64,000 nucleotides of DNA, from assembly GCA_038144855.1 (NCBI GenBank), contig JAYQOO010000005.1, forward strand, positions 9,248 to 73,247. The letters run 5' to 3'. Position 1 is the first letter of the stretch. The number at the start of each line of letters is the position of its first letter. The translations under genes and the position numbers were made by a program. The notes under the pieces were generated by a model, which was not told where the DNA came from, searched no databases, and was given only the letters and a program-made list of their open reading frames with translations. This stretch comes from Acidimicrobiia bacterium. GTDB taxonomy: Bacteria > Acidobacteriota > Vicinamibacteria > Vicinamibacterales > UBA2999. This document shows positions 1 through 64,000 of this stretch, piece by piece.

Positions 1-329
1 GTGCCGCTCCGGGCGATCACGCGCTCGATGAACGGTGGTCCGAGCGGAATCGCCTCGCGGTACAGCAAGACGAGGTCGTAGTGGTTGAGCTCCTGGAGCT
101 CCAGCAGCCGCCGGAAGGCCAGCGGCAGGAAGGCCAGGGCCTTGCGCAAGTAGTTCCGCGGCTTGTAGACAATGCGGAAGTACTCGGGCGTGTAGAACGA
201 ACTGATGGTGACGTCGATACCGGCCTCTCGCAGGTACGGAATGTACTGCGCGACACGGAAGCGACAACCCGCACCCTCTTCCGGGAAGGGTGAGAGCGCC
301 AGGACTCTGAGACGGGATGAACCGATCAT
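1..329 (-). CDS. glycosyltransferase (GT4/GT-B type), N-terminal part; CDS runs off the left edge
   Basis: Own reverse-strand translation from ATG at 329-327: MIGSSRLRVLALSPFPEEGAGCRFRVAQYIPYLREAGIDVTISSFYTPEYF... Absent from the ORF track because it is open-ended. ATGA overlap with the stop of the upstream ORF (326-329). Confidence 0.7.
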   Translation of the reverse strand, partial: MIGSSRLRVLALSPFPEEGAGCRFRVAQYIPYLREAGIDVTISSFYTPEYFRIVYKPRNYLRKALAFLPLAFRRLLELQELNHYDLVLLYREAIPLGPPFIERVIARSG

Positions 330-655
330 TTCAGGGACCGAATGAACAACAACAGCCCGACGGACGCGGCCGCCGCTTGCGGCAGCAGCCACATCCAGCC
401 AGCGGGCGACTGGTAGAACATGGTCAGCGCGGTGGCCGTAGTGGCAGACGACCACAACAACAGCGCGACATTCTTGCGCCGATCGCTTTCAGACAACTCG
501 CGCCACTGCGCCAGCCATTCGCCGACGGACGACACCGAGCGTGCCTGTGTGCCCGCCCGCCACAGCGTCTCGACCGCGCGATCGGCAGGGCCCAGCAGCG
601 CGCTCGATCGGAGCGCCTGCGCGACTCGCGCGTCGTCTTTTGCCGTTTCTGTCAT
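326..655 (-). CDS. hypothetical small membrane protein
   Basis: 109-aa ORF with two C-terminal hydrophobic segments (ALLLWSSATTATALTMFY, WMWLLPQAAAASVGLLLFI). 4-nt overlaps with both neighbours. Confidence 0.5.
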   Translation of the reverse strand: MTETAKDDARVAQALRSSALLGPADRAVETLWRAGTQARSVSSVGEWLAQWRELSESDRRKNVALLLWSSATTATALTMFYQSPAGWMWLLPQAAAASVGLLLFIRSLK

Positions 656-1701
656 TTGGATGGCGCCGAGGCGTCCAGGGCCACGACCGTGCCCTGCAGT
701 TCATACGCCGCATTCCGCCACGAGAACGTGCCCCCCGGCCGCAGTGGCGTGTTGGCGTGCAGCCAGCCGTTCGCGCCGCTCTGGGCCTGCACGGTCAGTC
801 GCGCCTCACGGGTCGCGCCACCAGCAGGACCAACACTGTCGACGACCGCTGAAGCCGACAGTTCGTTGCGCACATCTCCATAGCTCGAATCGCCAGGTTT
901 CATCAGCGCCAGCACGCGCGGGTCACCGCCAAACCGCACGGTCACGCGAACCGGCTGCAATGGCGCCACGCTGCGCACTTCATCGATCTGGAACGCGGCT
1001 TTTCCGAAGGGCAGTTCGAAGAACAACAGGCTCGCGGGCTGCAGCGACACCTCACCGCCCACGCATTCGGGCTGTCCCTGGTTCGACCGCACGTAGCAGG
1101 ACAGTCGAAGCACAGCCGGCACCATTCGGGCCTCGGCTTCCGGGATCTCGACCATGTTCGGACGAACGAAGACCCGCTGGCGTTGCGCGACCGCTTCGCC
1201 TGCACGCTCGATCACGCCCAGGTCTTTGATGACCAGGCCGGCCTTGATCTCCGCCGCCTGCGCGGCCGTGAGGTTGCCGAAGGTTCCGACCACGATCAGC
1301 TTGGCATCCGGCAGGGCGGACGGCGCAATGGTGAGTCCGCGCGGAATGCGAAACCGCTCCTGTGCGTTGTCATAGAGCACGACGTCGTACACGCCCGGCG
1401 GCGTGTCGAACAGATCGACCTCGGCTTCCGTCGTGTCCGTAAACTTGAACGTGCGCCCCTGGTTCGGTCCGATCGACACGCGCAGGTATGGCAGCAGGTT
1501 CGTCCCGCGAACCTTGAACTTCATGTCGCTGCCATACACGATCGTCGACGGCTCGACGGACGTCAGCGTCGGACGCGGCGTCCGGAGCAGCAGGTAGCCG
1601 CCGTAGGCCAGTGGAATCATCCACAGCACCAGCACCAGCACGATGGCATCGAACAGGTTCAGGCGGCCGAACAGCCGGCCGCGCTCGTCAACTATGGGCA
1701 T
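652..1701 (-). CDS. DUF4330-like membrane-anchored protein (family name from memory)
   Basis: N-terminus MPIVDERGRLFGRLNLFDAIVLVLVLWMIPLAYGG resembles the DUF4330 signature as I recall it. It is followed by a beta-rich extracytoplasmic region. Confidence 0.55.
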   Translation of the reverse strand: MPIVDERGRLFGRLNLFDAIVLVLVLWMIPLAYGGYLLLRTPRPTLTSVEPSTIVYGSDMKFKVRGTNLLPYLRVSIGPNQGRTFKFTDTTEAEVDLFDTPPGVYDVVLYDNAQERFRIPRGLTIAPSALPDAKLIVVGTFGNLTAAQAAEIKAGLVIKDLGVIERAGEAVAQRQRVFVRPNMVEIPEAEARMVPAVLRLSCYVRSNQGQPECVGGEVSLQPASLLFFELPFGKAAFQIDEVRSVAPLQPVRVTVRFGGDPRVLALMKPGDSSYGDVRNELSASAVVDSVGPAGGATREARLTVQAQSGANGWLHANTPLRPGGTFSWRNAAYELQGTVVALDASAPSK

Positions 1702-3049
1702 CTGCGTACGCCTTCCTTGGTACCCGAATTGGCGACGAATGGAGCGCGGCCCTGGCCACCTCGTACAACCCGAGGCCGGCGAGCCACACCAGATACGGCA
1801 TCACTAGGCCGCGGTGCCGGATCAACGTGCCGATGTTGCCGCTGGTCATCGCCACCACCGTGATCGCGCCCATGGCGTGCGCGGACAGCAGCATGGTGAA
1901 CATCACGTCGCGGCGGACGCCAGCCACCAGGCCGAACGGCGCCAGCGCCAGCAGCACGTACCAGAACATCTGTTCCGGTAAATACGCGAGCAGCGCGCGT
2001 GACTCGATGCGCCACGGCACCGGCTCGGTTACATACGCCACGTAGGAATCCACGACGTAGCGGATCGCGTGAGGAGCCGGCATGGTGTACAGGCGAAGTC
2101 CGTCGACGTAGTACAGGTCGTCGAGGATGTGGTACGAGTAACCGTTCGAGCCCACGTGGCCGGAGTGATAGATCGCCCAGCTCCGTGCGGCGTTCAGCGC
2201 GCGCTCCTGAACCGGCGGCAGCATCATGGCGCCCGCGATCGCGATTGGGAGCAGCACCGCGGTGGCCAGCGTCGCTTTCGGCCGGGCCAGCACGTATCCA
2301 AAGAACAGGCCGCCGACCACTCCGGTGAGCGCCACCATGCTCCCGCCGCGGCGCAGGCTTTCCAGCGCCACCGCGCCGGCTATCACGCCGAGCAGCCACA
2401 GGATCCGGGTTCGCCAGCTGCCGGCCCGTGCCACGCCAACCGCGCACAGCAACTCCAGGGCCGCGGCCAGCGTGTACGACGGCTCTTTGAGCGCCGAAAT
2501 GGACCACATGAAGAGACTGGGCGTGAACAGCAGCACGATCAAACCGGAGAGCGCCGCAATCCCTCCGAATACCGGACGCACCAGCCTGAACAACAACAGA
2601 ACCGCCGCCAGGTAACAGGTGCTGTTGACGACGTGTACGCCGTACGGCGCGTTGCCGAAGATCGCCTGGAGCACCGCCAGCGCATACAAGTAGCTCGAGA
2701 TGCCCACGTCCTCGAACGCATAGATCACGTCAGCCGGTGACATCGCCACGCCGAGGCCGTAGTTCCGGATCCACAGCGAACGATTCTTGAAGAACAGCTC
2801 GTCACCGAAAAAGGTCTCGAATGGCGCGGTGCCGTCCGCCGACAGGAACAATCCACCGATCAACAGCAGACGTCCAACGACCGCCAACGCCACGATCGTG
2901 AAGAACCACTGACGCTCTCGGCCGGTGAGGCCCGCGCCGGCCCAGCGCGCCAGCACGATGAGCAGCGGCACGCAGATCGCGGTCAGCGGCGATACGGCGT
3001 AGGCGGCACCCACTGCGACTCCCGCCGCCACCATCTTCCAGGTCGTCAC
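1688..3049 (-). CDS. polytopic membrane protein (polymerase / GT-C-like candidate)
   Basis: 453-aa ORF that is hydrophobic throughout (more than 10 predicted helices by eye) and sits in a glycan locus. The exact family was not recognised. Confidence 0.6.
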   Translation of the reverse strand: MTTWKMVAAGVAVGAAYAVSPLTAICVPLLIVLARWAGAGLTGRERQWFFTIVALAVVGRLLLIGGLFLSADGTAPFETFFGDELFFKNRSLWIRNYGLGVAMSPADVIYAFEDVGISSYLYALAVLQAIFGNAPYGVHVVNSTCYLAAVLLLFRLVRPVFGGIAALSGLIVLLFTPSLFMWSISALKEPSYTLAAALELLCAVGVARAGSWRTRILWLLGVIAGAVALESLRRGGSMVALTGVVGGLFFGYVLARPKATLATAVLLPIAIAGAMMLPPVQERALNAARSWAIYHSGHVGSNGYSYHILDDLYYVDGLRLYTMPAPHAIRYVVDSYVAYVTEPVPWRIESRALLAYLPEQMFWYVLLALAPFGLVAGVRRDVMFTMLLSAHAMGAITVVAMTSGNIGTLIRHRGLVMPYLVWLAGLGLYEVARAALHSSPIRVPRKAYADAHS

Positions 3050-4155
3050 GCCGTCAACTCCTGGAACAAGCGGTCGTAGCGCGCGGCCACCGCCGGCAGC
3101 GCGTAGTGCGCCACGCTGTCTGTCGCGTGCGCGACCAGGCGCTCGCGGCCTGGGCGGTCAGACACGAGCCTGGCCAGCGCCTGCGCAATTGCACGCGGCT
3201 CATGCTCCACCAACACGCCGTTGCGCTCGCTCTCAACAATCTCCACGGTGCCTGGCGAGGCGGTCGCGACGACCGGCGTGCCGCAAGCCATGGCCTCAAT
3301 CAGCACGTTGCCGAACCCTTCGTACGCCGAGGTCAACGCGAACACGTCGGCCTTCGCGATGAATCGCCACGGGTTCGACTGAAAGCCCAGGAAGCGCACG
3401 CGCGAGGCAACGCCGCGTTGGTCGGCGAGCGCGGCCAGCCGATCGAGCTCGGGACCTTCACCGAGAATCCACAGATACATCGGCGTCGTTGGCACCAGCT
3501 CCACGAGGGCGGCAATCAACAGCGGGTAGTTCTTGACGTTGGCCAGCCGGCCGGCGGCGGCAACGACCGGGCGATCGCCGCTCAGTTCGGACGGAATCGG
3601 CTCCGCGGACTGCCTGGCAATGGCATCCAGGTCGACGGGGTTGTGCAGCACGCGAATCTTGTCGCGCGGTACGCCGTAGTTGATGGTGAGATCGTCGGCG
3701 ACGCCCTGCGACGTCGCGACGACCGCATCCGCGCGGCGGTAGAAGAAGCGTGTCAGCGCCGCGAACGCCCGGCGGCGCAGCGGCTGGCGCCATGAAAAAT
3801 CGGGATCCTCCAGGAACCCTGTCGTGGGTGTGCCCTGGTTGAACACCACCTGCGCGCGGATACCCGCCGCCTTCACCGCGATGGCCGTGATGAAGTAGCT
3901 GAGAAACGGCATCACGATGTCGGGGTTGAAGTCACGGAGAAATGCCGCCAGTTCGCGCATGCGGCCCAGCCACGAGGTTTGCTGCGCCACGACCACGCGC
4001 ACACCGTCCGCAACGCGATCACGATAGACGGCATTCTCGAGACTGAAGACGTAGAGCACGCGCTCGTGAGAGTCGCTCAGCGCGCTCAGCACCGTGACCG
4101 CCACGCGTTCGGCGCCACCGCTCGTCAACGTCGGGATCACGAAGCACACCTTCAC
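3046..4155 (-). CDS. glycosyltransferase family 4
   Basis: C-terminal GT-B motif SAYEGFGNVLIEAMACGTPVVAT. N-terminus MKVCFVIPTLTSGGAERV. Confidence 0.85.
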   Translation of the reverse strand: MKVCFVIPTLTSGGAERVAVTVLSALSDSHERVLYVFSLENAVYRDRVADGVRVVVAQQTSWLGRMRELAAFLRDFNPDIVMPFLSYFITAIAVKAAGIRAQVVFNQGTPTTGFLEDPDFSWRQPLRRRAFAALTRFFYRRADAVVATSQGVADDLTINYGVPRDKIRVLHNPVDLDAIARQSAEPIPSELSGDRPVVAAAGRLANVKNYPLLIAALVELVPTTPMYLWILGEGPELDRLAALADQRGVASRVRFLGFQSNPWRFIAKADVFALTSAYEGFGNVLIEAMACGTPVVATASPGTVEIVESERNGVLVEHEPRAIAQALARLVSDRPGRERLVAHATDSVAHYALPAVAARYDRLFQELTA

Positions 4156-5351
4156 GCTGACACCGGAATTGGTAACTGCAGTTCCTTGCCGGCCATCAAC
4201 ATCATGTCCGCGGCTTGGCGCTCGAGCGTGAACGTCCTGGCGGTCGCGTACCCGCCTTGAATCAGCCGGCGGCGTAGTTCAGCGTCTCTGACGACGCGCT
4301 TCACCGCGCGCGCTACTGAGTCTGCCGACGCATCGGGCATCAATAGCCCATTCGTCTCATGCGTGATCAGGCTCGTGATCCCGGACACGTCGGTCGTGAC
4401 GATCGGGAGCCCATTGGCCATTGCCTCGAGCAACACGCGCGGAATGCCCTCACCCGGCTGAGTCGGGAGCACGAACACATCGTAGTCGCGGTACTGCGCC
4501 ATCAACTGGTCGAGGGGCACGGCGCCGCGCAACCGCACGCGATCGCCAACACCCAGCGTCGCCGCCTCCGCTGCAATCGCATCACGCTCATCGTCTCCAA
4601 TCAGCCCGATGGTGGGGCCGACCACGTCGAGCGTGATATCGATGCCGTCGCCGGACAGCTGCGCAACCGCGGCCGGCAGCGACCGCAGTCCCTTGCGGGG
4701 ATCGATGCGGCTGACTGTCAGCGCGCGCCATGCGCCGGACTGACCGACATCGGTGCGGGTGCCAATATCTTCCTGGCTCAGCGTCGTGGTCTTGGTCTCG
4801 ATCACGCGGCCGCCGTCGCGCTCGTGCTTGATCCGCAGGGCGGCGCCGTTGGCAAACGTCAACGACTGCGAGGTCATGTGTCGCAGCGCCCATTCTTCGA
4901 ATGCGACGTAGGCGCCGAATAAGCCCTTCTTGAGGCCGCGATACGGCAGGTGCGGCAGCAGCGCTTCGTAGTCGCCCACCACCAGCAGGAACACCGGCTT
5001 GCCCGCCGCCTGCGCGGCGCGAAACGCGAAGATGCCCGCGGGGGTGGGGACACGCAGGTGGATCAGGTCGCACTGCGCGACCCAGTCCTTCAGGCGCCCA
5101 TAGATCGTCGGCAACTTCGGATAGAACTGCCGCGGGCCTGGGAAGTACGGCAGCGGCGCCAACCGCACGTTGGTAGCGCGTACGCGCGAGCCGGACGCCT
5201 GAGGCCGGTCGAACACCGGCACCGACAGCACGATCTCGTCGAAGTGCGGCGCCAGCGAATCCACGTAGCGGGCAAACGACCCTTCGGACTCCCACAGAGT
5301 CCCGTCAGCCGCCTGCCAGAACGGCATGTGATACAGGATGCCGAGCGTCAC
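4152..5351 (-). CDS. glycosyltransferase family 4 (start revised)
   Basis: Motif PTQPGEGIPRVLLEAMANGLPIVTTDVSG. The ORF-track start at 5648 adds an Arg/Ala-rich extension that overlaps the upstream gene. GTG at 5351-5349 forms a GTGA overlap with the upstream stop (5348-5350). ATG at 5327 is an alternative. Confidence 0.75.
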   Translation of the reverse strand: MTLGILYHMPFWQAADGTLWESEGSFARYVDSLAPHFDEIVLSVPVFDRPQASGSRVRATNVRLAPLPYFPGPRQFYPKLPTIYGRLKDWVAQCDLIHLRVPTPAGIFAFRAAQAAGKPVFLLVVGDYEALLPHLPYRGLKKGLFGAYVAFEEWALRHMTSQSLTFANGAALRIKHERDGGRVIETKTTTLSQEDIGTRTDVGQSGAWRALTVSRIDPRKGLRSLPAAVAQLSGDGIDITLDVVGPTIGLIGDDERDAIAAEAATLGVGDRVRLRGAVPLDQLMAQYRDYDVFVLPTQPGEGIPRVLLEAMANGLPIVTTDVSGITSLITHETNGLLMPDASADSVARAVKRVVRDAELRRRLIQGGYATARTFTLERQAADMMLMAGKELQLPIPVSA

Positions 5352-6475
5352 GAGATCTGTTTGGCGGTCAGCAAGCGATCGTAAAGCGAGGTCACCGACG
5401 CGATGTAGCCGTCGACGCCGAAGCGCGGCCGCACGAACGCCCGCGCCTCCTGCGACAGCAGCACGCGAAGCGTGTCGTCCTGCAGCACACGGGTCATGGC
5501 CGTGGCCAGTTGCGGCACGTCGCCAGGCTCGACCAGCAGGCCGCTGACGTTGTCGTGCACGACCTCTGGAATGCCAGCCACCTTCGAGGCAATGACCGGC
5601 AAGCCAGCGCCCATGGCCAGCACCAGCGACAGCGGCAGGCCCTCCCACAGCGACGGCATCACGAACATGTCGATCGCGCCGAGGATGTTGCCAAGGTCGC
5701 GCCGTGCGCCGGCGAAATGCACGCGGCCCGATAGCCCCAATTGCTCGACGCGTGACTGCAATTCGCGACGCAACTCGCCGTCACCAACGGCGAGCAAATG
5801 GAGGTTCGCCAGTTCCGGGCGCGACACCATGGCGTCAAACAGCACGCGATGGGCCTTCTGCTCGGTCAACCGGGCAATGATGCCCGCCAGCGGCACATCC
5901 AACGGCACACCGAGCTCGGCGCGCATCTCGTCGCGGCTCATGGTGGTCTGCAACTGCGACCAGTCCACGGCGTTATAGATCACCACTACCTTGTCGGGAT
6001 CGGCGCCGATCTGGTCGACGTAGAAATCGCGCACGGACTCGGCCGAGGCCACCACCGCGTCGGTGCGCTGCATCAGCCAACGCTCCGCCATGCGGTGCAG
6101 CGGCCGCTTGCGCTCGTAAATATTCACTTCTGTCCCGACCACGATCGGCACGCGCGCCAGCATTGACGCGAAGCGCCCGTAGAGGCTCGCCGTGAGCAGG
6201 AACGTGTGGACGATGGTCGGTTCGCAGTCGTGCAGGAACTGCTGCAGCCGCATCAGGTCGAATGGGCGCAAGAGCCCGGGCTGCAGGCCGAGCGAGCGGA
6301 ACGGATATCCGGTCTTCTCCACCTCGTCGCCGATCGGCCCCGGCGTGCCGATGCATACGACGGCGCGCTCGTACTCCGCCGGGAGGTAGCGAATCAGGTT
6401 GAGGATCATTTCCTCGGCCCCACCAACGGCAAGAGTGTGGGCGAGATACACAACGCGTGCGCGAGTCTGGCTCAT
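5348..6475 (-). CDS. glycosyltransferase family 4
   Basis: N-terminus VVYLAHTLAVGGAEEMILNL. Motif PSLWEGLPLSLVLAMGAGLPVIASKVAGIPEVV. Confidence 0.85.
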   Translation of the reverse strand: MSQTRARVVYLAHTLAVGGAEEMILNLIRYLPAEYERAVVCIGTPGPIGDEVEKTGYPFRSLGLQPGLLRPFDLMRLQQFLHDCEPTIVHTFLLTASLYGRFASMLARVPIVVGTEVNIYERKRPLHRMAERWLMQRTDAVVASAESVRDFYVDQIGADPDKVVVIYNAVDWSQLQTTMSRDEMRAELGVPLDVPLAGIIARLTEQKAHRVLFDAMVSRPELANLHLLAVGDGELRRELQSRVEQLGLSGRVHFAGARRDLGNILGAIDMFVMPSLWEGLPLSLVLAMGAGLPVIASKVAGIPEVVHDNVSGLLVEPGDVPQLATAMTRVLQDDTLRVLLSQEARAFVRPRFGVDGYIASVTSLYDRLLTAKQIS

Positions 6476-6483
6476 GAAACGGT

Positions 6484-7452
6484 CTACGCCGGTGCGGTCC
6501 GGTAGTGGGCAATCGTGTCTTCAAGGCCGGCGCCGAGCGTCCACTTCGGCGTCCAGCCCAGTTCTTGTGCCGCGCGGCCAACGTCGGCCACGAAGTCACC
6601 GGTCTCGATCTGCTTGGCCAGCGCCGGCCACTCGACGTGCTGGATGTGGCCGCGGCCGGCGATCCGGATGATGTCATTGGCGACGTCGATCATGCGCGCG
6701 CCGGTGCCACTGGCCACGTTGTAGGCGCGCCCGTCGGCCTGGTCGGCCAGGCCAATCACGATCAAGGCCTCAGCCACGTCGGAGACGTGCACGTAGTCGC
6801 GCAGTTGGGTGCCGTCGCCATAGATCGACATGGCCTGGTCCGACAACGCGAGGTGGATCAAGCGATTGATCACGCCGTAGGCGGTCCGGCCGGCCGGCTG
6901 CCCAACACCGTACGGATTGGTGATCCGCGCCACCGCGTAGCGCACACCGAACAGGTGGGCGTAGAGCTTCAGGTAGTCTTCGACCGTCCGCTTGTGGATT
7001 GCGTGAATGCACAGCGGATCGCCGAGTTGGTCTTCGCGAACCGGGATAGCGTTTGGTTTGCCGTACTGCAGTCGCGACCCGGCAAAGATCACCTTCGGCC
7101 TCGACGTGGCCGCGCGCACCGCCTCGAGCAGTACCAGGTTACCGCGCAGGTTCAGATCCAGGTCGGACCAGGGATCTTCCATGCTGCGAACAGCACCCGA
7201 TTGGCCCGAGAGGTTGAACACGAGGTCTTGACCGTCGACCAGCGTGCGCATCATCTCGAGATCGCGGATGTCGCCCTCGACAATCTTTGCGCCACGACGC
7301 TCGACGTCCGCCGCGGTGGCGGCATGGCGAGCGCGGGACGGCGTCAGGATTGTCACCGCCGCCCCATCTCGAAGCAGGCGGTCGACCAGGTTGATGCCGA
7401 TAAAGCCAAGGCCCCCGGCCACGCACACCTTCATGTTGGCCAGGCCGCTCAT
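6484..7452 (-). CDS. NAD-dependent epimerase/dehydratase (SDR)
   Basis: Rossmann motif KVCVAGGLGFIGINLVDRLL. The start is set at the ATG that gives an ATGA overlap with the upstream stop (7449-7452). Confidence 0.85.
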   Translation of the reverse strand: MSGLANMKVCVAGGLGFIGINLVDRLLRDGAAVTILTPSRARHAATAADVERRGAKIVEGDIRDLEMMRTLVDGQDLVFNLSGQSGAVRSMEDPWSDLDLNLRGNLVLLEAVRAATSRPKVIFAGSRLQYGKPNAIPVREDQLGDPLCIHAIHKRTVEDYLKLYAHLFGVRYAVARITNPYGVGQPAGRTAYGVINRLIHLALSDQAMSIYGDGTQLRDYVHVSDVAEALIVIGLADQADGRAYNVASGTGARMIDVANDIIRIAGRGHIQHVEWPALAKQIETGDFVADVGRAAQELGWTPKWTLGAGLEDTIAHYRTAPA

Positions 7453-8168
7453 TGCTTCACCGCAACGCACCGGCCGTGCAAGTGCACGTCGGACTGAAAG
7501 CGTTCCAGCGATTCAATCGCGAAGCGTCCGTCCAGGACCGATGACAACCATCGTTCATCGGCATACATGCCGTCGCCAACCAGCCGGCGATGGAGACGCG
7601 AAGTCCATGATGCAGGGAGCACGTCATTGGCGGCAGTCGCCAGCCTGCGCTGAAGCGTGAGCGGCACAGAAGGCGACGCCGGGTGAACCGTGGTGAACGC
7701 AAAACGTCCCCCCGGCTTCAACCAGCCGTGCACGCGCTCGATGAACGGCCGGTCGAGGGGCACATGCTCGGCAAGGACGCCGATCGAATACACCAAGTCG
7801 AAGCTCGCCGGCGCGAACGCGTGTCGCAGCAGATCGCCCCGCACCAGCGTGATCGGCACCACGGCCATGCGCTCGGCATGCACCGGCCGGCGCGCCTCGT
7901 CGAGCATCGGCGCCGAGGCGTCGATGCCGGTCAGCGTCGCCACCTGCTTCAGGCCCCAGAAGTAACGTCCGGTTCCGCAGCCGAGATCGAGCACGTCGAT
8001 GGGCCCCGTAAACCGTTCGCACACCGAGCCGAGCCAGTCGATCAGGTCTCGATTCGACGCCACCGACTGCAAGGCGTCATCGCGGTCGCGATACCTGCGC
8101 GCGTAGGTTTCGTCATAGAGCGCCGCTGCGCGCTCGGCCCACCGCCCCTCGTCGTGGTTCGCAGTCAT
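7449..8168 (-). CDS. class I SAM-dependent methyltransferase
   Basis: Motif I VLDLGCGTGRYFWGL. The start at 8168 leaves 1 nt after the upstream stop. The ORF-track start at 8213 is an alternative. Confidence 0.75.
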   Translation of the reverse strand: MTANHDEGRWAERAAALYDETYARRYRDRDDALQSVASNRDLIDWLGSVCERFTGPIDVLDLGCGTGRYFWGLKQVATLTGIDASAPMLDEARRPVHAERMAVVPITLVRGDLLRHAFAPASFDLVYSIGVLAEHVPLDRPFIERVHGWLKPGGRFAFTTVHPASPSVPLTLQRRLATAANDVLPASWTSRLHRRLVGDGMYADERWLSSVLDGRFAIESLERFQSDVHLHGRCVAVKQ

Positions 8169-8169
8169 C

Positions 8170-8988
8170 TCAACGGGCATCGAACAGTCGTTCGGCGGCG
8201 ACGAACTCCACATCGGGCGTGCGTGCAGCGTGATCGAGAAAACGCAGCAGAACGCTTTTCAACTCGGCGTCGACTTCCCAATAGTGGGTGGCGAGACAGA
8301 AGTGGCCGCCCGCGCGTCTCGCTTCCTCGAATCCGCGCACCAGTTCGTCGAGCGTGGTGCCGGGAATCAGGCTGTGGCAGCCGAACTCGGCGTGCCGCCG
8401 GTACCGCAACACGTGCGGGTAGATCATGCGATCCGACTTCGCTCGTGCCGTCGACGAGCGATAGGTGCGAATCCGCCACCAGTTCGGCAGCGTTTGCGGT
8501 TCCCACGGCCGCATCGACGGCCGGAACGACAGGAACGACCCCAGCAGGTTCAGTCCTGACGCGCTGATGGCGCGCAGTCCACGCTTCGACAACGCATTGT
8601 GCGGCGGCACGAAGATGCGAATCTTGGTGCCGATCAACTCTTCGAGGTACGCCTGCCCGCGCACCAGTCGCGATTCGAGATCCGGTGCCGCCTGGAACTC
8701 GTGGCCGTCAGGGTAGTCCTCGTGCGTGAAGCCATGCTGCGCAATCGTCACGCGACCGGCTTCCGCCAACGCCTTGAGGCTGGCCACAATGGCGGGGTTC
8801 TCTTCCAGCGGGAACGCGCGGTCAGCGTGCCAGTAGCGCTCCGGGATCGCCTTGTCGACGAAGCCCATAGCCTGCGGCACCACGGCGAGACACACCGGCA
8901 GCCGGTCCCACACGTCGTGGTACACCTGCTCCAGTCGCTCAGGCTGCGTGAAATACGACGTGTCGTCGTCTCTGAGGGCGACCTTCAT
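8170..8988 (-). CDS. putative carbohydrate deacetylase-like protein (DUF2334-like; low product certainty)
   Basis: 272-aa ORF starting MKVALRDDDTSYFTQPERLE, sitting in a glycan locus. The product is assigned from a weak memory of the family N-terminus. Confidence 0.5.
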   Translation of the reverse strand: MKVALRDDDTSYFTQPERLEQVYHDVWDRLPVCLAVVPQAMGFVDKAIPERYWHADRAFPLEENPAIVASLKALAEAGRVTIAQHGFTHEDYPDGHEFQAAPDLESRLVRGQAYLEELIGTKIRIFVPPHNALSKRGLRAISASGLNLLGSFLSFRPSMRPWEPQTLPNWWRIRTYRSSTARAKSDRMIYPHVLRYRRHAEFGCHSLIPGTTLDELVRGFEEARRAGGHFCLATHYWEVDAELKSVLLRFLDHAARTPDVEFVAAERLFDAR

Positions 8989-8990
8989 GA

Positions 8991-10175
8991 CTATGCCTGC
9001 GCCTCGAAGCCCTGGCGAAGAGGGGCTGCGACGCGGATCGCGCCGTGGTATTCGGCTTCAAGCCGGGCGGCAACCACGTCCCACGAGAACGTCTGCATCG
9101 CCCACTCGCGGGCCGTCGCTCCGGTGGAGGCGCGCCGCGTCGGATTCATGAGCAAGTCGACAACCAGCTCGCCCAACTGCTCGACGCCGCCGTTCTGGAA
9201 CACGAAACCGCTGTGCCCGGCCGACACCGTCTCGGGCAACCCGCCGGCATCCGACACCACCACGGGCACGCCGGAGGCCTGCGCCTCGAGCGACGTCAGC
9301 CCCAGGGCTTCGGGGAACGTCGACGGCACTACCGACACCGCAGCCGAACGATAGATCGCCGACAACTCGCGGTCGTCGTATGTCGGCCCGCGCAGCACGA
9401 TGCGTGGATTGGCTTCGCATCGCTTTGACAGCGTGTCGTAGTAGCCGTTATCGCCCCGCTTCCAGTACGACGCCGGTCCGACAATCATCAGCTTCGCGGT
9501 CGGCACGCGCGGGCTGATTACCCGCTCAAAGGCGTCAAGGATTACGTGTACGCCCTTCCGCTCCTCCACGCGGCCCACATAGAGCACCACCACTGACTGT
9601 CCGTCAGTCGCGTCGGTCGGAGTGAACGTCTCCCCGTCAACGCCGTTGTAGACCGTGACGGCTTTGCCGGCGACTTGTGGATAGCGCTCGATGGTGTGCC
9701 GTCGAATGAAATCCGACACGCAGAGCACGCGTGCGGCGGCGTCCAGGCCTCGCGAGAACAGCGGCCGATCCCAGCCGCGATAGCCGAAGCCCCAGCCGTA
9801 GTCCATGCTGTGCAGTGAAATCACCGCGGGCGCATCGCTGCTGGTGATCCACAGTCCGTTCGGCCGGCTGTGATGATGGACGACGTCGGCGTTGATGCCC
9901 GGCAGCAACCGTCGAACCTGCGAGTAGTACCACGCGCCTCGGGCCAGTGCGGCCGGGAGACCTCGATCCAGCCACGACGGGATCCGCACGAAGTGATAGT
10001 GCACGCCGCCTTCCGTGAGCGAGGAGGCGCCATCACCGTGGTCGCGCGAGATGACGTGCAACTCGTGGCCGCGGCGTACCAGTCGTCCGGCCGCGTCGCG
10101 AATCCACCGCTCGATCGCACCGCCCTTGGTGGGCGGCACGGGCAGCAGTTCGGGCGCGACGTGACAGATCTTCAT
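8991..10175 (-). CDS. glycosyltransferase family 4
   Basis: Motifs MKICHVAPELLPVPPTKGGAIERW and PSTFPEALGLTSLEAQASGVPVVVSDAGGLPE. Confidence 0.85.
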   Translation of the reverse strand: MKICHVAPELLPVPPTKGGAIERWIRDAAGRLVRRGHELHVISRDHGDGASSLTEGGVHYHFVRIPSWLDRGLPAALARGAWYYSQVRRLLPGINADVVHHHSRPNGLWITSSDAPAVISLHSMDYGWGFGYRGWDRPLFSRGLDAAARVLCVSDFIRRHTIERYPQVAGKAVTVYNGVDGETFTPTDATDGQSVVVLYVGRVEERKGVHVILDAFERVISPRVPTAKLMIVGPASYWKRGDNGYYDTLSKRCEANPRIVLRGPTYDDRELSAIYRSAAVSVVPSTFPEALGLTSLEAQASGVPVVVSDAGGLPETVSAGHSGFVFQNGGVEQLGELVVDLLMNPTRRASTGATAREWAMQTFSWDVVAARLEAEYHGAIRVAAPLRQGFEAQA

Positions 10176-11626
10176 GCGGCCCCTCGACCGTGCTCGGGGC
10201 CGCCCTGAGCGTGTCGAAGGGCGGCGGCGCGGGAGCCGACGCGGCCCAACTCATCGAGCACGAGTTGAATGACGCGCTCGGCCGACTGGCCGTCCGTAAA
10301 CTGGCACTGATCGAGCACCACTTGCCGGCGGCCCTCAGCGTCCAGCGAGCGATCCGCCAGGTAAGCGGCAACCATCGCGACCATTTCGTCAGGCGACTTC
10401 GCCACTCGCACGGCATGCCGGTTGGTGATGTTCACGTAGTGCGTGAACGAGTAGTAGCGCCGCGCTGACGTGACGTACGGCTCCTCGCCCGGGCCGTCAA
10501 ACCATATATTGACCACCGGTGTATCGAACAGGCACGCCTCGACAGCAATCGTCGACGCGACGTTGACGACGGCGTCAGCGTGGCACAAGGTGTCGCCGAG
10601 GTGCCGCTGGTTCTCCGGCATCACGTCGATCGCCAGGCCGTCCGCAACCTTCACGGTGTCGCGAAACGGCTTTTCGATGATGACGTCCGGCGTATTCATG
10701 AACTCGCGATAGGCATCGACCTCGTCGCGAGGATGCAGGCGAACCAAGAGCTGCGCGCCGCGAAGCGCGCCGACCTGGATGGCGGGGATCAGCGCCCTCA
10801 ATACGTGGTCGTGATGACGGTAGAGCTCACGCGGTGTCGTGGTTAGGGCTACTAGCTTCCGAGACGGATCGGCGCCGATCTTCTCGAAGAACTGCTGTCT
10901 CGACGTCCTCGACGCGGCACGGAAGTGCGGGTCGAACTGGGGAGCGCCCGCCACGCGAACGGCGTCGGCGCGATAGCCGTGAAATGCCATCGCCTGCGCT
11001 TTCATGATGTCGTTCCACACCACCAGCCGATCGACCCACCGAACCGGCATCAGCTTATTGGTGAAGTTGTCCCAACTGGGATCGATGGCCATGCTGAACA
11101 CACCACGCCGCCTGGCGGTCCGCAGGAGCGGGACCTCTGAGAACACCAGTCCAGGACTGGCGGCCACCACGAGCCTGGGCTGGTGCTCGTCGAACAGGCG
11201 GTCCATCTCCGGATGTGCCACCAGCCGATCCGCCACGGCGTAGCGAGAGCCTGTCCGCAAGAACGGCTCAACCAGTATCTTGCCGAGAGCGGCTTTGACT
11301 CCGAGGCCGCGAATGGCACCCTTTGCGCGCGCCTCGGCAAGCCGGATGCGCACCGACTCCGTTTGCCCGCGATGCAGGTAGCTCGCTTGAACAATCGCGA
11401 GCAGCCGCGCTTCGAGTCCCTGCGGCACGTGCGCCGGTTGGTCGAGAATCTGCACCCGATTGCGCGAGAACTCGCGGATGAAGGATGCGTCGCGCGACAT
11501 CGGAGACAGCAGCACGATCCGCAGATTGCGATCGGACTCGAGCAGCCGGTCGAGCAGGCCGCCGGACCGCAACATATTCCCAGCGCTGGTGCCGTGCGGA
11601 ACCGACACGAAGACCGAATCCGCCAC
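10172..11626 (-). CDS. GT-B-fold-like polysaccharide biosynthesis protein, family unassigned
   Basis: Roughly 484-aa soluble ORF with two Rossmann-like halves by eye. GTG at 11626 lies 1 nt after the wzt stop; the ORF-track start at 11662 is an alternative. Confidence 0.5.
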   Translation of the reverse strand: MADSVFVSVPHGTSAGNMLRSGGLLDRLLESDRNLRIVLLSPMSRDASFIREFSRNRVQILDQPAHVPQGLEARLLAIVQASYLHRGQTESVRIRLAEARAKGAIRGLGVKAALGKILVEPFLRTGSRYAVADRLVAHPEMDRLFDEHQPRLVVAASPGLVFSEVPLLRTARRRGVFSMAIDPSWDNFTNKLMPVRWVDRLVVWNDIMKAQAMAFHGYRADAVRVAGAPQFDPHFRAASRTSRQQFFEKIGADPSRKLVALTTTPRELYRHHDHVLRALIPAIQVGALRGAQLLVRLHPRDEVDAYREFMNTPDVIIEKPFRDTVKVADGLAIDVMPENQRHLGDTLCHADAVVNVASTIAVEACLFDTPVVNIWFDGPGEEPYVTSARRYYSFTHYVNITNRHAVRVAKSPDEMVAMVAAYLADRSLDAEGRRQVVLDQCQFTDGQSAERVIQLVLDELGRVGSRAAALRHAQGGPEHGRGAA

Positions 11627-11627
11627 G

Positions 11628-12896
11628 CTAGACCACCCTTCCCGGGCGATGGTTGATATCAAATGGGATGGTCACCAGCCCTTCCTGCTCGTCGGCCAGG
11701 CTGTCGACGCCGCCGCCCTGGCCGGTCACCGCAAATCTCGGTCCGGCAATCACGGTGTCGTACGACGCCAGCTGGTGCGCGTCGGTGATCGACAGGCGCA
11801 GCACGTACTGACGCGGACGTAACGGCAGGCCGTTAAACCGAATGTCGATGGTGCCGGGACCGTCGACGGTCGTCGCCGAATCGCGGCCACTGGTGCTCGC
11901 CGTCGTCACCACCACACCGGTGTCCACGTCGACGATCGCCACCTGGAACACCGGGCGCTCCACAGCCTTCGCCGTCTTGTACGACGCGCGCACCACCATC
12001 GCATCGTCCTGGTTGAACAGCGCGGAGGGTTGTCCGGTGACGTCGAAGGTTTCAACCCTCTCGTAGCGCACTTCGCCGGTGCCACCGCGGTGGCTCTGCA
12101 ACGACGTGCCCTGATTGGCGAGCGCCTGCAGATTGACCTCGTTCATGTAGCGCTCGGCAATGTCGCCGGCGTCTCCGTATGCGCGCACCTGGCCTTCTTC
12201 CATCCACAGGATCTGGCTGCACAGGCGGCGCACGTTCCACATGTCGTGCGAAATGAACAACACCGTCTTGCCGGAGGCGATCAGGCCGCGCAGCGCCTCG
12301 AGCGCGCGCCGGCGGAACGACGCGTCGCCCACCGACAGCACTTCGTCCACCAGGACGATGTCCGGATTGCTGTGAATGGCCACGCTGAATCCGAGGCGGG
12401 CATACAACCCCGACGAGTAGCGCTTCATCGGGGTGTCGATCAACCGCTCCACGTCCGCGAAATTTACGATCGAATCGAACTGGCGGTCGATTTCGCGACG
12501 TGACAGCCCGAACAATCCCGCGCCGAGGTAGACATTTTCGCGGCCGGTCAGCTCGGGATGGAACCCCGCGCCAAGCTCGATCAACGACACCACGTGGCCG
12601 GCGACGCGAACCTTGCCGCTGGTCGGCCAGGTCACGCGCGAAATCATTTTCAGCAGCGTGGTCTTGCCGGCGCCGTTGCGGCCGATGATGCCCAGGCCGG
12701 CGCCCTCCGGCACCTCGAACGAGACGTCGCGAAGAGCGTGGATGGTCGAACTGACGGTGCCGCGGCCTGCGGTATGAACCTCGTCGGCCTGACCGCGCAT
12801 GCCGCGAATCGACCCCGCAACCAGGTCAACCAGCGTCCGGGAACGTCCGGTTCGGTACCGTTTGGTGACTTGCTCGAGTTGTATGGCGATTGACAC
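11628..12896 (-). CDS. wzt: polysaccharide/O-antigen ABC exporter ATP-binding protein with C-terminal carbohydrate-binding-type domain
   Basis: Walker A GRNGAGKTTLLK, signature-like YSSGLYARLGF, Walker B IVLVDEVLSVGD. It has a roughly 170-aa beta-rich C-terminal extension typical of Wzt. Confidence 0.9.
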   Translation of the reverse strand: MSIAIQLEQVTKRYRTGRSRTLVDLVAGSIRGMRGQADEVHTAGRGTVSSTIHALRDVSFEVPEGAGLGIIGRNGAGKTTLLKMISRVTWPTSGKVRVAGHVVSLIELGAGFHPELTGRENVYLGAGLFGLSRREIDRQFDSIVNFADVERLIDTPMKRYSSGLYARLGFSVAIHSNPDIVLVDEVLSVGDASFRRRALEALRGLIASGKTVLFISHDMWNVRRLCSQILWMEEGQVRAYGDAGDIAERYMNEVNLQALANQGTSLQSHRGGTGEVRYERVETFDVTGQPSALFNQDDAMVVRASYKTAKAVERPVFQVAIVDVDTGVVVTTASTSGRDSATTVDGPGTIDIRFNGLPLRPRQYVLRLSITDAHQLASYDTVIAGPRFAVTGQGGGVDSLADEQEGLVTIPFDINHRPGRVV

Positions 12897-12914
12897 AGTG
12901 AAACTGTTGACCTG

Positions 12915-13715
12915 TTAGATCACGTCTGCGAAGTACTTATCGGTCTTCTTGAACAGCAGGAAAGCGCCGAGGAACAGCGCCGCGATCAGCGACGTCGAAA
13001 CGCCGACCACTTCCCACTCCGGCGCGCGGCCGAACACCAGCACTGCTCTCAACCCTTCGACCACGCCGGTCAGCGGATTGAGCAGGAACAGCGCGCGATA
13101 CTCCGACGGTACCGCCGACAGCGGATACGCAACCGGCGTCAGATACAGCCACAACTGCAACGCAATCTGCACGACCGGGCTCACGTCGCGATAGAAAACG
13201 TTGAGCGCCGATGTCAACAGCGTCGTGCCGAGCGTGAACACCACCAGCAGCGCGATGAAGACCGGCACCAGCACGCTCCACCGTGTCATGGTGACGTTGT
13301 AGAAGATCAGCAGCAGTGCAAACAGACCGGACGATGCGGCCAGGTCGACCAGGCGCGAGCTGACTTGCGCAATCGGCACGATCTCCCTGGGGAAATAGGT
13401 CTTCGTCACGATGTTCCGGTAGGTGATCAGGCTCATCGTCCCCGAGTTGACCGAGTTCGAGAAGAAGAACCACGGCACCAGGGCGGCGAAGGCAAACAGC
13501 GGATACGGCGCGCCGCCGGACGGCATCTGGCCGAGTCGCGCGAACACCAGCGTGAACACCGCCATCATGGCCAGCGGCTGCGCAATCGCCCAGCCGGCAC
13601 CGAACAGCGACTGCGAATAGCGACCCTTAACCTCGCGCCGCGTCAGGTTCATCAGCAGCTCGAAATACGCCGCCGGCGACATTCGCGGCGGTTTGTCGGT
13701 CAGCACCTTAGTCAA
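12915..13715 (-). CDS. wzm: ABC-2 type polysaccharide exporter permease
   Basis: 266-aa protein with six hydrophobic segments. N-terminus LMNLTRREVKGRYSQSLFGAGWAIAQPL is typical of Wzm/TagG. Confidence 0.85.
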   Translation of the reverse strand: MTKVLTDKPPRMSPAAYFELLMNLTRREVKGRYSQSLFGAGWAIAQPLAMMAVFTLVFARLGQMPSGGAPYPLFAFAALVPWFFFSNSVNSGTMSLITYRNIVTKTYFPREIVPIAQVSSRLVDLAASSGLFALLLIFYNVTMTRWSVLVPVFIALLVVFTLGTTLLTSALNVFYRDVSPVVQIALQLWLYLTPVAYPLSAVPSEYRALFLLNPLTGVVEGLRAVLVFGRAPEWEVVGVSTSLIAALFLGAFLLFKKTDKYFADVI

Positions 13716-15585
13716 GGACGAATTCCCGCTTCCACGACTCGTCTTCTTCCAGCTTTGGCTGGTCGACCTTTTCGAGGATGTAGTTCTCGATCACGAGGAT
13801 GTCCATGTCGCTGCGCATGAAGCAGCGGTAAGAATCCTCGGGACCGCACACCATCGGCTCGCCGCGCACGTTGAATGACGTGTTGATGATCACCGGGCAG
13901 CCGGTGATCCGATTGAAGGCCGCGATGATGTCGTAATACAGTGGACTGGTGTCGCGGCGCACCGTCTGGATGCGCGCCGAGTAGTCGACGTGCGTGATCG
14001 CCGGCACGGTCGAGCGCGGCACGTTGAGCTTGTCGATGCCCCACAGCTTGTCGGCACCCTCGGCCTCCGCAATGCGTCGCTCGTCCAGGACGTCGGCGAC
14101 GAGCAGCATGTAGGGGCTGTCGCCGTCCAGCTCGAACCACTCCGCGACTTCTTCGCGCAGCACCGCCGGCGCAAACGGGCGGAACGATTCACGGAACTTG
14201 ATCTTGAGGTTCATGACCGACTGCATCTTCGGCGAGCGGGCGTCACCGATGATCGAGCGGCCACCGAGGGCACGCGGCCCGAACTCCATGCGTCCCTGGT
14301 GCAAACCAACCACCTTCTCGGCTGCGAGGTGCTGCGCGATCGTCTCCGCCAGCACCGCGTCGTCTACGCGCCTGGCGATCCAGCCACCCTTGTCGATGGC
14401 GGCCTTGATCTCCGCATCGGAAGACTTCGGCCCCAGGTACGAGCCGCTCATGGCGTCGGCATACTTCGGCACTCGCCCAGACACGGTCGACGGTCGCTCC
14501 CACGTGCCTGCCGCTTCAGCGCTGACGCGCGGCTTGCCAAGATGCTTGTGCCAGATGCTCATGGCCACGCCCAGCGCGCCGCCGGCGTCGCCTGCGGCCG
14601 GCTGTATCCAGATCTGGTCGAACGGCCCTTCGCGAAGAATCCGGCCGTTGCCCACGCAGTTCAGCGCCACGCCGCCGGCCAGACACAGGTCGCGCATCCC
14701 CGTCTCACGGTGCGCGAACGCCGTCATTTTCAACATCACCTCTTCGGTGATCTCCTGGATCGATCGGGCCAGGTCCATATCCCGCTGCGTCAGCTTGCTT
14801 TCCTGCTGCCTCGCGGGTCCGCCCATGATCTGCTCCATCTTCGAGCCGGTCATGGTCAGCCCGTGCGCGTAGGTGAAGTACTCCTGGTTCATCCACAAGC
14901 TGCCATCGTCCTTGATCTCGACGATGTGGTCCTTGATGGTCTTGACATATTTGGGCTCGCCGTACGGCGCCAGGCCCATCACCTTGTACTCGCCGGAGTT
15001 CACCTTGAATCCAGCGAAGTAGGTGAATGCGGAGTACAGCAGGCCGAGGGAGTGCGGGAAGCGCAGCTCGTGAATGATCTCGAGCGAGTGGCCCTTGCCA
15101 ACGCCGATAGACGACGTGGCCCACTCGCCGACGCCGTCCATGGTGACCACCGCGGCTTGCTCGAACGGCGACGGATAGAACGCGGAGGAGGCGTGCGACT
15201 CGTGATGCTCGCCGAACAGCACCTCGCCCTCATAGCCCTCGATCTCGCTGCTGATGTCGTCGGCCATCCACAGCTTTTCGCTGAGCCACAACGGCATGGC
15301 CATCAGGTACGACTGCCAGCCGCGCGGCGCCGACGCCACATAGGTCTCGAGCAGCCTCGCAAACTTGATCAGCGGCTTCTCGTAGAAGCCGACGTGATCG
15401 ATTTGCGATGGCGTGATACCGGCTTCGCGCAGGCAGTACTCGATCGCCTTGTTCGGGAACGCCGCATCGTGCTTCTTGCGCGTGAAGCGTTCTTCCTGCG
15501 CCGCGGCCACGATGCGCCCGTCCTCGACCAGGCAAGCGGCCGAGTCGTGGTAGTAGGCGGAGATTCCGAGGATCCGTGTCGCCAC
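13708..15585 (-). CDS. carbamoyltransferase (NodU/CmcH family)
   Basis: N-terminus (GTG start) MATRILGISAYYHDSAACLVEDGRIVAAAQEERFTRKKHDAAFP; 625 aa. Confidence 0.9.
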   Translation of the reverse strand: MATRILGISAYYHDSAACLVEDGRIVAAAQEERFTRKKHDAAFPNKAIEYCLREAGITPSQIDHVGFYEKPLIKFARLLETYVASAPRGWQSYLMAMPLWLSEKLWMADDISSEIEGYEGEVLFGEHHESHASSAFYPSPFEQAAVVTMDGVGEWATSSIGVGKGHSLEIIHELRFPHSLGLLYSAFTYFAGFKVNSGEYKVMGLAPYGEPKYVKTIKDHIVEIKDDGSLWMNQEYFTYAHGLTMTGSKMEQIMGGPARQQESKLTQRDMDLARSIQEITEEVMLKMTAFAHRETGMRDLCLAGGVALNCVGNGRILREGPFDQIWIQPAAGDAGGALGVAMSIWHKHLGKPRVSAEAAGTWERPSTVSGRVPKYADAMSGSYLGPKSSDAEIKAAIDKGGWIARRVDDAVLAETIAQHLAAEKVVGLHQGRMEFGPRALGGRSIIGDARSPKMQSVMNLKIKFRESFRPFAPAVLREEVAEWFELDGDSPYMLLVADVLDERRIAEAEGADKLWGIDKLNVPRSTVPAITHVDYSARIQTVRRDTSPLYYDIIAAFNRITGCPVIINTSFNVRGEPMVCGPEDSYRCFMRSDMDILVIENYILEKVDQPKLEEDESWKREFVLD

Positions 15586-15743
15586 TAGAAGAGGGTGTAG
15601 ATGAACGGCGCCACCGCGCTCGACTGGGAGAACACGATCAGCAGTCCGAACAGCACGAAGACGATCACGATCGGCATCAGCCAGTACTTCTTCTCCTGCT
15701 TCAGGAACTGCATGAACTCCGAGAGAACGCGACTTTTGGCCAT
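15585..15743 (-). CDS. DUF5989-family small membrane protein (below the ORF-track size cut-off)
   Basis: Own translation: MAKSRVLSEFMQFLKQEKKYWLMPIVIVFVLFGLLIVFSQSSAVAPFIYTLF (52 aa). Its TAG shares 1 nt with the carbamoyltransferase GTG start. From memory, this family classically accompanies carbamoyltransferase and SxtJ. Confidence 0.7.
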   Translation of the reverse strand: MAKSRVLSEFMQFLKQEKKYWLMPIVIVFVLFGLLIVFSQSSAVAPFIYTLF

Positions 15744-15753
15744 GGGATAAACC

Positions 15754-16152
15754 TCAGTACATCTTTGTGAAGTGGTCGGGATTCTTGAATCGGGCCGGCG
15801 ACGGCGACCATCCGTGCCAGGTTTGACGCCGCCGCGCCAGTGGATCGTGGCCGGTCAGCCGCCACAGCAGGCCGATCGGCGTAAGCACGAGGGCAAAGGC
15901 GACCGTGAGAATGACGCGGGCGTTGATATGGCCCAGCACCATCGCGAATTTCCACCACACCGCCGACGGCCACTTCAGCAGCTTCGGCGCGAGAAGACCG
16001 AAGATGACGAGGGCGGCGCCGATGGCGGCCACCAGTACGGCGCGGTCGCGGCCTCGCCACGCCATGTAAGCGGCGACCACGATCATCACCCCGCCGACGG
16101 ACAGGCCGAACGAGCGCTCTTTGAAATTCGGAGCTTCAGTTTTTTTCTTCAT
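15754..16152 (-). CDS. SxtJ-family membrane protein (start revised)
   Basis: MKKKTEAPNFKERSFGLSVGGVMIVVAAYMAWRGRDR...RFKNPDHFTKMY (132 aa). The ORF-track version (to 16911) is a run-on through the upstream gene in another frame. ATG 16152-16150 overlaps the upstream TGA. Confidence 0.7.
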   Translation of the reverse strand: MKKKTEAPNFKERSFGLSVGGVMIVVAAYMAWRGRDRAVLVAAIGAALVIFGLLAPKLLKWPSAVWWKFAMVLGHINARVILTVAFALVLTPIGLLWRLTGHDPLARRRQTWHGWSPSPARFKNPDHFTKMY

Positions 16153-17240
16153 GGTTGAGAGGACGGCCAGCGCGACTGCCAGATCGCATAGGCGGCAATG
16201 CCAGCGGACAGCAGCACGGCGTAACGCGAATTCGGAACGACCATCACCTGCGCGCCGATCCGCATGTTCGCGATTGCAAACAGCGCAACGAACGCGGCGC
16301 CGGCCACGACTGGGATGCGCGCGAGCGCGAGTGCAGCGATCGGCATCAACAGGAAATAGAAATTGCCCAGCGCGCGTTCCGGGGTCGCCACGTAGATCAG
16401 CGCCGCGGCGGCGGGAATCGCGCCAAGCGCCAGCTGCTGGAGGCGCGGCGGCGTAAAACGCCATCCGGCCGGCAACAACAGGTAGACCGCGCCGAACGCG
16501 CCGAACACCGCGGCAATGCCCGACAGCGGCGACACGTGTGTCAGCCAGAGCCGCAGATAACCACCGGCCAGTGGCTGCGATGACGGGTTGTCGTTGTAGC
16601 TGTAGTCGAACAGCCGCATCAGTGCGATCTGCAGGGCGATCCACACTGCGGTCACCGCGAACGCCAGCAGGAACTGGAGCACCGATTCGCGCCAACGGCG
16701 GCCCAACGCGGATGCCGCGGCGGAAATGTAAAGCGGTGCAGCCGCAAACTCCTTGGCGAAGATACCCACAGTACCGATGGCCGTCGCCGCGCCCCACCGC
16801 GACCGCAGCAGCAATGTCGTGATGATCGGCGCCAGCAGCAGCACGAAGGGGTCGGCGTTGTACGGGTGATGGATCGTGGCAAACGCCCCCGCGCTCGTGG
16901 CCGCCAGCCACGCGGCCCAGGTCGCGGCCGGCGCCGACAGGCCCAGCGTCAGTGCCATATAACCCGTCGCAATGGCCGCGCCTGCATTGGCGATCACCGC
17001 AAAACCGCGCCAGCGGACGGCTGACGAACCTGGTAGCGCCTCAAGCGTGGCCGGCACCAGGATGCGAAAGCAATTCAAGTCCGCGCAGCCAGGAACGATG
17101 ACGCCCTGCCCCACGCGTTCCATCATCGCCTGGTCGGTCGGGTATGGCTGCGGCGACAACCCCGCAACGAGTGTCAGCACCACCAGCATCCCCGCAAAGT
17201 GCGGCAGCGCGCTCGACGTAAATTGGTCCGCACGAATCAC
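16149..17240 (-). CDS. polytopic membrane protein, unknown family (start revised)
   Basis: GTG at 17240-17238 (VIRADQFTSSALPHFAGMLVVL...) forms a GTGA overlap with the upstream stop. The remainder is highly hydrophobic. The ORF-track start at 18071 is inside the upstream gene. Confidence 0.6.
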   Translation of the reverse strand: MIRADQFTSSALPHFAGMLVVLTLVAGLSPQPYPTDQAMMERVGQGVIVPGCADLNCFRILVPATLEALPGSSAVRWRGFAVIANAGAAIATGYMALTLGLSAPAATWAAWLAATSAGAFATIHHPYNADPFVLLLAPIITTLLLRSRWGAATAIGTVGIFAKEFAAAPLYISAAASALGRRWRESVLQFLLAFAVTAVWIALQIALMRLFDYSYNDNPSSQPLAGGYLRLWLTHVSPLSGIAAVFGAFGAVYLLLPAGWRFTPPRLQQLALGAIPAAAALIYVATPERALGNFYFLLMPIAALALARIPVVAGAAFVALFAIANMRIGAQVMVVPNSRYAVLLSAGIAAYAIWQSRWPSSQP

Positions 17241-19282
17241 GCCGGCGCCCGGCCGCGCGTCGACAGGGCGGTCATCGTCAAGGCGCACGCGAAGGGAATC
17301 AGGTGGATCGTGAACCGTCCCGGATAGCCGTGCGCGTGTGCGAGAAACGCACCGAGCGTGCCTCCCGCAGCGGCAACGAGCGCAATGACCGGCACCCGAC
17401 CCGCAAGGCGGGTCTGCAGCAACGCCAGCACAGCGACGAGGGCGCCGGCAACAACGATCAACGCGCGTGGATCCGGGCGCGGCGGCTCGTTCATGAACAA
17501 CGTGGCCTGCAGGCTGTGAGCAATCCGACCCCACACCTCGGCGTCGAGCAGCGTCCAGGGACGCAGGCCGGTGTCGTTGTTCTTCAGGCTGGTGCCGTAA
17601 AACAAGCTGAACACGCCGGTGTAATGGTAGGTCCTGAGCGCAAACAGCCCAACGCCCGTTGCAAACGTTGCGGCAAACGCAATGGCCGGTGCCAGCCGCA
17701 CGCGCGCCAGCGCGGCTCTGACGCGGGGCCACGCGACAGGGGTCCGGCACGACAGCAGGAACACCGGCAGACACGCGGCAAAGAGCAGGTGATTCAGTCG
17801 CGTGTAGAACATCAACGTGGCCATGACGCCCGCACATAGCGCCCATGCGATCGTGCCGCGGCGCCCGCGCAACAGGAAGAACATGGCCAGGAACGCCCAT
17901 CCGGCGGCGGCGATCTCGGAGAGTCCACGGCCCAGGAAGTACCACGGGGTTCCGAGCGTCATGGTGGCGACCACCAGTGCCGCGCCGGCAATCGCAAGCC
18001 GGAAGCCGGCCAGGGGGCGAGCCAGATGAAACGACAGCAGCGCGCCAAACAACACGCACGCACCGTCCCAATAGAGTTCGCCGACGCTGGAGTCGCCGAA
18101 CACCAGATGGAGCGCGCCGGTCATCCAGCGGTAAAACGGCTGGAAATCGAACACTTCGTTGCCGCCCTCCAGCCAGAATCCCTGGAAGTAGATGCGATGG
18201 CCGGCGACCTGATAGGTCAGCCAGTCATCGTACGAATACAAAGTGAAGTGTCCGACCTGATTCAGCGAGAGCGCCCCAATGAACGCCAGCCAGGGCAGGC
18301 CGACCAGCAGGAACGCGCCGCGCAGGTTGCGCACACGTGACGACACGGGAATCAGCGCCGCTGCCGCTAACACGATCCCGACCAACCGCTGCACGCCGAC
18401 CGATCCCAGAACGCCGACGGTTGCGGCGATCGCCATGAGCGCGGCAGCGCTGACCAGCGTGACCGGATCTGGACGAAGCACGGCTGCGGCCTGGCTGGCC
18501 AACCCCGCGACGACGATCAGCACCAGTAGCAACGTCACCACCCAACCCCACGACGCCGCGAGGCGATCGAGGGCGCCTGGTGCGCTCGTCGTCACCAGCG
18601 CCGCCGACCACAGTGGCCGGCCGTCGAGCGTCGGCTCGAAGCGCCAGGTTTCACCCGACAGCGTGGTGGCGATCTCGATCGAGTGGGTGCCGGCCGGCAA
18701 GATGGAACTGTTCGGCGAGACCGCGCCGTCCACACGCAGGACCATCGCGTCCGGAACCGAGGTGGCGACTGAGAGTGTGTGCGGCGTCGCGGTGGTCACG
18801 AAGCCACTCGCCGTCATCTGCACGTCCTGCGAACCACGCAGTTGCGACGTGACGTTCAAGAACCAGGCTGGGAATGCCCGCCGATCGGTGAGCGGGCGCG
18901 TCACAATGGCCGTACAGCGCGGGGCGGGATCCCGCCAGTCGGATCGCAGATCCCAGCTTCGCAGGGCGCCGGTCGGCTCGATGATGGGAATGCCTTGATT
19001 GATCCCGTCCAGCGGACGACCGGCATTCATCGAGACGCACAAGCCCTGCTGGGCGGTCACCGGCGCCGTGAGCAGCTTATAGGCCAGCAACGCCAGCATG
19101 GCCCAGCGCGTCCAGCCAACGCTGATGCCGCGGCGGCACAGCCACCACAGCGAAGGGACGGCGAGGCCAATGATCATTGCCTCGAGCGGCGCATCGAGAG
19201 GCGCGCCGTCGAGGGGGCCAATGAATCGGGACGGCCACAGCAACGCGATCGCCAGCACGGCCGTCCAAAGCGCGGTCTTCAT
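17237..19282 (-). CDS. large polytopic membrane protein with an N-proximal extracytoplasmic domain (GT-C-like candidate)
   Basis: 681 aa. Order is MKTALWTAVLAIALLWPS, then a roughly 200-aa soluble stretch, then more than 10 hydrophobic helices. ATGA overlap with the upstream stop (19279-19282). Confidence 0.6.
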   Translation of the reverse strand: MKTALWTAVLAIALLWPSRFIGPLDGAPLDAPLEAMIIGLAVPSLWWLCRRGISVGWTRWAMLALLAYKLLTAPVTAQQGLCVSMNAGRPLDGINQGIPIIEPTGALRSWDLRSDWRDPAPRCTAIVTRPLTDRRAFPAWFLNVTSQLRGSQDVQMTASGFVTTATPHTLSVATSVPDAMVLRVDGAVSPNSSILPAGTHSIEIATTLSGETWRFEPTLDGRPLWSAALVTTSAPGALDRLAASWGWVVTLLLVLIVVAGLASQAAAVLRPDPVTLVSAAALMAIAATVGVLGSVGVQRLVGIVLAAAALIPVSSRVRNLRGAFLLVGLPWLAFIGALSLNQVGHFTLYSYDDWLTYQVAGHRIYFQGFWLEGGNEVFDFQPFYRWMTGALHLVFGDSSVGELYWDGACVLFGALLSFHLARPLAGFRLAIAGAALVVATMTLGTPWYFLGRGLSEIAAAGWAFLAMFFLLRGRRGTIAWALCAGVMATLMFYTRLNHLLFAACLPVFLLSCRTPVAWPRVRAALARVRLAPAIAFAATFATGVGLFALRTYHYTGVFSLFYGTSLKNNDTGLRPWTLLDAEVWGRIAHSLQATLFMNEPPRPDPRALIVVAGALVAVLALLQTRLAGRVPVIALVAAAGGTLGAFLAHAHGYPGRFTIHLIPFACALTMTALSTRGRAPA

Positions 19283-20328
19283 CGCGCCGACCACAGCTGC
19301 GCCACCGCATCGACCAGCGCCGCAGCGACGATCTTGTTGCCGTCGACGCTCAGATGCATGCGATCGAACGAGACGTCAGTATCAAGCAGGTCAATGCGTT
19401 TGCCCATCGAGACGTAGGCCACGCGCGAATCGTTGCCATAGTGCTCACGGATCATCGTGGCCAGCGCCTGTTGCTGCGACGCATGCGTTGGTGGACCGTC
19501 GGCGTCGGCGTTGGGCTGCCCGACCACCAGGACCCGCTTGCCCAATGACGTCGAGTACTGAACGGCGCGATTGACCGACTCGCAGTAGCTCGACCACGGA
19601 CTTGGGCACCCGAGCGTGCCGGCCGCGCGCGGGGCGTGCTGCGGATCCGCACCGACATGGCGGAACTGTCGTTCAAGACTGGCGGCAACGCTGGCGGCAG
19701 CTTCCAGCGCCGATGCTGAGGTGCGATCCGCGAGGCTCGGACGAAACGTGGTCCGGGTTTCGGACTGGTCGTAGCCGGACGCCACACTGCCCGTCCTCAG
19801 CATCAGGGCTTTCTCGCTAAGCCAGAGTGGGAGGATGGGAAAGTAGCCGGTTGCCCGGAATATAGGGGACTGTTGCCGGACGGTAACCTGGTTCGGACTC
19901 AGGTCACCAAGCAGGTCGTTGTAACCCTCGTACAGAATGACCAGGTCGAAATCAAGATAGCCAAACTGCTGCAGGTTCGGCAGGAATGCGAACGCCCCTT
20001 CGGTGTTGTAGCCGAGGTTGATCACCGACCATTTCTGTGGACCGTGCGCGGCGTTCAGGTCGTGCTCGAGTAACGCCGGAATCGACTCGTCGGCTCTGAC
20101 GCCGTATCCGAACACCGTGCTGCCGCCGAGCATGACTGCCCGAACTTCGCCCGCCTGCTTCCGGCCGGCGACAGGGCCTCGGTAGCCCCAGCGGTTCAAG
20201 CCCGCTGACCGCTCGGCGCGGTGGTGCAGATACAGATCGAGCCCGAGCGCGGCCACGATCGTGGCTACGAACGCGAGCGCGCTTGCCAGCAACGCAAACA
20301 CCACGAACTTCTTGCGCGCCACTGTCAT
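19279..20328 (-). CDS. membrane-anchored SGNH/GDSL-like hydrolase (start revised)
   Basis: MTVARKKFVVFALLASALAFVATIVAALGL anchor, then VMLGGSTVFGYGV (block I-like) and YEGYNDL (block III-like GxND). ATGA overlap at 20325-20328. Confidence 0.6.
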   Translation of the reverse strand: MTVARKKFVVFALLASALAFVATIVAALGLDLYLHHRAERSAGLNRWGYRGPVAGRKQAGEVRAVMLGGSTVFGYGVRADESIPALLEHDLNAAHGPQKWSVINLGYNTEGAFAFLPNLQQFGYLDFDLVILYEGYNDLLGDLSPNQVTVRQQSPIFRATGYFPILPLWLSEKALMLRTGSVASGYDQSETRTTFRPSLADRTSASALEAAASVAASLERQFRHVGADPQHAPRAAGTLGCPSPWSSYCESVNRAVQYSTSLGKRVLVVGQPNADADGPPTHASQQQALATMIREHYGNDSRVAYVSMGKRIDLLDTDVSFDRMHLSVDGNKIVAAALVDAVAQLWSAR

Positions 20329-22100
20329 GGTGCCGCCGGCACCTCGCGACGTGTGGTCGCAGTGACGAGCCGCACCGCGGCAATCGACGCCAGCAGGATC
20401 AGAAACGGCTCGAGCGGCACGCGGTGCCGATAGTTGGATTCCATGATCAGGTGCGGAATGGTCCGTGACACCAGCAACCCCGCGATCAGCCACACCCCGG
20501 CCGCCCGCGCGGGATCACGAAGACCGCGCAGCAACAGCAGGAATCCGCAAACGGTCAGCGCGTACACATACAGCCACACCGTGTAGTTGTATGCGGTGCC
20601 CTTACGCAGGAACACGAGATCGAAGCCGCCGTAGGACTGCGCGAAGAACTGCAGCGCGAAGTTCGATGCCCAGGCGCGGCCAAGCGTGCCGAGCACCTTG
20701 CCGGGTGATGCCACCAGCTGCGCCGCCGCGGCCCCGGGATCCGATAGGGGACCGACGATCTCGTCGCGCAGCCGGATGGGATCGGCCTCGCCTCGATAGA
20801 GGATGTCGAAGTGGTGACGCAGCTGGTCGCGCCGCTCGGCGCTGGCGACCTTGGGCACCGTGAGCGGCGCAATCGTCACCAGCGCCGTCAGACCGACCAG
20901 GCCTGCCGCCCGCCACGCTGGAAGCGACCAGGGATTCGCAAACCGGAACGGGATCCACACCAGCACGAACGCCAGGAAGAAGGTGACGGTTTCGCGGATC
21001 GCGATCGCGCCGCCGAACAATGCTCCGATCGCACACCACTGCCACCACGGCGTGGTCGGACCCGCCAGCTTCAGCAGCATCCACACCATCAGCAGGGTGA
21101 GGAACACATCAATCGCCTGATGGCCGATTGCCGCGGCCGCAAACAGCAGCGGAAAGCTGATGACCGTGAACCAGGCCGCGACCCTCGCAATCGTCACGCC
21201 GCACAACTGCTTCGCCACGTCGTAGAAGACCACACACGCCGCCGAGCCGATCACCGCCTGGATCGCACCGACCGCGAAATAGCTGTGACCGACCAGTGAG
21301 TAGATGCCGCTGACGAACCAGACGTAGCCAAGCAGCAACAGCGGGAAGCGGTTGGTGAACGACTCGCGGATGCCATGGCCCTGCGCGATCGACCACGCCA
21401 GCTCGTCATAGACTGGTCCGTCGGCGCCGGTCTCGAGATAGTTTGGGTTGCTCATCACCCGCTGCAGGTACAGCAGCCTCAGCGCCAGAGCGGCCGCGAA
21501 CATCACCACCAGCAACAGCGGCTCTCGCGCCAGCGCAGTCCGCGCGCCGCTCAGCAGCCGACCGGCGCGATCACGAACCGCGCGGTCGCCAAGCCACCAG
21601 GCGAGCGTGACGCCGCTGGCAATGGCCAGCAGCGCGACCGCGTCGGTCCTGGTGAAATACACCGCGAACAGCATCGTCGCGACGGCGACCGGTGCGGCGA
21701 ACGCGACCGAGTCACGCCACGTCAACGACGACCATGCCACTGCCACGGTGAGCGCCGCCAGGCAGAAGACGCGCCCGTAGATGCGATACGCATCGGCTGA
21801 AAACGCCAGCGGATCCGCCAGCAGCGGCACGAAGGCCGCCAGCAGCAGCAGCGCGTGCGTGACGAACGCGGCCAGCGTGGCGCGCGCCGCAATCGCACGC
21901 AGCGGCACGCCCAGCACCGACGCGACACACACCATCCAGACGCCGGCCGCGGCCCAATACGCGTACGGAAAGTGCACTTCGTTTGCGCCGGAGGACTGGA
22001 TGTAGAACACCAGCTCACCGCTGCCCGGAAACCACAGGACCAGTGCGGCGGCGGTGAGCGCGAGGCCCGCACCGGCGAGCGCCGCCATCATCTGCAGCAT
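20325..22100 (-). CDS. ArnT/PMT-like (GT-C) membrane glycosyltransferase candidate (start revised)
   Basis: MLQMMAALAGAGLALTAAAL... with many helices. The loop ETGADGPVYDELAWSIAQGHG is typical of the PMT_2/ArnT-like family. The ORF-track start at 22313 would run through the divergent gene. Confidence 0.6.
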   Translation of the reverse strand: MLQMMAALAGAGLALTAAALVLWFPGSGELVFYIQSSGANEVHFPYAYWAAAGVWMVCVASVLGVPLRAIAARATLAAFVTHALLLLAAFVPLLADPLAFSADAYRIYGRVFCLAALTVAVAWSSLTWRDSVAFAAPVAVATMLFAVYFTRTDAVALLAIASGVTLAWWLGDRAVRDRAGRLLSGARTALAREPLLLVVMFAAALALRLLYLQRVMSNPNYLETGADGPVYDELAWSIAQGHGIRESFTNRFPLLLLGYVWFVSGIYSLVGHSYFAVGAIQAVIGSAACVVFYDVAKQLCGVTIARVAAWFTVISFPLLFAAAAIGHQAIDVFLTLLMVWMLLKLAGPTTPWWQWCAIGALFGGAIAIRETVTFFLAFVLVWIPFRFANPWSLPAWRAAGLVGLTALVTIAPLTVPKVASAERRDQLRHHFDILYRGEADPIRLRDEIVGPLSDPGAAAAQLVASPGKVLGTLGRAWASNFALQFFAQSYGGFDLVFLRKGTAYNYTVWLYVYALTVCGFLLLLRGLRDPARAAGVWLIAGLLVSRTIPHLIMESNYRHRVPLEPFLILLASIAAVRLVTATTRREVPAAP

Positions 22101-22152
22101 CGGCGCTCTGCAGCCGTCGGTCGTGTCATGATAGCGGTCGCCCTTCGCCGAG

Positions 22153-23349
22153 ATGACGTCTCCAGCACAACCCTCGACCGTCGCGCGCGTGATCACACGC
22201 CTGAACATCGGAGGACCGTCGATCCAGGCGACACGCCTGACCAGCGCGCTCGAGGCGCATGGCTTCGCCTCGACGCTGCTGCACGGCCGCCTCGGCGACG
22301 GCGAAGGCGACATGCGCTACCTGATTCCGCACGGTGCCGACGCGCGCTATATCGACACCCTGTGCCGGCCGTTGTCGCCCCTGAACGACCTGCGTACGCT
22401 GCTGCGGCTGTACCGTGAATTCCGGGCGATCAAGCCCTCGATCGTGCACACGCACATGGCCAAGGCCGGCATGCTGGGCAGACTGGCGGCGCTGGCCTAC
22501 AACACGACGCGCGGATCGGCGCCGCGAGCGAAGGTCGTGCACACCTACCACGGTCACGTCCTCGACGGCTATTTCAGCCGGCTGATGACCGCGGTGTTCA
22601 TCAACATGGAACGCACCCTGGCCGCTCTTAGCGACCGCATCATCGCCATCTCCCCTGCGATTCGACAGGAGCTGCTCGATCACTATCGTATTGGCGCGGC
22701 GCCGCAGTACCGCGTGGTGCCGCTCGGCTTCGACCTGGCGCCGTTCGCGGCGGTCGACGATCGCGCCCGCAGTGACGCGCGGCACTCGCTCGGGCTGCCG
22801 GTCGACGCGAAGGTGGTCGCGACGGTCGGCCGGCTGACGGCGATCAAACAACATCGCTTGTTTCTCGATACCGTCAAGCGCGTGCTCCAACAGCATCCCG
22901 ACGCGGTTGCCGTGTTGGCTGGCGGCGGCGAACTCGAAGCCGACCTGCGCGACTACGCCGCGTCGCTCGGCATTGCCGATCACGTCCGCATGCTGGGCTG
23001 GCGCCGCGACCTGCCGGTGATTTACGCGGCTACCGACGTGTTCCTGCTGACGTCGAGAAACGAAGGCACCCCGGTCGCGTTGATCGAGGCGATGGCGTCC
23101 GGCGTTCCCGGGGTCAGCACCGCGGTCGGTGGCGTGACCGATGTGATCGGCGGTGCGGAGACCGGACGCACGGCGCCATTCGGTGATGCCGACGCCCTCG
23201 CCGATGCGGTCGGTGCGCTGCTGGCCGATCCGATCGGGCGTGTCGAGATGGGCCGCCGGGCGCGAGCTCGCGTGCTCGCCTTGTACGACATCGATCGTCT
23301 CGTCACCGATCTCGCCGCGCTCTACCGCGAGCTGCTCGCCGAGCCATAA
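22153..23349 (+). CDS. glycosyltransferase family 4
   Basis: Motifs VARVITRLNIGGPSIQATRL and LLTSRNEGTPVALIEAMASGVPGVSTAVGGV. Confidence 0.85.
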   Translation: MTSPAQPSTVARVITRLNIGGPSIQATRLTSALEAHGFASTLLHGRLGDGEGDMRYLIPHGADARYIDTLCRPLSPLNDLRTLLRLYREFRAIKPSIVHTHMAKAGMLGRLAALAYNTTRGSAPRAKVVHTYHGHVLDGYFSRLMTAVFINMERTLAALSDRIIAISPAIRQELLDHYRIGAAPQYRVVPLGFDLAPFAAVDDRARSDARHSLGLPVDAKVVATVGRLTAIKQHRLFLDTVKRVLQQHPDAVAVLAGGGELEADLRDYAASLGIADHVRMLGWRRDLPVIYAATDVFLLTSRNEGTPVALIEAMASGVPGVSTAVGGVTDVIGGAETGRTAPFGDADALADAVGALLADPIGRVEMGRRARARVLALYDIDRLVTDLAALYRELLAEP

Positions 23350-23361
23350 GATACAGCGCCC

Positions 23362-24729
23362 ATGTCCCGCCGCGCCGCCATCGTCATCACGCTCGTCGCG
23401 CTCACCCACGCCGCGCTCTACATCGTCTACCAGCAGGGCGAGTGGCGAGCGGGACGCGCGTGGACCGATCAGATCGGCTACCAGCGCCTCGGCGCCAGCC
23501 TGGCGACGACTGGTACCTTCACGCGCTACGCCGACAGCGACACCTTCGTACCCGAAGTCATTCGCACGCCGGGGTACCCGGTCTTTGTGGCGGCGGTCTA
23601 CGCCGTGTTTGGCGTCGACAACGACATGGCCGTGGCCATCGCGCAGGCCTTGGTGTTCGCCGCGATTTGCTGGCTGGTGTTCCGGCTGACCCGTCGCGCC
23701 GCCAACCAGCGAGCCGCGTTGGCCGCCGCCGCCATGACGTCGCTGTACTCGCCCCTGCCGTACTTCGGCTCGCTGATCGTGACCGAGCTGTGGACGACGT
23801 TCGTTGCCACGGCGGCGATCCTGGTCTGCCTGCGCGCCGTGCAACAGGGCCGCCTCGCCGACTACGCCGCCGGCGGCGTGCTGTTCAGCGCCACCACGCT
23901 GGTGCGACCCGCGTTTGTGCTGATGCCATTCTTCTTCGCGATTGCCGTGCCCATCCTCGTGCGCTCGCAGCGAACGCCGCGTGCGCGCCAGGGCTGGCTG
24001 TTGCTGGTCGCCGCCAGCATCGTGACGTTGCTGCCGTGGTTCGCCTACAACTATGTCAACCTCGGGCAGGTGACGCTCTCGCCCGCCGGCGGCATCGGAC
24101 GCGGCCTGTGGGAAGGCACCTGGCAGGGTCGGTGGCGTGGCGCCCTTCAAGCCGAACTCACTCTGCTCGCCGAAACGACCGCCGACCGCAACCAGTTGAA
24201 TCGCGCCGTCGAAGCGCGTGCCGCACAGGCGGGGCTGCCTGCCGAGCCGATGCTGCAGTACGTCAACGAATGGCGCGACATTCGCGCCATCTGGGAGACG
24301 CCCACCGATCCCGCTGAACGCGCCACGGCGCGCGTCGCAGCGGATCGCGAGTATCTCAGCCACGCCCTCGCTAACATTCGCCAGGATCCGATCGGTCACG
24401 CGCGCCGGCGCCTGACCCGCGGCGTGTTCGTGCTGTGGGCCGCCGAGGTTCCGGTGCGATACGGCGACATCAACGACCTGCCGCCAATCGCCATCCGCAC
24501 GATGTGGGTAGTGCAAGTGATCCTGCTGGGCCTGGCCGTGATCGGCGCAGTGCAGCTGGCGCGCCACGGCCGATGGCTCGAGGCCGTGATGCTGGCGCTG
24601 CCAATTCTCTACGTAACCGGTGTGCACTTGCCGTTGCTGTGTGAGGCGCGCCAATCGCTGCCGGTGAAACCCGTTGTGCTGGCGTTGGCGGGAATCGCCG
24701 TTACTTCCCGGCGAAACGCAGCTTCATGA
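23362..24729 (+). CDS. ArnT/PMT-like (GT-C) membrane glycosyltransferase candidate
   Basis: DQIGYQRLGASLATTGTFTRY...RTPGYPVFVAAVYAVFG followed by about 10 helices. This resembles the dolichyl-phosphate-mannose/ArnT-like family. Confidence 0.65.
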   Translation: MSRRAAIVITLVALTHAALYIVYQQGEWRAGRAWTDQIGYQRLGASLATTGTFTRYADSDTFVPEVIRTPGYPVFVAAVYAVFGVDNDMAVAIAQALVFAAICWLVFRLTRRAANQRAALAAAAMTSLYSPLPYFGSLIVTELWTTFVATAAILVCLRAVQQGRLADYAAGGVLFSATTLVRPAFVLMPFFFAIAVPILVRSQRTPRARQGWLLLVAASIVTLLPWFAYNYVNLGQVTLSPAGGIGRGLWEGTWQGRWRGALQAELTLLAETTADRNQLNRAVEARAAQAGLPAEPMLQYVNEWRDIRAIWETPTDPAERATARVAADREYLSHALANIRQDPIGHARRRLTRGVFVLWAAEVPVRYGDINDLPPIAIRTMWVVQVILLGLAVIGAVQLARHGRWLEAVMLALPILYVTGVHLPLLCEARQSLPVKPVVLALAGIAVTSRRNAAS

Positions 24730-26137
24730 ACTCGAGCATCTCCGCGACCCAGACGCGGCCATCGACACCTTTCTGCTCGATGTGATCGGCGACCTGGAAG
24801 CCGAGGCCGACGTTGTCGTCCATGCTGTTGTTCAGGAACAGCCCGTGGCGGCCGAGCGTCATCACGTTGCGCATGGCGTGCACGCCTTCGAGCACGGGGA
24901 TCAGGTGGTCCTCGAAATTCAGTTCGTAGACCGGGTAGGCCGTGGGGATGTCGGTGATGTAGTAGACGTCGACCTCTGATTCCGTGACGCCGTAGCCCAT
25001 CTTCATCAGGTCGCGCAGCGCCAGCTTGTAGATCTCTTCGTCGCCGGCCTTCCCCAGCGGCTCGTCCTTCCACAGCGACAGTTCGATGCAGAGGATGGTG
25101 CGATCCTTCGGCACCATGTCTGGACTGACGTTCTTCTGCTCCGACATGCGGTTGACGCGGAACTGTTCGTCGAGCAGATAGACCCAGTGGTAGTCGGTCA
25201 GCCGTTCGCGCTTGAGCGCGATGTAGATCAACTTCAGGCTGCGATACCTGAGCCTGGCGGCATGATCGACGACGGCCTGGGGCAATGCCGGCGACGTGAT
25301 GTTGACCAGGCCCGGCAGCGGCAACGTCGACAGCACCGCATCGCAGTCGATCGACTGCTCGGTCTCTCCGGACGTGTAGATCACGCGACGAACCATGTCG
25401 CCGTCGCGCTCAACCCTCACCACCGGCGAGTTGAGCAGGATGGTGTTGCCGGCATCCGTGACTTCCTTGGCCATGCCTTCGTAGAGGCGGCTGATGCCGG
25501 CGCGCGGGTAAAAATACTTCGTGAAGTAGGTGGTCGGATCGGCCTTGATGCCGAGGGTGCGCAGGATGATGTTCTTGAGATTCAGCTTGGCAACGCGCTG
25601 CGCCTGTTTCGATGAGATCTGGCTGGTCGGCAGGCCCCACACCTTCGCCGAGTACTTGCCAAAGCACAGGTCGTACAAGGTGCGGCCAAGATTGGTCACG
25701 CCCCAGTCTTCGAACGAGTCTTCCTTCTTCGCTGGCGCAAACAGCGACTTGATCGTCGCGATCGAATAGTCGAACAGGATCCGCGCGGACAGCAGCGGGC
25801 TGACACCAAACAGCACCTGCAGGATCTCGAGTGGATAGACGTATTCCTTGCCGTGCAGCAGCACGCGGGTGCCACGCACCAGCGTCAGCGGATCCTCGCC
25901 GAAGAACGGCGTGATCGTCTTGAGAATCTCCTTGCTCTCGGCGGTCTCGCGAATGTGAAACGTATGCGGACCGAAGTCGACGGAATAGTCGCCAACCTTG
26001 ATGGTGCGGCCCATGCCGCCCACCGCACCGTCGCGCTCGAGCACCGTCACGGGGTATCCAAGCTTGGTCAGCCGCCACGCCGCCGAAATGCCGGCGGGGC
26101 CGGCGCCAAGAATGATGATTCGTTGCTTTGCGCTCAT
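24701..26137 (-). CDS. FAD/NAD(P)-dependent oxidoreductase (amine-oxidase / phytoene-desaturase-like fold)
   Basis: Dinucleotide motif RIIILGAGPAGISAAWRLTKLGYPVTVLERDGAVGGMGRT. Convergent 29-nt overlap with 23362-24729. Confidence 0.8.
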   Translation of the reverse strand: MSAKQRIIILGAGPAGISAAWRLTKLGYPVTVLERDGAVGGMGRTIKVGDYSVDFGPHTFHIRETAESKEILKTITPFFGEDPLTLVRGTRVLLHGKEYVYPLEILQVLFGVSPLLSARILFDYSIATIKSLFAPAKKEDSFEDWGVTNLGRTLYDLCFGKYSAKVWGLPTSQISSKQAQRVAKLNLKNIILRTLGIKADPTTYFTKYFYPRAGISRLYEGMAKEVTDAGNTILLNSPVVRVERDGDMVRRVIYTSGETEQSIDCDAVLSTLPLPGLVNITSPALPQAVVDHAARLRYRSLKLIYIALKRERLTDYHWVYLLDEQFRVNRMSEQKNVSPDMVPKDRTILCIELSLWKDEPLGKAGDEEIYKLALRDLMKMGYGVTESEVDVYYITDIPTAYPVYELNFEDHLIPVLEGVHAMRNVMTLGRHGLFLNNSMDDNVGLGFQVADHIEQKGVDGRVWVAEMLEFMKLRFAGK

Positions 26138-27063
26138 CCGCGTCCCTGATCCCTGAAGTGCGCTCGCAGGCGCTCGAGGCCGGCGTCGAACGTCACCGAC
26201 GGTGCCACCCCGAACCGCTCGCGCATGGTTGCGTCCACGGATCGGAATTCGATGTATTCGGGCACGTGGCCCTCGTGACGGATCGTCACCTCGGCACCAA
26301 CGGCCTTCGCCATGGCGTTGACCACGTCGTTGACGCTGATCGGCGCGCCCGACGCGAAGTCGACGGTGAGCCGTTCGCCCCTGGCCTTCACCAACGCCAG
26401 AAACCCATCGACCGCATCGTCGACGTACATGAAGTCGATCAAGTTGTTGCCGTCGCCACGCACGACGAACTCACGCTGGCCGGCTTCCATGCCTTCCAGC
26501 CACCGGGTGGTGATCTTGCGTGCCGCCTCGTACGGGCCGTAGGCGCCAAAGAAGCGCACGTTCACGTAACTGCCAACGGTCTTGCGGTGCTCAGCGAAGA
26601 AGCGCAGGTATTGCTCGGACGCCAGCTTGGAGATCGCGTACGGCAATCTCGGCGCCACGGCGGTGGCGGGCGTCACTTCCCCGCGCAGGCCGTCGTAGAC
26701 CGCGCCTGACGACACATAGACCACGTGATCGGCGGGACACTGTTCGAGGGTGTTCACGAAGGCCACGGTGTTGGATTCGAGATCCCACCGCGGCCGCTTC
26801 GCAGAGACGGCTGGGTCACCGTTGGCCGCGAGATAGAGCATCGCGTCCGGTTTGGCGGCAATGGTCCGGGCCATGGCCGACACGTCCGCAGCAGACATCA
26901 GGTCACACTTCACCGGGGTCACGTTCGTCAGGCCATGACGCTTGACGAATGCCTCCAGCCCCGGCGTCGAGTGATAGACCGCGTAGATCGACCACTCGCG
27001 CGGCGCGCGCAGCAGCACGTTGTGCCCAATGAATCCCGACGCCCCTGTAACAACGACTCGCAT
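26134..27063 (-). CDS. NAD-dependent epimerase/dehydratase (SDR)
   Basis: MRVVVTGASGFIGHNVLL. ATGA overlap with the upstream gene (26134-26137). Confidence 0.8.
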   Translation of the reverse strand: MRVVVTGASGFIGHNVLLRAPREWSIYAVYHSTPGLEAFVKRHGLTNVTPVKCDLMSAADVSAMARTIAAKPDAMLYLAANGDPAVSAKRPRWDLESNTVAFVNTLEQCPADHVVYVSSGAVYDGLRGEVTPATAVAPRLPYAISKLASEQYLRFFAEHRKTVGSYVNVRFFGAYGPYEAARKITTRWLEGMEAGQREFVVRGDGNNLIDFMYVDDAVDGFLALVKARGERLTVDFASGAPISVNDVVNAMAKAVGAEVTIRHEGHVPEYIEFRSVDATMRERFGVAPSVTFDAGLERLRAHFRDQGRG

Positions 27064-27070
27064 ATCCCTA

Positions 27071-27094
27071 TTCGCCTGTTCGCCTGTTCGCCTA
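27071..27094. repeat. octamer tandem repeat TTCGCCTG x3 filling the spacer between two SDR genes
   Basis: TTCGCCTG TTCGCCTG TTCGCCTA. The last unit contains the upstream gene's TAG. The downstream ATG is 8 nt away. Confidence 0.85.
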
Positions 27095-28066
27095 CTTCTT
27101 CCCCGCCACCGCGTCGTAGTTCTCGCGATACCAGGCCACCGCCTGCGACACGCCGGCCTCGAGCGATACCGTCGGACGGTAGCCGAGCAGCGTCATCGCC
27201 TTGTCGATCGCGGGGACGCGCAGTTCGACCTCCGGTCCCGGGTGCGGCTTGAAGACGATTTCAGACTTCGAGTTGGTGAGGCGGATGATCAGGTTCGCGA
27301 GTTCGAAGTTGGTCGCCGTGCCCTGCGGGTTGCCGATGTTGAAGGCGTGACCAATCGCGGCCGGGTTCTCGCAGCAGCGCAGCACGCCATCGCAGAAGTC
27401 GGTCACGAAGCACCACGAACGGATCTGCGTGCCGTCGTTGTAGAGCGTGATCGGCAGGTCGCGAAGCGCCTGCAGCGTCATGCCGCGGATGGCGCCGTCA
27501 CCGACCTGGCGCGGACCGTAGACGTTGAAGGGACGAACGATCGCGAGCGGCAGCTTGTCTTCGCGGTAGTGCGCGTACGACAGATGTTCCGACGCCAGCT
27601 TGCTGGCGGCGTAGACCCAGCGGCTTTCACCGATCGGACCGATCGGCGTGAAGTCGTCTTCCTTCCCCTTGTGGATGAACGAACCGTAGACCTCGCTGGT
27701 CGAGAACTCCACGAACCGCTCGACGCCGACTTCGAGCGCCGCCTTCACGACCTGGTGCGTGCCGAGCATGTTCACTTCCATGGTCCGCACGGCGCTGCGG
27801 TCGACGGTGTAGACCCCGGCGATGGCCGCGCAATGAATCACCACCTGGCAACCGTCAATCGCCTGCCGCACGCCCGCGAAGTCGAGCACGTCGCCCTTGA
27901 TGAAGGTCAGGTTCTTGTGACCTTCAAGGTGCGCGAACTGCAGGGCGTTGCGATGCAGGTTGTCGAACACCACCACCTGGTTGTGCTCGACGAGCTGGGA
28001 CACGAGGTGCGAACCGATAAAACCGGCACCACCGGTGACAAAGATGCGCTTATTGGTCAGAGCCAT
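27092..28066 (-). CDS. NAD-dependent nucleotide-sugar epimerase/dehydratase (SDR)
   Basis: KRIFVTGGAGFIGSHLVSQLV...YAASKLASEHL (YxxxK). Confidence 0.85.
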   Translation of the reverse strand: MALTNKRIFVTGGAGFIGSHLVSQLVEHNQVVVFDNLHRNALQFAHLEGHKNLTFIKGDVLDFAGVRQAIDGCQVVIHCAAIAGVYTVDRSAVRTMEVNMLGTHQVVKAALEVGVERFVEFSTSEVYGSFIHKGKEDDFTPIGPIGESRWVYAASKLASEHLSYAHYREDKLPLAIVRPFNVYGPRQVGDGAIRGMTLQALRDLPITLYNDGTQIRSWCFVTDFCDGVLRCCENPAAIGHAFNIGNPQGTATNFELANLIIRLTNSKSEIVFKPHPGPEVELRVPAIDKAMTLLGYRPTVSLEAGVSQAVAWYRENYDAVAGKK

Positions 28067-28078
28067 GAATCAAATGCC

Positions 28079-28792
28079 TCAGGAATGTTTGCCGTTCGTC
28101 GTCGTGCGTGGAGTCGACCGCAGGCGCTTCGGCGCGGTTTCGGGCTCCTTGCGCAGCGGGAATTGCTTGTCTTTCGGAACGTCGGCGCGGGCCAGATCCG
28201 CCGTGGGTTGCCCCGATCGGTCGAGCGTGGCGACGATCATCAAGTCGTATTCAACGTCGCCGTGAGCCGCGATCGGCCGCACCGGCATGCCGAGAAATTC
28301 GCGACCGCCATCCTGGTCGAAGATCGCCACCGGTTCCAGGCCCGATTCCTTCAGCGACAGGTATGCCAGTTCGGCGGCTTCGCCGGTGCCGTAGATCGCC
28401 ACCCGCTTGCCGGCCGCCGCGCAATCCTGCATCGCCTCCCGCAGGTGCTGGCGAACCTCGCCGTAAAGGTGGAGCGAATAGTCCATGAACTCGTACGTCA
28501 ACCGGGCCTTCTCGGCGATGCCACGAGGCGTGATCAGGTACGAGATGCGGTTGGGCTGAACGTTGACGCACTTGATGTAGCCCTTGTGGATCATCCGCTT
28601 CAGGTAGATGTTGGCGAGCCCCAGGGCGATGCCCAGTTGACTGGCCAGGCCGCGCTGGGTGACGCGCGAGTCCTCGTGCACGGCCTCCAGCAGTCGCAGG
28701 TCGCGATGTGCTTCGACGTCCATGGCTTTCACGTTCTGTCTTACGTTGTCGTTCAAGGACTTAGCGCCCGCCGGAAGCGGGCAGGACTTCAT
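28079..28792 (-). CDS. winged-helix (MarR-like, EPS-associated) regulator with a C-terminal Rossmann-like domain
   Basis: LLEAVHEDSRVTQRGLASQLGIALGLANIYLKRMIHKGYIK (wHTH), then GKRVAIYGTGEAAELAYLSLKESGLEPVAIFD. An alternative start is the ATG at 28723 (MDVEAHRDL). Confidence 0.65.
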   Translation of the reverse strand: MKSCPLPAGAKSLNDNVRQNVKAMDVEAHRDLRLLEAVHEDSRVTQRGLASQLGIALGLANIYLKRMIHKGYIKCVNVQPNRISYLITPRGIAEKARLTYEFMDYSLHLYGEVRQHLREAMQDCAAAGKRVAIYGTGEAAELAYLSLKESGLEPVAIFDQDGGREFLGMPVRPIAAHGDVEYDLMIVATLDRSGQPTADLARADVPKDKQFPLRKEPETAPKRLRSTPRTTTNGKHS

Positions 28793-28815
28793 GACACTGG
28801 CGAGGCGAAGCCTCG

Positions 28816-29553
28816 CTAGTCGTGGTGATGCGAATGGTGGTGATCGCGAGGCTGTCGTGCGAGGGCCGCCTCGGCTTCGGCCCAGTCTTCAAAGCTGTCG
28901 ATGCTGATCGAGCGGTCGGCGGGCATCGGATAGGCCACCACCCGGGCGCCGTACATGCTGGGCGCCTCGCCGAACAGCACGCTGGTACGGCACGCGTAGA
29001 CGGCGCCATTCATCACGAAGGCCGGCGGCAGATCCTGACGGCGGTTGATGCGCTTGCGCACCGGCTCTCCGGTCACGAACAACGTCGCCTCACCCTGCGC
29101 ATCGACCCGCAGCATCCGCATCGGGTGCGCGTGCGCGGACACCTCGGTGACGCTGACCACCGAATCAGCGCCGGACAGTTCGAGCATGCGCAGCGCGCCG
29201 CTGATATCGATCGCCGAACGCAACGGCGATGTTGGCTGCAGGGTCACCACCACGTCAGCGGTGTAACCCTCGTGCTCCTGTAGCCAGCGCACGGCATGCT
29301 GCACCACCGGCAGGTGCGGCGTCTCATCGCGCGCCAACTCCGCCGGTCGCACGAATGGCACGTCGCAGCCGAGCGCGCGACCGGCGGCGGCAATCGCCGA
29401 ATCGTCCGTCGACAGGATCAACCGGTCGACCGCCGTATCGAGCGCCGCTTCCACGGTGTAGGCCAGCAGCGGCTTGCCGCCGAGCGGCTTCAGGTTCTTG
29501 CCGGGAACGCCTTTGGACCCGCCACGGGCGGTAATGAGGCCAAGGACTTTCAT
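28816..29553 (-). CDS. acylneuraminate-type cytidylyltransferase (NeuA/CMP-sugar synthetase family), His-rich C-terminal tail (start revised)
   Basis: MKVLGLITARGGSKGVPGKNLKPLGGKPLLAYTVEAAL. The tail is ...RDHHHSHHHD. ATGA overlap with the upstream stop (29550-29553). Confidence 0.8.
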   Translation of the reverse strand: MKVLGLITARGGSKGVPGKNLKPLGGKPLLAYTVEAALDTAVDRLILSTDDSAIAAAGRALGCDVPFVRPAELARDETPHLPVVQHAVRWLQEHEGYTADVVVTLQPTSPLRSAIDISGALRMLELSGADSVVSVTEVSAHAHPMRMLRVDAQGEATLFVTGEPVRKRINRRQDLPPAFVMNGAVYACRTSVLFGEAPSMYGARVVAYPMPADRSISIDSFEDWAEAEAALARQPRDHHHSHHHD

Positions 29554-30713
29554 CGCGAGGAATCGTGAAAGCGCTTCTGCGTGTAGAGCGGCGTCGCCGC
29601 CAGCAGATCGACAATCGTGTCGCTGGCCTGTTCCTTGAAGTAAATGTGCGACGGCTCGTAGCGGCCGTGCGCGAGTTGCGTCGCGATGGCCGCGCCGATC
29701 TCGGCGCCGTCGTGACCCACGTGGACGACGTGGTCGCCGCTCAGCCGGCTCTGCTGGCGGGCGCCGATGTTCACCACCGGCGTGCCAAGATACGAGCATT
29801 CCTTGATCCCGGCCGACGAGTTGCCTACCAGGCACGACGCGTGCGCCAGCAGCGCGATGAAATCGTTGGCCGGCACGTTGGTGATGAACCGCATGTGCGA
29901 CGTCAGGTCGGGATGCCGTTCCCGCATGTGACGAAGGCTGTCCGCCATCTCGCCGGTGCCCGCGTCGGGGTTCGGCCAGAACCAGATGGTCGGCAGATCG
30001 AACGACGACACGACTTTCAGTGTCGTCTCGAGGTGCGCCCGATTATTGGCGTCGGTCGTGACCGGATGCTGCACCACCATCAGGAACGGCTGCTCGATGT
30101 CGACGTCGTGACCGACGCCCAGGGCGTTGATCTGCTCGCTGGTAACGTTGGTGCTCACGTGAGCCGCCAGTTCCACATCGAGCGATCCGGTGTTGAAGAC
30201 GAACCTCGGATCTTCGCCCATCGCCAGCACCCGGCGCTCGGCATCGGCGTTGGTCACGAAGTGGAAGTGCGCGAGCTTGGTGATGGCGTGGCGCACGCTT
30301 TCGTCAATGCTGCCGGTGACGTCACCACCCTCGATGTGCGCGATCGTGATGTTGAGATACGCCGCCGCCATGGCGATGGCCAGTTGCTCGAAGCGGTCGC
30401 CGCAGATCACCACCACGTCGGGTTCGCTGGTGTAGAGATTGTTGGTGAACTCCAGCGCGGTGAGGCAGGCCGTCTTGGCCATGGCCACGTGGTTGCCGCC
30501 CTCGATCACGTTGAACAGCGAGGCCTCGACGTCGAAGCCGCCGGCGGCGATGTCCCCGGCGACGTGCTTGCTGTATTTGTCGAGCAGGATCGAGCCGCCA
30601 AGCATCAGCTTGAGATCGATGTCCGGATGCGAATGCAGCTTCCGGATCAGCATCTGGCTGCGACCGTAATAGGCGCGGCTGGTGATCGGGAAGCAGATCT
30701 TGCGTTTGGCCAT
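29550..30713 (-). CDS. UDP-N-acetylglucosamine 2-epimerase, hydrolysing type (NeuC-like)
   Basis: KICFPITSRAYYGR...VVICGDRFEQLAIAMAAAYLNITIAHIEGGDVTGSIDESVRHAITKLAHFHF. Confidence 0.8.
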   Translation of the reverse strand: MAKRKICFPITSRAYYGRSQMLIRKLHSHPDIDLKLMLGGSILLDKYSKHVAGDIAAGGFDVEASLFNVIEGGNHVAMAKTACLTALEFTNNLYTSEPDVVVICGDRFEQLAIAMAAAYLNITIAHIEGGDVTGSIDESVRHAITKLAHFHFVTNADAERRVLAMGEDPRFVFNTGSLDVELAAHVSTNVTSEQINALGVGHDVDIEQPFLMVVQHPVTTDANNRAHLETTLKVVSSFDLPTIWFWPNPDAGTGEMADSLRHMRERHPDLTSHMRFITNVPANDFIALLAHASCLVGNSSAGIKECSYLGTPVVNIGARQQSRLSGDHVVHVGHDGAEIGAAIATQLAHGRYEPSHIYFKEQASDTIVDLLAATPLYTQKRFHDSSR

Positions 30714-32173
30714 CAGACTCGTCCTGGAACGTGATTGATGACGACCGTCTTGAGCTCGGTGTAGACGTCGAGCGCCTCGGTGCCGGGCTCGCGGAAGCCG
30801 TTGCCGGAGTTCTTGACGCCGCCGAACGGCATGTGCGGACCGGCACCGTAGGTCGCGCCGTTGATCGACACCAGGCCGCCCTGGTACTGCGCAATGAACT
30901 CCTGCGCACGGTGCAGGCTGATGGTGTGAATCGCGCCGGTCAGGCCGTAGGTGGTGCCGTTGGCCAGGCGCATCGCCTCGTCAAAGCCGGTGACGCGGTA
31001 GAGACACGTCACCGGGCCGAACAACTCCCGCTGCGAGACCTCGTCGTTCGGCGAGACCCCCTCGAGCACGGTCGGCTGCATGTAGTAGCCGTCTCCGATG
31101 GCCGCCTGCCGGCCGCCGGCCACCAGCGTGGCGCCGCGCGAGACGGCGCCGTTGACCTGGCCGATCAGCCGATCGAGATTGGCGCGTGAAATCACCGGGC
31201 CACACTCATCGTCTGGGCCGGAGCCGAGCTTCACCCTCGCCACCTTCGCGAGGAACATCTCGCGGAACGCATCGTAAATGGCGTCGAACACGATGATCCG
31301 GCTGCCGGATGCGCAGCGCTGGCCCGCATCAATGAATGCCGACGCCACCGCGAGATCCGTCGCCAACTCGAGGTCGGCATCGTCACACACCACGAACGGG
31401 TTCTTGCCGCCGAGTTCGAGGCAGACCTTCGCCAACACGTCGCGCTCACTGACCATCTTCTGAATCAGTTTCCCGGTCGCCGACGAGCCGGTGAAGCTCA
31501 CCACCCCAACGCGGTGATCCTTGACCAGCGGCGCACCGGCATCTGGTCCAAATCCCTGCACGGCGCCATACACGCCGACGGGCAATCCCGCGTCCTTCAA
31601 GAGTTGGCCGAACGCCACCGCGGTGTACGGCGTGAGCTCATGCGACTTCACGACGACGGCATTGCCGCACAGCAGTGCCGGGAAGGCCTTCCACGCCACG
31701 CCGGCCAGCGGGCTGTTGAACGGCATGATGGCGGCGCAGATTCCAATCGGCGAGCGGAGCGTTTGCACGGTGCGATTGGGGATAGGGCTCGGCAGCGTCT
31801 TGCCGTAGAGGCGGCTGCCCTCGCCTTCCATGAACGTCGCCAGGTCCGCGGACGACCCCACCTCGGCAACCGCGTTCTTCCACGGCTTGCCGGTCTCGGC
31901 CTGCACGATCTCGCCGAACAGCGTTTCGCGCTCACGCAGCAACTGCGCCGCGCGGCCAAGAATCGCGCCACGCTTCGGCACCGGCATGCGGCTCCAGGCT
32001 TCCGCCGCGCCTGCCGCGGATGACAGCGCATGCGCCACTTCCGCGGCGCCGCCGCGAGCCACCTGTGCGATCACCTGATCGGTCGCAGGGTTGCGCTTCT
32101 CGAAGAACGCGGTGTCCTTCGGAGTCACCGCCACATCGGCGATCCAGTGCGAGACGATCTCTGGGTAGGACAT
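30713..32173 (-). CDS. NAD(P)-dependent aldehyde dehydrogenase
   Basis: ALDH motifs LELGGKNPFVV and FIDAGQRCASGSR (catalytic Cys). 486 aa. 1-nt overlaps on both sides. Confidence 0.85.
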   Translation of the reverse strand: MSYPEIVSHWIADVAVTPKDTAFFEKRNPATDQVIAQVARGGAAEVAHALSSAAGAAEAWSRMPVPKRGAILGRAAQLLRERETLFGEIVQAETGKPWKNAVAEVGSSADLATFMEGEGSRLYGKTLPSPIPNRTVQTLRSPIGICAAIMPFNSPLAGVAWKAFPALLCGNAVVVKSHELTPYTAVAFGQLLKDAGLPVGVYGAVQGFGPDAGAPLVKDHRVGVVSFTGSSATGKLIQKMVSERDVLAKVCLELGGKNPFVVCDDADLELATDLAVASAFIDAGQRCASGSRIIVFDAIYDAFREMFLAKVARVKLGSGPDDECGPVISRANLDRLIGQVNGAVSRGATLVAGGRQAAIGDGYYMQPTVLEGVSPNDEVSQRELFGPVTCLYRVTGFDEAMRLANGTTYGLTGAIHTISLHRAQEFIAQYQGGLVSINGATYGAGPHMPFGGVKNSGNGFREPGTEALDVYTELKTVVINHVPGRV

Positions 32174-34113
32174 TACTTGCGAACCGTGGAGCGCGACACG
32201 ACCGCGCGGGCAATGCCGGCGGCATCGAGGCCATGATGCGCGAGCACATCAACGTTTGAACCGCAGGCCGGAATTTCCGTCAGGCCGATTGCCGACACCT
32301 CCGAACGCACCCCGTTGCGCGCCATCGCGGCGGCAATCATGACGCCCTGGCTGTATTCGACGTAGTGGTTGTCGAGCGTGAGGACCTGCTTGTAGGCGCC
32401 GAGCGTCTTGACCCACGTGTCGTCGACGCGATTCAGCCATGGCAGGTCGATCACCGCGGCGGAAATGCCCTGTGCGGCGAGTTCGTCCGCGGCCTTCCAC
32501 GCGTTGGTGAGCAGGATGGTGCCATAGCCGATGATCGCCACGTCCGTGCCATGCCGGAGCGTCAGGCCGCGACCGACATGCAGCGCGTAGTCGGCCGGCA
32601 TGGCGTAGGGCAGGTCGAGCGGCACGTTGCAGAACCGCAGGTAGGTGCTCGCCGGATTCTGCTCAACCGCCCAGCGAATCGCCAGGCGCGCTTCCTTTTC
32701 GCTGCATGGCTCGAACGCGAGCAGGCCGGGCACCGCGCCAACGGCGGAAATGTCGCGCACCGACTGGTGCGAATGGCCAGGCCCGCTGGGCACGAGCCCG
32801 GCGAGCGTCGCTGTATAGATGATCTTCGTCTTCTCGGTCGCGTTGTTGTAGATGTGCTCGTTGGCGCGCGTCGAGAGGAAGCACGCGAACGAGTGCACCA
32901 CCGGCAACATGCCGCGCAGGGCCATCCCGCCGGCGGCCGACACCATGTGCTGCTCGGCAATGCCGCACTCGATGAACCGCTCCGGCAGTTCGGCCTTGAA
33001 GGCCTCGATGCCGCAGTCCGACAACAAGTCCGCGTCCATCACGATGATGTCCTTGCGGTCCCGGGCCATGGCGAGAAGTTCGTCGCCGTAGGCGAGCACG
33101 ATCTTTTCCGGCTGCTTCGGCGCAATGCGCACCGGCAGCGGCGCGGATTCCAACGCCACACGCGGCTGGCCGAGCGATTCAAGCCGGTCGTTGACGCGGG
33201 CAATCAACTCGCGCGTCGCCTTGACGTAGTTGTCGAGTGTCGGCGCGCCGGCGTGGAAGTGGTAGGTCTGGTCGCCGCACGCGACGCCGTGCATGAAGGA
33301 CACGCCCTTGCCCTTGATGGTGTCGGCAATGAACACCTTCGGTTTGTCGGTGACGGTGTCGAAATGCGCGAGCGCATCGCGCAGCACGGCGAAATCGTGA
33401 CCATCGCCGCGACGCACTTCCCACCCGAAGATGCGGAACTTGGCTTCGAGATCGCCAAGGTCGCTGACCGCCGCCACCGCCGTGTCCGACTGGAACTTGT
33501 TGTGATCGACGATGACGATGATGTCGGAGAGCCGCTCGTTGGCGACCGGCTGCAGCGACTCCCAGATCTGGCCTTCCTGCAGCTCGCCGTCACCGGTCAT
33601 CACCACGATCCGCCCCTTGCGGCCGGTGTAGCGATTGGCGCGCGCCATGCCATAGGCCTTCGAGATGCCCATGCCGAGCGACCCGGTATTGGTGGCAATG
33701 AACGGCGTGCTGACATCGGGATGCCCCGGTAGTCCATTCAGCTGCCGCAGCTTCGGCAGCAAGGCGAAGTCGAGCTTCTCCGCCGCAATCAGCAGCGAAT
33801 AGAGGGCCGGAACGTCGTGGCCTTTCGAAGAGAAGTAAACGTCCGCATCCGCGCTGTCGCCGTTCGGATCGTTGAGCGCCTCGGTCCACAGCCACGTGAT
33901 GATGTCGGTCGAGCTGAAGCTCGAGCCGATGTGGCCGGACCCGGCCTGCATGATCATGAACAACGTGTTGATGCGACAGAGATCCGACACGACCTCCGCG
34001 CGCGCGATCGGATCGCTGATGCCGCCGCGCACCGCGCGAAACACCTCGCGGGACACGAACGACAACGAGTCGTCACCAACTAACGCACGATCGGAGAAAT
34101 CTTTTTCACCCAT
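32173..34113 (-). CDS. transketolase-family TPP enzyme (N- and C-terminal halves fused)
   Basis: SGHIGSSFSSTDII, TPP-binding GDGELQEGQIWES, pyrimidine-binding half FIECGIAEQHMVSAAGGMA. 646 aa. Confidence 0.85.
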   Translation of the reverse strand: MGEKDFSDRALVGDDSLSFVSREVFRAVRGGISDPIARAEVVSDLCRINTLFMIMQAGSGHIGSSFSSTDIITWLWTEALNDPNGDSADADVYFSSKGHDVPALYSLLIAAEKLDFALLPKLRQLNGLPGHPDVSTPFIATNTGSLGMGISKAYGMARANRYTGRKGRIVVMTGDGELQEGQIWESLQPVANERLSDIIVIVDHNKFQSDTAVAAVSDLGDLEAKFRIFGWEVRRGDGHDFAVLRDALAHFDTVTDKPKVFIADTIKGKGVSFMHGVACGDQTYHFHAGAPTLDNYVKATRELIARVNDRLESLGQPRVALESAPLPVRIAPKQPEKIVLAYGDELLAMARDRKDIIVMDADLLSDCGIEAFKAELPERFIECGIAEQHMVSAAGGMALRGMLPVVHSFACFLSTRANEHIYNNATEKTKIIYTATLAGLVPSGPGHSHQSVRDISAVGAVPGLLAFEPCSEKEARLAIRWAVEQNPASTYLRFCNVPLDLPYAMPADYALHVGRGLTLRHGTDVAIIGYGTILLTNAWKAADELAAQGISAAVIDLPWLNRVDDTWVKTLGAYKQVLTLDNHYVEYSQGVMIAAAMARNGVRSEVSAIGLTEIPACGSNVDVLAHHGLDAAGIARAVVSRSTVRK

Positions 34114-34115
34114 GG

Positions 34116-34144
34116 CTTTGCACTTTGAACCTGAAACTTTGAAC
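34116..34144. repeat. ACTTTGAAC repeated twice (plus a partial copy) in the SDR-transketolase spacer
   Basis: CTTTGCACTTTGAACCTGAAACTTTGAAC between the stop at 34153 and the start at 34113. Confidence 0.6.
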
Positions 34145-34152
34145 GGCGAGCG

Positions 34153-34983
34153 CTAGCGAGCCGTCCATCCGCCGTCGACCACGACGGTGGCGCCGGTCAT
34201 GTATGACGAGGCGTTCGCCGCCAGGAACAGTACTGCGCCGTTGTAGTCGGAATCAGTCGCCATGCGGGCCAGCGGCGTACGCTGCTCGTAGCCCGACACG
34301 AACTCGGGCGCATGCCCATCTTCCTTCACGCCACCAGGCACCAGCGTGTTGGCGCGTATACCGAACGGCGCGCCGTACTCGGCCAGCCAGCGCGTGAAGT
34401 TCAACACGCCCGACTTCGCCACGCTGTAACCGACCGGCTTGAAGTAGGTGGCGCCGGCCGCCCGCTTGTATTCGTAGAGCGACTGATCCGGCGTCACCAC
34501 GCCGTAGGTCGACGACACGTTGACGATGCTGCCGGTGGTCTTCCCGGCGGCGCGATAGTGGCGGATGAACGCCTGCGACGCGAAGAACGCGGTCTTCAGG
34601 TGCGAATCGATCATCGTGTCCCACGCCACTTCCGGGTAGTCCTCGAAGCGGCCGTTCTCACTGCCGGCGGCCGCGGGCGACGACCCCATGCCGGCGTTAT
34701 TCACCAGCACCGTCGGCGCGCCCAGCGCGGCGACCATGGCGTCGATCGCGCGGTCGGTCTCGGCCTTGACCGACAAGTCGGCCAGTTCCACGTGAATGCG
34801 CGCCCCGGCCTTCACAAGCGGCGCGAACAGCTCGCGGTCACCGGCCACATCGACGGCGCCCACTGCCGCGCCGGCGCCCGCAAGGGTCCGGACGTATTCG
34901 CGGCCGAGCCGCCCGAGGGCTCCGGTCACAATGGCCACCTGACCGTCCAGGCCGAACATTCCGGCAAGCATTTCGTCGCGCAT
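34153..34983 (-). CDS. SDR-family oxidoreductase (start revised)
   Basis: GQVAIVTGALGRLG (TGxxxGxG) and YSVAKSG (YxxxK). The ORF-track GTG start at 35130 overlaps a TATAAT box and would translate the repeat-containing leader. ATGs at 34983, 34971 and 34959 are all possible. Confidence 0.75.
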   Translation of the reverse strand: MRDEMLAGMFGLDGQVAIVTGALGRLGREYVRTLAGAGAAVGAVDVAGDRELFAPLVKAGARIHVELADLSVKAETDRAIDAMVAALGAPTVLVNNAGMGSSPAAAGSENGRFEDYPEVAWDTMIDSHLKTAFFASQAFIRHYRAAGKTTGSIVNVSSTYGVVTPDQSLYEYKRAAGATYFKPVGYSVAKSGVLNFTRWLAEYGAPFGIRANTLVPGGVKEDGHAPEFVSGYEQRTPLARMATDSDYNGAVLFLAANASSYMTGATVVVDGGWTAR

Positions 34984-35011
34984 CTTCTTTATTTTGTGTA
35001 TTTGCGGGAAT

Positions 35012-35046
35012 CTCAGGCACCGAGGCACGGTAGGCACCTCAGGCAC
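35012..35046. repeat. four AGGCAC (minus strand GTGCCT) units at 8-9 nt spacing in the leader of the SDR gene
   Basis: CTCAGGCAC CGAGGCAC GGTAGGCAC CTCAGGCAC. Confidence 0.8.
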
Positions 35047-35121
35047 TTGAGATACGCCTCCGGCACGGCCAGTCACAGGCGCAGGCGCAACCGGGGCGGT
35101 TCGTTCAAGATCTGAACGGGT

Positions 35122-35149
35122 ATTATACACGTCCAGTTCATGGAATGAA
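35122..35149 (-). promoter_or_regulatory. candidate sigma70-type promoter for the 34983-to-28816 sugar operon
   Basis: Minus strand reads TTCATT, 16 nt, TATAAT (perfect -10 at 35127-35122), in an 80-nt locally AT-rich gap. Not validated. Confidence 0.3.
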
Positions 35150-35238
35150 CGAAGAAGTCACAGAGCGGAATTGTTGTGTTCAAAACGTGAACGCGGCGCC
35201 GAATGGCGCCACGGGGACGTGCTGCTGATCGGCCGGCC

Positions 35239-36225
35239 CTAGACGATCGCCCGGCCGGCGCCGGCGTAGGAGCGCTTCTCCGCCACGACCCGGTCGATGA
35301 TTTCGTCGAGACCGACCTTGGGCACGTAGCCAATGGCCTTGTTGATCTTGGTCAGGTCCGGCACGCGACGCGGCATGTCTTCAAAGCCCGCCTCGTACGC
35401 CTGGTCGTAGGGAATGATCTGGATCTGGGAAGTACTGCCGGTGCGCGCCTTGATGCGTTCAGCGAGACCAAGGATCGTCACTTCCTCCGGGTTGCCGACG
35501 TTGAAGACCTGGCCGATCGCCGAGGGCTCCACCATCAGCTTCAGCAGTGCCCCGACGACGTCGCCGACATAGGTGAAGCTGCGCGACTGCGTACCATCGC
35601 CGAACACCGTGATGGGTTCGTTGTTCAACGCCTGCCGCACGAACGTCGGCACCACCATCCCGTACTGCCCCGTCTGGCGCGGCCCCACGGTGTTGAAGAA
35701 GCGCATGACGATGACCGGCTGCTTGCTTTCCTTCCAGTAGGCCAGCGCCAGGAACTCGTCGAGCGCCTTGCTGCAAGCATACGCCCAACGGTGGCGCGTC
35801 GTGGCGCCCATTACCAGGTCGGTCTCTTCGTTGAACGGCACCTTGGCGCTCTTGCCGTAGACCTCCGAGGTCGAGGCGATGAACACCAGCTTCTTCTTTT
35901 TCGCCGCATGACGCAGGATGACCTCGGTGCCGTGCACGTTGGTCTCGATGGTATGGACCGGCTTTTCGACGATCAGCTTCACGCCCACCGCCGCCGCCAG
36001 GTGAAAGATCACGTCGGCACGGTCCACCATCTCCGCGACCAGCGGATCGTTGAAGACGGTGTCGATGGTGTAGTGGAAATTCGGGTGGCCCTTGAGGTGC
36101 GTGATGTTGTCGATGGAGCCGGTCGACAGGTCGTCAAGCGCGTAAACCTGGTGACCGCCATCGAGCAGCGCCTCGGCCAGGTGCGAGCCAATGAAGCCCG
36201 CGCCGCCCGTAATCAAAATTCGCAT
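35239..36225 (-). CDS. NAD-dependent nucleotide-sugar epimerase/dehydratase (UXS/ArnA-C-like)
   Basis: MRILITGGAGFIGSHLAEALL...YACSKALDEFL (YxxxK). Confidence 0.85.
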   Translation of the reverse strand: MRILITGGAGFIGSHLAEALLDGGHQVYALDDLSTGSIDNITHLKGHPNFHYTIDTVFNDPLVAEMVDRADVIFHLAAAVGVKLIVEKPVHTIETNVHGTEVILRHAAKKKKLVFIASTSEVYGKSAKVPFNEETDLVMGATTRHRWAYACSKALDEFLALAYWKESKQPVIVMRFFNTVGPRQTGQYGMVVPTFVRQALNNEPITVFGDGTQSRSFTYVGDVVGALLKLMVEPSAIGQVFNVGNPEEVTILGLAERIKARTGSTSQIQIIPYDQAYEAGFEDMPRRVPDLTKINKAIGYVPKVGLDEIIDRVVAEKRSYAGAGRAIV

Positions 36226-36280
36226 CTTCGTATTCTACCTGTCTTGCAGTCCCAACTGCTGAACGATGACCGCTGCCCGA

Positions 36281-37222
36281 TCAGCAGGGCCAGCCATTCC
36301 CGGGTACCTGATTGCGTTCCAGCCCCTCGATCGCCGCGCGCCCCATGGCCAATTGCGCTTCCTCGGTGCTGCCGCCAATGTGCGGCGTGCCCATAAAAGT
36401 GAGAAGCTTCAAAAGGCGGGGATGCGCGTCAGGCTCTTTCTCATAGGCGTCACAGGCCGCCCCTGCAAGGTGTCCGCGCTCAAGGGCGTCCGCCAGGGCA
36501 TCCTCGTTGACAAGACCTCCACGGGCGGCATTGATCAGGAATGTTCCCGGCCGCATCAGCGCTAGCTCGGCGGCACCCAGCATCCCCCTCGTCGACGCGT
36601 CAAGGGGCACATGAAGTGAGACAAGATCGGATTGAGCGAGCAACTCCTGCAGCGGCACTGGCGTGACCTGATTCGCTGCGTAGAAGTCAGGGTAGTCGCG
36701 AACGTCGTGGACGAGCACGCGGCAACCGAACGGCTTGAGCATCGCCACGAGGTCCTGTCCCACGAAACCGCAGCCTATGATGCCGATCGTGCGGCCAGTC
36801 AGTTGCCGACCGACAAGCTTCTGCCAGTTTCCCTCACGAAGCAGGGAAGTGGTCTCGGGCACACGATGTAGCAGCCCGATAGCAAACGACAGTGTGAGCT
36901 CGGCGACAGACCGGCGATTAACCCCTCCGGTCCAGCCGAGTCTGATGCCACGCCTCGTGAGAGCGTCGATGTCGAGCCCGTCAAGGCCGACACCATACTT
37001 GCTGACTATCTTCAGCTCAGGCAGTTGCGATAGGACCCAGTCGTCAACACGCTCGAGTCCGATAATCGCACGGTCGTGGCCACGCAAGAGTTCTACCAGA
37101 GCGTCCCCAGCAAGCAGCGCGGACGAGTCGCTGAATGTGACGTTAGGATAGCGAGCCGTCAATTCCGCTCGCAGCGCGGTGTTACGGGCGAAAGAACGAG
37201 CAGCTACAGCAATTTTGGTCAT
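36281..37222 (-). CDS. D-isomer-specific 2-hydroxyacid dehydrogenase family (start revised)
   Basis: GRTIGIIGCGFVGQDLV, NAARGGLVNEDAL, TPHIGGSTEEAQ. ATGA overlap at 37219-37222. Confidence 0.8.
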   Translation of the reverse strand: MTKIAVAARSFARNTALRAELTARYPNVTFSDSSALLAGDALVELLRGHDRAIIGLERVDDWVLSQLPELKIVSKYGVGLDGLDIDALTRRGIRLGWTGGVNRRSVAELTLSFAIGLLHRVPETTSLLREGNWQKLVGRQLTGRTIGIIGCGFVGQDLVAMLKPFGCRVLVHDVRDYPDFYAANQVTPVPLQELLAQSDLVSLHVPLDASTRGMLGAAELALMRPGTFLINAARGGLVNEDALADALERGHLAGAACDAYEKEPDAHPRLLKLLTFMGTPHIGGSTEEAQLAMGRAAIEGLERNQVPGNGWPC

Positions 37223-38055
37223 AGCGTAAGGTAACGGTCGAGAGCATTTTGCCACGTGGGCATCACATAGCCGGCACGCGCGAGCTTGGCGTTGCTCAGC
37301 GCCGCATACTGCGGCCGAGCGGCTCGCAGAGAGACGTCATGGATCGACACGGGACTCAAGGCCGTCACGGGCGCACCGAGCTTGGAAGCGATCTCCATGC
37401 CGACGTCAAACCAAGTTCCATGTCCGGCGTTGACACAGTGATAAACGCCCCACTGTGGTTGGGTCTCAAGCATGAATGCTGACGCATCTGCGACATCGGT
37501 TACGAAGCTCGGTGAAACGACTCGGTCAAAAAATACTGGCGGCGGCACACCAGACCTTACCCCATTGACAATGCGATCGATGCTGCTCTTGCGGTTGGGA
37601 CCGCCGAACAGGCTTTCGACGCGAAGCACGTAGTGCCGCGGCGTTTCCGCCGCGAACCATTCGCCGACCAGCTTTGACTGCGCGTAAACGCTGCGCGGCT
37701 CCGGCGCGTCCGCCTCCGAATACGGCGTGCTGCTCGTGCCGGCAAAGACGAAGTCGGTGCTGTAGTGCAGGAACACCGCGTCGAGGGCCGCGGCCGCGCG
37801 CGACAGCGTGCCGACCGCCATGGCGTTCACCTCGAAGGCGGTCACCTGGTCGTCCTCGGCCTGATCGACGTTGTTGTAGCCGGAGCAGTTGACGATGGCC
37901 TCGGGAGCCAGTCGGGCGACCGCGTCGCGCACGGCGGCGTGGTGCGTGAGGTCCACGTCGGCCCGGACCCAGGCAGTGACGTCGTGGCTGGCCCGGAGTC
38001 TCGCCACCATGGCCTGGCCCAGCTGGCCCGCGGCGCCGACAATCAGCACCTTCAT
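37219..38055 (-). CDS. rfbD: dTDP-4-dehydrorhamnose reductase-like (RmlD family)
   Basis: MKVLIVGAAGQLGQAMVARL...YAQSKLVGEW. 278 aa. Confidence 0.7.
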   Translation of the reverse strand: MKVLIVGAAGQLGQAMVARLRASHDVTAWVRADVDLTHHAAVRDAVARLAPEAIVNCSGYNNVDQAEDDQVTAFEVNAMAVGTLSRAAAALDAVFLHYSTDFVFAGTSSTPYSEADAPEPRSVYAQSKLVGEWFAAETPRHYVLRVESLFGGPNRKSSIDRIVNGVRSGVPPPVFFDRVVSPSFVTDVADASAFMLETQPQWGVYHCVNAGHGTWFDVGMEIASKLGAPVTALSPVSIHDVSLRAARPQYAALSNAKLARAGYVMPTWQNALDRYLTL

Positions 38056-38564
38056 CGCCGGACGCGCTCCTTCACCGCGGCGCGCGTTTCGCGATCGGCT
38101 TCGCGGCGGCGCAGGGTCTCGCGCTTGTCGTGCGCTTCCTTGCCGCGTGCCAGGGCGAGGCCGACCTTGATCTTGCCGTTCTTGAAATACAGACGCATCG
38201 GCACCAGCGTCAGGCCTTTTTCGACCGTCTTGCCGATCAGTTTGCGGATCTCGTACTTGTGCAGCAGCAGCCGCCGCTTCCGCTTGGGATCGTGATCAAC
38301 GTAGCCGCGGTGGCTGTAGGGATTAATGTGCACGTTGAACAGCCACACCTCGCCACGATCCACGCGCGCGAAGCTGTCGCGCAGGTTGGCCTGGCCCTCG
38401 CGAATGCCCTTCACTTCGGTGCCCAGCAACTCGATGCCTGCCTCGAAGGTTTCGAGGATGTGGTAGTCGAAGAACGCTTTGCGATTGTCGGCAATCGGTT
38501 GAATGACGTCCTCGCCATCCTTCTTGTCGCTCTTCTTGCTCTCGGTCGCCTTCTTCGCGCTCAT
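38052..38564 (-). CDS. smpB: SsrA-binding protein SmpB (start revised)
   Basis: IADNRKAFFDYHILETFEAGIELLGTEVKGIREGQANLRDSFA...RKRRLLLHKYEIRKL. ATGA overlaps on both sides (38052-38055 and 38561-38564). Confidence 0.9.
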   Translation of the reverse strand: MSAKKATESKKSDKKDGEDVIQPIADNRKAFFDYHILETFEAGIELLGTEVKGIREGQANLRDSFARVDRGEVWLFNVHINPYSHRGYVDHDPKRKRRLLLHKYEIRKLIGKTVEKGLTLVPMRLYFKNGKIKVGLALARGKEAHDKRETLRRREADRETRAAVKERVRR

Positions 38565-39487
38565 CTCGATGCACCGTCGCGCGCCATGGCCATCTGCGCC
38601 GCCAGCTTCACCGCAGCAATCATGCTGCCTGCATCTGCGACGCCCTTGCCGGCAATGTCGAAGGCCGTGCCGTGATCGACCGATGTGCGGATGATCGGCA
38701 GTCCGATCGTCACGTTGACCGCATGCCCGAAGGCCAGCAGCTTCACGGGGATCAAACCCTGATCGTGATAGCACGCCAACACGCAGTCGAACTCGCCGCG
38801 GGAGGCGCGCACGAACACCGTGTCGCCCGGAATCGGTCCCGTCAGGTCAATGCCATTCGCGCGCGCCCGTTCGACCGCGGGGGCCAACACACGATCGTCT
38901 TCCGTCCCGATCACGCCGTTCTCTCCGGCATGCGGGTTCAACCCGGCAATGGCGAGACGCGGACGCGGCATCCCAAACGAATGCATCGCGTCGACCGTCA
39001 GGCCGATCGTGCGATCGACCAGCGCCGGAGTCAGCCGCGAGGCCACTTCGCTGAGGGGAATGTGCACAGTGATCAGGACCACTTTCAGTTGCGGCGAGTG
39101 AAACATCATCGCCACGTCAACGTCGCCGCACAAATGGGCGAGCAGGTCGGTATGCCCTTTCCACTCGAGGCCTGCCTGCGCAAAGGCCAGCTTGTTGACC
39201 GGCGCGGTCGCAATGGCGTCCACGTCACCGCGCTTGGCGGCATCCACGGCGCGCACGAGCGTGTCGAACGCGGCGCGGCCCGCGGCGGCGGAGACTTCAC
39301 CGGCGCGAATCGACGGATCCGCCGGCGGCGCAAAGATGACCGGCTGGCACACCGCGGTCACCGCTGGATCACTCGCCGCTTTCTGCGCGATCTCGGGACC
39401 AATCCCTGCAGGATCACCGACGGTAATCGCGATTCGTGGCAATGCCCGTTCGCCTGTTCGCCTGTTGGCCTGTTGGCCTGCGTCCAT
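38561..39487 (-). CDS. pdxA: 4-hydroxythreonine-4-phosphate dehydrogenase PdxA
   Basis: RIAITVGDPAGIGPEI, GLNPHAGENG, TSVDHGTAFDIAGKG. The start is uncertain. ATG at 39487 overlaps the holB TGA by 1 nt; TTG at 39442 lies just after the octamer repeats; the ORF-track start is 39508. Confidence 0.8.
   Translation of the reverse strand: MDAGQQANRRTGERALPRIAITVGDPAGIGPEIAQKAASDPAVTAVCQPVIFAPPADPSIRAGEVSAAAGRAAFDTLVRAVDAAKRGDVDAIATAPVNKLAFAQAGLEWKGHTDLLAHLCGDVDVAMMFHSPQLKVVLITVHIPLSEVASRLTPALVDRTIGLTVDAMHSFGMPRPRLAIAGLNPHAGENGVIGTEDDRVLAPAVERARANGIDLTGPIPGDTVFVRASRGEFDCVLACYHDQGLIPVKLLAFGHAVNVTIGLPIIRTSVDHGTAFDIAGKGVADAGSMIAAVKLAAQMAMARDGASR
39448..39479. repeat. octamer tandem repeat GTTCGCCT x2 + GTTGGCCT x2 at the holB/pdxA junction
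   Basis: Same unit family as 27071-27094. It lies just downstream of the holB stop (39487-39489), at or near the pdxA start. Confidence 0.85.
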
Positions 39488-40506
39488 CACATCTGCACCG
39501 CCAGCCACTCGGTGACGACCTTCGTGCCGGCGTTGCGTTCAAGTGCGGTCAAGGCGCGGTCGACCGCGCCGAATGCCGTGCGAGCGCGATCGCCGGCGTA
39601 CGAACGCGCCAGCGCTTCCAGGTCGCCCAACAGCAGCGGATTCGCAAGCACCGCGCGATCGGCGCCGGCATTGATCGCCTCCAAATCGCGCAGCATCGAC
39701 GCCATCAGGCGCAGCACCAGCGCCACCTCTTCGCGCGAGCGTTCCTTCTTCGACGATCCCGCGCCGCTGTGCAGGGCAGACGCCGCTTGCAACCGTGACT
39801 GCGCATCGCTTCGGCCGGCCGAGTGCTGCAACAAGCCAATGGCCAGCTCGCGGAACATCGACAAGTCGTTGTCGATCAAGGCCAGCGCCTGCCCCAGGCT
39901 GCCGTCGGCCAGCGGCGCCGCCTGGCGCGCGTCGGCATCGCTGTATTCGTGGTCGCGCGTCAACGCCGACGACACTTCGGCGGCCGTCAGGCGGCCAAAC
40001 CGCAGACGCATGCAGCGCGATCGCACGGTCTGCAGCAACGCACCCGGCACCGCCGACGTCAGGATGAACATCGTCCCCGGCGGCGGCTCCTCGAGGGACT
40101 TCAGCAGGGAGTTCTGGGCGGACGTTTCCAGCGTGTCGGCTTCGCGAATCAGGACCACGCGCAAGCGGCCTTCGAACGGCCTGAAGCCAGTCTTCGACAG
40201 CACGTCGCGAACCGGTTCGATCTTGATCGAGGCGCGATCATCGGGCTGCAGCATGATCACGTCGACGTGAACGCCGCGAGCGATGCGGTCGCACGCCCGG
40301 CACTTGCCACACGCGTCGACCGCCAGGTCGCCACCCTTGACCCGTTCGAGACAGTTGATTGCTTGTGCCGTCGCCCGCGCCACAGCCCACTTGCCGACGC
40401 CGGATGGACCGGCGAACAGCAGGGTCGGCGGCAGAGAATCGCGCTCAATCGCCCGCGCAATCAGCGTCGTCAAACGCCGGTGCCCAATGATGTCGCGCAG
40501 CAGCAT
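39487..40506 (-). CDS. holB: DNA polymerase III delta-prime subunit
   Basis: LPPTLLFAGPSGVGKWAVARATAQAINC...CGKCRACDRI...VVLIREADTL. Confidence 0.8.
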   Translation of the reverse strand: MLLRDIIGHRRLTTLIARAIERDSLPPTLLFAGPSGVGKWAVARATAQAINCLERVKGGDLAVDACGKCRACDRIARGVHVDVIMLQPDDRASIKIEPVRDVLSKTGFRPFEGRLRVVLIREADTLETSAQNSLLKSLEEPPPGTMFILTSAVPGALLQTVRSRCMRLRFGRLTAAEVSSALTRDHEYSDADARQAAPLADGSLGQALALIDNDLSMFRELAIGLLQHSAGRSDAQSRLQAASALHSGAGSSKKERSREEVALVLRLMASMLRDLEAINAGADRAVLANPLLLGDLEALARSYAGDRARTAFGAVDRALTALERNAGTKVVTEWLAVQM

Positions 40507-40551
40507 GCCTGTCTGCTGATTCTAACGCAGTGATGAGCACAGAGTTTGCCG

Positions 40552-41967
40552 TCAGCCGCGCAATGGCAGTGAGACGACGAACGTTGAGCCGGCTGGGGAC
40601 GAGCGCGCGAGCGTCACGTCGCCGCCATGTGCGCGAGCGATCCAGCGGGCCAGCGCCAGGCCAAGGCCGGCGCCCTCCCTGGCACTGGAACGACGTGAGG
40701 CGTCGCCGCGGAAGAAACGTTCGAAAATCTTTTCGCGGATCTCCGCCGGTATGCCCGCCCCCTGGTCCTTCACGGCCACGGCATACCCTGTATCCGTCTG
40801 ATCGAGCTCCACACGCACGGAACTGTCGGGGGGCGTGTGCCGACAGGCGTTGTCGACCAGGTTCACAACCATCCGCCGGATCAGTTCCTCGTCGCCGTTG
40901 AACGCCGCCGAAGGCACCAGGCCCACCTCGATCGATATCCGTCGAGTCGCCGCGATCACGCGGGCCGCTCTCACGACCTCGTCGATCACTTCGTCGAGAT
41001 ACATCGCCATCGATCGCACCGGGTAGGTGCCGGCATCCGCACGGGCCAGCGTGAACATGTCGTCAACGACTCGCGACAGCCGGGCCACCTGCTGTTCCAC
41101 GATCGCGAGGGCGTCGCGGTACTCAGACTCTTCGCGATGGGGTTGCTGCAAGGTGACCGCCGCCGCCGTGCGCGTGGTCGTCACCGGCGTGCGCAGTTCG
41201 TGGGAAGCGTCGGCCATGAACTGCCGCTGTTGCACGAGCGACCCCTCGACTCTTCCAAGCAGTTCGTTGAAGGTCTCAGCCAGCTTGCCAAGTTCATCGC
41301 GCGGGTTGGCTACCGGCAATCGCTCGCCGAGGTTCTCCACGCCGATTCGTCGCGCCCTGTCGGCCATCGCCACCACAGGAGCGAGGCTCTTCCGCGCCAG
41401 GAACGATCCGCCGAGCACCGCGAGGGCAAGCGCGAGCGGAACCACGTACGCGAGGCTGCGCCGCAGGAACTCGAGTTCCTCGTCCATCGGCTCGAGGTCG
41501 GCGCCGACCACCACGATGTATTTGACAGGAGGGATCGAGACGCTTCGAAAGGCGAGACGATGGCGATCGTCGCCGTCGGATTCGATGACCGTCTGAAGCA
41601 GTTCTTCGGAATCGGGGATCTCGGCGAGTGGCGGCAGCGCGATCGCCAGTTCACCGTCGCGCCCGCTCTCAGCAATCAGCCGGCCCTGCAGGTCGTAGAT
41701 GGCGAGCATCTGTTCGCTGGACGCCTGTTCAGCCGCAGTGCTCCTGGCCGCGTCCGCGTAGTCTTGCCCCTCGCCGAGATCGTTCGAAAGCGACGTCATG
41801 GCAATCCGGACGCCGGCGTGCAGATTGTCGTCCACGCGCACGAACAGCGAGCGCGCGAGCAGGAAGTAGATCAGCCCGCAAACGGTGCCCAGCGCCACGG
41901 CCAGCACGCTGACGTAATACAGCGTCAGCCTGCCGCGAACGCTTTCAATCTTCAGCGCCGTCAGCAT
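40552..41967 (-). CDS. sensor histidine kinase (two TM segments, HAMP, HisKA, HATPase)
   Basis: H-box ADASHELRTPVTT; G-boxes VKDQGAGIP and GAGLGLALARWIARAHGG. Confidence 0.85.
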   Translation of the reverse strand: MLTALKIESVRGRLTLYYVSVLAVALGTVCGLIYFLLARSLFVRVDDNLHAGVRIAMTSLSNDLGEGQDYADAARSTAAEQASSEQMLAIYDLQGRLIAESGRDGELAIALPPLAEIPDSEELLQTVIESDGDDRHRLAFRSVSIPPVKYIVVVGADLEPMDEELEFLRRSLAYVVPLALALAVLGGSFLARKSLAPVVAMADRARRIGVENLGERLPVANPRDELGKLAETFNELLGRVEGSLVQQRQFMADASHELRTPVTTTRTAAAVTLQQPHREESEYRDALAIVEQQVARLSRVVDDMFTLARADAGTYPVRSMAMYLDEVIDEVVRAARVIAATRRISIEVGLVPSAAFNGDEELIRRMVVNLVDNACRHTPPDSSVRVELDQTDTGYAVAVKDQGAGIPAEIREKIFERFFRGDASRRSSAREGAGLGLALARWIARAHGGDVTLARSSPAGSTFVVSLPLRG

Positions 41968-42637
41968 TGCTCACGTCGAGCATGTATCCGGAGCCTCGTC
42001 GCGTATGAATCAGCTTCACGGCATGGCCATTGTCAATTTTTCTGCGCAGGCGTTGCACGTACACTTCGATCAAGTTCGACATCGGATCGAAGCTGTCGTC
42101 CCAGACATGCTCGGCAATGTCACCACGACCCGCGATCTCGCCGCGACGCCGCGCGAGGTACTCGAGCAGCCCGTATTCCTTTGTGGTGAGTTGGATGCGC
42201 TTCCCGGCGCGCTCGACGGTGCGGGCCTGGATATCGACGGTGAGATCGTCGATCGCGATCACCGGCGAAGCCAGCGCGGGTCCCCTCCGCAACAGCGCGC
42301 GCACCCGCGCCAGCAGCTCGGGAAAGTGGTACGGCTTCGACAGGTAGTCGTCGGCGCCGGCGTCGAGTCCGTCCACTCGCTGATCAGGTTCTCCTCGGGC
42401 AGTGAGCATCAGAACTGGTGTCGCCACGCCCTCGTCTCGCAAGCGTCCGCACAACTCGAGTCCACTCATGCCGGGAAGCATCACGTCGAGGACCAGCAGA
42501 TCGTAGTCGTTGATCGACGCCTGTTCGAATGCGGCGTCGCCATCCCCCGCGACGTCCACCGCGTACGAGTGCTCGCGCAGTCCTTTCGCGAGGACGGCCG
42601 CTGCGACGGGCTCGTCTTCAACTACCAAAATTCTCAT
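41945..42637 (-). CDS. OmpR-family response regulator (start revised)
   Basis: MRILVVEDEPVAAAVLAKGL...DLLVLDVMLPGMSG...LTTKEYGLLEYL...IHTRRGSGYML. ATGA overlap at 42634-42637. Confidence 0.9.
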   Translation of the reverse strand: MRILVVEDEPVAAAVLAKGLREHSYAVDVAGDGDAAFEQASINDYDLLVLDVMLPGMSGLELCGRLRDEGVATPVLMLTARGEPDQRVDGLDAGADDYLSKPYHFPELLARVRALLRRGPALASPVIAIDDLTVDIQARTVERAGKRIQLTTKEYGLLEYLARRRGEIAGRGDIAEHVWDDSFDPMSNLIEVYVQRLRRKIDNGHAVKLIHTRRGSGYMLDVSNADGAED

Positions 42638-43614
42638 GAGGTGGAGCGGCGGTCGGCGAACTCGAGTCCCTGGGCGATCTTGGCCTTGATCTTTCTCACG
42701 AAGCGTTCCGTCTGTTGCGGTGTGTATCCGCCGGCGCGAAACGCGTCGCGCCACTGTTCATCGCTCAGGCGGCTCAGCAAGCGGCAGGTCCAGGCGACAT
42801 CTTCCAGGCTCACCGTCTTGTTCACGTCGCGATAGATGCCGCTGTAGTCAAACTTCGGCCGCTGTTCACTGTCGACCTCTCTGATGAACTGCTGGCTCTC
42901 AAACCCCTCGATGTCGTTGCGCGTGCCTTGTCCGAATCCTCGCAGCCGAAACCATTTCAGGATGCCGGGGTACTTCGTGCGTCCAAGCGATGCACCCAGA
43001 TCGCGCACCACGAACACACGGCTCACGCCGTCAACCGGCGTGGCCAACTCGTAGATCTTGTTGTTTGATGTTTTCCAGTCCCAATTATTGAAGAGCAAGT
43101 TGGCGACGATGAGTCCGCCGTACTCGCGTCGACCAACAAACGGATTCTCGTACCATGACCAGTCGCCCGTCGCTTTCTTCCCCTCGAGATCCGGACGGAA
43201 CCGGCCGGCCTCTTGCGGGCCTGACACCTGCCCCTTCAACGGCCATTCCTTGAGGTAATACGTCGGAGGCTGGTGAAATCCAATCGCCCAGAGAATGCGC
43301 GACACCACCACTTCGGTCTGCGCTTCGGGCCCGGTCTTCACGCTCCACTCAACGCCCTTGCTGTCTCGAACGTCGAAGCCCGGACTCCACCCTGTGGTGT
43401 CGGCCAGGACGAACTCGAACGCGGTGTCGGTGGGCAGTAGTTCCCTGCCTCCAGGACCGTGAAAGAGATCTCGCCGCTCGAGATCACGCGGTTCCTGCCA
43501 TAACTGGTCGATCGTGGCGGCTGGATCCGGCGCGAGCTTCACGTCGCGCATCATCCGACCGCATCCCGCAAGCGCGAGCACACACGCGACGACGATCAGG
43601 CTGTAGCGCTTCAT
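42634..43614 (-). CDS. lipoprotein with protein-kinase-like motifs (hypothetical; start revised)
   Basis: MKRYSLIVVACVLALAGC (lipobox LAGC). EWSVKTG...TEVVVSRILWAIGF (Lys/Glu pair-like). NNWDWKTSNN (DxKxxN catalytic-loop-like). VRDLGASLG (DFG-like). ATGA overlap at 43611-43614. Confidence 0.55.
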   Translation of the reverse strand: MKRYSLIVVACVLALAGCGRMMRDVKLAPDPAATIDQLWQEPRDLERRDLFHGPGGRELLPTDTAFEFVLADTTGWSPGFDVRDSKGVEWSVKTGPEAQTEVVVSRILWAIGFHQPPTYYLKEWPLKGQVSGPQEAGRFRPDLEGKKATGDWSWYENPFVGRREYGGLIVANLLFNNWDWKTSNNKIYELATPVDGVSRVFVVRDLGASLGRTKYPGILKWFRLRGFGQGTRNDIEGFESQQFIREVDSEQRPKFDYSGIYRDVNKTVSLEDVAWTCRLLSRLSDEQWRDAFRAGGYTPQQTERFVRKIKAKIAQGLEFADRRSTS

Positions 43615-44498
43615 TTGCCCCTCGATGTTGGATTGCACGAGAACCGCGCAAAGGTGCCCGGCTGTCCCTTGCCGCCGCCTTCGCCAGCCAGGAACACCGT
43701 GTTGTCGCCGCCAAGCGCGACGCCTTCGCCTTGCGGCTCCCGCAACGAGCGCAGGTCGATCGTGGCCGCGGCCTTCGACGCGCCTGTCAGCAGATCCGAT
43801 GGATAGAACATCAACGCCTCTTTTGTCCGCAACGCGATCCATTCCCCGTCAGGAGACACCGAGCCGTCGGTGATTCGCTCCGCCTGACTCGGCTTTGAGG
43901 ACAACTGCACGACTCGTTCCAACTTCACCGTGGCGCCGGGCTGCAGTTGCGCCGGGAATCGGTAGATGGCGATCGGGCCTGTGTCGCCCTTGGTCACGAT
44001 GTACAACCGTCCGTTCGCAATCAGGAGCGCCTCGGCGTCGTGTCCGCCGTCTGGATAGGTGGCGTGAATCGCTTCCGCCGCCACTGTTCGGCTTGACGCT
44101 TCAGGTTCGATGGCTCGATAAATCGTGACGCGCGAACGCTTCCCTTCGTTGTCGCCGATGTCGCCGATGTAGAGGCACAATCCTGCCGCGCACGGTCCAA
44201 CAGCTACCGCTTCCCAGTCCTGGACTGATGCGCCAGTCACGGCGACCTGCGTTGTGACGCTGCCCCGCTCATCGAGCGCCGTGAGGATCGGCTTGCCCGA
44301 ATCGTTGTGCGCCCAGAGCCGTCCAGGAACTTTCTTGCTGATGGCGAGGCCACTTGCCTCAGCAAGGCCCGCTGGGCGCGCGAGGGTTCCACTCGGGACA
44401 CATTGCGTGGTCTGCCCGGCACCAGCCGACGTCGCGATGAATGCGATGGCCGCCGCGATGACGGCGCTACGAATACGTGTTTTCACAATCAACTCCAC
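43611..44498 (-). CDS. secreted beta-propeller-like hypothetical protein
   Basis: Signal-like N-terminus IRSAVIAAAIAFIATSAGAG, with repeated SG/DSG/DNG beta-strand motifs. The family was not firmly recognised; it is SdiA-regulated/phytase-like by feel. Confidence 0.5.
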   Translation of the reverse strand: MELIVKTRIRSAVIAAAIAFIATSAGAGQTTQCVPSGTLARPAGLAEASGLAISKKVPGRLWAHNDSGKPILTALDERGSVTTQVAVTGASVQDWEAVAVGPCAAGLCLYIGDIGDNEGKRSRVTIYRAIEPEASSRTVAAEAIHATYPDGGHDAEALLIANGRLYIVTKGDTGPIAIYRFPAQLQPGATVKLERVVQLSSKPSQAERITDGSVSPDGEWIALRTKEALMFYPSDLLTGASKAAATIDLRSLREPQGEGVALGGDNTVFLAGEGGGKGQPGTFARFSCNPTSRGK

Positions 44499-44604
44499 GA
44501 GCTCACCGTATCGCTTGCAACATGAATGCTGAATGAACCCACCGGCTCAGCCGTGCGGCAACTTGGCTCCGGTGTTGCTATCGTTGGGCGTCAAGGAGAC
44601 GTAC

Positions 44605-45294
44605 GTGATCAAGCTGCCGAGCTTGTTGGTCCTAGTAGTCGCGGTCGGCGCAGCCGCTCAGGAGTCTCGTTCGATATCGAACGTGTTGCCGGCCGCCGCG
44701 ACCAAAAAGTTGGCCGAGAGCCTCGCCGCCGCGAAGCCTCGCGCGCAGCACCTGTGGCGAGATACGCCTCCGATCGCCAAGGATGGAAGGATCAACGCTT
44801 ACATCGAAATTTCACGTGGCGACTTGCGCAAGTGGGAGTTCAACATCGCCAGGCACGAGCGCGCGATCGATCGCATGATCCCCGAGTCGATCGGTGGCTA
44901 TCCGATCAACTACGGCATCGTTCCGCAGACGGTGTCGTATGACGGCGACCCGTTCGACGTCCTGGTGCTCGGGCCGCCGATCGAGGGCGGGACGATGGTC
45001 AGTGGAATTTCGGTTGGCGTGATGTTGATGGAAGACGATCACATCGACGACGCGAAGGTGGTGATCACGCCGCATGACGCCGCCGGCAAGCCGCTCTACG
45101 AATTGACCGATGCGGTGAAGAAGGAACTCCACGACTTCTTCACGCGCTACAAGCGGCATATTCCGGGGGCGTCGACCAGCGTTCCAGGATGGGCGTCACG
45201 CGTGCACGGCCTCGCGCTGGTGCACCAGACGCACACGTTTTTCTCCCAGTGCGCCGGGCGCTCTGGGGATTGCCTCGCGACCCGCCATAAATGA
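44605..45294 (+). CDS. ppa: family I inorganic pyrophosphatase with N-terminal signal peptide (start revised)
   Basis: INAYIEISRGDLRKWEF, YPINYGIVPQTVSYDGDPFDVLVLG, DDAKVVI. GTG at 44605 is preceded by AAGGAG 6 nt upstream and gives MIKLPSLLVLVVAVGAAAQE. Confidence 0.8.
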   Translation: MIKLPSLLVLVVAVGAAAQESRSISNVLPAAATKKLAESLAAAKPRAQHLWRDTPPIAKDGRINAYIEISRGDLRKWEFNIARHERAIDRMIPESIGGYPINYGIVPQTVSYDGDPFDVLVLGPPIEGGTMVSGISVGVMLMEDDHIDDAKVVITPHDAAGKPLYELTDAVKKELHDFFTRYKRHIPGASTSVPGWASRVHGLALVHQTHTFFSQCAGRSGDCLATRHK

Positions 45295-45346
45295 CGGATT
45301 GACGCCCGGCCGTGCGGCTGACTACAATCGGAGATTCCGGGGTGTC

Positions 45347-45422
45347 GGGCGGTTAGCTCAGTTGGTAGAGCACCGGCTTTACACGCCGGCTGTCAGGGGT
45401 TCGAGTCCCTTACCGCCCACCA
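45347..45422 (+). tRNA. tRNA-Val (anticodon TAC), CCA encoded
   Basis: Hand-folded cloverleaf: GGGCGGT/ACCGCCC acceptor, GCTC/GAGC D stem, CCGGC-TTTACAC-GCCGG anticodon arm, TTCGAGT T loop. Confidence 0.9.
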
Positions 45423-45544
45423 GCATCTCTTGACCACGCTCCGCGCGGTCGGTTTGAATGGTGGAGATTGATGGTTCTCGATCGAGTGGTGACAACTCGA
45501 TCAATCAAGGACTCATCAATCTGCAATTGGCAATTCCCCTCAGG

Positions 45545-45621
45545 GGGGTGGTAGTTCAGTTGGTTAGAACGCTGCCCTGTCACGGCAGAGGCCGCGGGTT
45601 CGAGTCCCGTCCACCCCGCCA
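45545..45621 (+). tRNA. tRNA-Asp (anticodon GTC), CCA encoded
   Basis: Hand-folded cloverleaf: GGGGTGG/CCACCCC acceptor, GTTC/GAAC D stem, CTGCC-CTGTCAC-GGCAG anticodon arm, TTCGAGT T loop. Confidence 0.9.
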
Positions 45622-45711
45622 TTTACTCTTCATTCTTTTAGCTCTAGCAAAGCCGAAGAGAAGGGCACGTGTTCGTGAGCACGCCGCGAAACAGGGCTAC
45701 AATTTTCGCGA

Positions 45712-47295
45712 ATGACGAGTTGGGCAACGCTGTGGATGGCTCGGCCTCTGTGGCAACGAACTCTCCTGGTAGCGATTCCGCCCCTGTTCCTGCATCTGCT
45801 CCGCCTCGGTACCGCACCGGTCCACCTGACACACGATGAGGTGGTCTTCGCCTTGAACGCTCATACCATCGCCACCGAAGGCCGTGGCATGGACGGCGCG
45901 TCCTGGCCGATCTACTTTCACATCGTCGACAACTTCTACTCCACGCCGCTCGTCATCTACTTCCCGGCCCTGTTCCAGCTGCTGTTCGAGCCAACGCCCG
46001 CTGTTATCCGGCTGCCGTCCGCGATCATCGGCGCGATCGACGTCGTGCTCGTATACCTCGTGGCCCGCCGGCTGCTTCGATCCGAAGCGGCGGCGCTATT
46101 GGCCGCAACGCTGTTGGCGCTCACACCAGCGCACCTGATCCACGCTCGGCTTGGTGTCGATCACCTGTATCCGCCGATCTTCGTGATGGCGGCCTTGCTC
46201 TGTGCCCTGCGATTTGAAGACGACCCGACGAAGCCGCGCTGGTTGTTTGCCGCCGGCGCGCTGCTCGGCGTGGGCACCTATTCGTATCTCGGCGCCCTGG
46301 CAGGGATGCCGGTCCATCTGGCGGTGTTTGTCGTGGTGCTTTGTCTCGCAGCGCCACAAGGGTGGCGTCGCGCGGCTCTACTCGTGGGCGGATACGCGTT
46401 GGCGGTCGCCCCTTTATTGGCTTGGCTGCTGACGCACCCGAACCAGCTTGGACAGCAAGTCGGCATGTACAACATCGCGCAAGCCGATCGCGGCGTGTTG
46501 CAAGGAGCGCTGCAACACCTCAGTTACTACAGGCTGATCGAGCACCTGCGCGTGTACCACGAATTCTTCAATCCGTCGTACCTGTTCTTTAGCGGAGACT
46601 CGAGCCTGATCGACTCGACCCGCAAGTCGGGTGTGTTGCTGGTGCCGGCGGCGATTTTCCTCGCAGTTGGTGTCAACGCCATCCTCAACACCATGCGGTC
46701 GCGAACCTCACTGCTGGTGTTGCTGACGTGTCTCGCGGCTCCAGTCTCGGCCCTCCTGGTTGGCGAAGTGAAGGTGAATCGAGCGCTGGTGCTGTTGCCG
46801 ATCGCCGCGCTGATCTGCGGCTATGGGATCGCGACAATGCGGCAGTGGCGCGGGGCGTGGCCGCGGCGCCTGATCGCCGCCACGATGCTTCTGGCGACCG
46901 TGCAGTTCGCATATTTCTACTGGGACTATCACGGAGACTACCGCCATCGAACGGGCTACTGGTTCGAACGCAATCGGGTTGGAGCGTTCGAGCGGGTCGC
47001 CACTGAGATGGCGTCGGATCCGTCCCTCGTCTTCTACGTTCCCTCGAGCCCGCGCTGGATCTTCGAGTCGTGGCAGCTCTATCTCTTCGAGAAAGGGCAG
47101 GAGCGGTGGATCGACAGGACCCGCAGTTTCGCGCCCGGAGTTGAGCCGATTCCCTCGACCGCGGTCAGCATGCTGGCGGTTGATCAAAGCGGGGCGATCC
47201 TGGAAGGCGAGGCTGGGCAACACGACACAGTGTCGATTACTGAAATCGACGGAACGCCGGCTTTCAAAGTGCTGTTACCGCGGCAGATCCGATAG
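45712..47295 (+). CDS. ArnT/PMT-like (GT-C) membrane glycosyltransferase candidate
   Basis: LGTAPVHLTHDEVVFALNAHTIATEGRGMDGASWPIYF followed by about 11 helices and a C-terminal soluble domain. 527 aa. Confidence 0.65.
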   Translation: MTSWATLWMARPLWQRTLLVAIPPLFLHLLRLGTAPVHLTHDEVVFALNAHTIATEGRGMDGASWPIYFHIVDNFYSTPLVIYFPALFQLLFEPTPAVIRLPSAIIGAIDVVLVYLVARRLLRSEAAALLAATLLALTPAHLIHARLGVDHLYPPIFVMAALLCALRFEDDPTKPRWLFAAGALLGVGTYSYLGALAGMPVHLAVFVVVLCLAAPQGWRRAALLVGGYALAVAPLLAWLLTHPNQLGQQVGMYNIAQADRGVLQGALQHLSYYRLIEHLRVYHEFFNPSYLFFSGDSSLIDSTRKSGVLLVPAAIFLAVGVNAILNTMRSRTSLLVLLTCLAAPVSALLVGEVKVNRALVLLPIAALICGYGIATMRQWRGAWPRRLIAATMLLATVQFAYFYWDYHGDYRHRTGYWFERNRVGAFERVATEMASDPSLVFYVPSSPRWIFESWQLYLFEKGQERWIDRTRSFAPGVEPIPSTAVSMLAVDQSGAILEGEAGQHDTVSITEIDGTPAFKVLLPRQIR

Positions 47296-47317
47296 GCGTA
47301 CGCGAGCGTTCTGAGTT

Positions 47318-47821
47318 TTAGAAGTAGATCTTTGCGGAGAGGATCAGCAGGCCGGACACGAGGCCCGCAATGGTGTGGTGCTCGCGGTTATGAATGGCTC
47401 GCTGCCAACTGAACACGCGCTCGACTCTTGGCGCGCGCTTCTCGGCATACGCGTCATAGGCGTCGCCAAACTTCTCACGCAGATGCGCCTCTTCACTCTT
47501 CATCGCCGCCGTCAACGTCAGCGCCAGGTAGGCGATGACGATAGCCGCGACAACGCCATTGTTTGCGACGATGGCGAGACCGATACCGATCAGTGATGAG
47601 CCGAGGTACAGGGGATGCCTGGTGTAGCGATACGGTCCAGATTGCGTGACCTCTTTGCTCTTTTCGAGGTGCCCCGCCGCCCACAACCGAATCAACTCGC
47701 CGATCGCCGCCACTGTCGCGCCAAGGACGAGCGACATCAGGTTCGGAGTCGCGAGCCACATGACCACGGCCGCAAAGACAAATCCGAGAGTGACGCGCCA
47801 ACGCGCGAGCAGGCGAATCAT
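47318..47821 (-). CDS. ICMT / phospholipid-methyltransferase-family membrane methyltransferase
   Basis: SGPYRYTRHPLYLGSSLIGIGLAI...EEAHLREKFGDAYDAY. ATGA overlap with the waaC stop (47818-47821). Confidence 0.75.
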   Translation of the reverse strand: MIRLLARWRVTLGFVFAAVVMWLATPNLMSLVLGATVAAIGELIRLWAAGHLEKSKEVTQSGPYRYTRHPLYLGSSLIGIGLAIVANNGVVAAIVIAYLALTLTAAMKSEEAHLREKFGDAYDAYAEKRAPRVERVFSWQRAIHNREHHTIAGLVSGLLILSAKIYF

Positions 47822-48873
47822 TGCGCGGCCGCCTTGAGTCTCTGCTCGGCAGCCGCGGCTACATCATCCAGCGTGATTTCGTTGATACATGGCGCACCGC
47901 GCAGGCACTGACGCTTGTGATGGCACACGCACACCATCGCCTTCGAGATCACCGCATCGTTGGTGTCCCATGGGCCGTTGCGTTCGGGCCACGTGGGCCC
48001 ATACAAGCCGACGAGCGGCGTGCCCATTGCTGCGGCGATATGGAGCGGACCGGTATCGCCGGACACCACGAGCGCCGCTTCGCGCAGCAGCACCGCGAGA
48101 TCAGCGACCGAGGTCGGAGGCGCCGGAGTCGCGGCTCCGTTAGACGCTGCCGCGATCGTGTCCGCGAGTTCACGCTCGGACGGCCCCCAGGTGATCATCG
48201 ACGACAGCCCTGTGCGTTCGCGCAGTTTCGCCGCAAGCGCCCCGAACTGCTCTGGCGGCCATCGCTTGTTCGGCCACGCCGCGCCTGGATTCAACACCAC
48301 ATAGCGCTTGGCGCCCGCCGATTGAATCGCGGCCATGGTCTCTGTCGACGCTTGAGGCTGCAGCGGCATCTCGATGTCGGTTGAGTCGATCCCCAGCGCG
48401 GTCAGCAGCGACAGATTCTTGTAAATGACGTGCTGATGGCCCGATGGCCCGATGGCCCGATGGCCCGATGAAACCGTTTCCGTATAGAACGTAGCGGCCT
48501 GCGACTCTCGCACGTTGGCCTTGTCAAACCCGATGATGCGCTTCGCACCGGACGATCGCGCCCAACCAGCAGATTTCAGCAAGCCTTGAAGATCGAGCGC
48601 GCAGTCGTACTCTTGCGAACGAAGGTGCGCCACTGCCTGCACGTAGCCGAGCGCCCCACCAAACGACACGGCCTCAGCAGTCGAGAAACTATTGCGAGCG
48701 CGGCCGATGATGCGCCTGCGGAGTCCACTTGTTATTGAAAGAATAGCGGCGTAGTTCTCCTCGACCATCCAGTCCACTTCGGCGGACGGCATCGCCTTCT
48801 TGATTGCAGACAGCACCGGCAGGGCGTGAACGATGTCGCCAAGCGCACTGAGGCGCACGATCAGGATCTTCAT
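47818..48873 (-). CDS. waaC: LPS heptosyltransferase I-like (GT9)
   Basis: [39 protein letters not shown]...[25 protein letters not shown]. Contains an in-frame octamer repeat at 48435-48470. Confidence 0.8.
48435..48470. repeat. octamer tandem repeat GATGGCCC x4.5 inside waaC
   Basis: GATGGCCC x4 + GATG, translated (minus strand) as [13 protein letters not shown]. Confidence 0.9.
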
Positions 48874-49337
48874 TTGAGACGCGACAGCAGGTCGCTGGTC
48901 GAGTGAGCCTTCGGATCACCGACGATCGCAATGCGGCCGCCATACGCACGCACGGTTTCGCGCTCGGGAACGGTATCCACTGTGTAGTCGGTGCCCTTGC
49001 AGTGCACGTCGGGCTTGAGCAATTCAAGTAGCGGCGTGACTGTGGGCTCGTCAAAGATCAACACGTAATCAACAACACGCAAAGCCGCAACAAGTTCGGC
49101 GCGATCTGCTTCAGCAAGGACGGGACGATTCGGCCCCTTCAGTCCGCGCACGGACGAATCGCTGTTGACCGCCACGATCAGGCGATCGCCTTCCCTCTTT
49201 GCGCCTTCGAGATAGCGAACATGGCCAACGTGCAGCAGGTCGAACGCGCCATTTGCGAACACGATCGTCAGTTTCTGCGTACGGTCGGCCCGCACCAGCT
49301 CAACCAATTTCGCCCGATCGACAACGGATCCGCTCAT
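48870..49337 (-). CDS. hldC: D-glycero-beta-D-manno-heptose-1-phosphate adenylyltransferase (RfaE domain II type)
   Basis: [41 protein letters not shown] (cytidylyltransferase-fold HxGH). Confidence 0.85.
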
Positions 49338-49344
49338 GGAATAA

Positions 49345-49412
49345 GGGGTCGGGACTATTTTCGTCTATGACGAGCCGCTTGTCGCGGTCGAGAGGAAATT
49401 AGTCCCGACCCC
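49345..49412 (-). promoter_or_regulatory. structured intercistronic element: 13-bp perfect inverted repeat with a 42-nt loop between hldA and hldC
   Basis: GGGGTCGGGACTA (49345-49357) pairs with TAGTCCCGACCCC (49400-49412). One arm covers the last hldA codons and its TAA; the other ends 8 nt before the hldC ATG. A nested smaller hairpin sits in the loop. Confidence 0.5.
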
Positions 49413-50415
49413 GGACAGCTCGCCGCAATTCGGTTGCTGAGACGGTGGCGGTGCCGCGCTTCATCACCACGAGTCCGCCGGCGTAGTTGGCGAGGCGGGC
49501 CGCCTCCTCGAAGGTAGCGCCGGCCGCAAGAGCCAGCGTCATCGTCGCCATCACGGTGTCGCCGGCGCCGGTGACGTCCGCGATCTGGTCGGAGCCGAAG
49601 ATCGGAATGTGAACGGTCGGCTTGCCGGACTCAAACAGCGCCATGCCGCGGCTGCCGCGGGTGATCAACACGCTCGTCATGCGCGTGCGCTTCAGCAGCG
49701 CGCGACCGGCGCGTTCGAGCGCCGCCTTGTTATCGTCGATCCGCACACCGAGCACCTGCTCGACCTCGGATTCATTCGGCGTGCACGCCGTCAGGCCGCG
49801 GTAGCGCGTCAGCGCGTAGCGCGAGTCGATGAGGATCGGCACGAGCCGCTTCTTTGATTTCAGCGACGCAGCAAGCTCCGCAACGAATCGCGGCTGCACG
49901 AGTCCGGACCCGTAGTCTGAAATCAGGACGGCATCGGCATTCTTGATCGCCCTGCGGGCTGCGCGTTCGGCAACCGCGCGTTGCGCGTCGGTGACCGGCT
50001 CGCTCGTATAGCGGTCGATGCGGACGACCTGTTGCTTCGCAGAGTGGATGCCGCCGGCGAGAATGCGCGTCTTCAGCGGCGTCCGATATCCGCCGGGACG
50101 GCTCAGCCCCGCACGTTCGACCGCGCGCGGCAGGACCTTGAACAATCGGCGACCGGCTTCATCGCGGCCGGCCAGCGACACAAGGCGGACGATGCCGCCG
50201 AGGCTCGCGACGTTGTTGGCGGCGTTGCCGGCGCCACCAGGCACGATCTCGGTGGCGTCGTATTCAAGGATCAGGACCGGCGCCTCGCGAGAGACACGGG
50301 CTATGCGGCCATAGACGAATTCGTCGGCGATCAAATCACCGAACACCACGACGCGTTTGCCCTTGCAGGCCGCAATCAGGGCAAGCAGTCGCTCGGCTTC
50401 CATGCGTTCAGCCAT
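49399..50415 (-). CDS. hldA: D-glycero-beta-D-manno-heptose-7-phosphate kinase (RfaE domain I type, PfkB family; start revised)
   Basis: GKRVVVFGDLIADEFVYG...GGAGNAANNVASLGG...DVTGAGDTV. ATG at 50415 shares 1 nt with the gmhB TAA. Confidence 0.8.
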   Translation of the reverse strand: MAERMEAERLLALIAACKGKRVVVFGDLIADEFVYGRIARVSREAPVLILEYDATEIVPGGAGNAANNVASLGGIVRLVSLAGRDEAGRRLFKVLPRAVERAGLSRPGGYRTPLKTRILAGGIHSAKQQVVRIDRYTSEPVTDAQRAVAERAARRAIKNADAVLISDYGSGLVQPRFVAELAASLKSKKRLVPILIDSRYALTRYRGLTACTPNESEVEQVLGVRIDDNKAALERAGRALLKRTRMTSVLITRGSRGMALFESGKPTVHIPIFGSDQIADVTGAGDTVMATMTLALAAGATFEEAARLANYAGGLVVMKRGTATVSATELRRAVRGRD

Positions 50416-50987
50416 TATGAAGGATTGCCCTGGCCAAGGATCACCGAAACCGCGTGAATCAGGTTGTCGCAGATCGCATCGACCTTCTGCCCTGCCGGAC
50501 GCTTTTGCTCCTGTTCTGCTCCCCATCCCGTGCGCAACAGGATTGAACGCGCACCGACGGCGTGGCCAAGATTGACGTCGAGCCACTTGTCGCCCACGAC
50601 CCACGACTGCTTCGGATCAACGCCAAGATCACGCACCGCGTCCTCGACCATGCCCGGCGACGGTTTGCGGCACCGGCATTCAACCGCGAACTCCTTCACG
50701 CTGCCGCGGGGATGGTGCGTGCAGTAATACAGTGCATCCAGATCGGCGCCGGCAGGCTGCAAGCGGCGACGCATTTCGTCGTGGCAGATCTGGACGAACC
50801 CCGGATCGATCAGACCCTGCGCGATCCCTGACTGGTTCGTCACGATCACCAGCACGTAGCCCGCTCGCTTCAACAACCGCAACGCGTCAGCCGTCCACGG
50901 ATACAGCTCGAGATCCTCGAGGCGATGGAGGTAGCCGACATCGACGTTCAGGGTGCCGTCACGATCAAGGAATATCGCGCGCTTCAT
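50415..50987 (-). CDS. gmhB: D-glycero-D-manno-heptose-1,7-bisphosphate 7-phosphatase (HAD)
   Basis: MKRAIFLDRDGTLN...VIVTNQSGIAQG...CRKPSPGM...VVGDKWLD. The start at 50987 leaves 1 nt after the waaF stop. Confidence 0.85.
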   Translation of the reverse strand: MKRAIFLDRDGTLNVDVGYLHRLEDLELYPWTADALRLLKRAGYVLVIVTNQSGIAQGLIDPGFVQICHDEMRRRLQPAGADLDALYYCTHHPRGSVKEFAVECRCRKPSPGMVEDAVRDLGVDPKQSWVVGDKWLDVNLGHAVGARSILLRTGWGAEQEQKRPAGQKVDAICDNLIHAVSVILGQGNPS

Positions 50988-50988
50988 A

Positions 50989-52011
50989 TCAAATGGCTTC
51001 AAAGACCTCTCGCGCGGAAATGCGCGTCATGCAGCGATGATCGATCGGGCATTCACGAAGCATACAAGGCCGGCAGAACACATCGTGCGTGATCACCGTC
51101 GGCTTCGGAGCGTCAGGGCCGGACGCCAGGGGGAAGGTGTGTGTCTCGCGGGTCGGTCCAAACACCGCGACTACCTTCGTACCGACAGCGCCCGCGAGAT
51201 GCATCGCACCGGAATCATTCGAGACCACCGCGCGAGCCTCGCCCAGAATGCCCGCCAGTGACGGGAGGTCGCTCTTTCCTGACAAGTCGATCAATCGATT
51301 CAACCGCGTCCCGGACTTCGGCATCAGCGAACTGATCTGCTCGCATGCCGGCCGATCGGCAGCGGTGCCCACCATCAGCACGCTCCAGCCACGATCACCG
51401 ATGATCGTCGCCGCGAGCTCCGCGAAGCGCTGCGGGAGCCATTGTTTCGCGCCGCCGTACGCCGCTCCCGGAGCGAACACCACGAATGGCTCATCGGGAT
51501 CGAGACCGATTTCCTTCAGCAACTGCTGCGCACGCTCCCGATTGGGATGGACGCGGGCGAACGGCTCGCCCTGCGCCATTCCAAGTGCGGTGGTCAGCGC
51601 TTGGTAATAGGCGCGCTGATGCATGGCTACTGATGGCTTTGGGATCGCGCGAGTCAGCCAACCAGCGCGGCGATCCGTCGCAAAGCCCCATCGCTCCGCA
51701 ATCGACGCCTTCGAAGTGGTGAACGCCGTCGCGAAGGAGTTTGGCAGCAGCAGCGCGGTATCGAACCCGCCATCGGCCAGCACCCGCGCATCATCCTTCC
51801 AACCAGTGAGCGCTCGCATTCCGCCCCCACCCGACAGCGTGACCACCTGATCAACGCCCTGCACCATCGTGAACACCGGCGCGACTGACTTGCGCGCCGC
51901 GACCGCAAGATGCGCGTCCGGGAAATGACGGCGCACATCCGCGATCGCCGGCAACGCCATCACGGCGTCACCAAGCCAATTGGGCGCGAGTATGACGACC
52001 CGCCTCGTCAT
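50989..52011 (-). CDS. waaF: LPS heptosyltransferase II-like (GT9; start revised)
   Basis: MTRRVVILAPNWLGDAVMALPAIADVRRHFP...VSNDSGAMHLAGAVGTKVVAVFGPT. ATGA overlap at 52008-52011. Confidence 0.8.
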   Translation of the reverse strand: MTRRVVILAPNWLGDAVMALPAIADVRRHFPDAHLAVAARKSVAPVFTMVQGVDQVVTLSGGGGMRALTGWKDDARVLADGGFDTALLLPNSFATAFTTSKASIAERWGFATDRRAGWLTRAIPKPSVAMHQRAYYQALTTALGMAQGEPFARVHPNRERAQQLLKEIGLDPDEPFVVFAPGAAYGGAKQWLPQRFAELAATIIGDRGWSVLMVGTAADRPACEQISSLMPKSGTRLNRLIDLSGKSDLPSLAGILGEARAVVSNDSGAMHLAGAVGTKVVAVFGPTRETHTFPLASGPDAPKPTVITHDVFCRPCMLRECPIDHRCMTRISAREVFEAI

Positions 52012-52961
52012 GCCCCCTGATCCCCGATCCCTGATCCCTGATCCCTGTCCTCGTTCTTGGCCTTGGGGAACATGCCGGGCGTGTTCGGTGTCGGCGCGTC
52101 GCGCCACCGCCGGTGCATCCACAACCAGAGTTCTGGCTTCTTGCGCACGTGCATCTCGAGCACATCGGTGCACCGCTGCGTGAACTCTCGAATCGCCTCA
52201 GGACCATCGCCCTGCGGAGGTTCCACCGGTGATTCGTAGATGAACTTATAGCGACCGCCAGGCAGCGGCTCGGCGAACACCGGGATCACGGCGGCGCCGG
52301 TGCGCATCGCCAGGGCCGCAAGCGTCGATGTCGTCGCCGCAGGCCGGCGGAAGAAGTTCACCCAGATTGCGTCTGGGCTGTGCATGTGCTGATCGATCAG
52401 CAGCGCCACCCCTTCTCCGGCGGCGAGGGTCTTCAGCACGCGCCGCACGGCGCCCTGGCGGTAGATCACGTGATTGCCGGTCGACGTGCGAATGCGTTCG
52501 AGCAGATCGTTCAAGCGTACGTTGTCCAGCGATCGCGCCAACACGCCGATCGGACGCAGCGCGACCGCATGCGCCATCGCCTGGCATTCCCAAAATCCGA
52601 AATGCCCGGTGAAGAACAGCACGCCCTTGCCCTTCGCATATGCCAGACGAACGCGCTCATCACCCTCATATTCCGCGAGCGCAATCATCTTGTCCGGCGA
52701 GAGTGCGCTGAACGTCAACAGCTTCAGCAACACCTGCCCAAAGTGCGCGAAGGTCGCGCGCGCAATCGCGCGCCGTTCGCGAGCCGTCCGGTTCGGAAAG
52801 CACTGCTCGAGGTTCGTCAGGGTCACGCGGCGATGCGCGCGATCGACCGCATAGAACATCAGGCCAAGCACGGTGCCCCATCCGCGCACCATGGCGTCTG
52901 GCAGACGCGTCGCAATCCCGCGAACGATGACGACCGACCAGTACTCGATCGATTCGCGCAC
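52008..52961 (-). CDS. lipid A biosynthesis (LpxL/HtrB-family) late acyltransferase-like protein
   Basis: VLFFTGHFGFWE (HX4E acyltransferase motif). 317 aa. The C-terminal tail DRDQGSGIGDQGA is encoded by heptamer repeats. Confidence 0.7.
   Translation of the reverse strand: MRESIEYWSVVIVRGIATRLPDAMVRGWGTVLGLMFYAVDRAHRRVTLTNLEQCFPNRTARERRAIARATFAHFGQVLLKLLTFSALSPDKMIALAEYEGDERVRLAYAKGKGVLFFTGHFGFWECQAMAHAVALRPIGVLARSLDNVRLNDLLERIRTSTGNHVIYRQGAVRRVLKTLAAGEGVALLIDQHMHSPDAIWVNFFRRPAATTSTLAALAMRTGAAVIPVFAEPLPGGRYKFIYESPVEPPQGDGPEAIREFTQRCTDVLEMHVRKKPELWLWMHRRWRDAPTPNTPGMFPKAKNEDRDQGSGIGDQGA
52015..52049. repeat. heptamer tandem repeat CCCTGAT x5 (two variant units) at the lpxL-like end / waaF start
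   Basis: CCCTGAT CCCCGAT CCCTGAT CCCTGAT CCCTGTC. It encodes the DRDQGSGIGDQGA tail and sits immediately upstream of the waaF ATG. Confidence 0.9.
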
Positions 52962-53936
52962 TAGAGCACCGCCTTCACGGTCGCAAACAGCGGATCTGGC
53001 GGATCAAAGGAGACGATCAGCGGAACTCGAAAGAGCGCAAACGGCAACGCGCCAAACGATTCGAACCGCACGGCATCTTTATCGGTGGTGAACACCGCAT
53101 CAGCGCCACATGCCGATGCCTTCGCGACAATCGCGCCGACATCCGCCGCTGTATAGCGATGGTGGTCGCGAAACGTCAGCGAATCTACAACGTTCCAGCC
53201 CGCGTCCTTCAGGCAGGAGATGAAACGGTCAGGATGCGCGATGCCGGCAACCGCGAAAACGCTCTTGCACTCCCTGATCCCTGATCCCTGATCCCTGATC
53301 GCTATCGGCTCGCCAAGACTCCGGCGAGCCCCGCACGACTGCGAGATGCCCAGCGTCCATGCTTCCGCCGAAGCAGCACCGGCGTTCGCATCCGACACGA
53401 CGAGCACTTGCGCACGCGCGGCCGCATCCATCGGCTCACGCAGCCGGCCGATCGGAATCACCTTGCCGTTCGGGATCTCGCCAATCGTCGTCACCAGCAC
53501 GTCGACGTCGCGCGCCAGTTCCAGATGCTGAAATCCATCGTCGAGCACGTGCACGGTGGCGCCAAGTTGTTGTTCGGCGAGCGTGCCCGAGAGATATCGC
53601 TCCGGCGAGACGCACACGATCGCACCCGGAACCTGGCGTGCCAGCATCATCGGCTCATCGCCCGACTGATCGATAGTCGACAGGATCGATTCGCCGTCGG
53701 TGACGACCACCACACCGTCGACATTGTCGGCGCGCGCGTAACCGCGGCTGAGAATCGCTGGACGGTGTCCCTGGGTAATTAGCCACTGCGCGATCGAGGC
53801 AACCACCGGGGTTTTTCCGGTGCCGCCCATCGACAGATTGCCGACGCTAATGACGGGTTTCGCGAGGTGGCGCTGCTGCCGCGGCTGGCGCTCGAAACGC
53901 CGGCGCCGCACGCGCATCACCTGCCCGTAGATGGAA

Positions 53937-53944
<8 letters not shown>
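52961..53944 (-). CDS. lpxK: tetraacyldisaccharide 4'-kinase
   Basis: PVISVGNLSMGGTGKTPVV (P-loop). The start is uncertain. TTG at 53944 gives LLDSIYGQV... and overlaps the waaA end; ATG at 53917 is an alternative; the ORF-track start at 54100 lies inside waaA. Confidence 0.8.
53272..53299. repeat. heptamer tandem repeat CCCTGAT x4 inside lpxK
   Basis: Four perfect units, translated (minus strand) as IRDQGSGIRE. Confidence 0.9.
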
Positions 53945-56434
<2,490 letters not shown>

Positions 56435-56479
56435 CTCCCAGCTCCGATAGGGCGAACCGTCAGGTTCGCCCGTGACACG

Positions 56480-57679
56480 ATGGCCAAATATTCGATCAAG
56501 GACCTCGATCTCCGGGGCAAGCGGGTCTTCATCCGCGTCGACTTCAACGTGCCGATCAAGAACGGCGCGATCACCGACGACACCCGCATTACCTCATCGT
56601 TGCCCACGATCCGCTTCGCCCTTGATCAGGGCGCAACGGTCATCCTCGCTTCGCACCTCGGCCGGCCCAAGGGCAAACCCACGCCGGAGTTTTCGCTCAA
56701 GCCCGTGGCCGATCGCCTGAGCCAGTTGCTGGGGCGCGACGTCGTGTTTGCCGCCGACTGCATCGGCGCGCCTGCCAGGTCGGCGGTCGCCTCTGCGCAC
56801 GGCGGTTCACACGTCGCCTTGCTCGAGAACCTGCGATTCCACGCGGCCGAGGAAAAGAACGATCCGGCCTTCGCGGCCAGCCTCGCCGAACTGGCCGATC
56901 TGTACGTCAACGACGCGTTCGGCGCCGCGCACCGCGCGCATGCGTCGGTCGACGGCATCGTGTCGCACTTCCCAGGCAACCGCGCGGCGGCCGGCCTGCT
57001 GATGGACAAGGAACTGCAGTATCTCGGCATGGCGCTCGGCGATCCCGAACGTCCGTTCGTGGCCGTGATCGGTGGCGCAAAGGTCTCCGACAAGATCGAA
57101 GTCATCGAGAGCATGATGGGCCGCGTCGATCGATTGCTGATCGGCGGCGCCATGGCCTACACGTTTTTCAAGGCGCTTGGCATGCCCGTCGGCAAATCGC
57201 TGGTCGAGGACGACAAGCAGGATGCGGCGCGCTCGATCATCGAACACGCCAAGGCGCGCGGCGTCGTGCTGCAACTGCCCGTCGATCACATCGTCGCCGA
57301 CACGCTTGACGCCAACGCGGCAACCGCGGTGCTGAAGGTCGGCGATGCGGCAATCGGTGAGCGGATGGGCCTGGACATTGGCCCCGAGAGCGCCCGGCTG
57401 TATGCGGGCTTGCTGGCCGACGCCAGGACGGTGGTCTGGAACGGGCCCATGGGCGTGTTCGAAATGGCGCCCTTTGCGAACGGGACCCTGGCGGTTGCCA
57501 AAGCGGTCGCGGCCGTGACGGGTACGACCATCATCGGCGGCGGCGATTCAGTGGCGGCCATCAACGCGGCCGGTGTTGCGGATAAGATGACGCACATCTC
57601 GACCGGCGGCGGCGCCTCGCTCGAATTCCTGGGCGGCGCCGAACTCCCGGGCGTGGCAGCGTTGCCGAACAAGAACTGA
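56480..57679 (+). CDS. pgk: phosphoglycerate kinase
   Basis: [24 protein letters not shown]...[11 protein letters not shown]...[13 protein letters not shown]. Confidence 0.95.
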
Positions 57680-57749
57680 TGACTGACGACCGAACTGCAG
57701 ACTGTTGATCGCACACTCTTAACTGCCGACTGTCGACTGCAGACTGATG
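57675..57749. repeat. eight ACTGNNG heptamers in three blocks spanning the pgk-tpiA spacer
   Basis: ACTGATG ACTGACG (57675-57688), ACTGCAG ACTGTTG (57694-57707), ACTGCCG ACTGTCG ACTGCAG ACTGATG (57722-57749). The first unit holds the pgk TGA and the last holds the tpiA ATG. Confidence 0.85.
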
Positions 57750-58523
57750 CGCACACCTCTCATCGCCGGCAACTTCAAGATGTTCAAGACGGTCGCCGAG
57801 ACCGCTTCGTACGTCACCGACCTGCGCGCGCTGATCCACACCGCCCATGGCGTGGTCGGCGTTGATGTCGTCATCGCGCCGCCCTTCACGTCACTCTCTG
57901 CGGCGGTTGAAGCGGCACGCGGCAGCGTGGTCGGCATTGCCGCGCAGAACATGCACTGGGAACGCGAAGGGGCGTTCACGGGCGAGACCAGCGGCGGCAT
58001 GATCCACGGCACCGGCGCGCGGCTGGTGATCATCGGGCACTCCGAGCGACGCACGCTGTTTGGTGAGACCAACGAGACCGTCAACAAGAAGACGCACTCG
58101 GCAATTGCCGCCGGCCTCGTGCCGATCGTCTGCATCGGCGAGACGCTCGCCCAGCGCGATGCCAATGAGACGATCGCGGTGCTCGATCGCCAGATCGAAC
58201 AAGGCCTCGATCGCGTAACGGGCGAGCAGTTATCCCGGATGGTGCTTGCCTATGAGCCGGTGTGGGCAATTGGCACCGGGCGCAATGCCACGCCGGCTCA
58301 GGCGGGTGAAGCGCACTTTCACATTCGCCAGCGGCTCAAGCAGTGGTTCGGGCTCGACGCCTCAGCGCGCTGCCGCGTGCTCTATGGTGGCAGCGTCAAG
58401 CCCGACAACATCGCGACGCTTATTGCCGAGCCGGATGTCGACGGCGCGCTCGTCGGGGGCGCCAGCCTCGATCCGAAGTCCTTCTTCGCCATCATCCAGG
58501 GCGCCCGCTCCACGAAGTCCTAA
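57747..58523 (+). CDS. tpiA: triosephosphate isomerase
   Basis: MRTPLIAGNFKMFKT...VIIGHSERR...LAYEPVWAIGTG...YGGSVKPDN. Confidence 0.95.
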   Translation: MRTPLIAGNFKMFKTVAETASYVTDLRALIHTAHGVVGVDVVIAPPFTSLSAAVEAARGSVVGIAAQNMHWEREGAFTGETSGGMIHGTGARLVIIGHSERRTLFGETNETVNKKTHSAIAAGLVPIVCIGETLAQRDANETIAVLDRQIEQGLDRVTGEQLSRMVLAYEPVWAIGTGRNATPAQAGEAHFHIRQRLKQWFGLDASARCRVLYGGSVKPDNIATLIAEPDVDGALVGGASLDPKSFFAIIQGARSTKS

Positions 58524-58615
58524 GTTCGACGGTTCCCTGCGCCGTGTCTGGGATTCAACTCCCGGACGTGGCACAGCTTGGCCCGAATTCTGCAGTGTCG
58601 ACTGCAGGAGGGATC

Positions 58616-58819
58616 ATGAAGATCGTTGGAATCCTACTCGTGGTACTTGGCGTGCTGGGTTTGGCAGCTGGTGGGCTCTCGTGGACCCGAACCAAGACCG
58701 TGATCGACGCGGGGCCGATCGAATTGAAAGCCACGGAGCGCGAAAGCCTGCCCATTCCCCCGATTGCGGGAGGCCTGTTGCTGGTGGCCGGCGTGGTCGT
58801 GTTGATGAAGGGTAAGTGA
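58616..58819 (+). CDS. small two-TM membrane protein (not SecG-like)
   Basis: MKIVGILLVVLGVLGLAAGGLSW...IAGGLLLVAGVVVLMKGK (67 aa). AGGAGGG lies 5 nt upstream of the ATG. The ORF-track version starts 273 nt too early, inside tpiA. Confidence 0.6.
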   Translation: MKIVGILLVVLGVLGLAAGGLSWTRTKTVIDAGPIELKATERESLPIPPIAGGLLLVAGVVVLMKGK

Positions 58820-58859
58820 TCCACTCAAGCTCCACCGGGTTCGGCCGATTCAAGTGGCA

Positions 58860-59560
58860 ATGGCCACTCCACGCGCGTCCCGCCTTGTTCCCGTTCTCGT
58901 TGTCTGCCTCGTGGCGGTCGGCTGGGCCACGCCGCCTACGTCCACCTCAGCAGCGCCATCGAGAAGCTGAGATCCGGCAACGAAGCGTTTGTCGCCGATC
59001 CGGCGGGCGCGATGCCGATTACCGTCAACGGCCGTCGCGCGCTCGCGAAGGGACAGACGCCGTTTGCCTCCGTGCTGTCGTGCGCCGACTCGCGGGTGCC
59101 GCCCGAGGTGGTCTTCCACACCGGACTCGGCGAATTGTTCGTGGTGCGCGCCGCGGGCCATGTCAACGACAGCTCCGTGCTCGCCTCGCTCGAGTACGGC
59201 GCCGAGCACCTGCACATTCCACTCATCGTCGTCATGGGACACGAATCGTGCGGTGCGGTGGCGGCAACGATCGGGACACCGCCGGGCAAGTCGCTCGGCA
59301 AGAACCTAGACTACCTGATCAAGTCCATTCGGCCGGCAGTGCCGTCGGAGAAAACGTCCGACGACGCGGCGTATCTCCGAGCGGCGATCCTCAAGAACGT
59401 CGAGGAGCAGATCAATCACCTGATCGAGGACAGCGACGTCCTCCGCCACATGTTCGAGAGCGGCACGGTTGGATTCGTGGGCGCGTATTACGAACTTTCT
59501 TCCGGCCGCGTGACCTTCTCTGAACCGATCTCGCGCTCGACACAGACGACGCACCAATGA
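58860..59560 (+). pseudogene. beta-class carbonic anhydrase, apparently split by a frameshift between signal peptide and catalytic domain
   Basis: Frame A (58860-58970): MATPRASRLVPVLVVCLVAVGWATPP... then stop. Frame B is open from 58820, but its first canonical start is the ATG at 59012. It encodes ...HLSSAIEKLRSGNEAFVADPAGAMPIT...SCADSRVPPE...VMGHESCGAV. The conserved N-terminal helix lies upstream of the only ATG. Confidence 0.5.
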
Positions 59561-60150
59561 GCGAACGGATGCGCAGCATGCTGGCGGCGGTGATGCTGCT
59601 GAGCGCGGCGGCGTTCGCGGAAGCGCAGCACGACGCCAAACCGGCGGCACAGGCGCATGGAGCGCCGGCAGAGAAGGCGGCTGCCCCGAAGGCAAAGCCT
59701 GCCGACGCCCACACCGCGAAAACGGCGGACTCGCACGCGACGAAGCCGACCGACACCCACGCTCAGAAGCCCGCAGTTAGTGTGCCGGCCGGGCCGGGGA
59801 AGGCAGCCGCGCCCGCGGCCGCGCACGGCGAACCGAATGCGGGGAACGCTGCGACCACTGCCCGGCCCACGCCGCCGGTGCCGCGGCGCTCCGGCTCGAG
59901 CGTCCAGCACGCGGTGGCGAAGGTCATGGAAGCGCTCGATCGAGAATTCGGAAAGCCCGCAGCCGTCTCAACCCGCGGTCGCCGGTCATCGACGGCGACA
60001 CCGAAGGCGAACAAGATTGCGGTGTCGTGGAAGATGCAGTTGGTGTGGCCGGAAGCGGACCCGCCGAGCGACCCGGTGCACGTGCAGTGGCCGGATCCAG
60101 TGCTCCAGTCCGCACCGCTGCGAGTGAGTTACGTCGGCTTCCCGAAATAG
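59557..60150 (+). CDS. secreted Ala/Pro/Lys/His-rich low-complexity protein (hypothetical)
   Basis: Signal-like MSERMRSMLAAVMLLSAAAFAEA, then AKPA/HTAK-type low complexity. ATGA overlap with the carbonic anhydrase stop. Confidence 0.5.
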   Translation: MSERMRSMLAAVMLLSAAAFAEAQHDAKPAAQAHGAPAEKAAAPKAKPADAHTAKTADSHATKPTDTHAQKPAVSVPAGPGKAAAPAAAHGEPNAGNAATTARPTPPVPRRSGSSVQHAVAKVMEALDREFGKPAAVSTRGRRSSTATPKANKIAVSWKMQLVWPEADPPSDPVHVQWPDPVLQSAPLRVSYVGFPK

Positions 60151-60177
60151 AGCACGTAGCCGTCGGCCTTCAAACTT

Positions 60178-60202
60178 TGGTGCGGAAGAAAGAACTCGAC
60201 CC
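60178..60202 (-). repeat. degenerate second copy of the tRNA-Leu-like 3' end (old att remnant?)
   Basis: TGGTGCGGAAGAAAGAACTCGACCC here versus TGGTGCGGAAGAAAGGACTCGAACC at 60294-60318. The surrounding 60178-60257 forms a long imperfect hairpin (GGTGCG...CGCACC) but not a cloverleaf. Confidence 0.45.
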
Positions 60203-60264
60203 GCCTAGGTCGAGGGCGAAGCCCGAAGACCGGCTGGCTGAGTTCTTCTGACGCACCAATAAGA

Positions 60265-60288
60265 AAGGCCCGCCAAATGGCGGGCCTT
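60265..60288 (-). terminator. Rho-independent terminator downstream of the tRNA-Leu-like 3' end
   Basis: AAGGCCCGCC-AAAT-GGCGGGCCTT perfect 10-bp stem. On the minus strand it is followed by TTCTTATT. Confidence 0.6.
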
Positions 60289-60293
60289 GGCAT

Positions 60294-60351
60294 TGGTGCG
60301 GAAGAAAGGACTCGAACCTTCACGCCCTTGTGTGCGCCAGCCCCTCAAGCT
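60294..60351 (-). other. 3' portion (about 58 nt) of a tRNA-Leu(GAG)-like gene; putative att site of the adjacent element
   Basis: Minus strand reads AGCTTGAGGGGCTGG...GAAGGTTCGAGTCCTTTCTTCCGCACCA. This covers half an anticodon stem, the loop TTGAGGG, a long variable arm, the T arm, acceptor 3' strand, A73 and CCA. No matching 5' half follows; upstream is AT-rich non-tRNA sequence. Confidence 0.6.
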
Positions 60352-60466
60352 TCTACGTATGTCTGTAAAAAATTAGAAATAAACGACTTCACTATTCCAT
60401 AAAACCGATCATCACCCGACTACTTCTTGCGGTCGCGGGACGGTCTGGAGTAGCGTCTTCCGCGCG

Positions 60467-61708
60467 ATGACGCTCCGCAAACCCCTCACCTCCACGCTCA
60501 CCTCCAACCGCACCCTGGCATCCATCTGCGACGGTCGGGGGCGTCTGGAACGACTCCCCACCAGCGGCATCATCTCCGCTCGGGCGTGGATACAGGGGAA
60601 GGACATTCGCAAGAGCACGGGAGAACGGACGCTGACCGCAGCAAAGCGGGTGGCGACCGAGTGGTGGCACGACCTGTCCGTCCGTGTGCGACGCGGGGAA
60701 CAGGTGCATTCCCCGACCTTCGCGGACTGTGCGACCAAGTTCCTGGCGAAGCGGGAGCGGGATGCGGAGGCAGGGCTCATCAGTGCGGGGCAATACCGCA
60801 ACCTGCGACAGAAAGCGGCGTTGCTGGCACCCCTGCTCGGTAGCGTGAAGGTCGCAGACATCACCGCAGACACCTTGGAGCGACTGCGTTCAACACGTGA
60901 ACGCGTCAAGAACAAGCGTGGGCAACTCCTCACGAACGAGACGCTGAAGAAGGACTTCGTCTTCATCCATTCCGTGCTGACCTTCGCACGAGACACCCTG
61001 AAGGTGCTCCCGTTTGTCCCCAAGACCCCGTCCTTCACGGGGACGAAAGCACTCGTCCGTCGCGGTCGTCCCTTTTTAACCGAAGCGGAATACAAGACCC
61101 TCCACCAGCTGGCGAAGTCGCAAGCGGAAGAACCCGACCTAAATCCCCGCGTCCGTCGGCAGCGACAGGAACTCTACTGGTTCATTCTCATTTGCGTCGG
61201 CGGGGCACTACGGGTCGGGGAAGCGGAAAGCGTGCGGTGGTGCGACTGCGAACAGGTCACCCTCAAGAACGGGACGGACAAGGGCGAACCTGCGGTGCGA
61301 ATGCTCGTGCTGGGGAAGCACTCGACAGGGGGCAGGCGTGAGGATGCGTATGTGCTGTTCGGGGGCGTCTATGCGTATCGGGAGATGCTGGCAGCGCGAC
61401 CCGAGACCGCGACGGAGACCGACCTGCTCTTCACCGAAAGTTATCGGGAAGGGATGAAGCGGTTGCTCAAGGACGCAGGGCTCTACGAATACCGCGACCC
61501 GAAGACGGGCAAGATGCTGACGCGAGACCGAAAGTCGCTCCGACCGACGGGCATCACGCTCCGCTTGGACAAGGGCGACAACCTGTCCCACCGCGATGTG
61601 GCGAAATGGGCGCGCACCAGCGTCCAAATGGTGGCAGACTTCTACGACCAAGCGCACCCTGAGCAGGTCGCGGAGCGGGTGGCGGGGTTTCGGAACGCAA
61701 AGAACTAG
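60467..61708 (+). CDS. tyrosine-type site-specific recombinase/integrase
   Basis: 413 aa. N-terminal SAM-like/core-binding region. C-terminal ALRVGEAESVRW (Arg), KSLRPTGITLRL (xxR), VAKWARTSVQMVADFYDQ (W...Y nucleophile region). Confidence 0.8.
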   Translation: MTLRKPLTSTLTSNRTLASICDGRGRLERLPTSGIISARAWIQGKDIRKSTGERTLTAAKRVATEWWHDLSVRVRRGEQVHSPTFADCATKFLAKRERDAEAGLISAGQYRNLRQKAALLAPLLGSVKVADITADTLERLRSTRERVKNKRGQLLTNETLKKDFVFIHSVLTFARDTLKVLPFVPKTPSFTGTKALVRRGRPFLTEAEYKTLHQLAKSQAEEPDLNPRVRRQRQELYWFILICVGGALRVGEAESVRWCDCEQVTLKNGTDKGEPAVRMLVLGKHSTGGRREDAYVLFGGVYAYREMLAARPETATETDLLFTESYREGMKRLLKDAGLYEYRDPKTGKMLTRDRKSLRPTGITLRLDKGDNLSHRDVAKWARTSVQMVADFYDQAHPEQVAERVAGFRNAKN

Positions 61709-61715
61709 GCGCTGG

Positions 61716-62036
61716 ATGTCGACAACAGAACTGCGGCTGATGCTGGCGGACGTGGCGACCCTCTCACCTGAGCAGATGAGCGCACGTCGCAAGTCGCTGC
61801 AATTGACGGAGACCGATGTGGCAGACCTGCTCTTACTCTCCGTGGCGCAGGTGCGTGGCATCGAGCGTGGCGTGATACAGCCGTTCTACAACGAGGGGTT
61901 TTATCTCCGCGCCAGAGCCAAATACATCACGTTGCTGACGACGTATCCCACGCCCGCGAGACCGCCAGCATTGGCACCAATGCCAGACGGTGCCGAAGCA
62001 CCGCGACTCACGTTCGGCGATGAACACCACGAATGA
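61716..62036 (+). CDS. XRE/Cro-like helix-turn-helix protein (start revised)
   Basis: MSTTELRLMLADVATLSPEQMSARRKSLQLTETDVADLLLLSVAQVRGIERG. It starts 7 nt after the integrase stop. The ORF-track start at 61596 lies inside the integrase. Confidence 0.6.
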   Translation: MSTTELRLMLADVATLSPEQMSARRKSLQLTETDVADLLLLSVAQVRGIERGVIQPFYNEGFYLRARAKYITLLTTYPTPARPPALAPMPDGAEAPRLTFGDEHHE

Positions 62037-62290
62037 CGACCCAATGCCGCTACTGTCGCTCCGCGTCCTACGGACGTGGGTGCTCCTACTCCCCGCACAA
62101 AGCCCACGAACACGCGGGCACCGCTGACCGCTGCGAGTTCTGCGGGTCCACGTCCTATGGGCGGGGCTGTTCCTATTCCCCGACGAAAGCGCATCGGCAC
62201 GGGCAGGATGGGCGGAAGTGTCGCTGGTGCGGGAGTAGCTCGGTGGGGCGGGGGTGTTCGTATGCTCCGACAGGGACGCACGAACGCTGA
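62033..62290 (+). CDS. Cys/His-rich triple-repeat mini-protein (unrecognised family)
   Basis: Three copies of C-x2-C-x8-C-x7-H-x-H: [46 protein letters not shown] and [27 protein letters not shown] overlap with the HTH gene. Confidence 0.6.
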
Positions 62291-62451
62291 TGGCGCATCG
62301 TGACAACCGTCCAATGAAGGTCTGTGTGGTCTGTGGGCGTCCGTTCCAGTGGCGGAAGAAGTGGAAGACGGTCTGGGCTGAGGTCAAATACTGCTCCGAG
62401 CGGTGTCGGGGGCAACGGAACCGAGCGACTCCGACTACCGAGAAGCGGTAG
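62290..62451 (+). CDS. DUF2256-like zinc-ribbon protein (start revised)
   Basis: [49 protein letters not shown] overlap with the preceding gene. Confidence 0.65.
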
Positions 62452-62471
62452 GGCGCGCACTCCGATGGCTG

Positions 62472-62588
62472 CTACTTGGGCACCACCACACACACCGCAA
62501 ACGGTCTCACCGTGGACTGGAGCACCCGCAGCAGGGTGTTCCAGTCCGCGCTCTCTCCAATACAACGTAGAACCGACCCCACCCCCAA
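62472..62588 (-). CDS. possible small ORF carrying the shared C-terminal module (TTG or GTG start)
   Basis: Own translation: (M)GVGSVLRCIGESADWNTLLRVLQSTVRPFAVCVVVPK, then TAG. Same frame as, and uninterrupted from, the TAG stop of 62679-63143. Below the ORF-track size limit. Confidence 0.3.
   Translation of the reverse strand: MGVGSVLRCIGESADWNTLLRVLQSTVRPFAVCVVVPK
62484..62549. repeat. 66-bp perfect direct repeat, copy 1
   Basis: CACCACACACACCGCAAACGGTCTCACCGTGGACTGGAGCACCCGCAGCAGGGTGTTCCAGTCCGC is identical to 63259-63324. It contains a 14-bp hairpin GGACTGGAGCACCC-GCAGCA-GGGTGTTCCAGTCC. Confidence 0.9.
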
Positions 62589-62678
62589 CCAACCCGTCTG
62601 GCGAACCTGTGGCGCGGTCTGGCGGGGTGACTGGCGGGTCGGCGCGGATGGCTGGCGAGGGCTTAACTGAGAGTTCGC

Positions 62679-63143
62679 CTATCGCGCAATCTGACAGCCA
62701 CTGAAATCGACAATCCGTGCGTACTGCGTCGGTGGCACGCCTTGGCTACACCCGCTCGTCGTAACGGTCTTGCGCGTGCCTGCGGGTACTTGTCCACCGC
62801 TACACGTCAGCGTCGTCCATTGGGTGTAGCTGAAACTCTCCTGACCGCACTCAAACCGACTAGCGGAGTTCTCGCCGCTCCGTCCTGCCCACACGAAGCA
62901 CATTCCATCACCGTAATCGACGGGAAACCTACTGGTATTGCCAGGTTCACCTGCGCACGCCGAGTCTTGCCAGAAGCCCACCGTGACGTAGCGCGTGGAG
63001 ACGACGGGATTATTCGGAATAGACGCAGTGTTTGTGACGCTCGGCGCGCTTGGCGTCTGACTCTGCCCGCCACACGCTATGCTGCCCAGCGCGACCGCGA
63101 CTCCTACGCACCAGCGACCCTTCTGCCAAAGACGCAAACTCAT
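62679..63143 (-). CDS. secreted Cys-rich protein, possible lipoprotein (hypothetical)
   Basis: MSLRLWQKGRWCVGVAVALGSIACGGQSQ signal, then seven Cys in total. Flanked by the two 66-bp repeat copies. Confidence 0.6.
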   Translation of the reverse strand: MSLRLWQKGRWCVGVAVALGSIACGGQSQTPSAPSVTNTASIPNNPVVSTRYVTVGFWQDSACAGEPGNTSRFPVDYGDGMCFVWAGRSGENSASRFECGQESFSYTQWTTLTCSGGQVPAGTRKTVTTSGCSQGVPPTQYARIVDFSGCQIAR

Positions 63144-63246
63144 AGAGCATGATGGTAGTGCTGCTGCTCACAGCGTTGGTGTGATGAAAGTGTGAAGCAG
63201 TGGCGTCGTCCTTGGCGTGGTCTGGCGGGGGTCTGGCACGGACTTC

Positions 63247-63444
63247 CTATCGCGGGATCACCACACACACCGCAAACGGTCTCACCGTGGACTGGAGCAC
63301 CCGCAGCAGGGTGTTCCAGTCCGCACTACTCTCCACGGCATAGATCGTTCCCTCCGCGAACAACGGGTTCTTCGTCGCAGCGATGAAGTCGGCTTCGGTC
63401 GTCATCGGCACATTCACCACGCTGTTCCCCTTCGGCACTTTCAT
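63247..63444 (-). CDS. small hypothetical protein ending in the shared C-terminal module
   Basis: MKVPKGNSVVNVPMTTEADFIAATKNPLFAEGTIYAVESSADWNTLLRVLQSTVRPFAVCVVIPR. The ATG overlaps (ATGA) the stop of an upstream open frame. Confidence 0.5.
   Translation of the reverse strand: MKVPKGNSVVNVPMTTEADFIAATKNPLFAEGTIYAVESSADWNTLLRVLQSTVRPFAVCVVIPR
63259..63324. repeat. 66-bp perfect direct repeat, copy 2
   Basis: Identical to 62484-62549 (66/66 by eye). Confidence 0.9.
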
Positions 63445-63925
63445 CGCACACCCCCGTTCTTGGCAAGATCCCGCTGAACCCGTCGTTGCTGGTCTGCCAG
63501 TTCTGCTTGCTTGGCATTCAGCACACTACGCTTCGCCACCAGTTCCTGGCGCTTGGCGGTGGCGACGGCGTGCTTCGCTGTGGTCGTGCTCGGGTCGGTG
63601 GCTTCGGTCTTGTCCCACTTGGTAATCCCGTGCTTACGTAGAAGGTCGTCATCCAGTTGGGTATCCTGTTTCCGCGGAGACGCACCACACTCTTCAAGGA
63701 CTCCCCCGTTGGCGCGGGTCTGGGGAGTCGTGTGGAGGGGGTGGGTGAGACGCTCTGGAACCTGCGAGGTCGTCGTCCTGGCGGGGTCTGGGTCTGGAGG
63801 CGGGTCTGTGCGACCCTCAACACTTGACTACTGGCTTGACTACCCCGAAAACACCAACGGGCGCGGTCGTGTGAGCGCGCCCGTAATCTTCTGACAACGT
63901 CACGAATGCACAGAGAATGGCGAAC

Positions 63926-64000
63926 TCAGAGCTTCGTCATCGACAGCGTTGCCGTGCCCGTCGAATTTGTTGTGATGCTAAACGTGCCACTCGACGCAGA
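63926..64000 (-). CDS. 3' end of a CDS running off the right edge (hypothetical, Ser/Thr-rich C-terminus)
   Basis: Own translation: ...ASSGTFSITTNSTGTATLSMTKL, then TGA at 63926-63928. Confidence 0.4.
   Translation of the reverse strand, partial: SASSGTFSITTNSTGTATLSMTKL

Follow-up and report, generated by a model that had tools for sequence, protein, structure and literature searches.

The closest described counterparts of the genes studied here are the NeuC-NeuB-NeuA pathway of Escherichia coli K1, Neisseria meningitidis and Campylobacter jejuni, and the Kdn pathway of Bacteroides thetaiotaomicron, which comprises a Kdn-9-P synthase, a Kdn-9-P phosphatase and a CMP-Kdn synthetase. In the stretch of DNA analysed here (the window, 64 kb in length), a tightly packed minus-strand operon at 28816-34983 encodes two enzymes that by family membership open and close a sialic-acid-type pathway, a NeuC-type epimerase and a NeuA-like cytidylyltransferase (CTase). 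The locus differs from the NeuC-NeuB-NeuA pathway in having no NeuB, and three enzymes foreign to that pathway are inserted in the operon: a short-chain dehydrogenase (SDR), a transketolase-like enzyme (TK) without a phosphate site and an aldehyde dehydrogenase (ALDH). An initial annotation read the three as a substitute for the missing synthase. We consider it reasonably probable that they are instead a conserved tailoring trio within a NeuB-dependent nonulosonic-acid pathway. The operon contains:

34153-34983, minus strand: SDR, a classical short-chain dehydrogenase, 276 aa (adh_short and adh_short_C2)
34114-34152, minus strand: SDR-TK spacer, 39 nt, the sole gap in the operon (about four degenerate heptamers)
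32173-34113, minus strand: fused transketolase-like TPP enzyme, 646 aa (Transketolase_N, Transket_pyr and Transketolase_C)
30713-32173, minus strand: NAD(P)-dependent ALDH, 486 aa (Aldedh, E 5e-144)
29550-30713, minus strand: NeuC-type hydrolysing UDP-GlcNAc 2-epimerase, 387 aa (TIGR03568 NeuC_NnaA)
28816-29553, minus strand: NeuA-like CMP-nonulosonate synthetase (CTase), 245 aa (CTP_transf_3; His-rich C-terminal tail)

Pfam and NCBIfam matches bear out the family identities first given to these five genes, and the motifs quoted for them are present in the translations: GDGELQEGQIWES in the TK, GQRCASGSR (together with ELGGKNP) in the ALDH and an HHHSHHHD tail on the CTase. The SDR matches adh_short at E 1.6e-28, with readable TGxxxGxG, NNAG and YxxxK motifs. 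The epimerase scores 331 bits on the NeuC_NnaA model (cut-off 236), as against 49 bits on the non-hydrolysing wecB model. The nearest equivalog of the CTase is PseF, at 146 bits and below the cut-off of 206; its best solved matches are CMP-Neu5Ac synthetases (115, 108 and 91 bits), with KdsB at about 40 bits, which places it, on these scores, far nearer the CMP-Neu5Ac synthetases than KdsB.

Additionally, the operon is part of a surface-polysaccharide locus that depends on an ABC transporter and belongs to a Vicinamibacterales-type acidobacterium, and the window as a whole looks like a Vicinamibacterales O-polysaccharide locus. Its relevant neighbours are:

10172-11671 (stop-to-stop), minus strand: TagB/TagF-like transferase, a candidate for using the CMP-sugar (Glyphos_transf, E 9e-10)
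11628-13790 (stop-to-stop), minus strand: ABC transporter pair, Wzt with a Wzt_C binding domain (ABC_tran and Wzt_C) and Wzm (ABC2_membrane)
28079-28792, minus strand: MarR-type EPS-associated regulator, immediately downstream of the CTase (HTH_24; TIGR04176 MarR_EPS below cut-off)
35239-36225, minus strand: UXS/ArnA-like epimerase, upstream (domain/profile match)
36281-37255, minus strand: D-2-hydroxyacid dehydrogenase, upstream (domain/profile match)
37219-38055, minus strand: RmlD-like reductase, upstream (rmlD 218 bits, cut-off 224)

The absence of a NeuB or KdsA synthase from the window, as first reported, holds. When every substantial coding ORF between 652 and 61885 was scanned against Pfam, none matched PF03102 (NeuB) or DAHP_synth_1, and tblastn with five diverse NeuB queries detected no NeuB in the six frames of the 64 kb at E<=1e-3. 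The five-gene set also recurs elsewhere, and neighbourhood comparison shows its members to be functionally linked: over 40 MAG loci from Acidobacteriota repeat the window's gene order, and SDR is syntenic with TK in more than 50 loci, in the order SDR-TK-ALDH in Acidobacteriota. In a comparison of 77 related loci, SDR, TK, ALDH and CTase form the conserved core, which occurs in Acidobacteriota, Alphaproteobacteria, Chthoniobacter, Vampirovibrionaceae, Oligoflexales, Dehalococcoidia and a Giovannonibacteria MAG; at two loci (L070 and L054) no ALDH was found within 10 kb. TK, SDR and ALDH thus travel with a NeuA-like CTase in at least seven phylum-level groups, which supports the earlier view that they belong to the synthesis of an unusual CMP-activated acidic sugar. 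Within the NeuB-less clade all five genes have dN/dS values of 0.09-0.30, indicating purifying selection. Because the gene order recurs and these ratios are low, the operon is not a chance assembly.

The relatives also speak to the missing synthase. A NeuB-family gene (PF03102 plus SAF) adjoins the module in all 11 non-acidobacterial loci in which TK occurs with SDR, CTase or both. When Pfam families were counted over eight non-acidobacterial loci, NeuB tied with TK, CTP_transf_3 and adh_short as the commonest; DegT aminotransferase was not among the 25 commonest. Acidobacterial loci are divided: NeuB adjoins the module in 14 of the 36 that are well flanked, in the order NeuC-NeuB-CTase, and none lies within 10 kb in the other 22, which are the window's clade plus L026, L037 and L063 (the last on the 5.37-Mb contig CAVYRS010000001.1). 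Among relatives, therefore, a synthase does accompany the set, which goes against the initial reading. Most NeuB-containing relatives have one CTase only. The NeuC-NeuB-CTase arrangement is that of a basal acidobacterial clade sister to the window's clade, and the TK tree puts NeuB-containing loci at its base, as ancestral, with NeuB-less loci in at least three derived groups. NeuB thus departed from the locus on three or more occasions, one of them in the window's clade.

These patterns bear directly on the model first put forward, in which ManNAc, once set free by NeuC, would gain a C2 ketol unit from TK, SDR and ALDH would oxidise C1, and the CTase would activate 4-acetamido-4-deoxy-oct-2-ulosonic acid, all independently of PEP and NeuB. 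The NeuB-less window and its 22 NeuB-less counterparts are in line with this model, the loss of the TK phosphate site would allow free ManNAc and hydroxypyruvate to serve as substrates, and the route from L-sorbose through L-sorbosone to 2-keto-L-gulonate is a precedent for the chemistry. However, wherever orthologues of the three enzymes occur in another phylum, and likewise in the basal acidobacterial clade, NeuB sits beside them, so the trio is poorly cast as its stand-in. In alignments of TK, SDR, ALDH, NeuC and CTase, no column separates NeuB-less from NeuB-containing loci; thus, nothing suggests a new job for any of these enzymes, and a PEP-independent replacement of NeuB is not supported. 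Outside Acidobacteriota NeuC is absent, with the single exception of L054, and a second NeuB type and a KdsC-like phosphatase occupy its place. A NeuC-released hexosamine as TK acceptor is thus not a constant of the module, and at C2 ManNAc matches a canonical TK acceptor in neither configuration nor substituent. The upstream D-2-hydroxyacid dehydrogenase could make hydroxypyruvate, but the upstream genes (35239-38055) occur only in the window's clade and are missing from the NeuB-less lineages L026, L037 and L063; their probable role lies with other sugars in the polymer. We regard this model as quite improbable.

We assume that NeuB, having left the locus in the window's clade, most probably lies at another site in the genome. 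Its repeated loss with NeuC retained might, however, reflect a pathway that can do without NeuB. A separate reading is that, once NeuB was lost, the NeuC and CTase of this clade ceased to make any nonulosonic acid. A locus without NeuB is consistent with such a remnant, but its reading frames are intact and still overlap by 1 and 4 nt, NeuC and CTase have dN/dS values of 0.10-0.26 among eight species-level relatives, and the arrangement has been kept in the 22 well-flanked NeuB-less acidobacterial loci. Decay of this kind seems to us extremely unlikely.

The TK itself suggests what sort of substrate is handled. It shares the three-domain fold family of human TKT (PDB 4KXU) and of short or split transketolases; human TK is its best solved match (188 bits), and it keeps H37, H77, H110, D155, N185 and H258 in human numbering. 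All module TKs retain the TPP and catalytic residues, including the GDG...N motif and the cofactor-activating Glu, and carry the signature L[AS]G[LV]xPxGPGHSHQS. They differ from the human enzyme at the substrate-phosphate-binding residues and at D424, which are replaced in every phylum sampled (R318 by V, I or F; S345 by D; H416 by L; R474 by N or S; D424 by P); the canonical TK of L077, scanned alongside them, retains all five. Judged by these residues, module TKs form a distinct subfamily without a substrate-phosphate site, which fits a non-phosphorylated substrate.

Thus, we return to a tailoring trio in a NeuB-dependent pathway, a widespread and undescribed add-on that probably reshapes the sugar before activation; literature searches returned nothing describing an SDR/TK/ALDH module. 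As to chemistry, we tentatively propose trimming of the sugar tail, a scheme whose substrate, step order and product we infer and which, taken whole, may well not hold. NeuC and NeuB would yield Neu5Ac, and in other phyla the second NeuB type and the KdsC-like phosphatase would yield a Kdn-like acid. SDR would oxidise the omega-1 (C8) hydroxyl to an 8-keto sugar with a terminal HOCH2-CO-CHOH motif, TK would take off C8-C9 as a TPP-bound glycolaldehyde unit, ALDH would convert the new terminal C7 aldehyde to a carboxylate, and the CTase would make the CMP derivative of the resulting 7-carbon 2-ulosaric acid. No such heptulosaric sugar turned up in literature searches.

Transketolase donors need the D-threo (3S,4R) ketose configuration. 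Derivation from established TK knowledge gives 8-keto-Neu5Ac and 8-keto-Kdn, read from C9, this configuration, and since C6 bears the ring oxygen, loss of D424 would fit as well. KduD and gluconate 5-dehydrogenase, both with solved structures, are among the characterised enzymes nearest to the SDR and perform omega-1 oxidation of sugar acids; the best NCBIfam matches of the ALDH are betaine-aldehyde and 2-ketoglutarate-semialdehyde dehydrogenases, the latter converting an acid-aldehyde to a diacid. These roles match the proposal, although the similarities are weak, fall far below curated cut-offs and are generic to the superfamilies. The replacement of S345 by Asp is odd for an enzyme binding an anionic sugar acid, and counts against trimming.

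The same NeuB linkage would equally support tailoring of another kind, such as action on the CMP-sugar, chain extension, use of a 2-keto acid as a decarboxylating TPP donor or formation of a glycolyl-type substituent, and no computed result fixes the substrate or step order. Chain extension, however, leaves ALDH without a role, a substituent needs a ligase or acyltransferase and none is conserved with the module, and trimming is the sole scheme we found that uses the three enzymes in logical order with matching donor stereochemistry. We therefore think these other chemistries rather unlikely.

Outside Acidobacteriota, the module resembles the B. thetaiotaomicron Kdn pathway in that NeuC is missing and a NeuB-family synthase is joined by a CTase and a HAD phosphatase of the KdsC/YrbI type. 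On TIGR01670 this phosphatase reaches 108 bits (cut-off 107), and on the Kdn-9-P phosphatase model 91 bits, which is below cut-off. The module differs from the Kdn pathway by the added trio, and the substrate of its second NeuB type is putative; the window differs further in having the NeuC version.

Once activated, the sugar might be attached to a glycan by the TagB/BFO_1060-like transferase. The BFO_1060 family comprises Tannerella forsythia Pse/Leg transferases implicated in nonulosonic acid transfer (PMC5420450). These TagB-like proteins (Tanf_01245/BFO_1060) are matched by the 10172-11671 product and by a homologue beside the CTase in L078, weakly, at 44-50 bits on NF046086 where the cut-off is 200; their transferase activity is putative. 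Homologues directly follow the CTase or NeuC in L078, L041, L042, L057, L037 and L063, L078 and Bosea (L080) likewise have the Wzm/Wzt pair flanking their modules, and the MarR-type regulator is syntenic in most acidobacterial loci. In Klebsiella O12 and Raoultella, WbbB adds a terminal beta-Kdo cap to ABC-transporter-dependent O-antigens, which is recognised by Wzt. That system, too, pairs a CMP-activated keto-acid sugar with an ABC-transporter locus that has a Wzt_C domain, but its transferase family differs from the window's; we suggest only that the added sugar may be a terminal residue read by Wzt_C.

Finer features of the operon are also shared. The overlaps are as first described (1 nt at 32173, 1 nt at 30713 and 4 nt at 29550-29553), and the poly-His tail of the CTase is common to its nearest relatives. 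The lone 39-nt spacer had been called repeat-filled; four degenerate heptamers can be read in it (GTTCAAA, GTTTCAG, GTTCAAA and GTGCAAA), but Tandem Repeats Finder gives it no score. Clean heptamer arrays occupy the same SDR-TK site in relatives, with AGTTAAA repeated 7.9 times in L022 and AGCTGAT 7.4 times in L027.

The CMP-sugar genes in this window probably belong to a NeuB-dependent pathway that carries a tailoring trio: an SDR, a fused transketolase (TK) and an aldehyde dehydrogenase (ALDH). Together with a NeuA-like cytidylyltransferase (CTase), the trio forms one conserved unit with a NeuB-type, PEP-dependent synthase (PF03102). The source of the sugar is interchangeable, being the epimerase NeuC in Acidobacteriota and a second NeuB type with a phosphatase elsewhere. 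In the window the genes are arranged as follows.

34153-34983, minus strand: SDR (Pfam adh_short, 100 bits)
32173-34113, minus strand: fused TK
30713-32173, minus strand: ALDH (PF00171, full-length domain, 480 bits)
29550-30713, minus strand: NeuC-like epimerase (TIGR03568)
28816-29553, minus strand: CTase (PF02348, CTP_transf_3)

The initial annotation described five packed, co-directional genes, and the ORF list agrees: overlaps are 1 nt at 32173, 1 nt at 30713 and 4 nt at 29550-29553, and the sole gap is a 39-nt SDR/TK spacer (34114-34152) holding four degenerate heptamers. All the motifs it quoted were found in the translations, and all five family assignments agree with Pfam and NCBIfam. 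By model score the NeuC-like protein (331 bits against a TIGR03568 equivalog cut-off of 236, and 49 bits with the non-hydrolysing wecB model) is a hydrolysing UDP-GlcNAc 2-epimerase, predicted to release free ManNAc and UDP. The CTase scores 73.6 bits with CTP_transf_3 (Pfam cut-off 22.6), and its motifs ARGGSKG..KN, QPTSPLR and RRQDLP align with Vibrio CMP-Neu5Ac synthetase. It lies below the equivalog cut-offs of PseF (146 against 206, the nearest equivalog) and of the KdsB models (28-45 against 155-281). Among solved structures, CMP-Neu5Ac synthetases match it far better (115, 108 and 91 bits) than KdsB does (about 40 bits). The ALDH translation contains GQRCASGSR and ELGGKNP, with the catalytic Cys and general-base Glu; it reaches no equivalog cut-off, and its top families are betaine-aldehyde and 2-ketoglutarate-semialdehyde dehydrogenases. 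The SDR carries the cofactor motif VTGALGRLG (TGxxxGxG) and the catalytic motif YSVAK (S...YxxxK), and its nearest characterized relatives, below family cut-offs, include KduD and gluconate 5-dehydrogenase. These SDR and ALDH matches, all below cut-off, serve as leads only.

No NeuB or KdsA family was found by Pfam in any substantial coding ORF from 652 to 61885, and tblastn with five diverse NeuB proteins against every frame of the 64-kb window gave no match, which bears out the earlier report that the window lacks such an enzyme. The same report had the trio standing in place of NeuB, and comparison of loci does not support this. Scanning a genome collection with the TK yielded 77 loci (L-numbered here), onto which the window proteins were mapped by tblastn. 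The five-gene set recurs in synteny at more than 40 acidobacterial loci. Outside Acidobacteriota the recurrent set is SDR, ALDH, CTase and TK, with NeuC missing from all but one locus (L054). These carriers are Alphaproteobacteria (Pseudorhodoplanes, Rhodopseudomonas, Parvularculaceae and Bosea), Chthoniobacter, Vampirovibrionaceae, Oligoflexales, Dehalococcoidia and one Giovannonibacteria MAG. ORF clustering of the distant loci uncovered an additional conserved protein of about 360 residues, a NeuB-family synthase (PF03102+SAF), often adjoined by a KdsC/YrbI-type HAD phosphatase. NeuB adjoins the module in all 11 non-acidobacterial loci that have TK plus SDR and/or CTase, and is present in 14 of 36 well-flanked acidobacterial loci, in the order NeuC-NeuB-CTase or NeuC-NeuB. 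Among 126 ORFs of eight non-acidobacterial loci, NeuB, TK, CTP_transf_3 and adh_short tie as the commonest Pfam families. A complete NeuABC-type cluster has PF03102 encoded with NeuC and NeuA; the window lacks the PF03102 synthase, which the sister clade and other phyla do have. A search with an acidobacterial NeuB gave at least 120 matches (77-99% identity among the matches listed) in the NeuB-containing clade, and the two gene contexts read among them hold the same module. An exact look-up of the window's TK matched only on a 7.8-kb contig. In the Pseudorhodoplanes locus L061, a DHDPS/NanA-family aldolase-like gene (6528-7574) lies between CTase and TK, besides NeuB.

On a neighbour-joining TK tree, NeuB is found in all outgroup phyla and in the basal acidobacterial clade, and the NeuB-less groups are a large clade that includes the window, the pair L037 and L063, and the single locus L026. 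By this topology the NeuB-less loci are derived and NeuB is ancestral to the module. All five genes in the window's clade have dN/dS values of 0.09-0.30 against eight relatives. The values for NeuC (0.10-0.22) and CTase (0.13-0.26), from the same comparison, indicate that neither gene has fallen out of use. Not one alignment position in TK, SDR, ALDH, NeuC or CTase distinguishes loci with NeuB from loci without it, and the alignments give no sign of functional change in these five proteins upon the departure of NeuB. On the simplest reading, a gene at another site in the genome supplies NeuB. An enzyme that is 'absent' from one window is here explained by locus comparison, not by new chemistry. 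Upstream genes for a 2-hydroxyacid dehydrogenase, a UXS-like and an RmlD-like protein were considered as a general replacement for NeuB and rejected, as they occur in the window's clade only and are missing from other NeuB-less lineages.

These comparisons also bear on the initial model, under which NeuB-less clades build a 2-ulosonic acid from ManNAc without PEP or NeuB: TK adds a C2 unit, SDR and ALDH oxidize C1, and the CTase activates the product. Such a route is chemically possible, and a TK that has lost its phosphate contacts fits it. However, it leaves no need for NeuB, an ancestral companion of the module that adjoins it almost everywhere; one CTase is all that most NeuB-containing loci have; NeuC, which would supply the acceptor, is not constant across modules; and no residue tracks the loss of NeuB. 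We thus regard a PEP-independent route replacing NeuB as very improbable.

The TK itself sets the module apart. Of the solved structures, human TK matches it best (188 bits), and the window's protein falls below the NCBIfam transketolase equivalogs (357 against a cut-off of 488). Module TKs of all the phyla were aligned with the human enzyme. The cofactor and catalytic residues H37, H77, H110, D155, N185 and H258 (human numbering) are invariant, the TPP-binding GDG(X)nN motif is present, and ECGIAEQHM, with the cofactor-activating Glu, aligns with human ECYIAEQNM. R318, S345, H416 and R474, which bind the substrate phosphate in human TK, and D424, which reads the acceptor C2 hydroxyl, are replaced in the window's TK and in every other module TK.

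Replacements in module TKs (human TK numbering)
R318: V, I or F
S345: D
H416: L (F in locus L073)
R474: N or S (I in locus L073)
D424: P

The module TK is without a phosphate site. A canonical TK from the same scan (L077) retains R318, S345, H416, R474 and D424. On these residues, the module TKs are a distinct subfamily, with the signature L[AS]G[LV]xPxGPGHSHQS, and should act on non-phosphorylated substrates. Databases label them merely 'transketolase' or 'DXS', and the signature, with all phosphate-binding residues lost, is a usable flag for loci now annotated in this way.

How the trio might tailor a NeuB product can be outlined. Its substrate would be a free nonulosonic acid, after any dephosphorylation, and would be common to both versions of the module. 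The SDR would oxidize the C8 hydroxyl to give a product that, read from C9, would be a ketose of D-threo configuration; this assignment was derived from D-glycero-D-galacto by turning the Fischer projection, with C7 left and C6 right. TK donors require the D-threo configuration. The TK would then remove C8-C9, and the ALDH would oxidize the C7 aldehyde to give 5-acetamido-3,5-dideoxy-hept-2-ulosaric acid, or the 5-hydroxy analogue from Kdn, for activation by the CTase. This route, which would trim a C9 acid to a 7-carbon 2-ulosaric diacid, gives each of the three enzymes a step, in the order of the acidobacterial genes (SDR-TK-ALDH), and we offer it tentatively, as a rather unlikely scheme. 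The broader proposal, that the trio edits the skeleton of a sialic-type sugar by transketolase chemistry, through trimming or the PEP-free route, so that the CMP-sugar would be an undescribed monosaccharide, we judge to be just short of evenly balanced. Kdo was rejected as the trio's substrate on chemical grounds, because cleavage would break ring carbon C6, and Dha as the product because the derived configuration would be L-arabino, not D-lyxo. A Pse/Leg-type (5,7-diamino-9-deoxy) pathway was likewise rejected: window scans found no aminotransferase family, the 25 commonest families of eight distant loci include no DegT or other aminotransferase, and the LegB dehydratase model scores 152-163 against a cut-off of 475.

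The closest relatives of the window are MAGs of Vicinamibacterales and other Acidobacteriota, and its first 38 kb (1-38 kb) form a surface-polysaccharide locus. Encoded there are GT4 and PMT_2 glycosyltransferases, a carbamoyltransferase, a methyltransferase, a deacetylase-like protein, a TagB/TagF-like transferase, and Wzm with a Wzt bearing a Wzt_C domain; Wzm and Wzt_C also flank the module in L078 and in Bosea (L080). The TagB/TagF-like protein (10172-11671) weakly matches the BFO_1060 family, as does its homologue in L078, encoded directly 3' of the CTase; that family comprises TagB-like transferases of Pse/Leg derivatives in Tannerella forsythia (PMC5420450). A protein of about 560 residues is encoded directly 3' of TK in L067 (11926-13608), L080 (11939-13654), L065, L069 and L075, and has homologues elsewhere in L060, L064 and L066. 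Its one match is a weak one to Capsule_synth (KpsC/KpsS-like), and it is a candidate sugar transferase that may replace the TagB-like enzyme in those lineages. Lipid A/core genes lie at 47.8-55.3 kb (two heptosyltransferase-like GT9 proteins, a PfkB kinase, LpxL, LpxK and the Kdo transferase WaaA), and therefore the organism makes Kdo by the usual route. Across 47818-58523 this block is followed by the genes gap, pgk and tpi on the opposite strand. Two overlapping large minus-strand ORFs in the polysaccharide locus (16149-19375; about 690 and 712 residues) have no Pfam match, and several ORFs of coding-like composition at 41918-44546 and 60383-61885 match no Pfam family.

Among the key surface sugars are the nonulosonic acids (sialic, legionaminic, pseudaminic, Kdn), whose tailoring, to our knowledge, is limited to acylation, methylation, epimerization and hydroxylation. 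Full-text literature searches found no description that ties a set of TK, ALDH and SDR to NeuB, NeuC and NeuA. They also found no bacterial ulosaric sugar of this kind; on such sugars they returned only plant Dha/RG-II papers and reviews. The module is probably a novel variation on a known type of pathway, not a NeuB-free route. If skeleton editing is correct, a conserved transketolase-type C-C enzyme would add a new mode of modification to nonulosonic acid pathways, and would probably extend the acidic sugars known from bacteria by one; if either version holds, the phosphate-independent TK subfamily would be a new kind of glycan-tailoring enzyme. The subfamily spans at least seven phylum-level groups, and the module is common among Vicinamibacterales from soil. 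Cultured carriers make it testable: the entire module was read in Bosea sp. AAP35 and Rhodopseudomonas pentothenatexigens JA575 (L067). Rhodopseudomonas palustris BisA53 (86% identity) and Blastochloris viridis are known from the TK homologue alone, and a literature search on the BisA53 O-antigen yielded lipid A papers only.

Several local variants accompany the module. The 255-nt intergenic region 5' of the SDR (34984-35238), AT-richer than its surroundings, may be the operon promoter; an exact TATAAT lies within it at 35122-35127 on the minus strand. Consensus scans for promoters and terminators gave nothing above shuffled expectation, and the promoter scan did not flag this TATAAT. Many relatives have a heptanucleotide tandem array just 5' of the TK start codon, with unit and copy number varying among species (L022, 9943-9996, AGTTAAA x7.9; L027, 9945-9996, AGCTGAT x7.4; equivalent positions in L003, L004, L007, L008, L020, L026 and L053). 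L001 and L002 have next to no SDR/TK spacer, and the window's copy (34114-34152) is short and degenerate, with no Tandem Repeats Finder score. The array may serve TK as a contingency element or tune its translation. In L037 (12012-14693), ALDH and NeuC are read as one 893-residue ORF, which is a genuine fusion or else an artefact of assembly; the sister locus L063 has them as two genes. An insertion of about 5.3 kb between NeuC and CTase in L018 (13181-18507) encodes, as read from translations, an acyltransferase-3-like membrane protein and three large polytopic membrane proteins; it was rejected as an in-locus NeuB replacement, the translations containing no synthase. The His-rich CTase C terminus (28816-28845), already remarked on as an oddity, is indeed present, and is common to the nearest relatives (L047, L002, L004, L005, L022 and L059). 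It varies in length (for example, DHHHHHHHDDE in L047) and is missing in more distant orthologues; on this distribution, it is a recent, length-variable, low-complexity extension.

Follow-up and report, generated by a model that had tools for sequence, protein, structure and literature searches.

Results

The islet at tRNA-Leu(GAG)

The mini-protein analyzed here, which we call CysHis, is encoded by accessory cargo of a 4.4-kb islet that is integrated at tRNA-Leu(GAG). Coordinates refer, unless stated otherwise, to the window, by which we mean the whole stretch of 64,000 nucleotides that was analyzed. The left border of the islet is an att copy on the minus strand at positions 60293 to 60351, consisting of the 3'-terminal 59 nt of tRNA-Leu(GAG), anticodon loop through CCA, and ARAGORN found no intact tRNA at this position. 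The att copy of the right border is situated just outside the window (window-equivalent positions 64704-64761). On contig C5, three att copies that are 97-100% identical (at 69540, 73951, and 76195 of the contig) bracket two tandem elements, and the last of the three runs on into the tRNA body before it is interrupted by the contig end. An old att scar is present at 60177 to 60202 on the minus strand (direct repeat D2) in the form of a degenerate copy of the tRNA-Leu 3' end, which matches the att copy at 96% identity over 23 nt and ends, in the minus-strand reading, with ..TTCCGCACCA.

The first gene inside the left border (60467 to 61708, plus strand) encodes a divergent tyrosine-integrase-like protein of 413 aa, for which both an integrase-family match (PHROG 1 “integrase”, E 5e-17) and tRNA att repeats (the three copies described above) were found. 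The same ORF gave no match in Pfam (PF00589 included, E<=1), in NCBIfam, or among PDB sequences. A second integrase copy past the next att site is 84% identical to it, and the copy on contig C69 is 72% identical.

Starting 8 nt past the integrase stop codon, a gene at 61716 to 62036 (plus strand) encodes a 106-aa helical protein that is probably an HTH protein of the XRE/RodZ type. Its matches to HTH_3 (PF01381; 18.5 bits against a cut-off of 23, E 0.0022) and HTH_25 (E 0.02) are both sub-threshold, several XRE-type NCBIfam models match with E values of 0.005-0.2, and a PDB sequence search gave no match. The AF2 model, built from a 3-sequence alignment, is helical with a pLDDT of 63, and its Foldseek matches were meaningless. 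The first-pass annotation described this gene as XRE-like and overlapping with CysHis; the overlap is indeed present, but the identity is less secure, as all HTH matches are sub-threshold and the fold model is poor. The ORF has the same start in the related loci L016 and L017.

The CysHis gene follows at 62033 to 62290 (plus strand), and its ATG at 62033 shares the sequence ATGA (62033-62036) with the stop codon of the HTH-like ORF. At its other end the TGA stop codon (62288-62290) shares the sequence TGATG with the ATG at 62290 of the next gene, so that both of the overlaps previously proposed for CysHis were found. This next gene (62290 to 62451, plus strand) encodes a DUF2256 zinc-ribbon protein of 53 aa with the motif C-x2-C-x17-C-x3-C, an assignment that is now secured by an essentially full-length match to PF10013 that covers model positions 2-39 of 40 and scores 70.8 bits (E 1.1e-19; cut-off 25). 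It also shows sub-threshold or partial likeness to YacG (E 0.004) and to HNH endonuclease zinc fingers (phrog_1271, E 1.5e-5). DUF2256 proteins were found in 4 of 81 genomes of the order, and the present genome has three copies. No promoter-like site was found between the integrase, HTH, CysHis, and DUF2256 genes, and the tight spacing, with one gap of 8 nt and two overlaps, suggests co-transcription with the integrase and translational coupling from HTH through CysHis to DUF2256. The position of the small genes directly after an integrase, as read in the first-pass annotation, is thus borne out by the integrase-like gene and the att repeats. The operon does not contain a nuclease gene.

Downstream from the operon, a 74-nt direct repeat (D1, 96% identity) has its arms on either side of a predicted lipoprotein gene. 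The first arm, at 62479 to 62552, duplicates the 3' end of the 65-aa gene (63247 to 63444) as an orphan copy, and the second arm (63254-63327) is located within that gene. The lipoprotein ORF (62679 to 63143, minus strand, 154 aa, …LGSIACGG…) is also islet cargo and gave no family match in Pfam, NCBIfam, or PHROG; in L016 a homologue is found on the opposite side of the HTH gene. The 65-aa gene, on the minus strand, is a conserved small islet gene with homologues in the C69 island and in L102.

The CysHis gene and its product

Translation of the CysHis ORF confirms a protein of 85 aa with nine cysteines (C5, 8, 17, 34, 37, 46, 63, 66, and 75) and six histidines (H22, 25, 27, 54, 56, and 83), arranged in three C-x2-C-x8-C-x7-H units with a period of 29 residues and the core S-(Y/V)-G-R-G-C-S-Y-(S/A)-P. 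The earlier statement that each unit ends with H-x-H holds for units 1 and 2 only, since unit 3 closes with H-E-R-stop. TRF detected no DNA-level repeat within the gene, which indicates that the triplication is old and has been maintained at the protein level. In comparison with close relatives the dN/dS ratio is 0.04-0.15, and together with the invariance of the Cys and His residues in 67 aligned relatives (see below) this places the pattern far above chance. A stop codon is located three codons 5' of the start, which leaves no room for a signal peptide, and the product carries a net charge of +8, compared with a family median of +4. It is clear that the ORF is a genuine gene with a cytoplasmic product that belongs to an uncatalogued family.

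The AlphaFold2 model of CysHis has a pLDDT of 91.5 and a pTM of 0.76 and contains only short beta bridges. Foldseek searches with this model retrieved no PDB structure at E<=10, and BFVD likewise offered no meaningful match. From the three invariant CCCH sets described below and the confident, compact model, metal binding by CysHis is strongly suggested, and each unit would most likely hold one structural Zn(II), so that the mini-domain would contain three zinc ions (Zn3), as judged from ligand conservation. Of the accessory factor proposed in the first-pass annotation, the metal-binding part is supported and the role in recombination directionality is not.

An uncatalogued family of bacteria and phages

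The window protein matches nothing in Pfam (E<=1), NCBIfam, or PHROGs, in agreement with the initial statement that the family was not recognized. When 67 members were scanned against the libraries at E<=0.1, only sub-threshold matches to generic zinc modules were obtained, and the best 25 of the 37 matched families are zinc binders like zf-CHCC, PyrI_C, DZR, and RanBP, with no metallothionein family among these 25. The “flavor” of DUF3761 suggested earlier did not hold up, as the window protein does not match this family (E<=1) and as it is absent from the same best 25 of 37 families. A search with the family profile against PDB sequences gave no significant match, the top ones being tandem C2H2 fingers (Gfi-1 and CTCF, E 0.14-0.9), and we found no description of the family in the literature on DUF2256, on bacterial CCCH small proteins, or on GmrSD and zinc-binding small proteins. 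The ORF is conserved, and its repeat matches no described zinc-knuckle family with a known function, the two points on which the first-pass annotation had staked its proposal.

The protein has 12 close homologues, and a family profile search retrieved 387 cluster representatives at E<=1e-3, of which 255 reached E<=1e-10. The family comprises hundreds of 50%-identity clusters from more than 10 phyla plus phages, and is widespread yet uncatalogued. Its distribution is patchy and mobile: of 201 genomes of the order, 5 contain it, and it is missing from all 3 same-genus and all 17 same-family genomes. It is present on 64 viral contigs, where a phage-contig version has two units fused to a helical domain, and a tblastn search of PLSDB plasmids and GenBank phages gave no CysHis match.

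The family unit reads C-x2-C-x7-9-C-x5-13-H with a period of 28-29 residues, and the domain spans approximately 80 residues. In the 67 aligned sequences the invariant columns are 14 positions consisting of the CCCH ligands and a few glycines only (C5, C8, G14, C17, H25 / C34, C37, G43, C46, H54 / C63, C66, C75, H83), all 14 of which are present in the window protein. The x8 and x7 spacings of the latter are the family modes, found in 86-91 and 83-109, respectively, of 119 members. Exactly three units are present in 119 of the 159 members examined, and the domain terminates two residues past the last His (H-E-R/K/H; H83-E-R85 in the window protein). The three-repeat layout is ancient. An additional His after the ligand His is conserved in unit 1 (97/119) and unit 2 (114/119), and an aromatic residue is conserved at every CxxC.

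The majority of members are stand-alone, cytoplasmic proteins of approximately 82-85 aa, and at about 64 of the 78 genome loci the protein starts with M-x-K-C. Membrane anchors or signals for Sec or Tat are present in a minority; approximately 9% of the genome members are exported by either route, with a higher share among metagenome proteins. One member has a Tat signal (RRDFLK), and Tat is known to export folded proteins that are often loaded with a cofactor. In the membrane-tethered forms the CysHis domain is placed on the cytoplasmic side. No informative Pfam domain was found fused to the domain in long family members.

A repeated Cys-rich core and the leader-like N-termini of some members could suggest either a precursor that is translated on ribosomes and then processed into a modified peptide (RiPP) or a Cys-rich peptide that is secreted and in which the core recurs, and a weak SPASM-domain protein is indeed encoded two genes downstream in L006. 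We consider this barely credible, because no conserved maturase was seen beside CysHis across the 78 genome loci, the window copy lacks a leader, the extensions at some N-termini are normal signals of the Sec or Tat type, and the entire chain is modeled as one folded domain. On the first two of these grounds a RiPP precursor was rejected.

A second copy and the gene neighborhoods

The same genome contains a second CysHis copy on contig C69, in an island at tRNA-Leu(CAG), which is 98% identical over exactly the ORF. Here the gene order is Mrr_cat (E 1e-25), a 176-aa protein (p176), and CysHis, with stop and start codons abutting, and the same order occurs twice in genome G089. Both G089 copies of CysHis are broken in the third unit while the Mrr-p176 pair remains, showing that the gene is dispensable in G089.

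In the first-pass annotation the integrase, HTH, CysHis, and DUF2256 genes were proposed to form a cassette of integrative elements. The survey did not support this as a general unit: HTH and DUF2256 neighbors of CysHis were found in only three related genomes of the same order, where the integrase is missing, and in the present genome the other CysHis copy is preceded by another gene. The three small genes might control integration and excision in the manner of a recombination directionality factor, or they might act as repressors of the island genes, because they share a gene string with the integrase (8 nt and two overlaps) that has no promoter-like site between its genes and includes an HTH protein with weak resemblance to XRE repressors and to a Xer activation factor family (E 0.011). 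We regard such a role as very unlikely, considering that the trio in L016 has just a 50-nt relic of an integrase 3' end nearby, that CysHis in the sister island sits behind p176 and 3 kb from the C69 island integrase, that the second tandem islet has an integrase and no CysHis gene, and that integrases make up 2 of 141 immediate neighbors family-wide. Most family loci have no integrase among the flanking genes. A recombination directionality factor as the general role was rejected, since integrase co-occurrence is not consistent (2/141 neighbors; integrase-free trio in L016).

The 141 immediate neighbor proteins include GmrSD_N and ResIII (3 each) and SNF2, HNH, AbiEii, and integrase (2 each), and none of these families is among the 25 listed for a control set located three genes away. 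GmrSD_N is directly 3' of CysHis in L062, L074, and L091, where the two genes form a cassette travelling across phyla, and a SNF2 helicase gene adjoins CysHis in L036 and L096. The defense link is a minority pattern seen at roughly 10-15% of the loci, and is partly due to one cassette that has spread horizontally. Many members, e.g. in Treponema, are found among housekeeping genes. All-against-all clustering of the neighbors from 78 genome loci, together with Pfam and PADLOC tallies, revealed no family-wide partner gene beyond local synteny.

A small gene abutting nuclease genes is a layout typical of toxin-antitoxin pairs, and it could be that CysHis inhibits or gates the adjacent nuclease or helicase in the manner of an antitoxin or immunity protein, or that it serves in anti-restriction on mobile elements and phages. 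The occurrence on islands and on the 64 viral contigs is consistent with this, as are the greater divergence of CysHis (73% aa identity between L062 and L091) than of its GmrSD partner (94% aa) and the broken CysHis beside an intact Mrr-p176 pair in G089. However, CysHis is upstream of GmrSD but downstream of Mrr-p176, many loci are nuclease-free, the window included, and the exported forms are unsuited for such a task, so we find an antagonist unlikely.

Discussion

The explanation that we favor, and to which we give an even chance as a whole, is that CysHis is a genuine cytoplasmic mini-domain, probably zinc-binding and carried as islet cargo, which serves as a binding module for DNA-targeting partners. 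The mechanism would be that of a non-enzymatic, zinc-stapled module, and its binding function, and with it the cooperation with DNA-targeting proteins, is a possibility that we rate somewhat short of even. The domain would act as a nucleic-acid clamp or a protein adaptor, with no enzymatic activity of its own, and would work together with DNA-targeting proteins of mobile and defense islands. In the window it would be partnered by the HTH protein and the DUF2256 zinc ribbon, in the sister island by the Mrr-type nuclease and the 176-aa protein, and elsewhere by GmrSD or SNF2 helicases. The metal site is further supported by the Tat signal of one member and by the weak library matches to zinc modules, and the link to DNA-targeting proteins by the Mrr, GmrSD, and SNF2 neighbors and by the two-unit phage fusion. 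Members exported by Sec or Tat are unable to act on cytoplasmic DNA, which counts against the DNA-partner mechanism. The absence of a family-wide partner gene, the minority share of defense loci, the nuclease-free operon of the window, the broken G089 copies, and the negative searches of plasmids and GenBank phages weigh in the same direction.

With nine Cys and three to six His per approximately 80 residues, the composition resembles that of SmtA-type metallothioneins, and CysHis might instead be a Cys/His store or metallochaperone that buffers or delivers Zn, Cu, Ni, or Cd in cytoplasm and periplasm; as such it might supply metal to adjacent metal-dependent nucleases. Both cytoplasmic and exported (Sec, Tat) forms occur, extra His residues are conserved in units 1 and 2, and a ZnuB-like ABC-3 permease is encoded three genes away in two related Treponema loci. 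Against this, the 141 immediate neighbors show no link to metal homeostasis, no metallothionein family is among the weak matches listed for the 67 members, and a store would not readily account for the membrane-tethered forms or the phage fusions. Furthermore, the rigid, confident fold and the fixed ligand spacing make structural sites more likely than a flexible cluster, and we consider metal buffering or delivery an unlikely function. The cytoplasmic-side tethered forms, the positive charge, and the aromatic residues at CxxC were counted in favor of a binding module over a metal store.

An extended version of the binding-module reading, which we regard as rather unlikely although less so than the store or the antagonist, is that CysHis folds into a zinc finger of a new type, in which three lobes form a closed Zn3 domain, and that it has been repeatedly recruited as a sensing or targeting subunit of GmrSD, Mrr, and McrBC-like enzymes and of SNF2-helicase defense modules. 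The N-terminal CxxC may meet the C-terminal C…H half, and such a ring closure would account for the strict three-unit count and the missing tails. The two-unit version that phages carry fused to a helical effector would then be a counter-measure, and HTH-CysHis-DUF2256 of the window would be a minimal, nuclease-free derivative. The GmrSD, Mrr, and McrBC-like partners in this extended reading are modification-dependent restriction enzymes.

The annotation of small zinc-binding proteins is poor in bacteria, and here we have a large family with strong conservation and a confident fold prediction that is nevertheless missing from Pfam, NCBIfam, and PHROGs and whose model has no Foldseek match in the PDB. 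A definition of the family would help to annotate many genes now called “hypothetical”. Should the link to GmrSD, Mrr, and SNF2 be functional, the family would constitute an unrecognized accessory subunit of type IV restriction and related defense, and phages would encode its counterpart. With its small size and soluble appearance, the protein lends itself to straightforward metal analysis and structure determination.

Comparison with known zinc proteins

The CCHC zinc knuckle (PF00098; nucleocapsid, CNBP), which binds nucleic acids, is likewise a tiny unit built on a CxxC knuckle with one His and one further Cys, and it shares with CysHis the tandem use, the basic character, and an aromatic residue in the knuckle. 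The order and spacing of the ligands differ, C-x2-C-x4-H-x4-C (14 residues) in the CCHC knuckle against C-x2-C-x8-C-x7-H (21 residues) in the CysHis unit, and the three CysHis units are apparently packed into one domain, as the pTM of the model suggests, whereas CCHC knuckles resemble beads on a string. Identity with the CCHC knuckle was rejected on these differences in ligand order and spacing and because PF00098 is not among the matches listed for the 67 members (E<=0.1).

The best weak library match is zf-CHCC (PF10276; NDUFS6-type), obtained for 9 of the 67 relatives with a best E value of 2e-5. The shared pattern is C…H…C-x-(Y/F)-C-G, which in CysHis would translate into a site that spans two successive repeats. 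In contrast, zf-CHCC has a single site, belongs to a subunit of mitochondrial complex I, and is not triplicated, and the window CysHis protein is not matched by it; the resemblance does not establish homology. The tandem C2H2 fingers of Gfi-1 and CTCF have a similar period of 28-30 residues, with CxxC first and His last in each unit, but CysHis has no predicted helix, uses a third Cys ligand, and is devoid of a TGEKP-type linker.

Finally, the bacterial metallothionein SmtA/BmtA is small and has a Cys/His count similar to that of CysHis. There is no sequence match between them, and the fixed repeat geometry of CysHis argues for separate structural sites and against a single Zn4 cluster.

A conserved family of three-unit CCCH proteins

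The CysHis mini-protein is encoded by 85 codons at 62033-62290 on the plus strand and contains, according to both the ORF listing and the raw sequence, 9 Cys and 6 His residues placed in three C-x2-C-x8-C-x7-H units with a 29-residue period. The first-pass annotation had described three copies of a Cys/His unit, each ending in H-x-H, and this holds for the number of units and for the Cys and His counts, while the H-x-H end is found in units 1 and 2 and not in unit 3, which closes with H-E-R-stop. Tandem Repeats Finder detected no repeat at the DNA level within the gene; the repeat is therefore an old one that has been preserved in the protein.

It is clear that the ORF is conserved in relatives, as a word-indexed search gave 12 homologues with 47-88% identity. 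A family profile built from eight members and run against 1.84 billion cluster representatives matched 387 proteins at E<=1e-3, 255 at <=1e-10 and 22 at <=1e-30. In an alignment of 67 sequences the CCCH ligand set is present in every unit, and the invariant columns are C5, C8, G14, C17 and H25, then C34, C37, G43, C46 and H54, and finally C63, C66, C75 and H83. Exactly three units occur in 119 of the 159 family members fetched; the modal spacings are x8 and x7, the modal period is 28-29 residues, and in nearly all members the domain closes two residues past the last His. That such proteins are RiPP precursors is barely credible. Comparison of the window gene with its nearest homologues gave dN/dS values of 0.04-0.15 at dS up to 0.76, and the minus-strand ORFs overlapping it are without comparable family or selection support. 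We conclude firmly that CysHis is a genuine gene under selection and that its family, with three CCCH units, is uncatalogued; the probability of a spurious ORF is negligible.

Coupled genes and the home islet

As first annotated, the gene is coupled by overlaps on both sides, with ATGA joining the stop of the upstream ORF to the CysHis ATG and TGATG joining the CysHis stop to an ATG at 62290. The 53-aa ORF starting there is indeed a DUF2256 protein, matching PF10013 over its full length (70.8 bits, E 1.1e-19). The upstream 106-aa ORF (61716-62036) had been called an XRE-like HTH protein, and its matches are all sub-threshold (HTH_3 18.5 bits against a cut-off of 23, HTH_25 E 0.02; XRE-type NCBIfam models E 0.005-0.2), leaving a weak HTH assignment. 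Ahead of it lies the expected integrase gene, a 413-aa ORF (60467-61708) recognized solely by PHROG 1 "integrase" (E 5e-17) and assigned as a putative integrase from this match together with the att architecture. No promoter-like site was found between the integrase, HTH, CysHis and DUF2256 genes.

The window represents positions 9248-73247 of contig C5 (JAYQOO010000005.1) in a 4.25-Mb assembly. The 3' part of tRNA-Leu(GAG) is present as a 59-nt copy at 60293-60351, with further copies at C5:73951 and C5:76195, the latter running on into the body of the tRNA until the contig breaks off. The repeated copies therefore indicate two integrase-bearing islets in tandem at tRNA-Leu(GAG). In the first, of 4.4 kb (60293 to about 64761), the integrase, HTH, CysHis and DUF2256 genes are accompanied by two small lipoprotein genes and a 65-aa gene. 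The second, of 2.2 kb, lies beyond the window (C5:73951-76271, window-equivalent 64704-67024), encodes an 84%-identical integrase and is bounded by 59-nt copies; an older att scar is present at 60177-60202. The CysHis gene is thus firmly placed as mobile-island cargo.

Within the first islet a 74-nt direct repeat (96% identical; 62479-62552 and 63254-63327) brackets a lipoprotein gene, one arm being the 3' end of the 65-aa gene (63247-63444) and the other an orphan copy. The chromosomal flank to the left (57747-59560) was named from translations only, and appears to encode a triosephosphate isomerase (57747-58523), then a small membrane protein, and a beta-carbonic-anhydrase-like protein (59012-59560).

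A second island in the same genome

Contig C69 of the same genome contains a related 8.8-kb island at tRNA-Leu(CAG), where the integrase gene has 72% nucleotide identity to that of the islet and DUF2256 is 86% identical. Other products encoded on this island are a GmrSD_C-type nuclease, an Mrr_cat restriction enzyme (E 1.2e-25), a truncated HsdM, an HNH protein and a resolvase. Its intact CysHis gene and the window copy share 98% identity, with similarity stopping exactly at the ORF borders, and the C69 gene follows the Mrr gene and a gene for a 176-aa protein (p176) whose stop abuts the CysHis start. Two kb away, directly ahead of the C69 DUF2256 gene, is a relic of a CysHis 3' end (…APTGAHER-stop; C69:6660-6842, minus strand). 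From this relic it follows that the CysHis-DUF2256 junction is ancestral and that the islands have been rearranged at the boundaries of genes. A third, 55-aa DUF2256 copy is found at C104:7799-7966 (minus strand) on another contig, among what look by eye like ankyrin-repeat-like proteins and a transposase.

Distribution and gene neighbourhood

The CysHis family occurs in five of 201 genomes of the order, and in none of three from the same genus or 17 from the same family; DUF2256 is likewise sporadic (4/81 genomes of the order), with three copies in this genome. A survey of GTDB species yielded 120 confirmed loci in Acidobacteriota, Planctomycetota, Chlorobi, Kiritimatiellia/Verrucomicrobiota, Spirochaetota, Proteobacteria, Bacteroidota, Firmicutes and Nitrospira, including the cultured Dyella monticola, Limnohabitans and Brucepastera. 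IMG/VR viral contigs added 64 loci (L103-L166), nearly all with two CCCH units fused to a helical domain of 120-140 aa (phrog_2086), in conserved phage synteny on low-GC phage contigs of up to 284 kb. Judging sequence motifs by eye, the viral form neighbours a CCA-adding/poly(A)-polymerase-like gene and small nuclease-like genes. Searching GenBank phages and PLSDB plasmids with tblastn gave no match to the family.

The integrase-HTH-CysHis-DUF2256 cassette, whose survey in other elements had been suggested, did not recur: HTH and DUF2256 genes accompany CysHis only at L016 and L017, two loci in genomes of the same order, with no intact integrase alongside. L017 is decaying, and its order (L017:1-760) is CysHis, a truncated DUF2256, HTH and the degenerate remnant of another CysHis gene. 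A role in island excision or regulation, as offered by the first-pass annotation, is highly unlikely. Across 78 loci no neighbour family recurs beyond local synteny.

DNA-targeting genes do recur immediately beside cytoplasmic members. In three loci (L062, L074, L091) the CysHis gene is followed after 42-64 nt by GmrSD_N, and this two-gene cassette is found across Flavobacteriales and spirochaete MAGs with 94-98% aa identity in GmrSD. The gene lies between SNF2-type helicase ORFs in L036 (gaps of 21 and -3 nt), and upstream of such ORFs in L096. The Mrr-p176-CysHis arrangement is seen once in C69 and twice in another genome of the order, G089 (L100 on C67, L102 on C55), where a frameshift or stop breaks the third CCCH unit in both copies. 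Among 141 immediate neighbours the Pfam tally was GmrSD_N 3, ResIII 3, SNF2 2, HNH 2, AbiEii 2 and integrase 2, and PADLOC models included HEC-05, ZorD, DrmD, DpdE and AbiEii. No such DNA-targeting family was among the 25 families listed for 97 control genes three positions off in the same loci, a rough test with crude gene calls and a comparison on those 25 families. Beside nucleases and helicases CysHis might alternatively be an antagonist with an antitoxin-like or anti-restriction role, which we consider improbable.

Two arrangements are recorded separately. A single helicase system may be interrupted by the CysHis gene in L036, which is from a Kiritimatiellae MAG (L036:82-5368), and L003 of a Campylobacter sp. 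has two overlapping tandem two-unit paralogues of 66 and 55 aa (L003:5801-6168), with a GmrSD_N gene 1.2 kb downstream.

Cellular location and proposed function

Approximately 64 of the 78 genome-locus proteins start with M-x-(x)-K immediately ahead of the first Cys and lack a hydrophobic segment. They represent the stand-alone cytoplasmic form, as does the window copy, with a stop codon just three codons upstream. Sec signals are present in about seven of the genome members and in many metagenome proteins, and one member has the twin-arginine signal RRDFLK. Some longer proteins consist of a signal peptide, an outer domain, one membrane helix, a basic stretch and then the CysHis domain, while others have the CysHis domain N-terminally, ahead of several membrane helices; by the positive-inside rule the domain would therefore be cytoplasmic in these membrane-helix proteins.

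We tentatively propose that CysHis would be a non-enzymatic binding module working with DNA-targeting proteins, a possible role that falls somewhat short of probable. Metal buffering or delivery is the less favoured explanation and an unlikely one, because the geometry is rigid, membrane-tethered and phage-fusion architectures exist, the charge is positive (+8 for the window protein, family median +4), each CxxC holds a conserved aromatic residue, and the genes are tightly coupled to varied nuclease and helicase genes. The link to DNA targeting should be read with caution, however, as such neighbours are missing from most loci, some members are exported and the window operon is without a nuclease.

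Predicted fold and metal sites

An AlphaFold2 model from the 67-sequence alignment (mean pLDDT 91.5, pTM 0.76) has short beta bridges only, recurring with the repeat period, and this predicted appearance is typical of metal-stapled knuckles packed in one small domain. With this model Foldseek returned no chain from the PDB at E<=10, and the viral models gave nothing meaningful; the family profile against PDB sequences returned only tandem C2H2 fingers, non-significantly. A flavour of DUF3761 had been noted in the repeat, but neither DUF3761 nor CCHC knuckles are among the Pfam and NCBIfam families listed for the 67 members. All matches there are sub-threshold and to assorted zinc modules, namely zf-CHCC in 9/67 (best E 2e-5) and PyrI_C in 17/67, and also DZR and RanBP.

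We infer three structural zinc ions per protein. Each predicted site may take C, C, C and H from one unit, or it may combine the C…H of one unit with the CxxC of the next, in which case the two chain ends would close a ring. The latter, bridging register is that of zf-CHCC.
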